A stretch of DNA of 63,398 nucleotides, filler included, from Tortispora ganteri (Eukaryota): assembly GCA_003707115.1 (NCBI GenBank). It is 11 parts of 11 records of this genome, joined end to end, with 100 filler letters (N's around TTAATTAATTAA, not from the genome) between each part and the next. Parts side by side here need not be neighbours in the genome. Positions count along the whole stretch, not along the records: positions 53,021 to 58,243 come from PPNB01000067.1; 10 more parts are not named here. One strand, given 5' to 3'. Position 1 is the stretch's first letter. Each line of letters begins with the position of its first letter. Positions 1 to 63,398 of the stretch are shown piece after piece. The notes under the pieces are model-generated. The model searched no databases, had not been told where the DNA came from, and saw only the letters and a program-made list of their open reading frames with translations. The position numbers and the translations under genes are program-made.

Positions 1-122
<122 letters not shown>

Positions 123-167
123 CCCGTCCCCACACTCGTTGAAACAATCAATTTATAACTGCAAAAA

Positions 168-2084
168 TTAACTAGGTCGGTCAATATAAATTTCTACCTC
201 GGCCGCGCTCTTACTGTAGAACACAAAGCGCAAAGGCGTCCACCCCGCCGACAATAACTCATTAATACGCCACACGGGTACTGCACTGTAAGGGTGCACC
301 ACTTTCCATCCACCGCTTCCGATTGCCTCTATGTCCCCGCACCTCATCCCGCTTTCCCCACCGTACAGATACCCTAAGTACCGAGGCGCTGTCTGCGAGA
401 CATAGGATATCTTTTTCGGTCCAAGAACATATATCAGCACCTCAGTCACTTTATCGCTATCAGTAAAGATTGCTAGTTGCCCATCTTCAGTTATGTAATC
501 AACCTTTCTGGAACTCCCCATCCGGTACTTCCCTTCCGCTACGTCACTTTCTTTGTAATCCTCAAGATTCACCGCCCACTGTCGCACCAGCACCGTCTGC
601 GACGGTTCGCACTGGCAAGCGTTTGACACCACTCCGTAGCTGCTGCTATTCGAGACGCAAGAATCCCACTGAGCTGAGCTGGATACGCACCAACCAACAC
701 TTGAACTGACACTCAAACTAGAGCTAAAACTGGAACTGGAACTAGAACTAGAACTAGAACTAAAACTAGAACTAGAACTAAAACTAAAACTCGAACTCGA
801 ACTCGAACTAGCATTAGAACTTGAACTTGAACTGGTGCTGGCGCTGGCGCTGGCACTCGAACTGTCACTCAAATTCCTTAATACCGTTGAAGATTCTGAT
901 ACAACGGACGATTCAGGCCCAACTGAGCTAGCCGCAACTGATGTCCTTGGACTAACTGACCTGGCCGCAACGGACGAACCTGATACAATCGATGACCCAG
1001 AGCCAATTGACGATCCCGGAAAAATACTGGATTGAGATATAATCGATAAGGCTGAACTAACTGAAGGAATAGGATTAACCGGCTCAGGTGATCCACTTGT
1101 AGAGCCATATACTGAAATAGCTATTGTCTCGCCGCTGATTGTAGTGAACATGACACTCAAGATCACAGAGACTCCGGCCTGACGCTTGAATTGACCCGCC
1201 AATCCAAAGCCCGCAACAGGAATGACTATACGGACTGGGTACAAGTATCCACCAGCAAAGTCGACCGGAAAACTTGCTTTGAACCCATTCGAACTGTCTA
1301 GAGGGGCAGTCCCAGAAGTCCCAGAAGTACCAACAAGCTCCATGTTACCGCACCGCATGGCCAATTCACCGTCGTACAGGTACGCGTAAGTATCTGCAAA
1401 GTTACTAGGCTCCTGTGCCTGTACATCTATAAACCCAACGTCGCCTGATGGTTCAAGGTAAAACAGGTACTCGACATAGCCCTGTTCGGATATTGATGCC
1501 GATATAGAGTTTGACGAGACTGTCGCGGTCACATTGTCTCGCTGGTAGTTCCTGTACTCACCGTTCTGGATATCGCTCGACGACAAGTCTACCGCACCCT
1601 CAAATATAGCGGCAAATACTTCACCTGCGCTGTAGGCAGGCCTGGTTGAGCATGCGTCTGCAGGCACAGTCGAGGGAGCTGTCGTTGGAACAGTTACTGT
1701 GGCTGTAGTGGGTGGCGTAGCGGGGTGCGTAGGCGGACGCGGAGGTATTATAGTCTCCGTAATAATGACTGGAATCTCAATGGAGACTTGCACGTCAACC
1801 GACATGGACATGGATACAGACTCGTAGTATGACCAGACGTAGGTGCAGTCGTCTTTGACGAGCGGCGGACTAGGTACATAGGTCACCGTAGCGGGTGTGC
1901 ATTGGTTGCAGTACCAGCCTGAAACTGTAGACACATAAGGCGCGCATTGGTCGTCGTAGACAGTCGCACGTGTATTACCAGACTCAGAAGTATACAAACG
2001 TCCGTAGACAGTAGAAGTTTCAACAGGTGGGCTGCAAATGAGCGTGTTCGTTTCCACGATAGTACTGTATATTGTCTGTACCAT
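168..2084 (-). CDS. Ser-rich adhesin/flocculin-like protein with two PA14/GLEYA-like domains (paralog A)
   Basis: 638-aa ORF: Cys/Thr-rich N-domain, domain 1 (YAYLYDGELAMRC...GGYLYPVRIV), Ser-rich stalk, homologous C-terminal domain 2 (GYLYGGESGMRC...GWTPLRFV). Resemblance to Flo/PA14 'GYYYP.K.VY' is by eye only. Confidence 0.8.
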   Translation of the reverse strand: MVQTIYSTIVETNTLICSPPVETSTVYGRLYTSESGNTRATVYDDQCAPYVSTVSGWYCNQCTPATVTYVPSPPLVKDDCTYVWSYYESVSMSMSVDVQVSIEIPVIITETIIPPRPPTHPATPPTTATVTVPTTAPSTVPADACSTRPAYSAGEVFAAIFEGAVDLSSSDIQNGEYRNYQRDNVTATVSSNSISASISEQGYVEYLFYLEPSGDVGFIDVQAQEPSNFADTYAYLYDGELAMRCGNMELVGTSGTSGTAPLDSSNGFKASFPVDFAGGYLYPVRIVIPVAGFGLAGQFKRQAGVSVILSVMFTTISGETIAISVYGSTSGSPEPVNPIPSVSSALSIISQSSIFPGSSIGSGSSIVSGSSVAARSVSPRTSVAASSVGPESSVVSESSTVLRNLSDSSSASASASTSSSSSSNASSSSSSSFSFSSSSSFSSSSSSSSSSSFSSSLSVSSSVGWCVSSSAQWDSCVSNSSSYGVVSNACQCEPSQTVLVRQWAVNLEDYKESDVAEGKYRMGSSRKVDYITEDGQLAIFTDSDKVTEVLIYVLGPKKISYVSQTAPRYLGYLYGGESGMRCGDIEAIGSGGWKVVHPYSAVPVWRINELLSAGWTPLRFVFYSKSAAEVEIYIDRPS

Positions 2085-4207
2085 AGAGAGCGATTGACGG
2101 CAAGAAGCGGCGCACAGTGCCTCTTTTAAATGTTGGCAGAAACCGTAATAAGCTTATTGCCGTCTTCAATGAAAACTTATCATTGTCTTATTCGGCATAG
2201 CCTTATTGACATTCTTCTAGTCGCCGAATCCTGTCACAATGCCTAAATTCAAAGTTGACCTTGATTGGTTGCTGCGTATTTAGAGTTATTAGCATTGAGG
2301 CTAAAACACTTCAGCCTCAAACTCGTGCGCTCGATATGCCGCAGAATGTAACTGGAAACAATGTGCATGTACCATCCAGCAACTTGCAGCGTTGTCGACA
2401 CTGGTTTTATTCTGAAAAAGCAAATCCATTGTAGATTGTTATGTCGTGGAAGGCATTGATCATTGATCAGTCAATGATGTGCACTGGCCGTTGGCAAGTA
2501 AGGATGAGTATTTTCCATAACTTAAATAAAGATCAAACAAAGATCTGCTCAATAAGTATGTAGGTTTTATGCACGTTCAAGAATTAGATCATTCATTTAA
2601 CCTTCAGTTAATGAAATCCTCAATGTTTTTATAGTGAGATATGCCAATATCAAGGTTCAGCAACTTCGTTGCGCTCTAGAATCTACCGAAAGCAAAATTT
2701 AAGAACCTTATTATCTGCTTGACCGACTGTGATCATATTCGGCATGTACCGCTCAATGACTATTTTATAATACACCCTGCATTCCGTTCACTCGTTCAGC
2801 AATAAAGTATACAACCTGCCAGGCTCTGCTTCAATGATTTACTGGTCCGCGAGCAATGCTGCCATGCTGCAATTCGCAGTTTGTAGTTTGCAGTTTGCAA
2901 TACAGCTGCGGTTATCGCACTAATCTTCTCTCGCTCATCTAACTAAATCTTAAGTTCACCTATCATTTGTTCAGTAGGCTTTCCAGATACCGCACTTTTA
3001 AGTATCGATTTTTTTAGCAATTCCAAACACAACCATCGCCTGTTTAGTTACATTCAGTCTAATATGCATCAATAAATATGTCTATGATTAAATAAATACA
3101 TATATACATATGTACGTTTAAACACTCGAGGAGATAGCATACCCTGCAAATGAAACCTTTCCGTTGAGTGCAGTGAAATCTAAGAACATATTCTACGTGG
3201 CCAACTGGTTGCCTTGGTCAATAACAGCAATAGTGCAAAAATTTGCACCAGTGTGCAGAGCTAAACGACTCAAACATGATATTAACTAACGTCGTACTCG
3301 CACTGTTCACATGCAATACGACGTTGCACGAGCTTGGACCACCATTGCCAATTGCCAACTCATCAAGGCATTCAGCAGCAACAGACCCATCGCTACATAC
3401 ATAGTAGCATTCTCAACAACTTCATAATATTTCTCAGTGTCAATAATGACCTAAAATAGCAAACAACTTCGGACAGTCCAGTGCTCTCCCCTTGTAATAC
3501 CCAGCTCACCGAACAGTCAGTGTTGCTAAGATCATTCAAGTAAATGTCTGCTTGCTTAACTTATGCATAACATAAGCTATTCTGCTCTAGATGTAGTAGT
3601 TCTTCGGTATATCCATCACGGCAAATACTCCAGATAATTTGGCACTAGAGTGGATAGCAACACAGCTAGATGTCTTGATAGGTGCCAGAGTAGATCAGGA
3701 AATCTGTCAGAACCTTATCTTCTCTGGTCCAATCTTATGTGATTTCATCTAATCTCCGCTGTTGCCGAGAATATCGTCCACCTCTACCTCTATCCCTTTT
3801 AAATTCACTTTATCCCATCTATACTCCATCTATCTCCTCGACCCCCTAATGTAGACACTCCTCTGGACCTCATATATATTACTCTCTCTTTTTCATCACA
3901 GCTGAGGGGGAAATCTCTTCAGTCCACTGTTGTCACTCCTCTTTTTCTCTTTCTTTGGTTCTCTCTTTCTTATCTCTTTTTACTCCCTCTTAAATACACT
4001 CGTAATAATCTCGCTCTTCTTTTAATTTCCAAGTATGAGACGCTTATCAACAACAACAACAGCAATATTGTTCTGTGATTCTCTCTGCCTATCCTCAGAC
4101 TTCCAAAAATCTTTCCCAATCGCCCCAATTCCCACAAACACTACCTATCAAACCATCTCTGTCCCCATACTCGGCTCAAACCATCAATTTATAACTACAG
4201 AAGTAAA

Positions 4208-5515
4208 CTAGATGGGGTCGAAGAAATCAATATAAATACTGGTAGCCTCCTTACTGTAGATCACCAATCGCAACGTTGTCCATTCATAACTCAATCTCCT
4301 ACCTATATCGTAGACTGCACAGCAGCCAGCGTACGAATATCCTCATATTCCGCTTTCACTTGCCTACATGTTCCTGACATCATCCCCCTTTTCCCCGATA
4401 CACATATCCTGATCCTATGTACACACCTGTCGCTGAAGAGACAGATATATAATGCTCTGTCCGGAAATATACTTTAGCACCTTGATCGCTGCATCTGTGT
4501 CAAGTTGAAGTTTATGGATTTATAACGAACATTCCCGGGAAGTTCTACGGAGCTCCCTACGGAGTACTCCCATCGGCTACCTGCGTATCACTGTACTGAG
4601 TAAGACTTACCCGCCAAATTTGCGCAAGCAACGTCTGCGACGGTTTGTATTGGCAGGCGTACTCTACCACCCTGCTACTGGCGCTGCTCGAGAGTGTAAA
4701 ATTCGACTGAACCAAGCTGAACGCTGAAAGCAAGACTCGAACTGGAACTAGCACTAGCACTGGCACTGGCACTGGCGCTCGAACATGAACTGTACCTGAC
4801 ACACTCGAACTCCTATCTTCGGCAGCCAATAGTCCCAGCAAGTCAGACCACTACGTCACCATCTCGCTTGCGGTTGATCAGCCCAAAAACACGCACAGAC
4901 GTCCACCCAGACACCGCAGTAAACTGCCGGCCCGTCCCGATCACACGACTTCCTCGAGGAATACATCTACAAATCCACCCCTGATTTCCGTGATCGCGCC
5001 GTCCCCACGTAGACATCACGTCGATCAGTCCCACCCCCCTCTACAGCAATCCCATCGGCTGTCACTTTTGCACCAAGAGCCATTTTTGGGCCAGCCATTT
5101 ACCCACTCGCCGCAATTGCCTCAAAATTACCGTTAAACGCGTCGTAGCCCATCACATACAGGCTTTCGCTGTACTGCGGTCGGAAAGCGCACACAGACAG
5201 GGTGCTGCCCGTCGACGCTGATACTACTGACTCTCCTGGCACCTCGACCCACAAACTGCCGCTAACAATGAATGACGCGCTGACTTCCTCGTAATAGCCC
5301 ATGGGTGGTGGTCTTCGACCGCCACGCGGGGCGTAGCTTATCGTCGCTGCCAGGCACTGCTGCCTGTACCTGCCGATGACCGTTGCAACGGCCGCGCATC
5401 ACGTGCTGTCATAGACAGTTGCCTTGCCCCACTAACTCGCAAATCCCCCGATGACTGTCGTCATTTCCACCAGCTGATCGCAAAGAAACGTGTTAAATCC
5501 TGTCACTACGTGCAT
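4208..5515 (-). pseudogene. Degenerate paralog of the adhesin-like family
   Basis: From ATG 5515: MHVVTGFNTFLCDQLVEMTTV..S*WGKATVYDST*CAAVATV..YYEEVSASF, aligning to the paralog A N-domain with two in-frame stops. Later pieces (ACQYKPSQTLLAQIW; YSKEATSIYID..*) match the C-domain. Confidence 0.8.
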
Positions 5516-5760
5516 TATGTCAGTTTACAGCTGTCAATGCGGTGTCACTAGTGCAGCGGCTGGAGTCGGCCCAATCGACCACTACCGAGCTAAATATGTA
5601 AAGATTAGCCCGTCCACAGACAGGCCAACTAGCAGGGAGTTAACACCAAAGCTAATAGTATTGTGTAGGCGCAGAAAAGGCTCAGACGCATTGTTGTTAA
5701 ATACCCCAGGCCAGTCACATGGTTCTCGTCAATCAGCGCGCGGCCGTTACAGGCTGCCAC

Positions 5761-5815
5761 GCTCGTCACATAGTCGTCACACGCTGCGCGCTATGCACGC
5801 GCAGTACCAACCTTC
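5761..5815 (-). pseudogene. Short relic of the family N-domain (EGWYC...VT.YV.S-like)
   Basis: Minus strand gaaggttggtactgc...gtgacgactatgtgacgagc resembles GWYC..C..TVTYVPS with frameshifts. Confidence 0.35.
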
Positions 5816-6247
5816 GCCACGGGTTAGCAATTCAAGTCCTCAATGCGCACACCTCGCACTCCTGGTCTTGGAGTTTATATGCGACTGTGGACCGCACCAC
5901 CATCGCCAGCTAACGGTGGTGTTAAGGTTGGGCTGACGTACGAAGAACCTTATCTGACGTCCACCCTCAGGACCGCTCAGCCTAAAAGTACGATGTTCTA
6001 CTGCGTAGGGCACCAGCCGCAATCCAACAATACGTGTAACTACAGTAGAAACGCCTAGAAGTAGTCCACTGATGCGCTTGTATGAATAGTTGCGCAATGT
6101 GGTTTGTGTTCACACCAGCAGCGATCGTTTCTCCCTTTCTTCTTGTTGGCTCCCTTTGCTCATTCTCATCGTCCCGTCTACTACTGTTACACCAACCAAT
6201 CCAGTCACCTGCACGGATGTTGACAGTTCTGTAAGTACAAAAGTAGT

Positions 6248-6590
6248 CTAGGAGGGAGGGAACACAGGGTTTCCGGAAAATCTGATGTGATAATAACCAC
6301 TTTTTGAGGAATATAAAACCAGCCGTAAAGGTGTGTAGCCATTATGCAGCTCTTTGTATACGTTCAATGAGCTGGCAGCATAAGAGGTAAAACTCCATCC
6401 CTCGTTCCCAATGGTCGAGATACTGTCACATGCCATTGCGCTGTCGCCACCGAATATATATCCATCGAATTTTCGGCCAAGACTGGTTGATGAACCAGAC
6501 GACGTATAAAAAACTTGTACGATTTCGTTTGCCACACCAGTAAAATCAATGCCTTTCACGTAAAGCAACACCTCCAGCGTTACTGAGGCA
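6248..6590 (-). CDS. 3' end (C-terminal PA14-like domain) of a divergent family paralog; 5' truncated by contig edge
   Basis: EVLLYV...GYIFGGDSAMACDSISTIG...GYTPLRLVLYS. Confidence 0.75.
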
Positions 6591-6690
6591 NNNNNNNNNN
6601 NNNNNNNNNNNNNNNNNNNNNNNNNNNNNNNNNNTTAATTAATTAANNNNNNNNNNNNNNNNNNNNNNNNNNNNNNNNNNNNNNNNNNNN
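6591..6690. other. Artificial contig linker
   Basis: N44-TTAATTAATTAA-N44 (stops in all six frames). Confidence 0.99.
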
Positions 6691-6886
6691 CATCTGTCAT
6701 AGTTAGATGAGTTTTATGTAATCATATCTTGGTATTACAATTAGAACTAGAAGAAGGATTCGTGGGTAACAATCCTACCATCGTATAATTGTCTTTACTT
6801 CACGCTGTATGAAGAACCTGTGGTCCTCCCTACTTCTACAGAGTCAATAACTTACCCGGCTAAATATAACTTAGAGTCAAATAACA
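6691..6886 (+). repeat. 3' part of the 5' LTR (ends ...ATAACA)
   Basis: AACA end is complementary to the TGTT start at 12736 and is followed by the PBS. No overlap with the captured part of the 3' LTR, so the LTR is probably longer than about 395 bp. Confidence 0.65.
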
Positions 6887-6888
6887 AT

Positions 6889-6911
6889 AGATTAAGAGTC
6901 TCAAATGCTCT
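6889..6911 (+). promoter_or_regulatory. Primer-binding site complementary to the anticodon arm of tRNA-Lys(CUU)
   Basis: AGATTAAGAGTCTCA(AA)TGCTCT is the reverse complement of AGAGCA-TGAGACTCTTAATCT, typical of eukaryotic tRNA-Lys(CUU) as recalled. Confidence 0.7.
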
Positions 6912-7371
6912 GTCAGAGCTACAACAGTCACTGATGACTTCACAGCCCGTACAACTGTGAAGTGGTGCTGCATGCCTGATAAGTGACTTGGGGTGGGGAA
7001 TCATGGCTTAACGAGTTCTCCACCTACGTTGAAAATCTTTTTTGCCTAGAAAAGTTTATTGCTTACTCTCGTTTCACTAGAAGTTTTGGATGACCCGATA
7101 GGGAAAAGAATTACTACGTTGGCGTCTAACAAAATCTTTATTGTGGACTGAGTTTTCCTCAGACAGCTACCATTCGTTGCATGGCTTTGCCGCCAGGGGT
7201 CAAACCTGGAATTTACAAACTACTAGCCGCTGCAATGGAATGTGATGTGAGAAAATAACTCAACCATGAAAATTTTTCACCTAGCAAAGTGATGTGATGT
7301 GAAATATATAGCTCCACTCCTCTTTCAAGTCAGACAATCTAATTTTCTCATATACTGATTCAACTATCAAT

Positions 7372-8601
7372 ATGGGTGAGTCTGGAGAGAAAAACATTGA
7401 ACATCAAGAAACTTATATCTATGAGCGTATTCCTGAAACTACATTCCAAGCATGGGAACAGAAGCGTAAACAAATAATGGATGCTTCTGAAACCCCGATT
7501 GCTAACAAGCTAAACGTTTGCTTTAACTCACTTGAGTATACTGAATGGAGAAAGAAGCTTATGGATAGACTTGAAAACCAAGGTTTAAGTGCAGGTCTAA
7601 ACGAGAAGTACACTGAGAATATGAAAGTCTTGATGAATAATCTGAAGAATATATCTTTGAGAGACTTGTATCACGAAGTTACTTCCGAAACTGATATTTC
7701 CACCTTGATGAAGGATCTGAGCTGGAAAGAAGAATTTGCTCCTGGAGTCTTTGAAGAAGAGAATGCCGAAGTTTCTGACTTTCATAAGTCTAAAGCCTCC
7801 AAAATGCGCGCTGGAGTTAAGACTAGAAGTCAGGGCACGGCCGAAGACACTTGTTTGACCGAGTCAGACTTACTGGATAAATTGGAGAAAGCCCTACTCG
7901 CTAGAAATATTCATCCAAGATTTGTTCAGAGTGTTGTTCAACGCTCCACGATGGCCCTAGTGTTCACTGACATTCAATCCTATGTGGTGGAATGGATGTG
8001 TACGTCGAAAGCTATGATCATCTTGGCTGCCTCGATTACTCCTGAATCTCAACAGGTAAATTATAGAAATTTCCTGGACATCCTGGACTATCCTACGTTT
8101 GACGCTAGATCACGAGAAATCATTAAACGAGTTACTTTGCAAGATGTGACCCGTGTATTTTACTCTTTTATGGGATATGATTGGTCTCAGTTTATTGGAA
8201 AACATTACTCTGATATTCTTCCTGAACATCAACGTGTGGAGAAACTACTGGAGACTACTGAATGGAATGATTTCTGGAGATGGGTCGTGGTGCGTAACTG
8301 GACAAACTATCCTTCTGTTAACCAAACATTTAAAACATGGGTTAATGAAATGCTAGAAAAGCACACCATTGGAACTGGTATTAGTGCTGAAAAATTTCGT
8401 GAACTTCAAGTCATGCGAGACAATAAGATTCAACTGATATATGAAGAAATTGGTCTTCAGAATGTATTAGCTTCGGCGCTCATGTCCAAACGAATTACTG
8501 CAAACCCTGCTATTATTGAGCAGAACAAATTCAAGAAGCGTCCAAAGAAGCCTGCTAAAGCAGAAGAGAATCAACCTGTCCCCCATGCTAAATCACAATA
8601 G
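7372..8601 (+). CDS. gag: Retrotransposon Gag
   Basis: 409-aa ORF upstream of pol with a basic C-terminal tail; ends CAA-TAG. Confidence 0.85.
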   Translation: MGESGEKNIEHQETYIYERIPETTFQAWEQKRKQIMDASETPIANKLNVCFNSLEYTEWRKKLMDRLENQGLSAGLNEKYTENMKVLMNNLKNISLRDLYHEVTSETDISTLMKDLSWKEEFAPGVFEEENAEVSDFHKSKASKMRAGVKTRSQGTAEDTCLTESDLLDKLEKALLARNIHPRFVQSVVQRSTMALVFTDIQSYVVEWMCTSKAMIILAASITPESQQVNYRNFLDILDYPTFDARSREIIKRVTLQDVTRVFYSFMGYDWSQFIGKHYSDILPEHQRVEKLLETTEWNDFWRWVVVRNWTNYPSVNQTFKTWVNEMLEKHTIGTGISAEKFRELQVMRDNKIQLIYEEIGLQNVLASALMSKRITANPAIIEQNKFKKRPKKPAKAEENQPVPHAKSQ

Positions 8602-11600
8602 GACAGAGGGCCGACATGGACACCCAATAGTGGAGTTGATAGTTCTAAGAATTGTTGTACGAATATCACAAGGTCCATGCAGTTCCCATCCGTATCAACC
8701 CCCGACGCAAAAATGTACTATACGATTACTGAAAGTAAGAGCCTCAGTAATAATGTGTATGGGCATGTCGCAAAACTAGAAACTAATGTTGACTTGTACC
8801 GTTTTGATGGTGATGAGATTATAAAATCTTGTACGGTACAGGAACAAAAGACAGCTCCCTCATTGATTAATCATCAAGTTATACAACCGGCAGGAGGCCA
8901 GCTCCTGTGTGCGGCTTTGCAATGCTACAAAAATGTGCCAGACTCCTTATTTGTCATTGATTCAGGAGCGAATGGTCACATTACTAATGATCTTACCTTA
9001 CTCACCAATATTAAGTCAATCCCTGGAATGAAAGTGAACGGATTTAATAATGTTCCTAACACCTCTACTATAGTAGGTGATATCCTATTAGCGGAACAGG
9101 GTGATTGCAAATACTATCTTGAAAATGTTTATTTCTGCCCCGAATCGTCTATGAACTTATTTTCCGTCAGCATAGCTGAACATCAATCGACTCTCGAGTT
9201 GAAATACAAACCCCCGTCTTCTCTTGAAAACTATGTTGTGCCATCCTGGGAAATTTTCCTCATGCCGACAGGGGGGAAGTATAAGGTTATTCGCCATGAA
9301 GAACTTCATTTCTTTAATCCGGTAGAGTTTTCGCCGAAACAGGGGAGTATTGCTCGTCTGATGAATGGAAATAACCTAGACAATAGACTTGGGGAAATCA
9401 CTGCAGCCACTGTGAATACCGCAAAAGTATTGGAAATTATGAGATTACATCGTGCGACTGGGCATACGAATTTTCAAAACTTGCTTACCCATGTTCGTGC
9501 AGGCAGATTTCCTGAAATTGCACCTTCCACTGCTGAGAATTTATCATACACTGATTTCAACTGTCCAACGTGCTATGAAGCTAACTTACAACGACGACGA
9601 CTGAACAAGAAAAAGACTGAAAAGCGGAAAAGGAAAACCAACGAAGTTGGTGAACTTATTCACTCCGATGTGAGTGGACCTCACATGAAGTCAATATCTG
9701 GCTATACTTATTTGGTCAACTTTATTGATGACTATTCACGTCATGTTTGGATATATCCCTTAAGGGAAAAATCAGAGGTCTTCTCAAAGTTTAAAGAGCT
9801 TAGGTCAATGTTGAAAACACAGTATAAAGCAACAGTTCGTGCGTTACGTACAGATGGTGGTACTGAATATCTGAGTAACAGTTTTAGGAAGTTCCTTAAG
9901 GAGAAAGGTATTCAACCAGTGCGTTCAACAAGATATACTCCAGAATTGAATGGTACTGCAGAAAGAAATTGGCAAACAATCTTTAATATTGCCAGGTCAG
10001 CCATGCATCAGTGTAATGCACCGTATTTTATGTGGGAATTTGCTATTGATCATGCTGTTAATTGCTATAATCATTATATCTTTCGAAATTACGCCGATGA
10101 TATTTGGGACACTCCACATGGAAGGATAACCAAAGAGAAACCAGAATTACACGGTATGGCGATGTTTGGATCAGATTGCTGGGTACACGTTCCTGCAGAA
10201 GTTAGAACTGATAAACTTGCAAATCGCGGGAAAAGGTGTGTTTACCTAGGCATGGATCCTGAATATATTGGGATGAAGATATTCGATCTGGATACCGGAA
10301 TGATTGAAGCATCAAAAGATCTTAGAATCAAAGAAACATTTGAATTTATGCCTCTAGTTGGACAAACGATTAGAGATAATGGCCGGTATTACGAAGAATG
10401 GAATAATCTTACCATTGAAGATTTTAAGCATGATGCGTCCATTGAAGAAATACCTAACACAACACCGAGAAACGTCACCTTTGTGGAACCCATTACCCAG
10501 AATGATGCATCCCAAGGGTTGGCTGAGGACGAGCTACTACAACGTCTTTTTGACAAACAACCAACACCATCGTCCTATGTTGAGGGGACACATCTTCAAA
10601 GAGAAGAACCAAGTGAAGAGCCAAGCGGCCCTGATATGAGTACAGGTCAAAATGTTGAACGGTGCGTTTCCCCGTATACAACCTCTTACCTGAATCCTTC
10701 CCAAACTGCAGATTACAACTACATAGACATGTCGGGAGAAGAAGGTCACGACCAAGGAAAATCGTCTCTTGAAAGCGATAGAGATTCACTTACCAACCAT
10801 GATACTATATCCATCCTTCCACCGGAGAATACGGAAGATATGGTAGAGAGTATCCCTAGTACCATTATTACAGAAGTTGATGACACTGATAATGCGAAGC
10901 AAAAATCCGTCGAAGTAGTGGACAATGAAATAGTTGACGGCCGTCGACGATCCGCGAGAATTCGGTCCAATGTTGAACATGGAAAATATGCTGGGACTCC
11001 ATTTCTCATTGCGAACACTATGCAACTGATTCCTAGGACTATTTGCCTGAGCCTAGTTGAACAGGATTTGCATCCATCTGATCTTCCTATTCCTCAGAAG
11101 TATTCAGAGGTACAAAAGTCTCCTCATCGTGAGTTGTGGGAGGAGGCTATACGTACCGAATTAACCTCACTACAGGCAAACGGGACTTGGAAAGAAATTA
11201 CCAAGTTGCCTTCTAGCAGCAAATTGATCGATTGCCGTTGGGTATTTACACTTAAGACCAACACCGCTGGAAGAGTAGTGCAGGCTAAGGCTCGTCTCGT
11301 AGCCAGAGGATTTCAACAACGAGAAAACATCGATTATGAAGATACTTATGCACCTACAATGAACGTCGATTCACTACGCCTATTATTAGCCCTAGCAGCT
11401 GAGAGGAACTTACATATTCATCAGATGGATATTTCAACTGCGTTTGTGAACGCCGAGCTGGATAAAGATATCTACATACATCGACCCGAAGGATGTCAAG
11501 AACTAGTTAAAACTAAATTCTTGAAATTGTTAAAGGCATTATATGGCTTGAAGCAAGCACCACTATGTTGGTATGAAATGCTTCAAGAATTTTTGGAAAC

Positions 11601-12711
11601 TGAATTGAGTATGACTGTACTTACAAGCGCATCGAGTATTTATACGCGTGGAACAGGAGCAACACAATTAATTATGGGAGTTTATGTTGATGATATAATT
11701 CTACTATCAGAAAATGAAAAGATTATTGAAGAAGCGAAAGCAGTTATTCTGAGCAAATTCAAAGCCAAGGATTTTGGCAAAATTAACAAGTTTCTCGGAA
11801 TGCAAATTATACAGGATATGAAAAAGGGAGAAGTTTCCATCAGCATGAAGGAATATATTGAATCCATGATTGAAGACTTTGAGAATGATCAGCTGCGGAC
11901 TTTCAAAACGCCAATGCATGAAGACTTCATTAAAAATCAGGAAACTTCTACTCCACTAGATACTAGGGGAGTCACCGCTTATCAGCAACTAATTGGGTGT
12001 CTTAGATACTTGACTACCTATGGTAGACCTGATATTGCATTTGCTGTCAAAACTTTATCTCATCATCTGAAAGATCCTCAACAACACCATATGACGGCTG
12101 CACGTCGAATACTTGGCTATCTGAAAGCCAATACCGACTACAAGATCACGTACCGTCGCTCACAGCTAAATACACCGATATTATCAGCTTATGCTGATGC
12201 AAGTTTCTTAAGTGAAGAAGGCAGTCGATCCACAATTGGATACGTGCTCAGAGTAGCCAATGGACCAGTAACATGGCACAGCAAGAAGCTCACTATTATT
12301 GTTAAATCAACAACTGAAGCTGAAATTAACTCGCTGTTTCACTGTTGTATCGTGATTGATCACCTTAGGGCAATTTTGTTTGAGCTCAACTTTCCACAAA
12401 AATCACCTACAATAGTGTATGAAGATAATCAAGCAGCTATTGCTCGTCTGAAGAGCAAGGATGCGGTCCGACGTGCCAATGCTCGACACCCTGAGATGCA
12501 CTCGCAGTTCATATACCAGAAAATCGTCAATCATGATATAACGCTGGAATATATTCAGACGACAAAGCAAATTGCAGATTTCTTCACCAAACCTCTTGGA
12601 ACCACCCTTTATCGAGACCTTCGAAACCTTTTGTGTGAAGACGAATCAAAGTTAGCATCACACAGTGACTCAGATGTTAAAGATAATTCATTAGGGATCA
12701 ACAATACTTGA
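8602..12711 (+). CDS. pol: Retrotransposon Pol (protease-integrase-RT-RNase H); in frame with gag, open from the gag stop (first ATG 8677)
   Basis: VIDSGA protease; HHCC (LHRATGH..CPTC); integrase HSDVSGP/RTDGGTEY/NGTAER; RT QMDISTAF, YVDD; RNase H YADAS, TEAE, EDNQAAI, ADFFTK. Confidence 0.97.
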   Translation, partial: DRGPTWTPNSGVDSSKNCCTNITRSMQFPSVSTPDAKMYYTITESKSLSNNVYGHVAKLETNVDLYRFDGDEIIKSCTVQEQKTAPSLINHQVIQPAGGQLLCAALQCYKNVPDSLFVIDSGANGHITNDLTLLTNIKSIPGMKVNGFNNVPNTSTIVGDILLAEQGDCKYYLENVYFCPESSMNLFSVSIAEHQSTLELKYKPPSSLENYVVPSWEIFLMPTGGKYKVIRHEELHFFNPVEFSPKQGSIARLMNGNNLDNRLGEITAATVNTAKVLEIMRLHRATGHTNFQNLLTHVRAGRFPEIAPSTAENLSYTDFNCPTCYEANLQRRRLNKKKTEKRKRKTNEVGELIHSDVSGPHMKSISGYTYLVNFIDDYSRHVWIYPLREKSEVFSKFKELRSMLKTQYKATVRALRTDGGTEYLSNSFRKFLKEKGIQPVRSTRYTPELNGTAERNWQTIFNIARSAMHQCNAPYFMWEFAIDHAVNCYNHYIFRNYADDIWDTPHGRITKEKPELHGMAMFGSDCWVHVPAEVRTDKLANRGKRCVYLGMDPEYIGMKIFDLDTGMIEASKDLRIKETFEFMPLVGQTIRDNGRYYEEWNNLTIEDFKHDASIEEIPNTTPRNVTFVEPITQNDASQGLAEDELLQRLFDKQPTPSSYVEGTHLQREEPSEEPSGPDMSTGQNVERCVSPYTTSYLNPSQTADYNYIDMSGEEGHDQGKSSLESDRDSLTNHDTISILPPENTEDMVESIPSTIITEVDDTDNAKQKSVEVVDNEIVDGRRRSARIRSNVEHGKYAGTPFLIANTMQLIPRTICLSLVEQDLHPSDLPIPQKYSEVQKSPHRELWEEAIRTELTSLQANGTWKEITKLPSSSKLIDCRWVFTLKTNTAGRVVQAKARLVARGFQQRENIDYEDTYAPTMNVDSLRLLLALAAERNLHIHQMDISTAFVNAELDKDIYIHRPEGCQELVKTKFLKLLKALYGLKQAPLCWYEMLQEFLETELSMTVLTSASSIYTRGTGATQLIMGVYVDDIILLSENEKIIEEAKAVILSKFKAKDFGKINKFLGMQIIQDMKKGEVSISMKEYIESMIEDFENDQLRTFKTPMHEDFIKNQETSTPLDTRGVTAYQQLIGCLRYLTTYGRPDIAFAVKTLSHHLKDPQQHHMTAARRILGYLKANTDYKITYRRSQLNTPILSAYADASFLSEEGSRSTIGYVLRVANGPVTWHSKKLTIIVKSTTEAEINSLFHCCIVIDHLRAILFELNFPQKSPTIVYEDNQAAIARLKSKDAVRRANARHPEMHSQFIYQKIVNHDITLEYIQTTKQIADFFTKPLGTTLYRDLRNLLCEDESKLASHSDSDVKDNSLGINNT

Positions 12712-12728
12712 CGAAGTATTGTAGATCC

Positions 12729-12735
12729 AGGGGAG
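12729..12735 (+). promoter_or_regulatory. Polypurine tract
   Basis: AGGGGAG directly before TGTTG. Confidence 0.8.
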
Positions 12736-12934
12736 TGTTGATATTATCTTAGCAACTGAGAACCTATCTGGCTAGGTTCCCTAACCCCAATTCATATCAT
12801 ATAAAAGGAAGCACCCAACCTACCTTGAACCTTAGACAATTGCAAGCGGTAAGCTTACAAGTGTTGGATCACTCTAGTATAGCATACGTGAGGTGGATCC
12901 TAGGTTACGTGAAACTACCGGGGTTCCCTCATTA
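12736..12934 (+). repeat. 5' part of the 3' LTR
   Basis: Starts TGTTG after the PPT; contains TATAAAA near 12800; truncated by contig end. Confidence 0.85.
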
Positions 12935-13034
12935 NNNNNNNNNNNNNNNNNNNNNNNNNNNNNNNNNNNNNNNNNNNNTTAATTAATTAANNNNNNNNNN
13001 NNNNNNNNNNNNNNNNNNNNNNNNNNNNNNNNNN
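12935..13034. other. Artificial contig linker
   Basis: N44-TTAATTAATTAA-N44. Confidence 0.99.
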
Positions 13035-16015
13035 GAAACAGCTGAAGACGAAGCACTGGCTGACGGAGATACTAAGTCAGAAGAAGAAGACATTTCAGAT
13101 AGAGACGCACTAGCTGAAATAGAACTGATCTCGGAAGGCGATGTACTAGCTGACGAAGAAGCGCTGAAAACCTCAGAAGATGGAGCAGGTGACGCTGAAG
13201 CAGAGGCCGATGCACTGATAACCTCAGAAGAAGGAACAGGTGACGCTGACGCTGAAGCCGAGGCACTGATAACCTCAGAAGATGGTGCAGGAGAAGCTGA
13301 CTCGGAGACCGACGCACTGAGAACCTCAGAAGATGGCTCAGGTGACGCTGATTCGGAGGCCGATGCACTGATAACCTCAGAAGAAGGAGCAGGTGACGCT
13401 GATTCGGAGGCCGATGCACTGATAACCTCAGAAGATGAAACAGGTGACGCTGACGCTGATGCCGAGGCAGAGGCCGAGGCACTGAGAACCTCAGAAGAAG
13501 GAGCAGGTGAAGCTGACTCGGAGACCGACGCACTGAGAACCTCAGAAGATGGCGCAGGAGAAGCTGAAGCAGAGGCCGACGCACTGAAAACCTCAGAAGA
13601 AGGAGCAGGTGACGCTGACTCGGAGGCCGACGCACTGAGAACCTCAGAAGATGGCGCAGGTGACGCTGACTCGGAGGCCGACGCACTGAGAACCTCAGAA
13701 GATGGTGCAGGAGAAGCTGACTCGGAGACCGACGCACTGATAACCTCAGAAGATGGCGCAGGAGAAGCTGAAGCAGAGGCCGACGCACTGAGAACCTCAG
13801 AAGATGGTGCAGGAGAAGCTGAAGCCGACGCAGAGGCACTGGCAACCTCAGAAGATGGCGCAGGTGACGCTGAAGCGGAGACCGACGCACTGAGAACCTC
13901 AGAAGATGGCGCAGGTGACGCTGACTCGGAGGCCGATGCACTGATAACCTCAGAAGATGGTGCAGGAGAAGCTGAAGCAGAGGCCGACGCACTGAGAACC
14001 TCAGAAGAAGGAGAAGGAGAAGCCGACGCCGACGCACTGATAACCTCAGAAGATGGTGCAGGAGAAGCTGAAGCAGAGGCCGACGCACTGAGAACCTCAG
14101 AAGAAGGAGAAGGAGAAGCCGACGCCGACGCACTGAGAACCTCAGAAGAAGGAGAAGGAGAAGCTGAAGCAGAGGCAGAGGCACTGAAAACCTCAGAAGA
14201 TGGTGCAGGAGAAGCTGACTCGGAGACCGACGCACTGAGAACCTCAGAAGATGGTGCAGGAGAAGCTGAAGCTGAGGCCGATGCACTGATAACCTCAGAA
14301 GATGGTGCAGGAGACGCTGACTCGGAGGCCGATGCACTGATAACCTCAGAAGAAGGAACAGGTGACGCTGACTCGGAGGCCGATGCACTGATAACCTCAG
14401 AAGAAGGAACAGGTGACGCTGAAGCAGAGGCAGAGGCACTAAGAACCTCAGAAGATGGTGCAGGAGAAGCTGACTCGGAGACCGACGCACTGAGAGCCTC
14501 AGAAGATGGCGCAGGAGAAGCTGAAGCAGAGGCAGAGGCACTGAGAACCTCAGAAGATGGTGCAGGAGAAGCTGACTCGGAGACCGACGCACTGAGAACC
14601 TCAGAAGATGGTGCAGGAGAAGCTGAAGCTGAGACCGACGCACTGAGAGCCTCAGAAGATGGAGCAGGAGAAGGTGACTCGGAGACCGATGCACTGATAA
14701 CCTCAGAAGATGGTGACGCTGACGCTGAAGCCGAGGCAGAGGCACTGGCAACTTCCGATGACGACACAATAACGGAGGAGATGATCGGATGAACACTAGA
14801 CAAGATATCAGATGATGAGGCGATCAAAGATGATAACGAGCTGTTCGAGTATACTGCCCGTGATGAATAATATGAGGGCGCAGATGAAGGTATATCGGGT
14901 AAAATCGAACTGCTTACAGAGCTGACTGTGGCAGTGATTTCAGTGCTATGCTGCAAATCTGAGGAATGAGTGCTGGTAGAGGAAAAAGGTTGACTTGAAA
15001 GCAGTAGAGACGAAATCGCAAGAGAGGTGGCGGTCTGAATTGGAGAGGAGGTTATGAGGTTGCCACTAGGAGACAAGTCGACAGCTGAGATTTCTATATA
15101 GCCGTTATCGTTTGATGGTACTGGAAATACGACTATCCATTTAGAATCAGACATTGATCGAGATTCTGCGAGTGTGGTGGCGACAGTAGAAGTAACAACT
15201 ACTATGCGGACTGGGTACCATGTTTCCTGAAGGCCAATGAACGACTGGTCTTCGGTGTAGCCATTCTCTGCAGAAAGAGACGCTATGTCAGAAAATTGGA
15301 CGTCGCTGAGACTAGGCAGCGGCATACACTCGACCAGGTGTGGGCCGATGAAGAGGTAAGCTTGAGCGACTGTACCTGCGGGTGGCGAAGAAAGCGAAAG
15401 TCTGAGAGCGGTGATTTCAGCGGCGTTCATACGAAGGTAAACGAAAAGCTCAGTGACACCATAATTAGGGCCAGCTGCAGCGTAAGAGTGTTCATCATGT
15501 TGAGTGTCAACCAACGCATAAGATCCTGTGCGGTATGTGGCATCAGCGATCTGCTGGGGAGACCAATCTGCTGAGTCTGGGTACCATGTTGCAGCGATAG
15601 AGTTTACCGGGGAAAACGTGTAGCAAGAAGACTGTGCGAGAGTTACAGATGTTGAAGGAGTTCCAGGCGTAGAAATATCGGCTGGTGATGATGTAGGGAC
15701 AATGACAGGGTAGCGGTAAGTGATATCACCAGTGACTGAGACGTGGACAGATATGTCCTCGTAGACGCTATAAACATAAGTGTTAGAATTAATAACAAAT
15801 GGAGGTTTTGGTACATAGGAGACTACAGTTGAGGTGCACTCGAAACAGTAGACATTATCGGTGTAGGTAGTGTGTGGACGGCAATAGTCATCATAAGCGG
15901 TGACAATACCTGTAGCTGAGGTGAACCCTTGGGAGTAGAGTGTAGTAGTAGCTAGTGGGGGCGGTGTGCATATGAGTGTCTCGAGCTCGGTGACGGTGCT
16001 CCAAACGGTATGCAT
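13035..16015 (-). CDS. Divergent adhesin-like family member (paralog B) with long Ser/Ala/Pro repeat stalk; 3' truncated
   Basis: Same N-domain (TLICTPP..YDDYC..YCFEC), PA14-like domain (AYLFIG..EC..WYPVRIV), about 30 tandem repeats. Confidence 0.8.
13150..14760 (-). repeat. Intragenic 51-bp (17-aa, ASPAPSSEVLSASxSxS) minisatellite, about 31 units, some 45-bp variants
   Basis: CCTCAGAAGA recurs at 13171, 13222, 13273 ... Confidence 0.92.
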
Positions 16016-17261
16016 GGCTCGTGTAGCGAATAATAGTATATCATATTTACAGGAAATTTGCCGATAGATATATACATAGTTAGCGGTGTCATTGTTTGAC
16101 GAAGGATCATTGTTCGTGGTTTAACAAGGAAGAAGTGACTAGGCCAATTAGAAGTGTGTAAACCTAAAAAGTAAATTTTAATTGTGTATTATAGACCGTC
16201 TATTGGCTGAATGGCAGTCTATAGCGAACCCGTTAGTCGCTCTAATCGGATGTCAGCACGCGTAGTGAGAATATTGCTGGACGCATCAAACCCCTGTTTA
16301 GTTTATTGTAGTGTAGGCTATACTATTATGTGCAACACTACTATGTGATCTCAATCCTTCGATCGATCAGACTTGCGAAATGTTAGTAGACACGACCACA
16401 CGGATAGGGAAAAAAAAAAAGCAAAAAGAAAAAAAGCAGAACAGCTTCTACGGAATGCAGAAACAATTTTCAGCGAATAAACACCTTGCACGCTGCATTA
16501 ACGTTCAATTTTCTAAATTTGGCTCTTTTTCTTTTGAGAATTTATTCTGCTAAAACTGCGCCATAAATAATGCAAAATGTCCATTGTTCCCATCCCAAAT
16601 ACTAATGAGAACAATGACACCCAGTTGAAGTCAAAGAAATCACTCTTGAACTTTAATATACGCTAGCCAATAATACAAATATATCTTTAACAGAGTTTAG
16701 ATTGCGTCTAAATGTAATCGGAGATCGCGGCCATTTATTCTAGGAAAGATTTCTTCGAATCCAAAGAAGAAGTTAAGCCGGTGAACGGACTTGTCCGATT
16801 ACATACAGATTTTATCTTAGAAACTGCAACTGCGATGTTAGTTATTGCTTAACGCTGCAAGACGTTGATCTACAAACAGAGCCTTGTCCAAGTATCAGAC
16901 ATTTTACCTAATCAATATGTTTAAAAGATATCTGTTTAGAAAATCTCTAGAAGATAGCGTGATAAATGACTTTTAAGATTCGAATATCGGACTTCGAATG
17001 CCAAGATCCGCTGGAATATCTCGATTATGCATATTCTTGTACCACAAACTGTCCATTTCCTTGTAATCTTGTCATTAAGCGATCTTAATTAATTAAAAGA
17101 AAAACTCAAGTTTGAAATTTGTACGATCGCAAATTTCTCTACCGCTAATATTACTGCAATTACCGTTCTCTTTACATTTTTAGCATTTTAACCACACTAA
17201 AAAAAAGCCTTTTATGTTGTTAGCCTAGCAACGACTCTTTCTACCCTCTTAACTTGCACAA

Positions 17262-18776
17262 ATGTTCTGCGCGATCTCGGGAAACCCGCCTAAATCTCCG
17301 GTATTTTCGCCGGCAAGCGGATCGATTTTCGACCGTTCACTCATAGAAAACTATATACAACTAAATGGTGTTGATCCCGTATCTCAAAAACCTCTCAGCG
17401 TGGATGAACTCCTGCCGGTCAACACACCAACAGTCATTGCTGCAAAACCTCCAGACACCTTCTCAATACCTAGCCTTCTCGATTGCCTCGCTAAAGAGTA
17501 CGATGCGAACGCTTTAGAAACATTCTCCTTACGTAAACAGCTACATGAGACTCGGCAAGAACTCTCAATTGCGCTCTATAAGTTCGACGCAGCCGTCCGC
17601 GTAGCCGCTAGACTGCAGCAGGAACGAGACGAGGCAAAACAAGCGCTCGAACAACTTGTTATGCGTATTGGCAGCTCTAGTGCCTCCAATCAGGAGACTG
17701 ACACCACTAAATCTTTTGAAATAGGTCTGGAAATGCCCTCTTTGCTTCAACAACAACTATCCCTTACAGCGCGTTCTCTCGCATCCTATCGCAAGAAACA
17801 CCCTTTGCCTAACTCAGATTGTTTTGTGCCTATTGATACATTCCAGCCTGAAAAAAAGTTTGCATTATTTTGTGTCGCTGCTAAACAAAATAACGCTTCT
17901 GAGTCCTCGTATGGTGCTTTAGCTTACGTCTCTGACAACGCTCTACACTTTAATGACATTTCCGTGACCCTCTCAGATCCCCCGCAGCTGATTATTGGCA
18001 ACCCGCAAATACCCTTCCCTGTAATATTCACAAAATCTGGTCACATTCAGGTTCTTCGTGACGGTTCGCTCTCCACAGTGCTCACCTTAACCGAACAGTT
18101 CACCAATATAGTCACCGGGTTTCTAATCCCAATAGCAGACGTCGCTCATAAGGGGCCAATACCTTACTATTCAGTTCTACCAAGTTCACTTCTAGTAATA
18201 GTTGCCGATAATCAATATTTCATTTACAACCTCTCTGATTTGGATTCGGTGTCATTGGTCGCTAGAAGCCCCTCGCTCAATCTGATAGAGTCCTCTGCAC
18301 CAGTTGCCGTTCATCCTGACGGCCAGCTGCTCGCAGCATTGACGCCAAACGGTATCAATATTTACGATTTAACAAACGGGTCTGTTGCTGCTACTTTCGA
18401 TGATCAAAATTTAACAAACCTCGCATTTTCTAGCTCCGGTACACTGCTATTGGCGCTCTCGGATGATTCCCTTATCTTCTACGATCTGCGCAAAATCTCC
18501 CGATCACACGATATTAAACTGCCATTTGCACCAACAACTGTCTTGTCGCATTTCCAAAATACTATTTGTATCGCAGATACACAGAAAGGCGACATCGCTT
18601 TCGTCAACGTTATCGGCAAGTCGGGCCAAGACTCTCAAGTCTCCGAAACCTTCAATCTGACCAGTGCCACCACACCACCGCCAATTCGCATTTGTCCTTA
18701 CCAGAATGGTGTACTCGTATTCCCCTCATGCGGATACACCGGAATTAATGTCGATCCGATTGACGAAACTTCATGA
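17262..18776 (+). CDS. PRP19: Pre-mRNA splicing factor Prp19 (U-box E3, coiled coil, degenerate WD40)
   Basis: MFCAISG..P..SP.SG.IFDRSLIE.YI U-box; SIPSLL..EYDA..LETF.LR..L..TRQELS.ALY..DAAVRV.ARL. Confidence 0.92.
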   Translation: MFCAISGNPPKSPVFSPASGSIFDRSLIENYIQLNGVDPVSQKPLSVDELLPVNTPTVIAAKPPDTFSIPSLLDCLAKEYDANALETFSLRKQLHETRQELSIALYKFDAAVRVAARLQQERDEAKQALEQLVMRIGSSSASNQETDTTKSFEIGLEMPSLLQQQLSLTARSLASYRKKHPLPNSDCFVPIDTFQPEKKFALFCVAAKQNNASESSYGALAYVSDNALHFNDISVTLSDPPQLIIGNPQIPFPVIFTKSGHIQVLRDGSLSTVLTLTEQFTNIVTGFLIPIADVAHKGPIPYYSVLPSSLLVIVADNQYFIYNLSDLDSVSLVARSPSLNLIESSAPVAVHPDGQLLAALTPNGINIYDLTNGSVAATFDDQNLTNLAFSSSGTLLLALSDDSLIFYDLRKISRSHDIKLPFAPTTVLSHFQNTICIADTQKGDIAFVNVIGKSGQDSQVSETFNLTSATTPPPIRICPYQNGVLVFPSCGYTGINVDPIDETS

Positions 18777-19000
18777 CCGGTCTCCTGCCAGCATATTTGA
18801 AGTATGAACTTTATGTGTTACCCTGCTTAATTTTCAATCTCCACACCTAAAACACACCCAACCTGTATGTACCGTCTTTAACGTTAGTCAACTAACTATT
18901 CCCCCTTCCACCGTACACAACCGCCTCCCTCTAATAACCACCGCTTCTCGCGCCTTCTCTTTCTAACTTTTATTATTGTTTTTATTGTGAAACTGGGGTC

Positions 19001-19235
19001 ATGGAAAGACCTAGAAAAATTAGAAGGGTCTCTTCCGAAGGACTCGCCTCCAGCTCGTCAAATCACAGATCTTCTTCTTTCACAACACCACGAACAGGAT
19101 CTTCTACTGCTCCTTCAAATTCTTTTTCGCATTCTCCAAATGACTCTATAGACATTTCAGAAACTTCTACTGGTAGTGACGTCCAGCTCACACGGGTTCT
19201 TCCAGCGTCTCGGCCTAGAGTTCAGTGGAGATCGC
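19001..19235 (+). CDS. 5' fragment of an unknown Ser-rich protein with an NLS-like start (RPRKIRR); truncated
   Basis: ATG-started ORF open to the contig end. Confidence 0.5.
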
Positions 19236-19335
19236 NNNNNNNNNNNNNNNNNNNNNNNNNNNNNNNNNNNNNNNNNNNNTTAATTAATTAANNNNNNNNN
19301 NNNNNNNNNNNNNNNNNNNNNNNNNNNNNNNNNNN
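19236..19335. other. Artificial contig linker
   Basis: N44-TTAATTAATTAA-N44. Confidence 0.99.
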
Positions 19336-20426
19336 TGTACATATACACTCTACGTGTCACCCATCCAATCACCGACGAAACTATTAGTGATACTTAGCTC
19401 ATAGATGTCGTGATAGATTACGTAAATTCGATTTTAGTCTCATTATGTCGCTTATTACCATTGCATATTGTTGTATTAGCCGTTAATACTCATGCGGGTA
19501 CTAAACTGTCACTAACGATAACTACTACCCCAATATCAGGTCCAAGGGTTAGCAAATCCACCAATGGGATAGCAAGTCACTCGATCGAAAGCGGCAAGGT
19601 AGCCTTCTTCGTTGTGATAAGCACTTGAGTTGGCCGCTTCATCTCATTAAATTAAATGATTAGAAATTTGAGGCTGAAAATGCTAAAGCCAACTTATAGT
19701 ACGTCGAAATCCCCTCGGTCAAGTTGAAAAGCTTAGATACGTCACGCGAAACGTCCGGTTTAATTAATGGCATGTTGCATAGGTAAGTAAGACCATGTTG
19801 TCCCTATTCTAGGAGATGTATGGCTTCCTAGGTTGATCGTAAAAAAGACTAATCGCAAAAATAGTGTATGTTTTACAACTAGACGTCGTTGCTGATTGGT
19901 GAACTAGCAAATGTTATTATAATTTAACCTTCATTTTGAGGAACTTAGTAATTTTAGTGTGTAACCGGATTTTCTGAATCAAGAAACCATGTCAAGGATT
20001 GATAAGACATGCAATCTTATTTTATTACTGCATAGTCTGTATATTCAAAGTCTACAAAAAAGAAGTCACTTTTCAGCTTATTTTTATAGCTATAATTGTT
20101 TGCATAACTTTTGTTATGTGGACATACCTGCAATCGATGATTCACAACACGTTAGCATTACAGTAAAGCTTATTTGAATAAACTTATTTATGTTACATTT
20201 TCGCACTATCGATCGCATATTGCACTAGTGCCTTTTCGTAGCTTTACGTTCTTATCGGTGGCTTCTGGCGCAATTATTTTAACAAAGTCAAAGAAAAATG
20301 CGCGATGTTAAGCTTTAGTGTACTTTGCAACTCCAGCCCCTTAGAGGCTTTCAAATAGCTCCCGGTTTTCATATATATTTACACAATGTCCGCTTCTCCA
20401 CAATTATTTTCCTATCTCTATAAGCC

Positions 20427-22166
20427 ATGTCCTATCCTGACGAGAAGTCCGTCAAGAACGAGAAAGGCTATGTTATAGAAGCAACGTCTTCGGACAATAC
20501 CGCCCTCTCTACAGAATACACTGAGAAGACAATTCCTGCGGGCGACAATGGTCCTCCTATTGATATCTACCCGGATCCTACCCCAGATGAGCTTGACACA
20601 CTGCGACGTATCCGAGATAAGATCCCATTTGCTGCATTTATTGTCGCTGTAGTAGAGCTCTGCGAGCGATTCACATACTACGGTGTCTCTGGGCCCTTTC
20701 AGAACTACATCCAGTATAGCCCGAACGACGTCATTCCTGGAAAGCTGGGCAAAGGTGAAAGTACAGCTACTGCACTCAACTACTTTTATCAGTTCTGGAC
20801 TTACTGTACCCCCATTTTTGGTGCAATCTTAGGCGATCAGTACTTGGGCAAATTCTGGGCCATTATTACATGTTGCTGTATCTATATGGTCGGTCTCATA
20901 GTCTTGCTTGTGACCTCTTTCCCTTTTGCTGATACATCCGCTTCACTTGGCGGCTTGATAGTTGGCATGATCTGCACAGGATTTGGTGCTGGTGGAATCA
21001 AGGCCAATGTTGGACCTTTGATTGCTGAGCAGTATACCAATAAAAGAGCCTTTGTGAAGACTCTCAAGTCTGGTGAACGTGTGATTGTCGACCCGCGCAT
21101 TACGAACGAGGTCATTTTCCAGATTTTCTACCTTTGCATAAACATTGGAGCATTGTCTCCTCTTGTCACAACTAATCTCGAGCTTCATGTCAGCTACTGG
21201 GCTGCTTTCCTTGTACCTACTTGTTTCTTTTGCTTAGCCTTCCTTGCCATGTTCTTTGGAAAACGCATTCTTCGTGTCAAGAAACCCCAAGGTTCTGTTA
21301 TTCCTATGGCTTTCCGTGTAACCTTCCAAGCTGTTAAGCACAAATTCAGTATGGAAGCAGTTAAACCTTCAAGGAATCCTGATGCCAACTACCCATGGAA
21401 TGACCATTTTGTGGACGAAATCAAGCGCGCTCTCCAGGCATGTAAAGTCTTCTGTTTGCTGCCCATTTACAGTCTCATGTACGGAAATATGTCCTCTAAC
21501 TTCGTCTCTCAGGCTGGCCAGATGGAGCTCCACGGAATTCCAAACGATGTAATGTCAGTTTTCGATTCAATTACGATTATTGTCTTTGTTCCCTTCATGT
21601 CAGCAATTGGATTCCCCTTATTGCGCAAAATGGGCTTCAAAATGATGCCTATCACCAAGATGACCATAGGATATTTTCTCATTGGTATTTCAATGGCATA
21701 TGCTGCAATCATTCAGCACTTAATCTATTCTGCCGGCCCTTGCTACGATAACCCTCTCGGTTGTCCTGCTAGTGATAACGGAACCATTCCGAACAGAGTC
21801 AATATAGCTATTCAAATTCCCGCGTATATTATTATGGGAATGTCTGAAATCTTTAATTACGTCACAGGACTCGAGTATGCTTACACTAAAGCACCTGACT
21901 CTCTGAAATCTTTCGTTATGGCGCTGTACCTTCTCACCAATGCTGTTGGTGCAGCTCTTGGTATGGCTCTCTCTCCTGTCGCCGTCAATCCCAAGCTTCT
22001 TTGGATGTATACCGGTCTTGCAGCCGCTGCTGTTGTTGCCGGTGTCGTGTTCTGGTTCTTGTTCCGCCACTTGAACTCCAAGGAAGACGCTATGAATCAT
22101 ATTGACGCCGAAACCGAAGAGTACTACGAGGCTGCAGCTTTCATAGGAGAAGAAGGCAGAGCCTAA
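20427..22166 (+). CDS. PTR2: POT/PTR-family di/tripeptide transporter (allele 1)
   Basis: ELCERFTYYG, GGIKANV, FYLCINIGAL, GLEYAYTKAP motifs; many TM segments. Confidence 0.95.
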   Translation: MSYPDEKSVKNEKGYVIEATSSDNTALSTEYTEKTIPAGDNGPPIDIYPDPTPDELDTLRRIRDKIPFAAFIVAVVELCERFTYYGVSGPFQNYIQYSPNDVIPGKLGKGESTATALNYFYQFWTYCTPIFGAILGDQYLGKFWAIITCCCIYMVGLIVLLVTSFPFADTSASLGGLIVGMICTGFGAGGIKANVGPLIAEQYTNKRAFVKTLKSGERVIVDPRITNEVIFQIFYLCINIGALSPLVTTNLELHVSYWAAFLVPTCFFCLAFLAMFFGKRILRVKKPQGSVIPMAFRVTFQAVKHKFSMEAVKPSRNPDANYPWNDHFVDEIKRALQACKVFCLLPIYSLMYGNMSSNFVSQAGQMELHGIPNDVMSVFDSITIIVFVPFMSAIGFPLLRKMGFKMMPITKMTIGYFLIGISMAYAAIIQHLIYSAGPCYDNPLGCPASDNGTIPNRVNIAIQIPAYIIMGMSEIFNYVTGLEYAYTKAPDSLKSFVMALYLLTNAVGAALGMALSPVAVNPKLLWMYTGLAAAAVVAGVVFWFLFRHLNSKEDAMNHIDAETEEYYEAAAFIGEEGRA

Positions 22167-22346
22167 ACATGCAGTGCGATAAGTTTACGATGTCATGATT
22201 GTCAGATGAACGTCACATTATGGGTAATTTTCATTAACGTTTTCTCCGTAGCATAAAGTAAAAATGCGTACAACACTCTGCCCAATTAGCGTACGTTCTC
22301 AAAGGCATAATATCACAAAAGTGCGCTTCGTTCAAATGCGCATATT

Positions 22347-23327
22347 TTACCAGAATGGTGTAGAAGGCCGGCTTCTTGGAGTTCCTGCGTAAGTGTCTAT
22401 TGGGCGGGCAGTACGACGTCTACCAGAACCAAAACGAGCAGATTCACGACGCAGACGACGAATATTGCGTTCTCGTTCACCCTCGCGCTTCTCTATTTCG
22501 TCTTTAGACAAAACCTCAATGCTTGGAGCCCATTCCGAACACAGCCCCTCGGCGTCTAGTCTCCAGCCAGCACGTGCGCCATACGCCGCTTGGTTGTCTT
22601 GGTTAACTAAAGCAGCAGCTTCACCAGATACAAAGTCCTTTTTCAGCCGCAGTAGGCTCTCATGCACAGCGTGTGATACAGCAGGATAGAACTCCGAGGA
22701 CAGAGACATGTCCTGACATACTATTTTGGCGAACTGTTCCGGTTGCAGTTCATCTGAACCAATATCCCATTCAAATTTATCTTCGAATAAGTATTTAGAT
22801 AAATGTAATGATACTTGGACGGGAACGACGGAGTTGGCGAACTCAGTATCTGCGGCTGCGGCTGCGGCGACAGTTTGTGTATCGATACCTACGACGGGCG
22901 CATACTCATCTAATTGTGTCTTTATAGCGGTCGCAATTTGATTAGCAACACTTGAAGGCAAGTCCATGTCAATACACATTATTTGCGAGAACCTTTCAGG
23001 GGTGATTTGGGACTCGTAGAGGTTCCAGCAGAAAAAGTCGTCAATTCGCATGTTGTCATACTCAATGTTAATGCGAATCGGTACCAAAGCTTCGGGTACC
23101 GCCGGGATAGCACCTGTGAACGTATTAGAGTACACCACAGGAGCACGCTTGGCTTTTATTTCAGAGACAACAGGCGGCGTGTCGTCATCGTGTTCGTTGT
23201 CGGAATCGATGTCATCGAGATACTGTTTTCGCGTCCTTGTTTGGCCAGAGGTGACAGAGATAAGCGATGTGCGGTCGGCTCTGAGACGGGAGGCGTACGT
23301 AGTAGAGCACGCTTGCGCTGATTGCAT
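22347..23327 (-). CDS. SFH1: RSC complex subunit Sfh1 (Snf5 family) (allele 1)
   Basis: LVPIRINIE..D.F.WN..E..ITPE.F and FEDKFEWD repeats; C-terminal ERERNIRRLRRE; first ATG 23327. Confidence 0.88.
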   Translation of the reverse strand: MQSAQACSTTYASRLRADRTSLISVTSGQTRTRKQYLDDIDSDNEHDDDTPPVVSEIKAKRAPVVYSNTFTGAIPAVPEALVPIRINIEYDNMRIDDFFCWNLYESQITPERFSQIMCIDMDLPSSVANQIATAIKTQLDEYAPVVGIDTQTVAAAAAADTEFANSVVPVQVSLHLSKYLFEDKFEWDIGSDELQPEQFAKIVCQDMSLSSEFYPAVSHAVHESLLRLKKDFVSGEAAALVNQDNQAAYGARAGWRLDAEGLCSEWAPSIEVLSKDEIEKREGERERNIRRLRRESARFGSGRRRTARPIDTYAGTPRSRPSTPFW

Positions 23328-23559
23328 AATCAAATAAATTGCACTAGGAAAATATTAGCTGATGTTTGAAAATGAAGCAGGTAAATGATGAGAGGTTTTC
23401 TCCTGGTGGTGGTGGTGGTGGTCAAGGAACTATATAAGCAACGGAGGACTGTGATTGGTTGAAACCTAGTTTTTCTTTCTACGTAAGAAACCATTAAAAT
23501 AGCGTATAGATTGCAATTTACTTGTAGGAAATTATCGTTTAGTTTCATTTATTATGACA

Positions 23560-24690
<1,131 letters not shown>

Positions 24691-24798
24691 TTAGGTTTTA
24701 TATAGGTAATATAGTTTCAGTGTAATAGTCATAATAGATGATATGCTTCAACAACATGTAAATGCATTAGTATCGTTATTAGGCGTTAAAAAAAATAA

Positions 24799-25064
24799 TT
24801 ATGACGCAGAAGAAGTGATAGTATTATCGTCTTCAGATTCATTCTCCGAGTACTCGTCGGATGTTGTTTCGGACTCGAGATCGCTTAGTTCGGGAATCGG
24901 TTCCCGCCAGTAGTTCAGGTCAGTATATGCCTCTTCGCCAAACAAACCAGCAGTAACAGGCGGGAAAAACTGATCTACCAAATCGTTCAAAAACACGTAC
25001 GACGATCTATACCCGGCAAGTTCAAGCAATTCCATATGCACCTCTCCATTGGAATTGATAGTGA
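24799..25064 (-). CDS. PAH1: 3' end of lipin/phosphatidate phosphatase (allele 1); 5' truncated
   Basis: TINSNGEVHMELLELAGYRSSY..LVDQFFPPV and YWREPIPEL (WRDPLVDID-like). Confidence 0.88.
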
Positions 25065-25164
25065 NNNNNNNNNNNNNNNNNNNNNNNNNNNNNNNNNNNN
25101 NNNNNNNNTTAATTAATTAANNNNNNNNNNNNNNNNNNNNNNNNNNNNNNNNNNNNNNNNNNNN
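25065..25164. other. Artificial contig linker
   Basis: N44-TTAATTAATTAA-N44. Confidence 0.99.
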
Positions 25165-26178
25165 ATAGATTACGTAAATTCGATTTTAGTCTCATTATGT
25201 CGCTTATTACCATTGCATATTGTTGTATTAGCCGTTAATACTCATGCGGGTACTAAACTGTCACTAACGATAACTACTACCCCAATGTCAGGTCCAAGGG
25301 TTAGCAAATCCACCAATGGGATAGCAAGTCACTCGATCGAAAGCGGCAAGGTAGCCTTCTTCGTTGTGATAAGCACTTGAGTTGGCCGCTTCATCTCATT
25401 AAATTAAATGATTAGAAATTTGAGGCTGAAAATGCTAAAGCCAACTTATAGTACGTCGAAATCCCCTCGGTCAAGTTGAAAAGCTTAGATACATGACGCG
25501 AAACGTCCGGTTTAATTAATGGCATGTTGCATAGGTAAGTAAGACCATGTTGTCCCTATTCTAGGAGATGTATGGCTTCCTAGGTTGATCGTAAAAAAGA
25601 CTAATCGCAAAAATAGTGTATGTTTTACAACTAGACGTCGTTGCTGATTGGTGAACTGGCAAATGTTATTATAATTTAACCTTCATTTTGAGGAACTTAG
25701 TAATTTTAGTGTGTAACCGGATTTTCTGAATCAAGAAACCATGTCAAGGATTGATAAGACATGCGATCTTATTTTATGACTGCATAGTCTGTATATTCAG
25801 AGTCTACAAAAAAGAATTCACTTTTCAGCTTATTTTTATAGCTATAATTGTTTGCATAACTTTTGTTATGTGGACATACCTGCAATCGATGATTCACAAC
25901 ACGTTAGCATTACAGTAAAGCTTATTTGAATAAACTTATTCATGTTACATTTTCGCACTATCGATCGCATATTGCACTAGTGCCTTTTCGTAGCTTTACG
26001 TTCTTATCGGTGGCTTCTGGCGCAATTATTTTAACAAAGTCAAAGAAAAATGCGCGATGTTAAGCTTTAGTGTACTTTGCAACTCCAGCCCCTTAGAGGC
26101 TTTCAAATAGCTCCCGGTTTTCATATATATTTACACAATGTCCGCTTCTCCACAATTATTTTCCTATCTCTATAAGCC

Positions 26179-27918
26179 ATGTCCTATCCTGACGAAAAGT
26201 CCGTCAAGAACGAGAAAGGCTATGTTATAGAAGCAACGTCTTCGGACAATACCGCCCTCTCTACAGAATACACTGAGAAGACAATTCCTGCGGGCGACAA
26301 TGGTCCTCCTATTGATATCTACCCGGATCCTACCCCAGATGAGCTTGACACACTGCGACGTATCCGAGATAAGATCCCATTTGCTGCATTTATTGTCGCT
26401 GTAGTAGAGCTCTGCGAGCGATTCACATACTACGGTGTCTCTGGGCCCTTTCAGAACTACATCCAGTATAGCCCGAACGACGTCATTCCTGGAAAGCTGG
26501 GCAAAGGCGAAAGCACAGCTACTGCACTCAACTACTTTTATCAGTTCTGGACTTACTGTACCCCCATTTTTGGTGCAATCTTAGGCGATCAGTACTTGGG
26601 CAAATTCTGGGCCATTATTACATGTTGCTGCATCTATATGGTCGGTCTCATAGTCTTGCTTGTGACCTCTTTCCCTTTTGCTGATACATCCGCTTCACTT
26701 GGCGGCTTGATAGTTGGCATGATCTGCACAGGGTTTGGTGCTGGTGGAATCAAGGCCAATGTTGGACCTTTGATTGCTGAGCAGTATACCAATAAAAGAG
26801 CCTTTGTGAAGACTCTCAAGTCTGGTGAACGTGTGATTGTCGACCCGCGCATTACGAACGAGGTCATTTTCCAGATTTTCTACCTTTGCATAAACATTGG
26901 AGCATTGTCTCCTCTTGTCACAACTAATCTCGAGCTTCATGTCAGCTACTGGGCTGCTTTCCTTGTACCTACTTGTTTCTTTTGCTTAGCCTTCCTTGCC
27001 ATGTTCTTTGGAAAACGCATTCTTCGTGTCAAGAAACCCCAAGGTTCTGTTATTCCTATGGCTTTCCGTGTAACCTTCCAAGCTGTTAAGCACAAATTCA
27101 GTATGGAAGCAGTTAAACCTTCAAGGAATCCTGATGCCAACTACCCATGGAATGACCATTTTGTGGACGAAATCAAGCGCGCTCTCCAGGCATGTAAAGT
27201 CTTCTGTTTGTTGCCCATTTACAGTCTCATGTACGGAAATATGTCCTCTAACTTCGTCTCTCAGGCTGGCCAGATGGAGCTCCACGGAATTCCAAACGAT
27301 GTAATGTCAGTTTTCGATTCAATTACGATTATTGTCTTTGTTCCCTTCATGTCAGCAATTGGATTCCCCTTATTGCGCAAAATGGGCTTCAAAATGATGC
27401 CTATCACCAAGATGACCATAGGATATTTTCTCATTGGTATTTCAATGGCATATGCTGCAATCATTCAGCACTTAATCTATTCTGCCGGCCCTTGCTACGA
27501 TAACCCTCTCGGTTGTCCTGCTAGTGATAACGGAACCATTCCGAACAGAGTCAATATAGCTATTCAAATCCCCGCGTATATTATTATGGGAATGTCTGAA
27601 ATCTTTAATTACGTCACAGGACTCGAATATGCTTACACTAAAGCTCCTGACTCTCTGAAATCTTTCGTTATGGCGCTGTACCTTCTCACCAATGCTGTTG
27701 GTGCTGCTCTTGGTATGGCTCTCTCTCCTGTCGCCGTCAATCCCAAGCTTCTTTGGATGTATACTGGTCTTGCAGCCGCTGCTGTTGTTGCCGGTGTCGT
27801 GTTCTGGTTCTTGTTCCGCCACTTGAACTCCAAGGAAGACGCTATGAATCATATTGACGCCGAAACCGAAGAGTACTACGAGGCTGCAGCTTTCATAGGA
27901 GAAGAAGGCAGAGCCTAA
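26179..27918 (+). CDS. PTR2: POT/PTR peptide transporter (allele 2)
   Basis: Protein identical to 20427..22166; silent SNPs only. Confidence 0.95.
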   Translation: MSYPDEKSVKNEKGYVIEATSSDNTALSTEYTEKTIPAGDNGPPIDIYPDPTPDELDTLRRIRDKIPFAAFIVAVVELCERFTYYGVSGPFQNYIQYSPNDVIPGKLGKGESTATALNYFYQFWTYCTPIFGAILGDQYLGKFWAIITCCCIYMVGLIVLLVTSFPFADTSASLGGLIVGMICTGFGAGGIKANVGPLIAEQYTNKRAFVKTLKSGERVIVDPRITNEVIFQIFYLCINIGALSPLVTTNLELHVSYWAAFLVPTCFFCLAFLAMFFGKRILRVKKPQGSVIPMAFRVTFQAVKHKFSMEAVKPSRNPDANYPWNDHFVDEIKRALQACKVFCLLPIYSLMYGNMSSNFVSQAGQMELHGIPNDVMSVFDSITIIVFVPFMSAIGFPLLRKMGFKMMPITKMTIGYFLIGISMAYAAIIQHLIYSAGPCYDNPLGCPASDNGTIPNRVNIAIQIPAYIIMGMSEIFNYVTGLEYAYTKAPDSLKSFVMALYLLTNAVGAALGMALSPVAVNPKLLWMYTGLAAAAVVAGVVFWFLFRHLNSKEDAMNHIDAETEEYYEAAAFIGEEGRA

Positions 27919-28098
27919 ACATGCAGTGCGATAAGTTTACGATGTCATGATTGTCAGATGAACGTCACATTATGGGTAATTTTCATTAACGTTTTCTCCG
28001 TAGCATAAAGTAAAAATGCGTACAACACTCCGCCCAATTAGCGTACGTTCTCAAAGGCATAATATCACAAAAGTGCGCTTCGTTCAAATGCGCATGTT

Positions 28099-29079
28099 TT
28101 ACCAGAATGGTGTAGAAGGCCGGCTTCTTGGAGTTCCTGCGTAAGTGTCTATTGGGCGAGCAGTACGACGTCTGCCAGAACCAAAACGAGCAGATTCACG
28201 ACGCAGACGACGAATATTGCGTTCTCGTTCACCCTCGCGCTTCTCTATTTCGTCTTTAGACAAAACCTCAATGCTTGGAGCCCATTCCGAACACAGCCCC
28301 TCGGCGTCTAGTCTCCAGCCAGCACGTGCGCCATACGCCGCTTGGTTGTCTTGGTTAACTAAAGCAGCAGCTTCACCAGATACAAAGTCCTTTTTCAGCC
28401 GCAGTAGGCTCTCATGCACAGCGTGTGATACAGCAGGATAGAACTCCGAGGACAGAGACATGTCCTGACATACTATTTTGGCAAACTGTTCCGGTTGCAG
28501 TTCATCTGAACCAATATCCCATTCAAATTTATCTTCAAATAAGTACTTAGATAAATGTAATGATACTTGGACGGGAACGACGGAGTTGGCGAACTCAGTA
28601 TCTGCGGCTGCGGCTGCGGCGACAGTTTGTGTATCGATACCTACGACGGGCGCATACTCATCTAATTGTGTCTTTATAGCGGTCGCAATTTGATTAGCAA
28701 CACTTGAAGGCAAGTCCATGTCAATACACATTATTTGCGAGAACCTTTCAGGGGTGATTTGGGACTCGTAGAGGTTCCAGCAGAAAAAGTCGTCAATTCG
28801 CATGTTGTCATACTCAATGTTAATGCGAATCGGTACCAAAGCTTCGGGTACCGCCGGGATAGCACCTGTGAACGTATTAGAGTACACCACAGGAGCACGT
28901 TTGGCTTTTATTTCAGAGACAACAGGCGGCGTGTCGTCATCGTGTTCGTTGTCGGAATCGATGTCATCGAGATACTGTTTTCGCGTCCTTGTTTGGCCAG
29001 AAGTGACAGAGATAAGCGATGTGCGGTCGGCTCTGAGACGGGAGGCGTACGTAGTAGAGCACGCTTGCGCTGATTGCAT
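28099..29079 (-). CDS. SFH1: Sfh1 (allele 2)
   Basis: Protein identical to allele 1. Confidence 0.88.
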   Translation of the reverse strand: MQSAQACSTTYASRLRADRTSLISVTSGQTRTRKQYLDDIDSDNEHDDDTPPVVSEIKAKRAPVVYSNTFTGAIPAVPEALVPIRINIEYDNMRIDDFFCWNLYESQITPERFSQIMCIDMDLPSSVANQIATAIKTQLDEYAPVVGIDTQTVAAAAAADTEFANSVVPVQVSLHLSKYLFEDKFEWDIGSDELQPEQFAKIVCQDMSLSSEFYPAVSHAVHESLLRLKKDFVSGEAAALVNQDNQAAYGARAGWRLDAEGLCSEWAPSIEVLSKDEIEKREGERERNIRRLRRESARFGSGRRRTARPIDTYAGTPRSRPSTPFW

Positions 29080-29305
29080 AATCAAATAAATTGCACTAGG
29101 AAAATATTAGCTGATGTTTGAAAATGAAGCAGGTAAATGATGAGAGGTTTTCTCCTGGTGGTGGTGGTCAAGGAACTATATAAGCAACGAAGGACTGTGA
29201 TTGGTTGAAACCTAGTTTTTCTTTCTACGTAAGAAACCATTAAAATAGCGTATAGATTGCAATTTACTTGTAGGAGATTATCGTTTAGTTTCATTTATTA
29301 TGACA

Positions 29306-30436
<1,131 letters not shown>

Positions 30437-30545
30437 TTAGGTTTTATATAGGTAATATAGTTTCAGTGTAATAGTCATAATAGATGATATGCTTCAACAA
30501 CATGTAAATGCATTAGTATCGTTATTAGGCGTTAAAAAAAAATAA

Positions 30546-30811
30546 TTATGACGCAGAAGAAGTGATAGTATTATCATCTTCAGATTCATTCTCCGAGTAC
30601 TCGTCGGATGTCGTTTCGGACTCGAGATCGCTTAGTTCGGGAATCGGTTCCCGCCAGTAGTTCAGGTCAGTATATGCCTCTTCGCCAAACAAACCAGCAG
30701 TAACAGGCGGGAAAAACTGATCTACCAAATCGTTCAAAAACACGTACGACGATCTATACCCGGCAAGTTCAAGCAATTCCATATGCACCTCTCCATTGGA
30801 ATTGATAGTGA
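30546..30811 (-). CDS. PAH1: 3' end of Pah1 (allele 2); truncated
   Basis: As allele 1. Confidence 0.88.
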
Positions 30812-30911
30812 NNNNNNNNNNNNNNNNNNNNNNNNNNNNNNNNNNNNNNNNNNNNTTAATTAATTAANNNNNNNNNNNNNNNNNNNNNNNNNNNNNNNNN
30901 NNNNNNNNNNN
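30812..30911. other. Artificial contig linker
   Basis: N44-TTAATTAATTAA-N44. Confidence 0.99.
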
Positions 30912-31443
30912 TCGAAGACATAGGGTCAAGAAAGGACTCATCAAGAAGTGTACCGGGTGTAATAACACGACATATGCGACGCTCATAGAGGTTCTTTGTA
31001 GTTGATCCAGGTGTAGGCGGAAACTCTTCAGAAATAGCTACATGGCAGTTTAATTTGTTTACCAGTATAGCAAGGTACCGTTGTAAATGCATGAATGGGA
31101 AACCTGCCATTGGAACGAGTCCAGCACTGGTCTGTCGGGAAGAGACTTTGAGGTTCAATAAGGGTCCATATTTCGCCGCTTGGTCGAAATATAGTTCATA
31201 AAATCCACCAAGTCTAGTCAGGACTACACAAGGATCGTATTTTTTAATATTATCATAAACCTCATCAAGAACCGGCGTAAACCGTGTCTTCTTCGATCCG
31301 CCATCATCAAACTTCTCTAGGGGGGCGACTGCAGCAGTAGGTGGTATAATATCTGCAAGAGACACCGTTGAATAACGGACAAAACTACTGCATACAGAAA
31401 ATCGCGCTCGAAGAATACGCGATAGTTGTGAGAACCGCAGCAT
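30912..31443 (-). CDS. MSH1: 5' part of mitochondrial MutS homolog (allele 1); truncated
   Basis: Arg/Ser/Leu-rich presequence; MutS domain I (G.FYELYF.QA..LLNL, MAGFP, R.I.RVITPGTL.DE). Confidence 0.9.
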
Positions 31444-31619
31444 GGTATCGAATCAAGACGCGTCAACGTCGCAGTGGTGAAGTTGACTTACGTGAAGGTT
31501 TTAAGGTTCACTTTTACGTTCCTAGAAGCGCGTACTGTGTAATCGAATGTTGAAAACCAAATAGTAATTGTACAAAACAGTTGCCAAAATAACATTATAA
31601 TATAATGCAGCGTTCAAGG

Positions 31620-33161
31620 CTATATACTAGTCTTATCACTGATGTCCGCTACCGTACCTGAAGGTGACAGGTGTTTGAAGACGATATCCCGGGCATCGGT
31701 CTCGAGCAGTAGCCGCGTGGCGTGTCGCTGCAACCGGCGATTCCCACATAGCGAAGAAAATTGAAATACGACCTGCATATCTGCGACGCTCATGAACGAT
31801 GTCTCACTGCTTTCAGCTAGCAAGTAGTGCAGCTGCCGCGAGGCCATCAGATACAGGTCAGGCAGCTCATACAGCCGGCCAAACAGCATCAGTTGACCTA
31901 ACATCGACACAGACGTGCTTTCAGACCCAATAGTGTGCTTGTAAAGGTAGTCTATAACCGCCATAACCACCTCAATCGATTGTGGAATGAAAACGACAGG
32001 TTTAACACCAGGGCCAGCCTCCTTAACCGCGTTCGCATATAACTCCTGAAAGTACTTTCCCCACCGGCGACAAAGAATACGTGAACTGACCTGTACTGTT
32101 TTTCCATCCAGCGTTAGAATATTCAGGTCGACAGCGCCAGGGTTGTTTATAAGCAGGTCGCCAATCGCAGCAGAAAACTCCTGGTTGATATTACTGAAAG
32201 GTTTCACCGCTCCTATGACAGTGAGATCAATACAGAGCAAGTAGTTAAATATTCCCGCAGATTCAGACTCCGGGAAAACTTTTTGGTTAGGGAAAGTTTC
32301 AGTAAATATGAACATCTCGTTCAATAACGGGCTGTACACCATATCAGGGTAAATAGATTCGCGCAGCGATTCTGGAATGAAACACTCATACCAGTAATGT
32401 CTTGTCAAGTGAAAAGTATAAAGACGCATTTTGCCGTTAGGGTCTCTGCCGTACAACATCAGGCTGTCCTGGACTCTTTTTCCAAGTGGTGAGGTGAGCG
32501 CGGGCGGGATAGAGCCGCGGGCAGACTCAATCGGAAGAATAGCGAACCTATTATTGACAGTCTCCAGCTCCAGGTGGTACGCTGCAGTAGTTTCAGTTGT
32601 GTTATTGCATAGTAATAGACGGTTTCCTTCGCCTGAACAAGCAGATGTGTGGCTCCATTCGAGATTGTTGTCCGATAAAGCGTCCGCTATGTCATAGGTG
32701 ACAGTTGTTTTTTGTTTTAGATGGAAAAGCACCAATTGCGAACCTTTGCAGACATATACCATATTAGAACTGATTACCGACCAATCATACGGAGTTAAAA
32801 TTGATTCAGGGATGTCTCCGATCTTAACGAATTGATCGTTTTCTAACAGCTGCCAAAGTTCATGGCCTGATAGCACGACCATCCAATCAGCGCTCACCAG
32901 AACTTTGGCTGTAGATGATAATTTAGGACCATTATATGGTAATGGTCCCATCCACTTAAGTGATAGAATGTCGAGTTTATACGTTTCCGGGGGATGGGAT
33001 GCATCACCATTCATAAACAGATAGAGATGTCGATGCAAACATACTGTAACAAACCCTCTTTTTACAGCTTCTTTGAGGTTAGGCGGCCTATTAGGCGGAC
33101 ATACAAGAATAACAACGGATTCTGCATCCTCTGGAAGCACTTGTGCTTTAACAATCCGCAT
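31620..33161 (-). CDS. Kelch-like + C-terminal BTB protein, Mds3/Pmd1/Ral2-like (allele 1)
   Basis: D..I.T.DG..V.VS..IL.RRWG.YF BTB start; beta-rich N-terminal half; present as an intact allele. Confidence 0.65.
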   Translation of the reverse strand: MRIVKAQVLPEDAESVVILVCPPNRPPNLKEAVKRGFVTVCLHRHLYLFMNGDASHPPETYKLDILSLKWMGPLPYNGPKLSSTAKVLVSADWMVVLSGHELWQLLENDQFVKIGDIPESILTPYDWSVISSNMVYVCKGSQLVLFHLKQKTTVTYDIADALSDNNLEWSHTSACSGEGNRLLLCNNTTETTAAYHLELETVNNRFAILPIESARGSIPPALTSPLGKRVQDSLMLYGRDPNGKMRLYTFHLTRHYWYECFIPESLRESIYPDMVYSPLLNEMFIFTETFPNQKVFPESESAGIFNYLLCIDLTVIGAVKPFSNINQEFSAAIGDLLINNPGAVDLNILTLDGKTVQVSSRILCRRWGKYFQELYANAVKEAGPGVKPVVFIPQSIEVVMAVIDYLYKHTIGSESTSVSMLGQLMLFGRLYELPDLYLMASRQLHYLLAESSETSFMSVADMQVVFQFSSLCGNRRLQRHATRLLLETDARDIVFKHLSPSGTVADISDKTSI

Positions 33162-33611
33162 ACCCTTTATCGCTGTTAGGATCTAAGGCAGATAATAGAT
33201 CTTGGTGTAGTAGTACTCCCAAGTGTATATACATACCCCTTTTACTGATATATTTGCCCCCCAACTTCATCAATTATGTTGATACCCGCAATTACACCAT
33301 CTAATACCTTAAAACACTCTTAGAATTATCTCATTTTTTGAATTTTAATTTCCATATGATTAGCGATAACCAATACTTTGTGGGCCACTATTATCACCAT
33401 CAAATATGTGCTCTTTCCTTTCTCCGTTTCGCAATTAGTCACACTACAAGTCAAATAATGTAGATCTAACATTTCTGCATTTAAAACAGCTTTTTCTTCT
33501 ATTAATATATTTATTCGAATCGAAAAAGCAATCGAATTCCACTGGTTGCCATATCTTGCTATCTAGTGCGTTAATTATGGAGAAAACCGCTTGTTTATGT
33601 CATACACTATA

Positions 33612-34596
33612 GAAAAAAAGTGACGGGGTTCCCCCTCCTGTGGGCGCGAGAATGATTTTTTTGGCCATTCTAGCACTACCTCAAGAACTCCTTCAAGGTC
33701 ATCAGGGCTACCTGGTGCACAGTGAAGTCTTGCAGCCCTAATTGCATCAGATTCAGTTCTTCGATCCTGATACAACACGGCCCCAAGGCGAGTCGTCACG
33801 GAAAAAAAGTGACGGGGTTCCCCCTCCTGTGGGCGCGAGAATGATTTTTTTGGCCATTCTAGCACTACCTCAAGAACTCCTTCAAGGTCATCAGGGCTAC
33901 CTGGTGCACACTGAAGTCTTGCAGCCTTAATTGCATCAGATTCAGTTCTTCGATCCTGATACAACACGGCCCCAAGGCGAGTCGTCACGGAAAAAAAGTG
34001 ACGGGGTTCCCCCTCCTGCGGGCGCGAGAATGATTTTTTTGGCCATTCTGGCACTACCTCAAGAACTCCTTCAAGGTCATCAGGGCTACCTGGTGCACAG
34101 TGAAGTCTTGCAGCCTTAATTGCATCAGATTCAGTTCTTCGATCCTGATACAACACAGCCCCAAGGCGAGTCGTCACGGAAAAAAAGTGACGGGGTTCCC
34201 CCTCCTGCGGGCGCGAGAATGATTTTTTTGACCATTCTGGCACTACCTCAAGAACTCCTTCAAGGTCATCAGGGCTACCTGGTGCACAGTGAAGTCTTGC
34301 AGCCCTAATTGCATCAGATTCAGTTCTTCGATCCTGATACAACACAGCCCCAAGGCGAGTCGTCACGGAAAAAAAGTGACGGGGTTCCCCCTCCTGTGGG
34401 CGCGAGAATGATTTTTTTGGCCATTCTGGCACTACCTCAAGAACTCCTTCAAGGTCATCAGGGCTACCTGGTGCACAGTGAAGTCTTGCAGCCTTAATTG
34501 CATCAGATTCAGTTCTTCGATCCTGATACAACACAGCCCCAAGGCGAGTCGTCACGGAAAAAAGTGACGGGGTTCCCCCTCCTGTGGGCGCGAGAA
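33612..34596. repeat. 189-bp tandem array: 5 full units + 40 bp, then a degenerate unit to about 34680
   Basis: GAAAAAAAGTGACGGGG at 33612, 33801, 33990, 34179, 34368, 34557. Confidence 0.97.
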
Positions 34597-34699
34597 CTTT
34601 TTTGTTCATTCCGGCGCAACCCCAGAAACCCTTCATCATCGCGCGGGGCTACAAAGCGAATAATGAAGGTCTTGAAGCCATGTATATACTAAAATTGGA

Positions 34700-36498
34700 A
34701 TTGCCAATTTAGCACATCAAGACATCAAGCAAGGTCACTCAAGAACGTAACCAGTCACACTTCTACGACTGAGAAATGCTAACATGACGGCGTCAGTCAC
34801 AAAAGGGGAAACTGGGGGTAACTAACAAGTCTACGATGATCCAAAGTATGGGTGGGTTATTGGGTGCCTTTGGACAAGTTCACAACCGTCAAGAGGTCAG
34901 TCTCAGCTCTACATGTCGTGTGAGGGTCACCCTACGAAAAAGTCTGGGCATTATGGGTGAATGGAATGCCCATGACGAGTGTATTTGCTATCACGGGCAT
35001 GTAAGCAACAGCAAGCATGAATGCTTACGCCCAAGCTTACAATGTTGCCAGGTACCACGACGACATGACCTCAATTTGTGGGAAACATTAAGGATAATGT
35101 AATGCCACCCACAAGTATAAGGCGTCCCAGTAGCACAATGGTAACTCTACAATCCAGTCATAACTGCATGGGAAGTGGGAGAGTGTATGACCTGCCAAAA
35201 ACTTGCCAAAAAAATATCGTATACTAAGATCCAAATGTTCTGGTAGTTTTCACTTTGGCATACTCTACCAGAACGGTGCATCCGCGGTTGTTAGCCAATC
35301 AACAGTAGGTCAGCGCGCTATGAGTCTCTCTTTGCCCACTTGATACATCTGTATCTAAAACTACTATAACATGAAACCCTCATCATGCTCGACTCGTGCT
35401 AATTTCACTACTGGGCTCTGTACCTTTTAGAGGAGGACATGCGCTTCATCCTCCTAGGCTTAACCAACGGCCATTCATACTGTAGCTTGAATTAGCGATT
35501 TCTAAAATCTTCTAATTCCGCTAATCAGTAGAACTTGTTATTACGCTAAGCGTAATAACAATATGGCATCAGACCAGAGCAAGAAAACCAGGCAACTCAC
35601 AGAATTCCCGTCCAAATGGACCGTGGAAATAACATCCACTAGGATTCGCAAAGTCAGGAGTAAAGACGGCAGCGCCTTTGTCAAGACGCTTGGGTCGATC
35701 GTATTAAGCGCCGGTCATGCCCGAAGGCAATACGCAGATCCCGGGCGGCTGCAACGACAAAACCGTCCAAAAACGACACACATCATACTCAGCCTGCTCT
35801 GGGAGGTGCTGCTAGTTAATTTTTAATGCGAACCGCACCTCGACGAGTCCTGGGACCCGTGTCGTGCTTTGCATTAGCAGCATCTGGAGACAACAACTCA
35901 ATAGCCCTCCAGACCGCCCGCTGTTTTAGGCGGATATATCAGATAAGCACACGCTGCACTCGCGTGCATGATGCGCTAGACAGAGTGTACTAGCCGGTAT
36001 AATATGGTGTTTTTCTTCCAATTTGGGTGTGCTAGACCCGAGCTTTTGGGTGTCGATCGTGATGCGACAAGCAGACAGGGTCCTCAATACCCTGCAGTTC
36101 TCGCCAGATCTAGTCATCTTTTCTCCTTCATAAGTTCCACCTCTGCGCTTGAGAGCGGGTACAGAAGAAGCAGCACTGCGCTCTGAAAACGGGTGCAGAA
36201 GGACCGTTGGTCCTTCCTATCTCTTTAAGCACAGGCAAGGTCAGTTCGTGTAATGCCGCTACACTGAACCCTTAGTACGTGCAGAATGAAGAAGTTGTCT
36301 GAGGCGTGTAATGGCTATGGTTGTTGCTATACAGTCCTGGACCGCATTCCCGTTCCGGTTGTGCTTCATGTAAAACAGTCGTGGCTATGTCCCTTTCGGT
36401 CATTACTCGTGTATACAGTCCTCAGCACATCCTTCCCGACCGTGTCTCGTGTTGACAACCTATAGGGGTACAGCCGCCTCACTGCGTGGCGGAGAAAA
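34700..36498 (-). ncRNA. Candidate long structured non-coding RNA (allele 1)
   Basis: No convincing ORF; dense hairpins whose G-U pairs and tetraloops favour the minus strand; see allele at 42263. Confidence 0.35.
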
Positions 36499-36598
36499 NN
36501 NNNNNNNNNNNNNNNNNNNNNNNNNNNNNNNNNNNNNNNNNNTTAATTAATTAANNNNNNNNNNNNNNNNNNNNNNNNNNNNNNNNNNNNNNNNNNNN
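36499..36598. other. Artificial contig linker
   Basis: N44-TTAATTAATTAA-N44. Confidence 0.99.
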
Positions 36599-36745
36599 CC
36601 CACCCTACCACATACTAATGTATTATCTATCCCACCTTTATTAAAGTTTCTTAGCCCCCCACTTCCCCACGTTTACGCAGTCAATATATAAAGGCTGCTC
36701 AATGGCCCGCATTTCCTTGATTACGTGAAATATATACTTAAAAAA

Positions 36746-37690
36746 ATGTCTCCTTCTACTCTCCCTCGTGGAATTTACCCACCAGTTGTCTCTTTTTTCA
36801 AAGATGATAAAGACGAGTCCCTCGATACTGAAACACTCAAGAAACATGTTGTTCGCATGGTTCGTGCCGGCTGCGCCGGTGTAGTTGTTCAAGGTTCCAA
36901 CGGTGAGGCTGTTCATCTTACTCGCGATGAGCGCAAAGCTAATGTCAAGGCTGCACGCGAAGCGTTTGATGAAGCTGGTTTTAAGAACGCTGTCCTAATC
37001 GCTGGATGCGGTGTCCAGTCCGTTCACGAAACCGTCATCTTTTGCAAAGACGCTGCTGAAGCTGGCGCTGAGTACGCGATGGTTTTACCTGCGCACTATT
37101 ACAGAGCTTGGGTACCTCTTCCCGATATCATGCAATATTTCCGTGATGTTGCTGATGAAAGTCCTATCCCTATTATCATCTACAACTTCCCTGCACCTGT
37201 TGGAGGAATCGATCTTGATTCAGACACTTTGACCGAGCTAGCTCAGCACCCCAACATTGTCGGTACCAAACTAACTTGTGGAAATGTCGGAAAAGCCAGC
37301 AGACTTGCACAGATTCCTGGATTCTCTGTAATCGGTGGCGGTGCTGATCTTCAGACTCCTTTCCTGTTCGTTGGTGCTATTGGAACTATCCCCGGTATTG
37401 CCAATATTCTTCCTTCGCTTTGTGTACAGGCTTTTAAGGCTTTTGAAAATGGCGACTATAAGCGCTGTATGGAACTACAAGCTACTTTGGCCGAATCCGA
37501 TTGGTGCGTTATCAAGACTCTGGTTGCCGGAACTAAGTATGCTCTTTCGAAATACTATGGCTATGGTGGTTACGCTCGACGCCCTATTGCTCGTCCTGAC
37601 GATAAAATTAAGCAAATTTTCGGCGAAAACTTTGACAAGTTCATCGCCCTCGAAGAACAGGCTTTCAAGGAAACTGAGGTTAAGCCTTAA
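36746..37690 (+). CDS. DHDPS/NAL-family aldolase (fungal L-threo-3-deoxy-hexulosonate aldolase/HOGA-like), MATalpha-linked allele
   Basis: GSNGEAVHL, IIIYNFP, HPNIVGTKLT (Schiff-base Lys); ATG at 36746. Confidence 0.88.
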   Translation: MSPSTLPRGIYPPVVSFFKDDKDESLDTETLKKHVVRMVRAGCAGVVVQGSNGEAVHLTRDERKANVKAAREAFDEAGFKNAVLIAGCGVQSVHETVIFCKDAAEAGAEYAMVLPAHYYRAWVPLPDIMQYFRDVADESPIPIIIYNFPAPVGGIDLDSDTLTELAQHPNIVGTKLTCGNVGKASRLAQIPGFSVIGGGADLQTPFLFVGAIGTIPGIANILPSLCVQAFKAFENGDYKRCMELQATLAESDWCVIKTLVAGTKYALSKYYGYGGYARRPIARPDDKIKQIFGENFDKFIALEEQAFKETEVKP

Positions 37691-37915
37691 TCTCTAGTTT
37701 GAACTTCAAGAAAAAACAGCCCTTCTTTGTATGCTGATGGGCGTGGATTATCACTGTGATATTCGATTTCCGGCATGCGTTATTTACCAGTTCATATTTC
37801 AAAATGCATATATAGCACATTGATTTATTTTATCGTAGTTATAGTTCAATATATTCAATATACAAAGGATAATTCCAACAACAATACAGCAACATGGATC
37901 AGAGTGCAATACTTC

Positions 37916-38896
37916 TTAAATGGCATCGCTCATCTTGTCACGGTCAACCTGTCCTAATAAGTCTTGAAGCTCGCGAGAAATAGGGGGTCTGCGGAAGTTA
38001 CGTTTTCTAGCATTACCCATCCAGTTATTGACCTGCACTACAGAGCAACCGGCCAACTTTGCCAATCTCTGCTTTACCTCCATAGAGGGGTACGGTCGAT
38101 CAATATTCTGTTCAAACCATTCACTGAGCACGTCAACAGCCTTGCTTTTAAGAAGCCGATTAGGGCGATCTTCATCTTCACAAGATTGAGAACACTGATA
38201 CTCATCAATCTGATCCTCATCCTGATCGCAAGAACGCGTCTTAATATCAGTCGGAGAGGCAGATTGATGATTATTTAATTTCTCTTTGTAATTTTCCTCA
38301 ATGCAATGAATCTTTGATAAAACATCGCAAAGCCTATTAATACAGTCGAATTTAGAACGAATGACCGGATACAAGTACCTGGCGCGACAGGCGAAACTAT
38401 CGTCCGATAATAAGTTGGACAGTTCCTCCATTAGCGTAAGGGCACGCGTTCTAACCTCCAAAGGAGAAATGTCAGCGTCAAGTGCTAGCGAAAATTTCAA
38501 AAAACTCAGTCTGTGAAATACCGATAACAATTGAGGATACCAGTTGATCTCAAGCGACCTATGCCAGTCTAAATATGTTGCCGGTAAATAATCAACATCT
38601 GCAAGAAATGAATGCAAAGCATAGTTATCACTCTCCATAGACCACGAACCCGTAGAAACTTCAGATGTAATATAATTCGCGCCGTATGATGAGCAGGTCA
38701 AGTCTGAAAGAGTTCGAAACTCTTCGTCACTAAAATACTCAAAATGAGATTCGTTAAGTATTTCTGAAGTTCCAAAACAAGGCTGGCTATCGCAAGATGT
38801 GCTCCTAGACCCCTCGGACTCCTTTAGAAAGTTCGATGAATGGGAAGGCGTATTTCCTGGAAAAGATTGATAGCTATTAAACGATCCGGAAATCAT
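37916..38896 (-). CDS. MATalpha2: Mating-type protein alpha2 (TALE homeodomain)
   Basis: LSEWFEQNIDRPYP..QVNNWMGNARKR plus C-tail ISRELQDLL resembling the a1-binding tail IAPELADLL; divergent from alpha1. Confidence 0.9.
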   Translation of the reverse strand: MISGSFNSYQSFPGNTPSHSSNFLKESEGSRSTSCDSQPCFGTSEILNESHFEYFSDEEFRTLSDLTCSSYGANYITSEVSTGSWSMESDNYALHSFLADVDYLPATYLDWHRSLEINWYPQLLSVFHRLSFLKFSLALDADISPLEVRTRALTLMEELSNLLSDDSFACRARYLYPVIRSKFDCINRLCDVLSKIHCIEENYKEKLNNHQSASPTDIKTRSCDQDEDQIDEYQCSQSCEDEDRPNRLLKSKAVDVLSEWFEQNIDRPYPSMEVKQRLAKLAGCSVVQVNNWMGNARKRNFRRPPISRELQDLLGQVDRDKMSDAI

Positions 38897-39921
38897 TCGC
38901 AACTATAATAATAATGAGCGATGTGCGGTGAAGTTTTGAATAGAAATCTGTCTAAGGAGGTGTACATTCCAAGTTGAATCTGAGGCTATATAATCGTACA
39001 CAGCAAAAAGGTGTCATTGTTCCTTGTAAGAGGTGTCATTGTTCTCAGAAGGTTATTATTCTGTTCAAAGGAAAATCTCCGATAACAAGTCAAAAAACGA
39101 CAAAAACACGTCAGACTCTACTTTACACTTCGAAGAATATCTTAGTCTGTAACATGTGAGGCCATATGTCACCAAAAGATCAAAGGAGACACTTTCTACG
39201 GAATGGCAATGATACGCGACAAGGCTCGGCAAAGAGGATCGCGTCTTCAAATATGTTATGAATGTTTCGCAGAGCTGATTTCTAAACTTAGAAAGGCGGA
39301 AGTCCCGCCATTGGCCAATACAATTAGGATAAGCTTAATCGGATGTGGGAGATAAGTAGTTCAAAGATAATGTAGATCGCGCTCTTATAATGAACCTACG
39401 CCAAAACAATAGCCGTTAATCCTTCTCTTGATTGCTTTCCCATCCTTACTTTCTAAGATAATTCCAGATAAGGCGAAAAACTAATAGAAAATAATTTCTT
39501 ATGTAGAACATGCGCATGTATATAGAATGCAAAGCCATAATTAAATTAACGTTGAGAACTTAGTCTCAAAGGATTCAAAACAGTTTAGGCTATTGCTGAT
39601 TATTATTGGTCGATTTGACGCCGATTAAGCTTGTTTCACAGATTTGTACTTCCTTTTCTGTCAAAGAAACCATGCAGATCGTGTCATGTTCATTATCATT
39701 TAATGTCTTTCTACATTTCGAATGCTACCCTAGTTCTAGACAGGAGAATAAACGGCCAAGGATTTCCAGTGTACATAGATATATTTATATCTAGTACAGA
39801 TCTTCACTTTTAGAACTAGATACTCAAACGGCACTAATATCTAGTTAGGCCAAGCTTGGTACATCGCTATTCAGCTTCTTTGACTTAACTCCAGACAACG
39901 CATTGTTGTTTGCCAAATAAC

Positions 39922-40389
39922 ATGGTACAAAAGCGCCGACCACAGAAACGAAAAGCAGCATACAAATATGCTTCTTTTCGAGCAACAGGTATTACAAAGC
40001 CAAATCGTTCTGCCAACTCCGGTCCAGAGATATACGAAAGTGTATTGAGTATCATCAATGGTGACCTGCAAATTATTAACACTAATGCAAATAGCAGCAC
40101 TTCTGTTCGATCGAAAGTAAAGACTTTCAGCGGTTTTATGGCATTCCGAATCTTCTATTCGTCTTATTATACACTCCAACAGAAAGAAATATCACACGTG
40201 CTTTCCAGAATATGGAAAACTTATGACGATAAAAGTTTTTGGGAAAGGTTAGCAGCTTCATATTCAGAATCTAAGTCAGAATTGCCATTCAAAGTATGGG
40301 TTGCGCAGACAAAGCAAAGCCCCCCTGCACACAAAGACCTTACAGACTCTTCACAACTAAAAATCCCAGTGAAGAATAAAGCTGAGTAG
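39922..40389 (+). CDS. MATalpha1: Mating-type protein alpha1 (alpha-box)
   Basis: KTFSGFMAFRIFYS..QQKEIS..LS.IW..W..LA..Y; next to APN2. Confidence 0.92.
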   Translation: MVQKRRPQKRKAAYKYASFRATGITKPNRSANSGPEIYESVLSIINGDLQIINTNANSSTSVRSKVKTFSGFMAFRIFYSSYYTLQQKEISHVLSRIWKTYDDKSFWERLAASYSESKSELPFKVWVAQTKQSPPAHKDLTDSSQLKIPVKNKAE

Positions 40390-40406
40390 TATAGTTATCA
40401 TTCTCT

Positions 40407-41855
40407 TTAACACCACTTGAAGAAGTTGCATCTATATTCGGAGACAATTTTTGAAGTATAACCTTCACCGACTGGTCTTGAACATATCCAAAAATATTTA
40501 CCTTTATTGGGTCCCTTTTTGCATTGCATTCTTGTGCAAGGATCATTATGAATTCTGCACAATGGAGGTTTCGGCGGAGTAAACATTCTTGACCATGTGC
40601 TGTTATTTGATTTTAGTGCAGTTCTAATCATTTCCTTTTCTTCGATCGATAGAGAAGATGATTCCAGCTCATCATTTTGATTATCACTGTTTGCTTTATT
40701 GGAAGTTTGCAATTTTGTTTTGTCAGTTTCGATTGACTGGCTAGATGTATGTTTGGCGGTTTCGATTGAATGGCCAGATGCATGCTTGACGGTTTTGGTG
40801 GGTTTATTTTCCGTACTTGGTTGTTCAGAAGCTGGTCTCTTTCTTGGTTTAAGGAATGAAGTGAGACGGTTTGAGGCGGAGAATGCCGGTAGGTTCGCTG
40901 TAGATAGTTTTAATGGATTGTCAGGTTTAGGCGGCAATTGTAGATTTTCAATACGGTCAAGATCAAAATCTGCATATATAGGACAATGATCAGATCCATT
41001 AAGGTCTGGCCTTATATCGGCGTTTGTAAATGCATGAAGGAGATCGTCTGAGCAGAATATATAATCGATTCTACTTCCGTAGTTTGAGGGCCTCGCGTTA
41101 ATAAGGGTATTCCAACATGTAAACATACCTTTTCTTTGAGGGTGAAAATGACGACAGAGGTCATGTAAAACACCTGTTTTTTGTGGATATAGCAGCTGAT
41201 CTAGTAACGATCTTGCAAATGTCTCTTTAAAGCTAGATATACCGTTCTGTTTCATATTAAGAACTGGATCGGCTGTATCTATCTCATCTCTAATAATATT
41301 TATATCTCCAAGGACCACGACTGATTTGCCCTGATTAATCAGATTACGGACTCGAGAATCAAGCGTTTCAAAGAAAGACTTTCTGAATTCTGATTTATTG
41401 CCCATAGAGTCTGCCGGACAATAAAGACCTATTAACACAAAGTATCCAATATCTATGACTAATGCACGGCCTTCAGAATCAATCTCGCGTGCAGTAAATG
41501 GATCGATATCCGGATAACCGCCTATAGAATCAGGTTGATCTCTGTAAGGGACCGTACCACCTAAGTAGCCTGTTAGGCCCTCTTCTGCTTTAATTGCGTA
41601 TAATTTCGATAAAGAACGAATGTATATTGAGACACCAGAATATCCACGTTTTGCTGCAAAAGTGTAGAAACAATCAAACCCTTTGATTCTAGCAGTACTA
41701 ACGGTCAAATCTTTTTGTTGGATTTTAGTCTCTTGGAAGCATATTATATCTGCACCAAGCACATCAAACATATGTTCGAATGATCTCTGTTGTCTCCAGG
41801 GATCAAATGATAGTACTGATCTAATTCCACAGATATTGAATGAGACAATACGCAT
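40407..41855 (-). CDS. APN2: ExoIII-family AP endonuclease with C-terminal GRF zinc finger, MATalpha-linked allele
   Basis: MRIVSFNICG, ICFQETK, GDIN, GSRIDYI, GSDHCP, C..H..KKGPNKGK.FW.C..C.FFKW. Confidence 0.96.
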   Translation of the reverse strand: MRIVSFNICGIRSVLSFDPWRQQRSFEHMFDVLGADIICFQETKIQQKDLTVSTARIKGFDCFYTFAAKRGYSGVSIYIRSLSKLYAIKAEEGLTGYLGGTVPYRDQPDSIGGYPDIDPFTAREIDSEGRALVIDIGYFVLIGLYCPADSMGNKSEFRKSFFETLDSRVRNLINQGKSVVVLGDINIIRDEIDTADPVLNMKQNGISSFKETFARSLLDQLLYPQKTGVLHDLCRHFHPQRKGMFTCWNTLINARPSNYGSRIDYIFCSDDLLHAFTNADIRPDLNGSDHCPIYADFDLDRIENLQLPPKPDNPLKLSTANLPAFSASNRLTSFLKPRKRPASEQPSTENKPTKTVKHASGHSIETAKHTSSQSIETDKTKLQTSNKANSDNQNDELESSSLSIEEKEMIRTALKSNNSTWSRMFTPPKPPLCRIHNDPCTRMQCKKGPNKGKYFWICSRPVGEGYTSKIVSEYRCNFFKWC

Positions 41856-42162
41856 GAGTGGCGAAGTTGATGGTCGGTGTGAGAAAATGACTACTTGAAA
41901 TAGGCTGTCAATCTAGAATTTATGACCTACAATTTGCAATCTAATCTACAATTCACAATCTAGTCTACAATTTACAATCATAACATACAATCATAATATA
42001 CATATCGTAACTGCTATTACATCCATTGATTCTTATCCCATTGTGGGTCTTGGATGAATGCACAAAGCACTTTAGACCCCGTTTGAAGTAAAGGGTGTCC
42101 AGCCACACTATCAATTAGTAGATGTCTATCACAACAAAATATCAAATACTTACGTTTGCAAA

Positions 42163-42262
42163 NNNNNNNNNNNNNNNNNNNNNNNNNNNNNNNNNNNNNN
42201 NNNNNNTTAATTAATTAANNNNNNNNNNNNNNNNNNNNNNNNNNNNNNNNNNNNNNNNNNNN
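42163..42262. other. Artificial contig linker
   Basis: N44-TTAATTAATTAA-N44. Confidence 0.99.
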
Positions 42263-43990
42263 GATGTGCTGAGGACTGTATACACGAGTAATGACCGAAA
42301 GGGACATAGCCACGACTGTTTTACATGAAGCACAACCGGAACGGGAATGCGGTCCAGGACTGTATAGCAACAACCATAGCCATTACACGCCTCAAACAAC
42401 TTCTTCATTCTGCACGTACTAAGGGTTCAGTGTAGCGGCATTACACGAACTGGCCTTGCCTATGCTTAAAGAGATAGGAAGGACCAACGGTCCTTCTGCA
42501 CCCGTTTTCAGAGCGCAGTGCTGCTTCTTCTGCACCCGCTCTCAAGCGCAGAGGTGGAACTTATGAAGGAGAAAAGATGACTAGATCTGGCGAGAACTGC
42601 AGGGTATTGAGGACCCTGTCTGCTTGTCGCATCACGATCGACACCCAAAAGCTCGGGTCTAGCACACCCAAATTGGAAGAAAAACACCATATTATACCGG
42701 CTAGTACACTCTGTCTAGCGCATCATGCACGCGAGTGCAGCGTGCGCTTATCTGATATATCCGCCTAAAACAGCGGGCGGTCTGGAGGGCTATTGAGTTG
42801 TTGTCTCCAGATGCTGCTAATGCAAAGCACGACACGGGTCCCAGGACTCGTCGAGGTGCGGTTCGCATTAAAAATTAACTAGCAGCACCTCCCAGAGCAG
42901 GCTGAGTATGATGTGTGTCGTTTTTGGGCGGTTTTGTCGTTGCAGCCGCCCGGGATCTGCGTATTGCCTTCGGGCATGACCGGCGCTTAATACGATCGAC
43001 CCAAGCGTCTTGACAAAGGCGCTGCCGTCTTTACTCCTGACTTTGCGAATCCTAGTGGATGTTATTTCCACGGTCCATTTGGACGGGAATTCTGTGAGTT
43101 GCCTGGTTTTCTTGCTCTGGTCTGATGCCATATTGTTATTACGCTAAGCGTAATAACAAGTTCTACTGATTAGCGGAATTAGAAGATTTTAGAAATCGCT
43201 AATTCAAGCTACAGTATGAATGGCCGTTGGTTAAGCCTAGGAGGATGAAGCGCATGTCCTCCTCTAAAAGGTACAGAGCCCAGTAGTGAAATTAGCACGA
43301 GTCGAGCATGATGAGGGTTTCATGTTATAGTAGTTTTAGATACAGATGTATCAAGTGGGCAAAGAGAGACTCATAGCGCGCTGACCTACTGTTGATTGGC
43401 TAACAACCGCGGATGCACCGTTCTGGTAGAGTATGCCAAAGTGAAAACTACCAGAACATTTGGATCTTAGTATACGATATTTTTTTGGCAAGTTTTTGGC
43501 AGGTCATACACTCTCCCACTTCCCATGCAGTTATGACTGGATTGTAGAGTTACCATTGTGCCACTGGAACGCCTTATACTTGTGGGTGGCATTACATTAT
43601 CCTTAATGTTTCCCACAAAGTGAGGTCATGTCGTCGTGGTACCTGGCAACATTGTAAGCTTGGGCGTAAGCATTCATGCTTGCTGTTGCTTACATGCCCG
43701 TGATAGCAAATACACTCGTCATGGGCATTCCATTCACCCATAATGCCCAGACTTTTTCGTAGGGTGACCCTCACACGACACGTAGAGCTGAGACTGACCT
43801 CTTGACGGTTGTGAACTTGTCCAAAGGCACCCAATAACCCACCCATACTTTGGATCATCGTAGACTTGTTAGTTACCCCCAGTTTCCCCTTTTGTGACTG
43901 ACGCCGTCATGTTAGCATTTCTCAGTCGTAGAAGTGTGACTGGTTACGTTCTTGAGTGACCTTGCTTGATGTCTTGATGTGCTAAATTGG
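42263..43990 (+). ncRNA. Candidate long structured non-coding RNA (allele 2)
   Basis: More than 12 hairpins including C(UUCG)G at 42965-42976 and C(GCGA)G at 42726-42739. Confidence 0.35.
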
Positions 43991-44097
43991 CAATTCCAAT
44001 TTTAGTATATACATGGCTTCAAGACCTTCATTATTCGCTTTGTAGCCCCGCGCGATGATGAAGGGTTTCTGGGGTTGCGCCGGAATGAACAAAAAAG

Positions 44098-44893
44098 TTC
44101 TCGCGCCCACAGGAGGGGGAACCCCGTCACTTTTTTTCCGTGACGACTCGCCTTGGGGCCGTGTTGTATCAGGATCGAAGAACTGTATCTGATGCAATTA
44201 GGGCTGCAAGACTTCACTGTGCACCAGGTAGCCCTGATGACCTTGAAGGAGTTCTTGAGGTAGTGCTAGAATGGCCAAAAAAATCATTCTCGCGCCCACA
44301 GGAGGGGGAACCCCGTCACTTTTTTTCCGTGACGACTCGCCTTGGGGCCGTGTTGTATCAGGATCGAAGAACTGTATCTGATGCAATTAGGGTTGCAAGA
44401 CTTCACTGTGCACCAGGTAGCCCTGATGACCTTGAATGAGTTCTTGAGGTAGTGCCAGAATGGCCAAAAAAATCATTCTCGCGCCCACAGGAGGGGGAAC
44501 CCCGTCACTTTTTTTCCGTGACGACTCGCCTTGGGGCCGTGTTGTATCAGGATCGAAGAACTGAATCTGATGCAATTAAGGCTGCAAGACTTCACTGTGC
44601 ACCAGGTAGCCCTGATGACCTTGAAGGAGTTCTTGAGGTAGTGCTAGAATGGCCAAAAAAATCATTCTCGCGCCCACAGGAGGGGGAACCCCGTCACTTT
44701 TTTTCCGTGACGACTCGCCTTGGGGCCGTGTTGTATCAGGATCGAAGAACTGAATCTGATGCAATTAAGGCTGCAAGACTTCACTGTGCACCAGGTAGCC
44801 CTGATGACCTTGAATGAGTTCTTGAGGTAGTGCCAGAATGGCCAAAAAATCATTCTCGCGCCCGCAGGAGGGGGAACCCCGTCACTTTTTTTC
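44098..44893. repeat. 189-bp tandem array, allele 2 (reverse orientation): 4 full units + 41 bp
   Basis: TTCTCGCGCCC at 44098, 44287, 44476, 44665, 44853; ends ...TTTCTATAGTG (44900). Confidence 0.97.
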
Positions 44894-45343
44894 TATAGTG
44901 TATGACATAAACAAGCGGTTTTCTCCATAATTAAAGCACTAGATAGCAAGATATGGCAACCAGTGGAATTCGATTGCTTTTTCGATTCGAATAAATATAT
45001 TAATAGAAGAAAAAGCTGTTTTAAATGCAGAAATGTTAGATCTACACTATTTGACTTGTAGTGTGACTAACTGCGAAACGGAGAAAGGAAAGAGCACATA
45101 ATTGATGGTGATAAGAGTGGCCCACAAAGTATTGGTTATCGCTAATCATATGGAAATTAAAATTCAAAAAATGAGATAATTCTAAGAGTGTTTTAAGGTA
45201 TTAGATGGTGTAATTGCGGGTATCAACATAATTGATGAAGTTGGGGGGCAAATATATTAGTAAAAGGGGTATGTATATACACTTGGGAGTACTACTACAC
45301 CAAGATCTATTATCTGCCTTAGATCCTAACAGCGATAAAGGGT

Positions 45344-46885
45344 ATGCGGATTGTTAAAGCACAAGTGCTTCCAGAGGATGCAGAATCCGTTGTTATTCTT
45401 GTATGTCCGCCTAATAGGCCGCCTAACCTCAAAGAAGCTGTAAAAAGAGGGTTTGTTACAGTATGTTTGCATCGACATCTCTATCTGTTTATGAATGGTG
45501 ATGCATCCCATCCCCCGGAAACGTATAAACTCGACATTCTATCACTTAAGTGGATGGGACCATTACCATATAATGGTCCTAAATTATCATCTACAGCCAA
45601 AGTTCTGGTGAGCGCTGATTGGATGGTCGTGCTATCAGGCCATGAACTTTGGCAGCTGTTAGAGAACGATCAATTCGTTAAGATCGGAGACATCCCTGAA
45701 TCAATTTCAACTCCGTATGATTGGTCGGTAATCAGTTCTAACATGGTATATGTCTGCAAAGGTTCGCAATTGGTGCTTTTCCATCTAAAGCAAAAAACAA
45801 CTGTCACCTACGACATAGCGGACGCTTTATCGGACAACAATCTCGAATGGAGCCACACATCTGCTTGTTCAGGCGAAGGAAACCGTCTATTACTATGCAA
45901 TAACACAACTGAAACTACTGCAGCGTACCACCTGGAGCTGGAGACTGTCAATAATAGGTTCGCTATTCTTCCGATTGAGTCTGCCCGCGGCTCTATCCCG
46001 CCCGCGCTCACCTCACCACTTGGAAAAAGAGTCCAGGACAGCCTGATGTTGTACGGCAGAGACCCTAACGGCAAAATGCGTCTTTATACTTTTCACTTGA
46101 CAAGACATTACTGGTATGAGTGTTTCATTCCAGAATCGCTGCGCGAATCTATTTACCCCGATATGGTGTACAGCCCGTTATTGAACGAGATGTTCATATT
46201 TACTGAAACTTTCCCTAACCAAAAAGTTTTCCCGGAGTCTGAATCTGCGGGAATATTTAACTACTTGCTCTGTATTGATCTCACTGTCATAGGAGCGGTG
46301 AAACCTTTCAGTAATATCAACCAGGAGTTTTCTGCTGCGATTGGCGACCTGCTCATAAACAACCCTGGCGCTGTCGACCTGAATATTCTAACGCTGGATG
46401 GAAAAACAGTACAGGTCAGTTCACGTATTCTTTGTCGCCGGTGGGGAAAGTACTTTCAGGAGTTATATGCGAACGCGGTTAAGGAGGCGGGCCCTGGTGT
46501 TAAACCTGTCGTTTTCATTCCACAATCGATTGAGGTCGTTATGGCGGTTATAGACTACCTTTACAAGCACACTATCGGGTCTGAAAGCACGTCTGTGTCG
46601 ATGTTAGGTCAACTGATGCTGTTTGGCCGGCTGTATGAGCTGCCTGACCTGTATCTGATGGCCTCGCGGCAGCTGCACTACTTGCTAGCTGAAAGCAGTG
46701 AGACATCGTTCATGAGCGTCGCAGATATGCAGGTCGTATTTCAATTTTCTTCGCTATGTGGGAATCGCCGGTTGCAGCGACACGCCACGCGGCTACTGCT
46801 CGAGACCGATGCCCGGGATATCGTCTTCAAACACCTGTCACCTTCAGGTACGGTAGCGGACATCAGTGATAAGACTAGTATATAG
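45344..46885 (+). CDS. Kelch-like/BTB Mds3/Pmd1-like protein (allele 2)
   Basis: One substitution (ILTP vs ISTP) relative to 31620..33161. Confidence 0.65.
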   Translation: MRIVKAQVLPEDAESVVILVCPPNRPPNLKEAVKRGFVTVCLHRHLYLFMNGDASHPPETYKLDILSLKWMGPLPYNGPKLSSTAKVLVSADWMVVLSGHELWQLLENDQFVKIGDIPESISTPYDWSVISSNMVYVCKGSQLVLFHLKQKTTVTYDIADALSDNNLEWSHTSACSGEGNRLLLCNNTTETTAAYHLELETVNNRFAILPIESARGSIPPALTSPLGKRVQDSLMLYGRDPNGKMRLYTFHLTRHYWYECFIPESLRESIYPDMVYSPLLNEMFIFTETFPNQKVFPESESAGIFNYLLCIDLTVIGAVKPFSNINQEFSAAIGDLLINNPGAVDLNILTLDGKTVQVSSRILCRRWGKYFQELYANAVKEAGPGVKPVVFIPQSIEVVMAVIDYLYKHTIGSESTSVSMLGQLMLFGRLYELPDLYLMASRQLHYLLAESSETSFMSVADMQVVFQFSSLCGNRRLQRHATRLLLETDARDIVFKHLSPSGTVADISDKTSI

Positions 46886-47061
46886 CCTTGAACGCTGCAT
46901 TATATTATAATGTTATTTTGGCAACTGTTTTGTACAATTACTAATTGGTTTTCAACATTCGATTACACAGTACGCGCTTCTAGGAACGTAAAAGTGAACC
47001 TTAAAACCTTCACGTAAGTCAACTTCACCACTGCGACGTTGACGCGTCTTGATTCGATACC

Positions 47062-47593
47062 ATGCTGCGGTTCTCACAACTATCGCGTATTCTTCGAGCG
47101 CGATTTTCTGTATGCAGTAGTTTTGTCCGTTATTCAACGGTGTCTCTTGCAGATATTATACCACCTACGGCTGCAGTCGCCCCCCTAGAGAAGTTTGATG
47201 ATGGCGGATCGAAGAAGACACGGTTTACGCCGGTTCTTGATGAGGTTTATGATAATATTAAAAAATACGATCCTTGTGTAGTCCTGACTAGACTTGGTGG
47301 ATTTTATGAACTATATTTCGACCAAGCGGCGAAATATGGACCCTTATTGAACCTCAAAGTCTCTTCCCGACAGACCAGTGCTGGACTCGTTCCGATGGCA
47401 GGTTTCCCATTCATGCATTTACAACGGTACCTTGCTATACTGGTAAACAAATTAAACTGCCATGTAGCTATTTCTGAAGAGTTTCCGCCTACACCTGGAT
47501 CAACTACAAAGAACCTCTATGAGCGTCGCATATGTCGTGTTATTACACCCGGTACACTTCTTGATGAGTCCTTTCTTGACCCTATGTCTTCGA
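47062..47593 (+). CDS. MSH1: 5' part of Msh1 (allele 2); truncated
   Basis: Protein identical to allele 1. Confidence 0.9.
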
Positions 47594-47693
47594 NNNNNNN
47601 NNNNNNNNNNNNNNNNNNNNNNNNNNNNNNNNNNNNNTTAATTAATTAANNNNNNNNNNNNNNNNNNNNNNNNNNNNNNNNNNNNNNNNNNNN
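47594..47693. other. Artificial contig linker
   Basis: N44-TTAATTAATTAA-N44. Confidence 0.99.
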
Positions 47694-48302
47694 AGTTCTA
47701 GTTTGAGTTCCAGTTCTAGTTCTAGTTTGAGTTCAAGTTCAAGTCCCATTTCGAGTGTCAGTTCGAGCGTATCCAGCTCAGCTCAGTGGAGTTCTAGCGT
47801 GTCGAGTAACAGCAGCTGCGGAGTGGTGTCTAATGCTTGCCCGTGCAAACCGTCGCAGACGCTGCTGGCAAGAAGGTGGGCGGTGGACCTTAGGGAGTAC
47901 AATAAAACGGAGGTAGGCGATGGGAAGTACCGGGTGGGGAATTCCGACAATGTTGACGTGGATATTAAATGGCGTAGTGTACGTATCACCTACAATATTC
48001 CGAATGAAGTGACAGAGGTGCTGGTATATGTTCAAGGACCGAACCAGATAACGGAAGTCGATCGGCTCGATTCCTACTTAGCGTATATGTTTGTTGGGGA
48101 AAGCGGGATGAGGTGCGGGGACATAGAGGCAATCGGAAGCGGTGGATGGAAAGGCGTGCACCCATTCGACTTCGGTGACATTTGGATTATTGATCGGTCA
48201 TTGTCGGAGGGGTGGACGCCGTTGCGATTTGTGTTCTACGGTGAACACCGGGACGTTATTCACATTGTTTTTGCGCCTATGCTATCTGGTTTATATTTGT
48301 AG
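47694..48302 (+). CDS. 3' end (poly-Ser stalk + C-terminal variable domain) of adhesin-like paralog C; 5' truncated
   Basis: CGVVSNACPCKPSQ..GKYR..VTEVLVYV..GESGMRCGDIEAIGSGG..GWTPLRFV. Confidence 0.85.
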   Translation, partial: SSSLSSSSSSSLSSSSSPISSVSSSVSSSAQWSSSVSSNSSCGVVSNACPCKPSQTLLARRWAVDLREYNKTEVGDGKYRVGNSDNVDVDIKWRSVRITYNIPNEVTEVLVYVQGPNQITEVDRLDSYLAYMFVGESGMRCGDIEAIGSGGWKGVHPFDFGDIWIIDRSLSEGWTPLRFVFYGEHRDVIHIVFAPMLSGLYL

Positions 48303-50134
48303 TTATAATTGATCGTTTCAAGGAGTGTGGGGACGGGAGTAGAGAGAGAGAATTGAAGGGAATGGAGACTAATCTCGGCGATAGCGGAGATTAGACATGA
48401 AGTAAGATAGAGTTTAAGAAATTTCCCGATTGGGACAGTTCGGAATGGGAGTATGTAGAAAGCACGTGACGTCCCAAAACGGAAGTACAGCACAAGTCAC
48501 GTGACGTCCCGAAATAGAAATACGATATATATAAAACCCCCGCCACCCGTACTATTGATGCATGTTTGACTGAATGTAAATGAGCAGGCATTGTCTACGT
48601 GAATTGCCAAAACTATCGATACTAAAAGTGCGGTATCTGGAAAGCCTACTAAACTAATGCTAGGTGAACTTAAAATTTAATTAAATGAGCCAGAGGAGAC
48701 TAGTGCGATAACCGCAGCTGTATTGCAAACTGCAGACTGCAAACTGCAAATTGCAGCATGGCAGCAATGCTCGCGGACCAGTAAATCATTGAAGCAGAGC
48801 CTAGAAGGTTGTATACTTTGTTGCTGAACGGAATGCAGGGTGTATCATAATATTAGGCAGTTAATGGCACATGACAAATACCATTGCAGTTGGTCTAACG
48901 GTAGATAAGGTTTTTTATTTTTGCTTTTCGGTAGATTCTAGCGCGCAACGAAATCTATGCACCTTGTTATTGGCGTATCGCTCTAAGAAAAAGTTGAGGA
49001 TTTCATTAACTGTCTATATTCTCGCAGTATGGCAACTGTATAGCATGCGGGATTATGCAGGATGATATGCTTGGAATCGAAGATGGGTACAATGGCGTAT
49101 CGAAAGCAGAAAACTGCAAAGCAGTGCAAATGCGTTACACGAAGAACAAGCGAGAACAACAATTGCAACAGATTTCTTTTACAATTTTTCCCCTTGATGA
49201 AGTTTTGAGCTAAGTTTGCCAATTGGCCAAGAAATACAGGCAGTGCTAATTTCCTTGAATCTCCGGACACCCAGATATCGGTGAAGCTAGTTTACCGCGA
49301 TTAGATTGCGAGCTATCGAGTTGGTCTCCAAAAAGACCAAGAATATAAAACATCTATAGAAATAAGAGTGAGAAGAAGGCAGTATGCGTAAATATATAGA
49401 ATTACGAAAAAGAGACCCTTCAACGATTAATCTCATTAATAAATAATCATGCGATAATTGCGATGAGGTGTTACTTAGATTATTACTGTGAATCAAGGCG
49501 CTTTTTAGACTATTAGCGACTCAACTCGATAAATTTAATCGCTCAAATAGAAACTTAGTAGGCGGTTTTTAAAAAATTATTCAATTACTGCAACCTCAAG
49601 CGAGCGTTTTCAGGGTTTCATTCAATCATATAACCTTGAATATGTATTTAAGCTCTACATATACATTGATCTAAGCTCAGCTTGAAACTTTATTCAACTT
49701 ATAGATAAACTCTTCCATACTTCCCAACAGTCACTAAACATTAATGGCTAGTCAATAATTTTCACAATATAATGAGTTACAATAGCTTTGTTTCTTTAAA
49801 ATCTTACCAGTAAATTGCTAATGCTGCAATACACTAGACGGTACATGCACAGCGCTCGTTCTTACCAGTTACTTTCTGCAGTACAATGAGTGCACGAGTT
49901 TGAGGCTAAAAATCGTTTAGCGTGAACTCTAATAACTTTAAATGCCCAACAACCAAATAAGGCAAACTTTCTTTCTACCACTATGAGATATTCAGGATGA
50001 TTTAAAGAATGTCAAGAAGGCCAGACCAGACAATTAGTGACCAATTCTGCTGGAAAAGCCAATAAGCTTATTATGCTTTTTGCTAGCAGTTATAATAAGG
50101 GTGAGGCACAGCGTTTAGCCCCCAGTTGCTCGCC

Positions 50135-52920
50135 ATGGTGCAGACAATATACAGTACTATCGTGGAAACGAACACGCTCATTTGCAGCCCACCTGTTGAA
50201 ACTTCTACTGTCTATGGGCGCTTGTACACTTCTGAGTCTGTTGCCACACGTGTGACTGTCTACGACGACCAATGCGCGCCTCATGTGTCTACAGTTTCAG
50301 GCTGGTACTGCAACCAGTGCACACCCACTACGGTGACCTATATACCTAGTCCGCCTCTTGTCAAAGACGACTGCACCTACGTTTGGTCATACTACGAGTC
50401 CGTGTCTATGTCCGTATCGGTTGACGTGCACGTCTCCATTGAGATTCCAGTCATTATCACAGAGACTATAGCGCCTACGCCTGCGCCTACTCACCCCGCT
50501 ACAGCTACCGCGACTGTCCCTACGACTGTGCCCACTACTGTGCCAGCAGACGCATGCTCTACCGCACCTTCCTACATCTCAGGCGAAGTATTTGCCGCTA
50601 TATACGAGGGTGCAGTAGACTTGTTGCCCAGCGATATCCAGAACGGTGACTACAGGAACTACCAGCAAGATAATATCGACGCCGCTGTCTCGTCAAAATC
50701 TATATCGGCATCCGTATCCAAACAGGGCTACGTCGAGTACCTGTTTTACCTTGAACCCTCAGGCGACATCGCATTTGTAGATGTACAAGTACAGGATCCT
50801 AGTAACTTTGCAGATACTTACGCGTACCTCTTCGACGGCGAACTGGCCATGCGGTGCGATAACATAGACCTTATTGGCTCTTCTGGCTCTTCTGCCACTG
50901 CCCCTCTGGCTAGTTCAAATGGCTTCAGAGCTAGTTTTTCCGTCGACTTTGCCGGTGGGCACTTGTACCCAATCCGTATAGTCATTCCTGTTGCGGCCTT
51001 TGGATCGGCGTCTCGATTCAAGCGTCAAGCCGGAGTGTCCGTAACCGTGACTATCGTGTTTACTACTAGTAGCGGCGAGATTATAACCTTCTCTGTATTT
51101 GCATCTACAAGTGCATCACCTGAGCCGGTTAACCCTATTCCTTCATTGACTTCTACATTATCGATTCTATCTGTATCCAGTGTTTTTTCGGGATCCTCAG
51201 TTGCTCCTAGCTCCATTGCCTCCGAGTCGTCAATTGCACCTAGCTCCGTTGCCTCAGAATCTTCAGTTGCGCCTAGCTCGGTCACCTCCGAGTCGTCAGT
51301 TGTACCTAGCTCGCTCGCTTCCGAGTCATCAGTTGTGCCTAGCTCTGTTGCATCAGGATCCTCTGTTGCCTCCGAGTCATCAGTTGCGCCTAGCTCCATT
51401 GCCTCAGGATCCTCTGTTACACCCAGTTCTGTTGCCTCCGAGTCATCGGTTGCACCTAGCTCCATTGCATCGGGATCCTCTATCGCCTCTGGGTCATCTA
51501 CCGTTTCTGATTCTAGCGTTAGCTTGGAATCTTTAGCTTCCCCCAGCTCTTCTGCCGCACCAGGATCGAGTATCACCTCAAGTTCTAGCGTGACTTCTGT
51601 TCCAACTACATTGTCTTCTCCAACAAGTCCATCTGCCTCTAGCACTGCACTGAAATCTAGTTTTGGACGGAGCTCATATGGAAATTCTAGCACTAGTCAA
51701 CTCTCTTCTGCCTCAAGTGCAGCAGCCGGATCCTCAGCTGCCTCTAGCTCCTCAGTTGCATCAGGATCCTCAGCTGCACCCGGCTCTAGTGTTTTATCAG
51801 GATCTTCGACTGTATCAGGATCTTCGGCTGCACCCGGCTCTAGTGTTTTATCAGGATCTTCGGCCGCGTCAGGATCCTCAGCTGCACCCAGCTCTAGTGA
51901 TGTATCAGGATCTTCGGCTGCGTCAGGATCCTCAGCTGCACCCAGCTCTAGTGTTTTATCAGGATCTTCAGCTGCGTCAGGATCCTCAGCTGTACCCAGC
52001 TCTAGTACTGTATCAGGATCTTCAGCTGCGTCAGGATCTTCAGCTGCACCCCGCTCCAGTGTTGTATCAGGATTTTCGGCTGCGTCAGGATCTTCAGCTG
52101 CACCCAGCTCCAGTGTTGTATCAGGATCTTCGGCTGCGTCAGGATCATCAGCTGTACCCAGCTCTAGTGTTGTATCAGGATCTTCAGCTGCGTCAGGATC
52201 CTCAGCTGTACCCAGCTCTAGTACTGTATCAGGATCTTCGGCTGCGTCAGGATCTTCAGCTGCACCCCGCTCCAGTGTTGTATCAGGATTTTCGGCTGCG
52301 TCAGGATCTTCAGCTGCACCCAGCTCCAGTGTTGTATCAGGATCTTCGGCTGCGTCAGGATCTTCAGCTGTACCCAGCTCTAGTGTTGTATCAGGATCTT
52401 CAGCTGCGTCAGGATCTTCGGCTGTACCCGGCTCTAGTGTTGTATCAGGCTCATCAGTAGGCCCCGGATCTTGGAGTTTGACTGCAAGTTCTAGTGTTAC
52501 ATCCAGCTCAGTTATTTCTACTGCTTCAAGTGATGCACTAAGTTCTAGTATTGGCTGGAGCTCATATGGTAATTCCAGCACTGGTCATATTGTTTCTGAA
52601 TCGAGTTTTGCTCATGGATCAAGCGCCTTTTCTGATTCTAGTGTTTTCCCCTCTTCATCGATTATAGGTTTGTCAAGCGTTCTATCTTCTTCATCAACTA
52701 TAGGCAGCTCAAGTGGTTTGACGCCTTCGTCAAGTGCTGGAATATCTAGTACCGGATCTCTGTCTTCGATATTGACTAACTCGAGTGCCGCTCAAAGTCT
52801 GTCACCTAGTCTTTCGAGTGGTTTGGCATCTTCTTCAATAATCAGCAACTCAAGTCTGCTGTCGACCTCTTTCTTAAGCTTCTCGAGTGCTGTCGTGTCA
52901 ACTTCTACATTTGGTAATTC
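50135..52920 (+). CDS. Adhesin-like paralog D with long Ser-rich repeat stalk; 3' truncated
   Basis: MVQTIYSTIVETNTLICSPP start shared with paralogs A and E; TATA-like element near 50091. Confidence 0.85.
51760..52450 (+). repeat. Intragenic 54-bp (18-aa, SGSSAASGSSAAPSSSVV) minisatellite, about 13 units
   Basis: Direct reading; 36-bp units also at about 51190-51480. Confidence 0.9.
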
Positions 52921-53020
52921 NNNNNNNNNNNNNNNNNNNNNNNNNNNNNNNNNNNNNNNNNNNNTTAATTAATTAANNNNNNNNNNNNNNNNNNNNNNNN
53001 NNNNNNNNNNNNNNNNNNNN
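52921..53020. other. Artificial contig linker
   Basis: N44-TTAATTAATTAA-N44. Confidence 0.99.
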
Positions 53021-53186
53021 CAGCGATGTTGGCCTGGAAATTGGTTATAACCAAAAGAATATCGTCTCTCATATCTCATGGCAATGCAGTGACGGAGGTG
53101 CTGGTGTATATATTCGGACCAGACAGAATGGAGAGTGTGTATGGACGTATTCCGGGCTATATGCGTAGGATATATCTATTTTGTAG
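53021..53186 (+). pseudogene. Internally deleted 3' remnant of an adhesin-like paralog
   Basis: AVTEVLVYIFGPDRMESVYG jumps to the family-terminal TTTGTAGTTATA, lacking the MRC and PLRF blocks. Confidence 0.6.
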
Positions 53187-55172
53187 TTATACATTGATGA
53201 TTTCAGCGGGTGCAGAGACGAAAGTATCTTGACATGTAGTGTTTATGGGAATTGGGGAGATTGGGAGAGGTTAAGAGGGAATTCTGGGAATGGAGAGAAA
53301 GGAATGATTTAGCAGCATTATTATTAATATTTCTATTATTATTGTTGTTGTTGCTAATGTGTGTAATATATTAGAATTAAGGAAACAGGGAGATGATTAT
53401 GCTTGTATTTAGGAAGGAGTGAAGGGAGGCAAAATAGAGGGAAAGAAGAAGAGTTAGTGAACTGAAGTGGTTTCCCCTTTCAGTAATGATGAAAGAGAGA
53501 AAATAAAGACAGAGGAAGGTCAAGAGGGTGTCTACCAATAAATAGGGGATATATGTAGAGTATATATGAGATAATGTGGATTAAAAAGAGATGGAGATGG
53601 AAGTGAATGATATACTCGGTGATAGCGGAGATTAGACGAGGTCACTTAAGATTGGATGAGGTTAGAAATAAGGATAAGATTCTGACAGATTCCCGATCTA
53701 GTCTGGCACCTATAAAGGCATTCCACTATGTTGCTACCGATTCTAGTGCCGATTTATCTGAAATATTTGCGGCGATGTATATGTCGGAAACTACTAAGTC
53801 CAGAGCAAAATACCTGACCTTCGTTAGTTGTTAGCTCTTTCAAGTCAAATACTGATTCGATGTATGTATTATTTACACTGAATAGCATTGTTAAAGCAGT
53901 TGAGAGTGGTATTATGTTCATGGCTGGACCTGTCGTAGCCATAGTCGGCGATTGGCACTGATGGTCGTAGTTCGTACAACACCAGGCTGTAACTGGACAG
54001 TGCGAGTACGGCGTTCTTCAAGATCATATTTGGCTCAGCTCTGCGCTGGTACTCATTTTAGATTGTTTTTGTTATTGAACAGTACCATCGGCTGGCCGCG
54101 TAGAGTACGTTTTGGACTTTACTGCACTCAGCGTAAAGGGTTCATTTTCAGGATATGATATCCATTCGGGCGTTTAAATTTACACTTATAGACATATTTA
54201 TAGATGCATGTTTGACTGAATGTGAATAAACAGGCATGAATTTGTCCATGTGAATTGCCAAAACGATCGATACTAAAATACGGTGTCTGGAAATCCGACT
54301 GAACAAACGCTAGCTGAACTTAAAATTTAATTAAATGAGCGAGAGAAGATTAGTGCGATAACCGCAGCTGTATTGCAAACTGCAAACTACAAATTGCAGC
54401 ATGGCAGCAATGATCGTGGACCAATAAATCATTGAAGCAGAGCCTGGCAGGTTGTATACTTTATTGCTGAACGAGTGAACGGAATGCAGGGTGTATTATA
54501 AAATAGTCATTGAGCGGTACATGCCGAATATGATCACAGTCGGTCAAGCAGATAATAAGGTTCTTAAATTTTGCTTTCGGTAGATTCTAGAGCGCAACGA
54601 AGTTGGTGAACCTTGATATTGGCATATCTCACTATAAAAACATTGAGGATTTCATTAACTGAAGGTTAAATGAATGATCTAATTCTTGAACGTGCATAAA
54701 ACCTACATACTTATTGAGCAGATCTTAGTTTGATCTTTATTTAAGTTATGGAAAAACTCCTCCTTACTTGCCAACGGTTAGTGCAAATCATTGACTGATC
54801 AATGCCTTCCACGGCATAACAATCTACAATGGATTTGCTTTTTTAGAATAGAACCAGTATCGATTACGCTGCAAGTTGCTGGACGGTACATGCACATTTT
54901 TCCAGTTACATTCTGCGGCGCATTGAGCGCACGAGTTAGAGGCTGAAGTGTTTTAGCCTCAAAGCTAATAGCTCTAAATACGCAGCAACCAATCAAGGTC
55001 AACTTTAAACTTAGGCATTGTGACAGGATTCGGCGACTAGAAGAATGTCAATAAGGCTATGCCGAATAAGACAATGATAAGTTTTCATTGAAGACGGCAA
55101 TAAGCTTATTATGGTTTCTGCCAACATTTAAAAGAGGCACTGTGCGCCGCTTCTTGCCGTCAATCGCTCTCT

Positions 55173-57272
55173 ATGGTACAGACAATATACAGTACTATTG
55201 TAGAAACGAACACGCTCATTTGCAGCCCACCTGTTGAAACTTCTACTGTCTACGGGCGGTTGTACACTTCTGAGTCTGGTGCTAAACGTGTGACTGTCTA
55301 CGACGACCAATGCGCGCCTCGTGTGTCTACAGTTTCAGGCTGGTACTGCAACCAATGCACACCCGCTACGGTGACCTATGTACCTAGTCCGCCGCTCGTC
55401 AAAGACGACTGCACCTATGTCTGGTCATACTACGAGTCCGTGTCTATGTCCGTGTCGGTTGACGTGCACGTTTCTATTGAGATTCCAGTTATTATTACGG
55501 AGACTATAGTACCTCCGCGTCCGCCTACGCACCCCGCTACGCCACCCACTACAGCTGCAGTAACTGTTCCAACGACAGCTCCCTCGACTGTGCCTGCAGA
55601 CGCATGCTCAACTACACCTGCTTACAGCTCAGGCAAAGTATTTGCCGCTATATACGAGGGCGCAGTAGACTTGTCGTCGAGCGATATCCAGAACGGTGAG
55701 TACAGGAACTACCAGCGAGACAATGTGGCCGCTACAGTCTCGTCAAACTCTATATCGGCATTGGTATCCGAACAGGGCTATGTCGAGTACCTTTTCTACC
55801 TTGAACCATCAGCCGACATTGCGTTTGTAGATGTAGAGGCACAGGATCCTAGTAACTTTGCAGATACTTACGCGTACCTCTTTGGTGGCGAATTGGCTAT
55901 GCGGTGCGATAACATGGACCTTATTGGTTCTTCTGGCTCTTCTGCCACTGCCCCTCTGGACAGTTCGAATGGGTTCAAAGCAAGTTTTCCGGTCGACTTT
56001 GCTGGTGGATACTTGTACCCAGTCCGTATAGTCATTCCTGTTGCGGGCTTTGGATCGGCGGGTCAATTCAAGCGTCAGGCCGGAGTCTCTGTGATCTTGA
56101 GTGTCATGTTCACTACCATCAGCGGCGAGACAATAGCTATTTCAGTATATGGTTCTGCAAGTGGATCACCAGAGCCAGTTGGTCCTAGTTCTAGTCTGAG
56201 TTCTAGTTCAAGTTCTAGTTCTAGTCTGAGTTCTAGTTCTAGTTCTAGTTTGAGTTCTAGTTCTAGTTTGAGTTCTAGTTTGAGTTCTAGTTTGAGTTCT
56301 AGTTTGAGTTCTAGTTTGAGTTCTAGTTTGAGTTCTAGTTTGAGTTCTAGTTTGAGTTCTAGTTTGAGTTCTAGTTCTAGTTTGAGTTCTAGTTCTAGTT
56401 TGAGTTCTAGTTTGAGTTCTAGTTCTAGTTTGAGTTCTAGTTTGAGTTCTAGTTCTAGTTTTAATCCTAGTTCTAGTTCTAGTTTTAATTCTAGTTCTAG
56501 TTCTAGTTCTAGTTCTAGTTCTAGTTCTAGTTCTAGTTCTAGTTCTAGTTCTAGTTCTAGTTCTAGTTCTAGTTCTAGTTCTAGTTCTAGTTCTAGTTCT
56601 AGTTCTAGTTCTAGTTCTAGTTCTAGTTCTAGTTCTAGTTCTAGTTCTAGTTCTAGTTCTAGTTCTAGTTCTAGTTCTAGTTCTAGTTTGAGTTCAAGTT
56701 CAAGTCGCAGTTCGAGTGTCAGTTTCAGTTCGAGCGTATCCAGCTTAGCTCAGGGGAGTTCTAGCGTATCGAGTAGCAGCAGCTGCGGAGTTGTGTCAAA
56801 CGCTTGCCAGTGCGAATCTTCACAGAGGCTGCTGGCAAGAGGGTGGGCGGTGGACCTTAGGGAGTACAATGAAACGGAGGTAGCCGATGGGAAGTACCGG
56901 GTGGGGAATTCCAGCAAGGTTGACGTGGAAATTGTTGGGGCTGATTCTCTACATATCCACCACAATAATGTCAAAGCAGTGACGGAGGTGCTGGTATATG
57001 TTCACGGACCGAACCAGATAGGAAATGTCTATGGGCCGCTTGACTACTTAGCGTATTTTTTTGTTGGGGAAAGCGGGATGAGGTGCGGGGACATAGAGGC
57101 AATCGGAAGCGGTGGATCGAAACACGTGCACCCATTCGGGACAGGGCTATTTTGGCAAATTAATATGCCGTTGTCGGAGGGGTGGACGCCGTTGCGATTT
57201 GTGTACTACAGTGGATACTCGGAGGTTGTTCTGATTACTTTTGCGTCTATGCTATCTAGTTTCAATTTGTAG
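55173..57272 (+). CDS. Adhesin-like paralog E (complete, 699 aa)
   Basis: Same two-domain architecture as paralog A with a long poly-Ser stalk. Confidence 0.85.
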   Translation: MVQTIYSTIVETNTLICSPPVETSTVYGRLYTSESGAKRVTVYDDQCAPRVSTVSGWYCNQCTPATVTYVPSPPLVKDDCTYVWSYYESVSMSVSVDVHVSIEIPVIITETIVPPRPPTHPATPPTTAAVTVPTTAPSTVPADACSTTPAYSSGKVFAAIYEGAVDLSSSDIQNGEYRNYQRDNVAATVSSNSISALVSEQGYVEYLFYLEPSADIAFVDVEAQDPSNFADTYAYLFGGELAMRCDNMDLIGSSGSSATAPLDSSNGFKASFPVDFAGGYLYPVRIVIPVAGFGSAGQFKRQAGVSVILSVMFTTISGETIAISVYGSASGSPEPVGPSSSLSSSSSSSSSLSSSSSSSLSSSSSLSSSLSSSLSSSLSSSLSSSLSSSLSSSLSSSLSSSSSLSSSSSLSSSLSSSSSLSSSLSSSSSFNPSSSSSFNSSSSSSSSSSSSSSSSSSSSSSSSSSSSSSSSSSSSSSSSSSSSSSSSSSSSSSSSSSSSSSSSSSLSSSSSRSSSVSFSSSVSSLAQGSSSVSSSSSCGVVSNACQCESSQRLLARGWAVDLREYNETEVADGKYRVGNSSKVDVEIVGADSLHIHHNNVKAVTEVLVYVHGPNQIGNVYGPLDYLAYFFVGESGMRCGDIEAIGSGGSKHVHPFGTGLFWQINMPLSEGWTPLRFVYYSGYSEVVLITFASMLSSFNL
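56187..56700 (+). repeat. (AGTTCT)n and (AGTTCTAGTTTG)n coding microsatellite giving poly-Ser
   Basis: Perfect hexamer run at about 56490-56685. Confidence 0.97.
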
Positions 57273-58243
57273 TTATAAATTGATCGTTTCAAGGAGTGTG
57301 GGGAGTAGAGAGAGAGAGAGAGAGAGAATTGAAGAGGAATGGAGACTAATCTCGGCGATAGCGGAGATTAGATGGGTAAGATAGAGTGTAGATAATTACC
57401 CGATTGGGACAGTCCGAATTGGGAATATACACAAGCACGTGACTTCCCGAAAGGGAAATAAGCACTAGTCACGTGACGTCCCGAAATGGTAATTCGATAT
57501 ATATAAAACCCCCGCCACCCTTACTTAGATATCGAGTCCATGATAGCGCTAAACAATAACATGGATGGATTCATCTCGTCTGTGTCTCTTGACTATCAAG
57601 TGACAAATTTTAGCTATCTTGGCGCATTTGATATAGAAGCCTCTTGAGGTCGCTATTATAAAAACAAGGCGCAGTGCTGGAGCTATAAAAGTACAAGAAT
57701 GACAACAATATCACGTCAACTTATAACCTTAGCGAAATTCGTAAAGCTCGTTCCGGGTGCTACTGAATCATTATAAAATATTGACGTTTATCGTCATATA
57801 AAGCTTTACAATGAATTAACGTCGTTTAGTGGTCTTGAAGGTAGTAATAAACCGAATAAGCATAGTAGCCATGCACAGTTTTTGAGGCTCTATAGTCATG
57901 CATGGTTTTTATGCAATTCGGATATTTACCCTTTTGTGGAAACAACGGCCGATTATTGATCGTAGAGATACGATTGGTTTACGGACTTGCATCTTGAATT
58001 TGGTTCAGAAAGTGGAAATTTTGTGCGTAAACGATACTTTATTGTCGACAAAGTGGACTGCCTCTAGATTCGGAAATGAGATTCTATTTGAATATAAAAA
58101 ATGCAAGCTAGCTTCTCTGCTAAGTCTTCCCGCTGTTAGCTAACTGTAGTTATCTGAATTGGTGCGAAAGGTTACTCAATGGTTCACAGTGTGACTCGAC
58201 GAGCAGCAACGTGTCAGATACTAGTTTGAAGGTGTGATTTTAC

Positions 58244-58343
58244 NNNNNNNNNNNNNNNNNNNNNNNNNNNNNNNNNNNNNNNNNNNNTTAATTAATTAAN
58301 NNNNNNNNNNNNNNNNNNNNNNNNNNNNNNNNNNNNNNNNNNN
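58244..58343. other. Artificial contig linker
   Basis: N44-TTAATTAATTAA-N44. Confidence 0.99.
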
Positions 58344-58470
58344 TGTATTATCTATCCCACCTTTATTAAAGTTTCTTAGCCCCCCACTTCCCCACGTTTA
58401 CGCAGTCAATATATAAAGGCTGCTCAATGGCCCGCATTTCCTTGATTTCGTGAAATATATACTTAAAAAA

Positions 58471-59415
58471 ATGTCTCCTTCTACTCTCCCTCGTGGAATT
58501 TACCCACCAGTTGTCTCTTTTTTCAAAGATGATAAAGACGAGTCCCTCGATACTGAAACACTCAAGAAACATGTTGTTCGCATGGTTCGTGCCGGCTGCG
58601 CCGGTGTAGTTGTTCAAGGTTCCAACGGTGAGGCTGTTCATCTTACTCGCGATGAGCGCAAAGCTAATGTCAAGGCTGCACGCGAAGCGTTTGATGAAGC
58701 TGGTTTTAAGAACGCTGTCCTAATCGCTGGATGCGGTGTCCAGTCCGTCCACGAAACCGTCATCTTTTGCAAAGACGCTGCTGAAGCTGGCGCTGAGTAC
58801 GCAATGGTTTTACCTGCGCATTATTACAGAGCTTGGGTACCTCTTCCCGATATCATGCAATATTTCCGTGATGTTGCTGATGAAAGTCCTATCCCTATTA
58901 TCATCTACAACTTCCCTGCACCTGTTGGAGGAATCGATCTTGATTCAGACACTTTGACCGAGCTAGCTCAGCACCCCAACATTGTCGGTACCAAACTAAC
59001 TTGCGGAAATGTCGGAAAAGCCAGCAGACTTGCACAGATTCCTGGATTCTCTGTAATCGGTGGCGGTGCTGATCTTCAGACTCCTTTCCTGTTCGTTGGT
59101 GCTATTGGAACTATCCCCGGTATTGCCAATATCCTTCCTTCGCTTTGTGTACAGGCTTTTAAGGCTTTTGAAAATGGCGACTATAAGCGCTGTATGGAAC
59201 TACAAGCTACTTTGGCCGAATCCGATTGGTGCGTTATCAAGACTCTGGTTGCCGGAACTAAGTATGCTCTTTCGAAATACTATGGCTATGGTGGTTACGC
59301 TCGACGCCCTATTGCTCGTCCTGACGATAAAATTAAGCAAATTTTCGGCGAAAACTTTGACAAGTTCATCGCCCTCGAAGAACAGGCTTTCAAGGAAACT
59401 GAGGTTAAGCCCTGA
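58471..59415 (+). CDS. DHDPS-family aldolase, MATa-linked allele
   Basis: Protein identical to 36746..37690; stop is TGA instead of TAA. Confidence 0.88.
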   Translation: MSPSTLPRGIYPPVVSFFKDDKDESLDTETLKKHVVRMVRAGCAGVVVQGSNGEAVHLTRDERKANVKAAREAFDEAGFKNAVLIAGCGVQSVHETVIFCKDAAEAGAEYAMVLPAHYYRAWVPLPDIMQYFRDVADESPIPIIIYNFPAPVGGIDLDSDTLTELAQHPNIVGTKLTCGNVGKASRLAQIPGFSVIGGGADLQTPFLFVGAIGTIPGIANILPSLCVQAFKAFENGDYKRCMELQATLAESDWCVIKTLVAGTKYALSKYYGYGGYARRPIARPDDKIKQIFGENFDKFIALEEQAFKETEVKP

Positions 59416-59501
59416 TCCGCTCTACACTTGTGGTACGTTTTTGGAGTTAAATTAAAATCAATATACGATTTATCGACCGATATACTTATTCTCCGTTTAT
59501 T

Positions 59502-60080
59502 TCATTTTGTAGAAGTGCCTTTTCCATGTTTTCTCTTAGATGTGGTTCGACGGTTCGTAAACCATGAAGTCACAGAATGAACCGATAATCCTGTGATTTG
59601 AGATACGCGAAGTTTCTCAGTCTTGTTAAGAGTTTGCTTACGTTGGAAAACGAGTTCCATAAACTCTTGGTTTTCTTTATTCAGTTTCGAGTAGCTTTTC
59701 GGACCTATATGACCAATGCTCGAGGGTGTGCTCCCAGAACTCGACGTGGATGGTCTTCCTTCGCTTTTAGCAACCATAGAGCTAGACGTAGGGTCTTCGA
59801 AATTTTGCGAGTCTTTTAATGCCTTTGCGGCAATGCAGCGTTTTAGTGTACTATCCAAGTGCTGTTCAAAAGTTTGGCATATATCTTCGGAATGTAACAA
59901 TCGACCATAACAGTCTTGAATTCCCACATCGGTCGTTAAATCTGGTTCTGAAAGTACCACAGAGGAAAATTCCTGGTATATAGCTTGCATTGAATCTACG
60001 ACTTCTTTTAAGTCAGAATCAGCTTCTATTACTTGGGTCAACGAAGGATCGACCCGTAATCGCGCTAGCTCCCACCCCAT
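59502..60080 (-). CDS. MATa1: Mating-type protein a1 (homeodomain)
   Basis: FMELVFQRKQTLNKTEK..V....G......WFTNRR..SK closely resembles S. cerevisiae a1 FLEQVFRRKQSLNSKEK..WFINKRMRSK; first ATG 60080 (frame open from 60149); TATA near 60188. Confidence 0.9.
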   Translation of the reverse strand: MGWELARLRVDPSLTQVIEADSDLKEVVDSMQAIYQEFSSVVLSEPDLTTDVGIQDCYGRLLHSEDICQTFEQHLDSTLKRCIAAKALKDSQNFEDPTSSSMVAKSEGRPSTSSSGSTPSSIGHIGPKSYSKLNKENQEFMELVFQRKQTLNKTEKLRVSQITGLSVHSVTSWFTNRRTTSKRKHGKGTSTK

Positions 60081-60897
60081 GACAGTTACAATCGTTGCAA
60101 AATAACGATTGAAAAGCAGTGGTTTTAAATTTATAACTTCGTTAGTCAATTCTTAAGATTGAGAAAGATGATACGAGCGGTCCTTATATAATGTACCCTT
60201 TGAATGAGTAAAACAGTTTGACGAGGTACGGCGATAATATAATTAAAGATTAACTTTAAGGATGATGTAAGGTTTGACACGTTCACGTTGAAGTGTACTA
60301 ACAAGATCACAGAATGCTAGGTTTATTTATTCAGAAGTATAGTACTCATTAGATTTGCTTTAACCAAATTTCAAAATGAGTTTTACAAACTAAACTCTCA
60401 AACTCATGTATCCTACATGAAACTAGCAAATATAAGAAAGCAGCTAATCGTCGAATTAAAGTTTGGCGCAGTTAGCCCTATACGCTTCGTTCTTTTCTCT
60501 TAAAGATTATTTGCAATATTCTCTGCTCTTGCATCATGCCTTATGACAAGTATAATTGACAATAAAATGATTCAAACACTTTTCAAATAAATGAAGCAGT
60601 ATGAATCTAAACTCAGTTTATAGCACTAGAAAAGGTGAAAAGTGCTGTATCGCTCATCTATCGTAATAGTAAAGTTAAAGTTCACACTTGTTGTGTGTAT
60701 ATCTATCTAGCGCCTCTTTCGGAATCAAAGAAACTGTCCAGCGAAATTTAATATAAGTTGACTGCAAGCCTTATTCTTGCCATTATAAATCAAAAACGTA
60801 TACACATTACTGAATAACTCAATCATTATAACGCTCACTAGCTCCTTCCTAACTTTTTAACCCTACACTTTTTGATAAGTACCGTTAAAACCAAAAC

Positions 60898-61590
60898 ATG
60901 TCGCTAGAGAAGATAATGAACCCGGCCCTCTCGCCGCGCACAGAATCAACTACACTAACGCCGGTAGTGATTAGCCAGTATGTGGATTATTCGCCCGGTA
61001 TCGACATTCCAGAATTATATAAGGTAGAATATACGCCAGTATTAATTCGGAAAGATTTACTCTCGGATGGGAGCTTACCGGTTATGCATTTACATGAGGA
61101 GCGTAAGGATATTCGAGACAAAATTATCGTTGCACCAAAGCCAGCAATGGTAGTCGATTTACCAATCTCAAAAGAACAGATTGGCCAGCATAAACGCAAT
61201 TTCGAGTTCCAACGCAAAATGCTTGATTCCCGAGAGATACCCTTGTTTCCCTATCACATACCGGAGAGCACAATAAAGAAACGCAGGAAAAGAGAAAGAT
61301 CAGCCAAAGTAAATCGCCCACGCAACGCATTTATAATATATCGGACTCATATGACTGTTATAATAAAGCAAAGAGCATCAAATAACGAAAAGTATCATAA
61401 CACCGAGCTATCGAAACTGATCGGTGACATGTGGAAAAAAGAATCAGAAGAAGTCAAGAATCATTACAAAACTCTAGCAGCCGAAGAGGCGGCTATTCAC
61501 AAAAAATTATTTCCCGACTACAGGTATAAACCAAATAAATCTCCTGGTCCTCTTACTGACTTGGATAAAATCGGAAAAGGGTGTGAATGA
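60898..61590 (+). CDS. MATa2: Mating-type protein a2 (HMG box)
   Basis: KVNRPRNAFIIYR..HNTELSKLIGDMWK.E..EVK..YK.LA.EE...H...FPDYRYKP. Confidence 0.93.
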   Translation: MSLEKIMNPALSPRTESTTLTPVVISQYVDYSPGIDIPELYKVEYTPVLIRKDLLSDGSLPVMHLHEERKDIRDKIIVAPKPAMVVDLPISKEQIGQHKRNFEFQRKMLDSREIPLFPYHIPESTIKKRRKRERSAKVNRPRNAFIIYRTHMTVIIKQRASNNEKYHNTELSKLIGDMWKKESEEVKNHYKTLAAEEAAIHKKLFPDYRYKPNKSPGPLTDLDKIGKGCE

Positions 61591-61642
61591 TGACATTGGT
61601 TCACAGACTACCTGTAGTTCCCGCGCATTATGTACAAATTGT

Positions 61643-63091
61643 TCAACACCACTTGAAGAAGTTGCATCTATATTCGGAGACAATTTTTGAAGTATAACCT
61701 TCACCGACTGGTCTTGAACATATCCAAAAATATTTACCTTTATTGGGTCCCTTTTTGCATTGCATTCTTGTGCAAGGATCATTATGAATTCTGCACAATG
61801 GAGGTTTCGGCGGAGTAAACATTCTTGACCATGTGCTGTTATTTGATTTTAGTGCAGTTCTAATCATTTCCTTTTCTTCGATCGATAGAGAAGATGATTC
61901 CAGCTCATCATTTTGATTATCACTGTTTGCTTTATTGGTAGTTTGCAATTTTGTTGAGTCAGTTTCGATTGACTGGCTAGATGTATGTTTGGCGGCTTCG
62001 ATTGACTGGCCAGATGCATGCTTGACGGTTTTGGTGGGTTTATTTTCCGTACTTGGTTGTTCAGAAGCTGGTCTCTTTCTTGGTTTAAGGAATGAAGTGA
62101 GACGGTTTGAGGCGGAGAATGCCGGTAGGTTCGCTGTAGATAGTTTTAATGGAATTTCAGGTTTAGGCGGCAATTGTAGATTTTCAATACGGTCAAGGTC
62201 AAAATCTGCATATATAGGACAATGATCAGATCCATTAAGGTCTGGCCTTATATCGGCGTTTGTAAATGCATGAAGGAGATCGTCTGAGCAGAATATATAA
62301 TCGATTCTACTTCCGTAGTTTGAGGGCCTCGCGTTAATAAGGGTATTCCAACATGTAAACATACCTTTTCTTTGAGGGTGAAAATGACGACAGAGGTCAT
62401 GTAAAACACCTGTTTTTTGTGGATATAGCAGCTGATCTAGTAACGATCTTGCAAATGTCTCTTTAAAGCTAGATATACCGTTCTGTTTCATATTAAGAAC
62501 TGGATCGGCTGTATCTATCTCATCTCTAATAATATTTATATCTCCAAGGACCACGACTGATTTGCCCTGATTAATCAGATTACGGACTCGAGAATCAAGC
62601 GTTTCAAAGAAAGACTTTCTGAATTCTGATTTATTGCCCATAGAATCTGCCGGACAATAAAGACCTATTAACACAAAGTATCCAATATCTATGACTAATG
62701 CACGGCCTTCAGAATCAATCTCGCGTGCAGTAAATGGATCGATATCCGGATAACCGCCTATAGAATCAGGCTGATCTCTGTAAGGGACGGTACCACCTAA
62801 GTAGCCTGTTAGGCCCTCTTCTGCTTTAATTGCGTATAATTTTGATGAAGAACGAATGTATATTGAGACACCAGAATATCCACGTTTTGCTGCAAAAGTG
62901 TAGAAACAATCAAACCCTTTGATTCTAGCAGTACTAACGGTCAAATCTTTTTGTTGGATTTTAGTCTCTTGGAAGCATATTATATCTGCACCAAGCACAT
63001 CAAACATATGTTCGAATGATCTCTGTTGTCTCCAGGGATCAAATGATAGTACTGATCTAATTCCACAGATATTGAATGAGACAATACGCAT
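61643..63091 (-). CDS. APN2: AP endonuclease Apn2, MATa-linked allele
   Basis: As 40407..41855 with 7 amino-acid differences. Confidence 0.96.
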   Translation of the reverse strand: MRIVSFNICGIRSVLSFDPWRQQRSFEHMFDVLGADIICFQETKIQQKDLTVSTARIKGFDCFYTFAAKRGYSGVSIYIRSSSKLYAIKAEEGLTGYLGGTVPYRDQPDSIGGYPDIDPFTAREIDSEGRALVIDIGYFVLIGLYCPADSMGNKSEFRKSFFETLDSRVRNLINQGKSVVVLGDINIIRDEIDTADPVLNMKQNGISSFKETFARSLLDQLLYPQKTGVLHDLCRHFHPQRKGMFTCWNTLINARPSNYGSRIDYIFCSDDLLHAFTNADIRPDLNGSDHCPIYADFDLDRIENLQLPPKPEIPLKLSTANLPAFSASNRLTSFLKPRKRPASEQPSTENKPTKTVKHASGQSIEAAKHTSSQSIETDSTKLQTTNKANSDNQNDELESSSLSIEEKEMIRTALKSNNSTWSRMFTPPKPPLCRIHNDPCTRMQCKKGPNKGKYFWICSRPVGEGYTSKIVSEYRCNFFKWC

Positions 63092-63398
63092 GAGTGGCGA
63101 AGTTGATGGTCGGTGTGAGAAAATGACTACTTGAAATAGGCTGTCAATCTAGAATTTATGACCTACAATTTACAATCTAATCTACAATTCACAATCTAAT
63201 CTACAATTTACAATCATAACATACAATCATAATATACATATCGTAACTGCTATTACATCCATTGATTCTTATCCCATTGTGGGTCTTGGATGAATGCACA
63301 AAGCACTTTAGACCCCGTTTGAAGTAAAGGGTGTCCAGCCACACTATCAATTAGTAGATGTCTATCACAACAAAATATCAAATACTTACGTTTGCAAA

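What the first reader, a model, noticed from the sequence alone, without database searches (positions are those of the whole stretch)
56848..57272. Hypervariable C-terminal recognition domain: about 48 replacements vs 2-3 silent changes between two copies
Seen: a manual codon alignment of the last ~140 codons of paralog E (56848-57272) with paralog C (47880-48302) gives about 48 amino-acid replacements, one codon indel, and only 2-3 synonymous codon differences. Framework blocks are nucleotide-identical (e.g. TTTGTTGGGGAAAGCGGGATGAGGTGCGGGGACATAGAGGCAATCGGAAGCGGTGGAT). Changes cluster in four patches: KWRSVRITYNIPNE/VGADSLHIHHNNVKA, TEVDRLDS/GNVYGPLD, DFGDIWIIDRS/GTGLFWQINMP, GEHRDVIHIV/SGYSEVVLIT. 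Several patches alternate conserved and variable residues like one face of a beta-sheet. Paralog A (168-600) differs again in the same patches while keeping GESGMRCGDIEAIGSGG. Inference: very strong diversifying selection on a binding surface, with a framework/CDR-like pattern. This suggests a polymorphic recognition system (kin recognition, host or insect adhesion, or an arms race with a toxin or competitor). I do not recognise this family.
Basis: partly seen in the sequence, partly recalled or inferred. Interest (0 to 1): 0.88.

Follow-up and report, generated by a model that had tools for sequence, protein, structure and literature searches.

The report
Hypervariable lectin head of yeast adhesins
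The variable stretch is the C-terminal sugar-binding-type (PA14/Flo5-like) head of a yeast surface-adhesin-like gene family, and the copies differ almost only in the loops that form the binding pocket in known relatives, a pattern known from other yeast adhesin families.

Summary
E versus C has 140 aligned codons, 48 replacements, 3 silent-only codons, one codon indel and a 58-nt identical block.

The "window" is really 11 unlinked contigs of a fragmented yeast assembly joined by N spacers. The copies are therefore not neighbours.

The domain is not an unknown family. A 12-sequence AlphaFold model (pLDDT 83.7) matches fungal PA14/Flo5-like adhesin domains best: KpFlo2A Z 10.8, Lg-Flo1 10.3, Epa9/1/6 and Cea1A 8.4-9.2.

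Three patches fall on calcium-binding loop 1, loop L3 and calcium-binding loop 2 of Cea1A. The fourth (patch 1) lies outside the aligned stretch and is placed near L2 only by counting. The Ca-binding DcisD and Asn residues are absent.

E-C omega is 1.6-3.0 by four estimators. The N-terminal and internal domains of the same genes give 0.13-0.36.

Silent divergence is uneven: framework 0.015, patches 0.335, 3' flank 11.5%. E also resembles A at its 5' end but C at its 3' end. Recombination therefore shaped the mosaic as well.

Verdict: a new variant of a known kind, of moderate interest. Diversifying selection is partly supported. Expression, secretion and ligand are untested.

The parts
55173..57272 (+). 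Gene E, the complete 699-aa ORF. It has an N-terminal Cys-containing region, an internal PA14-like domain, a long Ser-rich stalk and a C-terminal PA14-like head.
55590..56036 (+). E internal PA14/GLEYA-like domain. It is conserved among A, D and E (omega 0.27-0.36).
   Evidence: HMM of the C-terminal domain hits it at i-E 1.5e-11. Pfam GLEYA gives E 0.037-0.055, below the cut-off. dN/dS is.
56084..56790 (+). Ser-rich repeat stalk (12/18-nt periodic repeats).
56790..57269 (+). E C-terminal PA14/Flo5-like lectin-type domain (the 160 residues that were modelled).
56934..56978 (+). Variable patch 1 (VGADSLHIHHNNVKA; model residues 49-63, loop-strand-loop). It lies roughly at loop L2 of PA14 adhesins.
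   Evidence: The L2 assignment is only approximate: it was counted back from the alignment.
57021..57044 (+). Variable patch 2 (GNVYGPLD; model residues 78-85). It aligns with calcium-binding loop 1 (the DcisD position) of Cea1A. No DD dipeptide is present here.
57060..57117 (+). Conserved block (FVGESGMRCGDIEAIGSGG), nucleotide-identical in E and C, with 52 nt also identical in A. It contains the invariant Cys.
57138..57170 (+). Variable patch 3 (GTGLFWQINMP; model residues 117-127). It starts at the position of loop L3 (Cea1A K227/N230) and runs into the next strand.
57210..57239 (+). Variable patch 4 (SGYSEVVLIT; model residues 141-150). It aligns with Cea1A N257 plus CBL2 positions I-IV, which determine specificity.
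47694..48302 (+). Copy C: only the 3' end of the gene (end of stalk plus C-terminal domain). It is cut by the start of its contig.
168..2084 (-). Gene A, the complete 638-aa ORF. Its promoter is 97-98% identical to E's and its 5' half is about 90% identical, but its C-terminal domain is only 56% identical at the amino-acid level.
50126..52920 (+). Gene D: the 5' part and stalk, running off the end of its contig. It lies in tandem downstream of C.
6248..6590 (-). Copy X: a divergent C-terminal domain (32% identical to E), cut by a contig end.
3950..5520 (-). Pseudogene Y: a decayed family member with frameshifts and stops, lying upstream of A.
53026..53232 (+). Truncated relic of a C-terminal domain upstream of E. 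It is collinear with pseudogene Y.
13035..16015 (-). Distant family member (N-terminal region about 31% identical, internal PA14-like domain, 51-nt repeat stalk). It runs off its contig.

Best explanation
The region encodes the C-terminal PA14/Flo5-like (GLEYA-type) beta-sandwich lectin head of a lineage-restricted, tandemly arrayed yeast adhesin-like family. Each protein has an N-terminal Cys-containing region, a conserved internal PA14-like domain, a Ser-rich stalk and a variable C-terminal PA14-like head. Three of the four hypervariable patches align with calcium-binding loop 1, L3 and calcium-binding loop 2, which build the ligand pocket in solved relatives. The fourth (patch 1) lies near L2 only by residue counting. 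Different copies would therefore carry different pockets, and hence presumably different ligand specificities, on one shared scaffold. The calcium ligands of classical members are missing, so binding is probably not the classical Ca-dependent sugar mode. The pattern arose in a gene family that evolves by birth and death and exchanges segments by ectopic recombination or gene conversion, which keeps framework, promoter and 5' halves similar. Selection for amino-acid change acts on the pocket loops. Shown: the fold, the loop mapping (through a weak sequence alignment plus a strong fold match), the excess of replacements for E-C, the uneven silent divergence and the tandem/pseudogene context. Inferred: surface display, ligand binding and the selective agent.
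For: Fold. The model built from 12 domain sequences has pLDDT 83.7 and pTM 0.83. The VIA-align second look puts only fungal PA14 adhesin domains on top, covering model residues 1-158. KpFlo2A 6hos scores Z 10.8 (rmsd 3.2, 150 aligned), Lg-Flo1 scores 10.3, and Epa9A/Epa1A/Epa6A/Cea1A score 8.3-9.2. Foldseek gives TMq 0.52 for Epa1A and 0.46 for Cea1A, both with probability 1.00.

Sequence link. The C-terminal profile finds the internal domain at i-E 1.5e-11 and finds Tortispora caseinolytica proteins. One of these scores 25.6 bits on Pfam GLEYA against a cut-off of 26.2. The best PDB sequence hit of the family profile is Cea1 (E 0.6).

Loop mapping. In that alignment, Cea1 I-D191-D192 falls on patch 2, K227/N230 on the start of patch 3, and F255-V-N257-A-L-E-R on 'YY-SGYSE', which is patch 4. 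Residue roles come from passages of PMC6218569. [quoted passage not shown]

Selection. E-C omega is 2.03 (NG86), 1.60 (LWL85), 2.96 (YN00) and 2.38 (ML). The bootstrap interval is 1.27-3.71 and Fisher p is 0.021. In patch-only simulations, 0 of 400 runs at omega 1 gave as few silent differences as observed, and omega of 2-10 fits. Differences by codon position are 26/22/15.

Contrast within the same genes. The N-terminal region shows omega of 0.13-0.24 and the internal domain 0.27-0.36.

Family context. The copies lie in tandem on contigs 1, 9 and 10, with decayed relics upstream of A and E.
Against: Only one pair (E-C) gives omega above 1. E-A gives 0.81-0.93 and C-A gives 0.82-1.11. The pair was picked because it looked striking, and the patch borders were set by amino-acid differences, which inflates patch omega.

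Silent divergence is very uneven. The framework has 1.0 per 64.8 sites, the patches show pS of 0.335, and the 3' flank has 28 differences in 244 nt. A simple model of recent duplication plus selection does not fit this.

A Sawyer-type run test with only three sequences found no conversion tract (p 0.56).

The Cea1 alignment that carries the loop mapping is not significant on its own (E 0.6). I had no model coordinates, so exposure and spatial clustering of the variable residues were not measured.

No N-terminal signal peptide and no GPI signal are visible by eye. The Tortispora gene models start at the same motif, so surface display is not shown.

Pfam GLEYA is below its cut-off for the internal domain and gives no hit for the C-terminal domain.

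Two T. caseinolytica paralogues (P0006/P0023, 91% identical) show evenly spread differences rather than this patch pattern.

The linkage of patches along one gene rests on the given assembly alone.
Confidence: 0.6

Rival explanations
1. The mosaic comes from recombination alone. The framework, stalk and 5' halves are repeatedly homogenised among family members by gene conversion. The pocket loops are old, weakly constrained segments that escape conversion because they are too divergent. No positive selection is needed.
For: Framework silent divergence for E-C is 0.015, against 11.5% in the non-coding 3' flank and 10% in the stalk. With 64.8 silent sites about 7 silent differences would be expected and 1 is seen (my arithmetic, Poisson p about 0.005). 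Among conserved-residue codons, silent differences occur in 2 of 9 in the patches against 1 of 83 in the framework (my hypergeometric p about 0.024). For the E-A pair, dS is 0.17 in the 5' 345 codons but 0.48 in the C-terminal domain, and E's head is closest to C's. Patch distances are nearly as large for E-C as for the comparisons with A. Omega is about 1 for the comparisons with A.
Against: Neutral patches are rejected by the simulation: 0 of 400 runs at omega 1 gave as few NG86 silent differences as the observed 9.83, with a mean of 16.6. First and second codon positions differ more often than third positions, 26/22/15. Even the framework has 17 replacements against 1 silent change. The run test for conversion tracts was not significant. 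The neighbouring internal domain of the same fold is under clear purifying selection, so loss of constraint is not general.
Confidence: 0.22
2. The pattern is an assembly artefact. A short-read assembler threaded different family members, or the two haplotypes, through the identical blocks, so 'E', 'C' and 'A' are chimeric paths and the pairwise statistics are meaningless.
For: The window is a string of 5-6.6 kb contigs. Three contig pairs are 98-99.3% identical, and both mating-type idiomorphs are present, so two haplotypes were assembled. Logan contigs of runs X1 and X2 break at every conserved block, and no listed piece spans the domain. E-specific pieces have depth of 102-125 against 291 for the unique flank.
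Against: Each E-specific patch piece occurs with 0 other letters in contigs of both runs, and C-type variants appear as separate contigs. The patch variants themselves are therefore real, whatever their phase. The conserved blocks are at most 58 nt, which is shorter than ordinary reads. E and A are intact ORFs of 699 and 638 aa. The excess of replacements holds patch by patch and does not depend on linkage.
Confidence: 0.07
3. The pattern comes from targeted mutagenesis of the patches, for example retroelement-templated (DGR-like) or repeat-induced point mutation, rather than from selection or recombination.
For: The differences are sharply localised between identical blocks. Silent sites inside the patches are also changed. 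A copia-type retrotransposon is present in the assembly (8677-12711).
Against: The substitution spectrum shows no base bias: 28 transitions and 50 transversions, with all 12 change types present. That is neither adenine-specific nor C-to-T. The retrotransposon is on an unlinked contig. No template copy of the patches was found in the window. No such system is known to me in yeasts (from my own knowledge).
Confidence: 0.02

Closest known systems
Fungal PA14/Flo5-like adhesin A domains (S. cerevisiae Flo1/Flo5, Lg-Flo1, C. glabrata Epa1/6/9, Komagataella Cea1/KpFlo2)
   Same: They share the beta-sandwich fold over almost the whole domain (Z 8.3-10.8). They share a Ser/Thr-rich stalk and multigene families, and paralogues differ mainly in the pocket loops, above all CBL2. 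CBL2 is described as hypervariable and specificity-determining (passages).
   Different: Here the domain is at the C-terminus, and a second, conserved copy sits inside the protein. The DcisD motif and the CBL2 Asn that hold the calcium are absent. Only one invariant core Cys is present instead of the CC motif. No signal peptide or GPI signal is visible. Pfam GLEYA/PA14 models do not reach their cut-off.
Fission-yeast and filamentous-fungal GLEYA adhesins (Linder and Gustafsson 2008, as cited in PMC8621652 and PMC6218569; the original paper was not read)
   Same: These are GLEYA-type lectin domains in proteins without GPI signals and with repeat regions (passage). From my own recollection, the binding domain is C-terminal in the S. 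pombe proteins, as it is here.
   Different: That cluster is said to keep the DcisD motif and to have typical signal peptides. Neither is seen here. There is no significant sequence match, since the only relatives found are from Tortispora.
KpFlo4a-f of Komagataella (PA14-like proteins without DcisD)
   Same: They are PA14-like family members that lack the calcium-binding DcisD motif (passage).
   Different: Only one sentence was seen. Their architecture, variability and function were not compared here.
Hyr/Iff-like (Hil) adhesin family of Candida species
   Same: Both show adhesin family expansion, with divergence after duplication discussed in terms of positive selection and gene conversion (search listing and abstract start only).
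   Different: The binding-domain fold and the lineage are different. The paper was not read beyond the listing.

Membership tests
Fungal PA14/Flo5-like (PA14 PF07691 / GLEYA PF10528) adhesin domain | PA14-type beta-sandwich fold | tested here: met
   The model has pLDDT 83.7. The top 9 VIA-align rows are all fungal PA14 adhesin domains, Z 8.7-10.8, with 149-151 residues aligned of 160. Foldseek gives probability 1.00 and TMq of 0.46-0.52.
Fungal PA14/Flo5-like (PA14 PF07691 / GLEYA PF10528) adhesin domain | Pfam GLEYA or PA14 model at or above the gathering score | tested here: not met
   The internal domain scores 14.2-14.8 bits against a cut-off of 26.2. The C-terminal domain gives no hit at E up to 1. 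The nearest Tortispora relative, P0004, scores 25.6 bits.
Fungal PA14/Flo5-like (PA14 PF07691 / GLEYA PF10528) adhesin domain | DcisD motif in calcium-binding loop 1 | tested here: not met
   None of the 12 aligned domains has a DD dipeptide in the loop before the Y-x-F-x-G strand. Cea1 D191-D192 aligns to L-D (E), D-S (C), P-R (A) and A-D (internal domains).
Fungal PA14/Flo5-like (PA14 PF07691 / GLEYA PF10528) adhesin domain | Calcium-ligand Asn at the start of calcium-binding loop 2 | tested here: not met
   The aligned residues are S (E), G (C) and S (A). There is no Asn in SGYSE, GEHRD or SKSAA. This rests on an alignment with E 0.6.
Fungal PA14/Flo5-like (PA14 PF07691 / GLEYA PF10528) adhesin domain | [quoted passage not shown] | tested here: inconclusive
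   There is one invariant Cys (C99, aligned with the first C of the Cea1 'CC') and a nearly invariant N-terminal Cys (C6). Disulfide pairing could not be read without model coordinates.
Fungal PA14/Flo5-like (PA14 PF07691 / GLEYA PF10528) adhesin domain | GPI cell-wall-protein layout: signal peptide, N-terminal A domain, Ser/Thr stalk, C-terminal GPI signal | tested here: not met
   A stalk is present. However, the variable domain is C-terminal and ends the protein (strands reach residue 153 of 160). By eye there is no hydrophobic N-terminal leader and no C-terminal hydrophobic tail. No predictor was available.
Fungal PA14/Flo5-like (PA14 PF07691 / GLEYA PF10528) adhesin domain | Calcium-dependent glycan binding | not testable with these tools
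   This needs glycan arrays or binding assays.
Fission-yeast-type GLEYA adhesins | Ligand-binding GLEYA domain with no GPI signal, repeats elsewhere, and an N-terminal signal peptide | tested here: inconclusive
   No GPI signal and a repeat region are seen, and the head is C-terminal. No signal peptide is seen by eye. The DcisD motif said to be kept in that cluster is absent here.
Diversity-generating retroelement or RIP-type targeted mutagenesis | Base-specific substitution bias (adenine-specific, or C-to-T) | tested here: not met
   There are 28 transitions and 50 transversions, with all 12 change types represented.

The most novel reading that the evidence does not exclude
A and E could be the two alleles of one locus in a heterozygous a/alpha diploid. 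They share collinear flanks and promoters that are 97-98% identical, yet their heads are only 56% identical. The E- and C-specific pieces sit at roughly half, or less, of the depth of the unique flank. On this reading the C-terminal head is a hyper-polymorphic recognition determinant kept diverse by balancing or diversifying selection. The nucleotide-identical framework blocks would then serve as homology anchors for cassette-like exchange of pocket loops among tandem copies and pseudogene relics. That would be a fungal counterpart of mosaic surface-gene systems, built on a calcium-independent PA14 pocket.
Probability: 0.1. Interest if true: 0.75.

Novelty: new variant of a known kind. Interest (0 to 1): 0.42.

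Why it matters
Yeast adhesins of the PA14/Flo5 type are the textbook case of a fixed lectin scaffold whose pocket loops set the specificity. So far this rests on a few model and pathogenic yeasts. This family comes from an early-branching budding-yeast lineage: the only relatives found are six proteins of Tortispora caseinolytica. It shows the same logic in a different build. It has two PA14-like domains per protein, one conserved and one hypervariable. The variable one sits at the C-terminal tip, and the calcium ligands are lost.

If the heads bind different ligands, the family offers a natural series of pocket variants on a near-identical scaffold, which is useful for learning how PA14 pockets are retargeted. 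It would also be a test case for how recombination and selection together build 'framework plus variable loop' genes outside immune systems.

A full-text search for Tortispora together with adhesin found 0 papers.

Tried and rejected
- **Whole genome:** none is held for this window, so other copies could not be collected.
- **Word-indexed protein search:** the search with E residues 555-699 scored 236 candidates, none at E <= 0.001.
- **Full HMMER scan:** it gave 19 proteins at E <= 0.001. All 19 were scanned with Pfam. I read 5 as true relatives (P0004, P0006, P0007, P0015, P0022). Twelve are ankyrin-repeat proteins that match only a G-x-TPL-like stretch and were dropped as spurious. P0016 and P0017 gave only weak repeated partial matches and were left out of the alignment.
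- **PDB sequence search with the 3-sequence profile:** it found only designed ankyrin proteins, which are spurious.
- **First structure model:** built from 3 sequences (pLDDT 72.2), it gave only middling fold matches. Foldseek found 1 match at E <= 0.001, and the wide VIA-align search had a best Z of 8.0, to a Bacteroides glycan-binding protein. The 12-sequence model resolved this.
- **ESM Atlas look-up of the N-terminal 135 residues:** no usable hit.
- **Earlier notes of this scan:** nothing by place or by sequence.
- **Rfam on the whole window:** 0 matches.
- **Sequencing runs:** no RNA holder is listed, so expression is untested. Two DNA runs (X1, X2) hold 0.82 of the sampled words. Their summed depth over the conserved block (3663 and 2965) is about 10-13 times that of the unique flank (291 and 294). 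This hints at more copies than the three seen, but it is not a copy number.
- **Homodimer prediction of the head (2 copies):** no support (score 0.03, mark 0.32).
- **Sawyer-type run test for conversion tracts:** not significant (p 0.56 for E-C).
- **Upstream exon with a signal peptide:** I looked for one in the alignment of the A, D and E upstream regions and found no conserved one.
- **Replication in another species:** the T. caseinolytica pair P0006/P0023 (91% identical) does not show the patch pattern.
- **RIP and DGR-type mutagenesis:** rejected on the substitution spectrum.
Full report
**1. What the window is.**
The 63,398 bases are not one locus. Ten spacers of N44-TTAATTAATTAA-N44 split them into 11 pieces of 6590 down to 5055 bp, in order of size. 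They are therefore concatenated contigs of a fragmented assembly. No whole genome is held.

The genes are those of a budding yeast. They include a copia-type retrotransposon, PRP19, a PTR2 transporter, SNF5, saccharopine dehydrogenase and APN2.

Contig pairs 4/5, 6/8 and 7/11 are 98.2-99.3% identical over kilobases. Contigs 7 and 11 carry the two mating-type idiomorphs between the same flanks. Two haplotypes of an a/alpha diploid therefore seem to have been assembled side by side.

**2. The observation.**
E (55173-57272) and A (168-2084, minus strand) are complete ORFs of 699 and 638 aa. C (47694-48302) is only a 3' end cut by its contig start.

The codon alignment of the last 140 codons of E and C gives 48 replacements, 3 silent-only codons, one codon indel and 81 nucleotide differences. 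The differences are strongly clustered:
- The longest identical run is 58 nt, reached by about 1 of 10000 permutations.
- The dispersion index is 2.64, reached by 0 of 10000 permutations.

The four patches and the third version in A are as described.

**3. The gene family.**
tblastn and HMM scans show more members:
- D (50126-52920) lies in tandem after C.
- A divergent head X lies at 6248-6590.
- A decayed pseudogene Y lies upstream of A.
- A truncated relic lies upstream of E.
- A distant member lies at 13035-16015.

Contig 1 (reversed) and contig 10 are collinear. The 600 bp upstream of A and E are 97-98% identical, the first 2.3 kb 89.7%, and the heads only 75% at the nucleotide level.

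Each protein has four parts: an N-terminal region with conserved cysteines, an internal domain, a Ser-rich stalk and the C-terminal domain. The internal domain is homologous to the C-terminal one (i-E 1.5e-11).

**4. What the domain is.**
Pfam gives only a sub-threshold GLEYA hit on the internal domain and nothing on the C-terminal one.

A full HMMER scan of 1.84 billion representatives gave 19 hits at E <= 0.001. Twelve are ankyrin proteins that match by chance, and two are weak repeats. The 5 real relatives are all 'hypothetical proteins' of Tortispora caseinolytica NRRL Y-17796 (Trigonopsidaceae). So is P0023, a sixth protein that shares a cluster with one of them. The window therefore probably comes from a related yeast (inference). 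One of the relatives scores 25.6 bits on GLEYA against a cut-off of 26.2.

A first model from 3 sequences was mediocre (pLDDT 72.2) and its fold matches were ambiguous. A model from 12 domain sequences (alignment A3) reached pLDDT 83.7 and pTM 0.83. On that model:
- The best VIA-align rows are all fungal PA14/Flo5-like adhesin domains over residues 1-158.
- KpFlo2A scores Z 10.8 (rmsd 3.2, 150 aligned) and Lg-Flo1 scores 10.3.
- Epa9A, Epa1A, Epa6A and Cea1A score 8.3-9.2.
- Bacterial and enzyme PA14 domains score 6.8-7.8.
- Foldseek agrees, with TMq 0.52 for Epa1A and 0.46 for Cea1A.

The fold is thus settled. Family membership in the strict Pfam sense is not.

**5. Where the patches lie.**
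The family profile's best hit among PDB sequences is Cea1 (5a3l). The E-value is only 0.6, but the alignment is anchored on the G-x-x-A-x-x-C and Y-P-x-R-x-V motifs. Using the residue roles given in PMC6218569 (passages), the alignment places:
- Cea1 D191-D192 (DcisD, calcium-binding loop 1) on patch 2;
- K227/N230 (loop L3) on the start of patch 3;
- N257 plus A258-L259-E260-R261 (calcium-binding loop 2, positions I-IV, which make most ligand contacts) on S-GYSE in E, G-EHRD in C and S-KSAA in A, which is patch 4.

Patch 1 lies about where loop L2 should be, by counting back from the alignment. This placement is approximate.

In the model, patches 2 and 4 are the loops 82-85 and 142-144 together with the adjoining strand ends. 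Within strands, conserved and variable residues alternate, for example W122 and I124 against Q123 and N125.

The calcium ligands are missing. No DD dipeptide occurs in that loop in any of the 12 aligned domains, and no Asn occurs at the CBL2 position in E, C or A. PA14-like proteins without DcisD are known (KpFlo4a-f).

I could not obtain model coordinates. Solvent exposure and spatial clustering were therefore not measured.

**6. Selection or recombination.**
For E-C, whole-domain omega is 2.03 (NG86), 1.60 (LWL85), 2.96 (YN00) and 2.38 (ML). The bootstrap 95% interval is 1.27-3.71 and Fisher p is 0.021. In the same genes, the N-terminal region gives 0.13-0.24 and the internal PA14-like domain gives 0.27-0.36.

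Against a simple reading:
- E-A and C-A give 0.81-1.11.
- Silent divergence is very uneven. In the 97 framework codons there is 1.0 silent difference per 64.8 sites (pS 0.015) against 17 replacements. In the 43 patch codons pS is 0.335 and pN is 0.533.
- The non-coding 3' flank differs at 28 of 244 aligned bases, and the stalk at 19 of 186.
- At the flank's rate about 7 silent differences would be expected in the framework and 1 is seen (my arithmetic, p about 0.005).

Simulations of the patch codons show that path averaging alone yields 4.6 apparent silent differences. None of 400 runs without silent change reached the observed 9.83, and none of 400 neutral runs (omega 1) was as low. Omega of 2-10 fits. 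Differences by codon position are 26/22/15.

E's 5' half is closest to A (dS 0.17), while its head is closest to C and far from A (dS 0.48).

Taken together, the family exchanges segments. That keeps frameworks, stalk ends, promoters and 5' halves alike. The pocket loops also carry an excess of replacements. A Sawyer-type test with three sequences did not detect tracts (p 0.56). The substitution spectrum (28 transitions, 50 transversions) rules out RIP-like or adenine-directed mutagenesis.

**7. Assembly caveat.**
Two public DNA runs hold the stretch (0.82 of sampled words). No RNA holder is listed, so expression is untested.

Their Logan contigs reproduce the E-specific pieces 56898-57004 (run X1) and 57175-57293 (both runs) with 0 other letters. 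They also show C-type and further variants as separate contigs. However, they break at each conserved block, and no piece spans the domain. The patch variants are therefore real, while their linkage rests on the given assembly.

Depths hint at many more copies sharing the conserved block, and at E- and C-specific pieces at about 0.35-0.5 of the unique flank. The tool warns that these figures are not copy numbers.

**8. Function.**
The most likely reading is an adhesin-like protein that presents a PA14-type head at the end of a Ser-rich stalk. The pocket differs between copies and is not the classical calcium site. A second, conserved PA14-like domain sits nearer the N-terminus.

No signal peptide or GPI signal is visible by eye, and the Tortispora gene models start at the same motif. 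Surface display is therefore inferred from architecture only.

A homodimer prediction of the head gave no answer (reported only as tried). The T. caseinolytica paralogue pair P0006/P0023 (91% identical) shows no such patches, so the extreme pattern is not general to the family.

**9. Novelty.**
Several things were already known:
- pocket-loop hypervariability among PA14 adhesin paralogues;
- GLEYA adhesins without a GPI signal (passage);
- PA14-like proteins without DcisD;
- adhesin families that expand and diverge after duplication, discussed in terms of positive selection and gene conversion (listing only).

That the binding domain is C-terminal in the S. pombe proteins is from my own recollection (for the rest).

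New here is the combination, in a lineage where nothing is in print (0 papers for Tortispora plus adhesin). The combination is:
- a two-domain layout with one conserved and one hypervariable PA14-like domain;
- a calcium-ligand-free pocket;
- an unusually sharp mosaic of framework and loops.

I rate it a new variant of a known kind, with interest 0.42.

Noticed in passing
window 36599-42162 and 58344-63398: These two contigs share flanks that are 99.1-99.3% identical (a DHDPS-family gene and APN2) but carry different middles. One has a KN-type homeodomain gene (37916-38902) plus a MAT alpha1 HMG-box gene (39910-40389, Pfam E 7.8e-11). The other has a homeodomain gene (59502-60149) plus an HMG-box gene (60898-61590). 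They look like the MATalpha and MATa idiomorphs of one locus, so the sequenced strain is probably an a/alpha diploid, or it carries both cassettes.
   Followed up: partly
whole window (spacers at 6591-6690, 12935-13034, 19236-19335, 25065-25164, 30812-30911, 36499-36598, 42163-42262, 47594-47693, 52921-53020, 58244-58343): The window is 11 contigs in order of size, joined by N44-TTAATTAATTAA-N44 linkers. Any finding that relies on distances or order between pieces of this window is unsafe.
   Followed up: yes
window 19336-25064 vs 25165-30811; 30912-36498 vs 42263-47593: These are near-duplicate contig pairs (99.2% over 5.6 kb, and 98.2-98.9% in inverted orientation). They carry PTR2, SNF5 and LYS1, and a 513-aa protein without a Pfam match. 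They are most simply the two haplotypes of a heterozygous diploid, not paralogues.
   Followed up: partly
window 33612-34667 and 44088-44954: There is a tandem array of a 189-nt unit (4-5 copies, 97-98% identical) that is open on one strand as a 63-residue repeat. It has no Rfam match and only incidental Pfam matches, and its nature is unknown.
   Followed up: partly
window 7372-12711: A Ty1/copia-type retrotransposon has an intact 1344-aa pol-like ORF (8677-12711) and an upstream 409-aa gag-like ORF (7372-8601) that has no Pfam match.
   Followed up: no
window 57060-57117, 48090-48147, 308-359: Fifty-two nucleotides encoding GESGMRCGDIEAIGSGG are identical in A, C and E, although A's framework differs from the others at about a quarter of silent sites. 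About 3 silent differences would be expected (my arithmetic). This is suggestive of local homogenisation or nucleotide-level constraint, but it is not significant on three sequences.
   Followed up: partly
window 55173-55580 (and 1680-2084 minus strand, 50135-50540, 15700-16015 minus strand): The conserved N-terminal roughly 110-residue region (TVxETxxLCxPP...TTVY...C.P...G.YC..CTP..VTY.P.PP.VKD..TYVW.YYE) with 5-6 cysteines has no Pfam or Atlas match. In one Tortispora protein (P0022) it follows the end of another PA14-like domain, so it may be a module of its own.
   Followed up: partly
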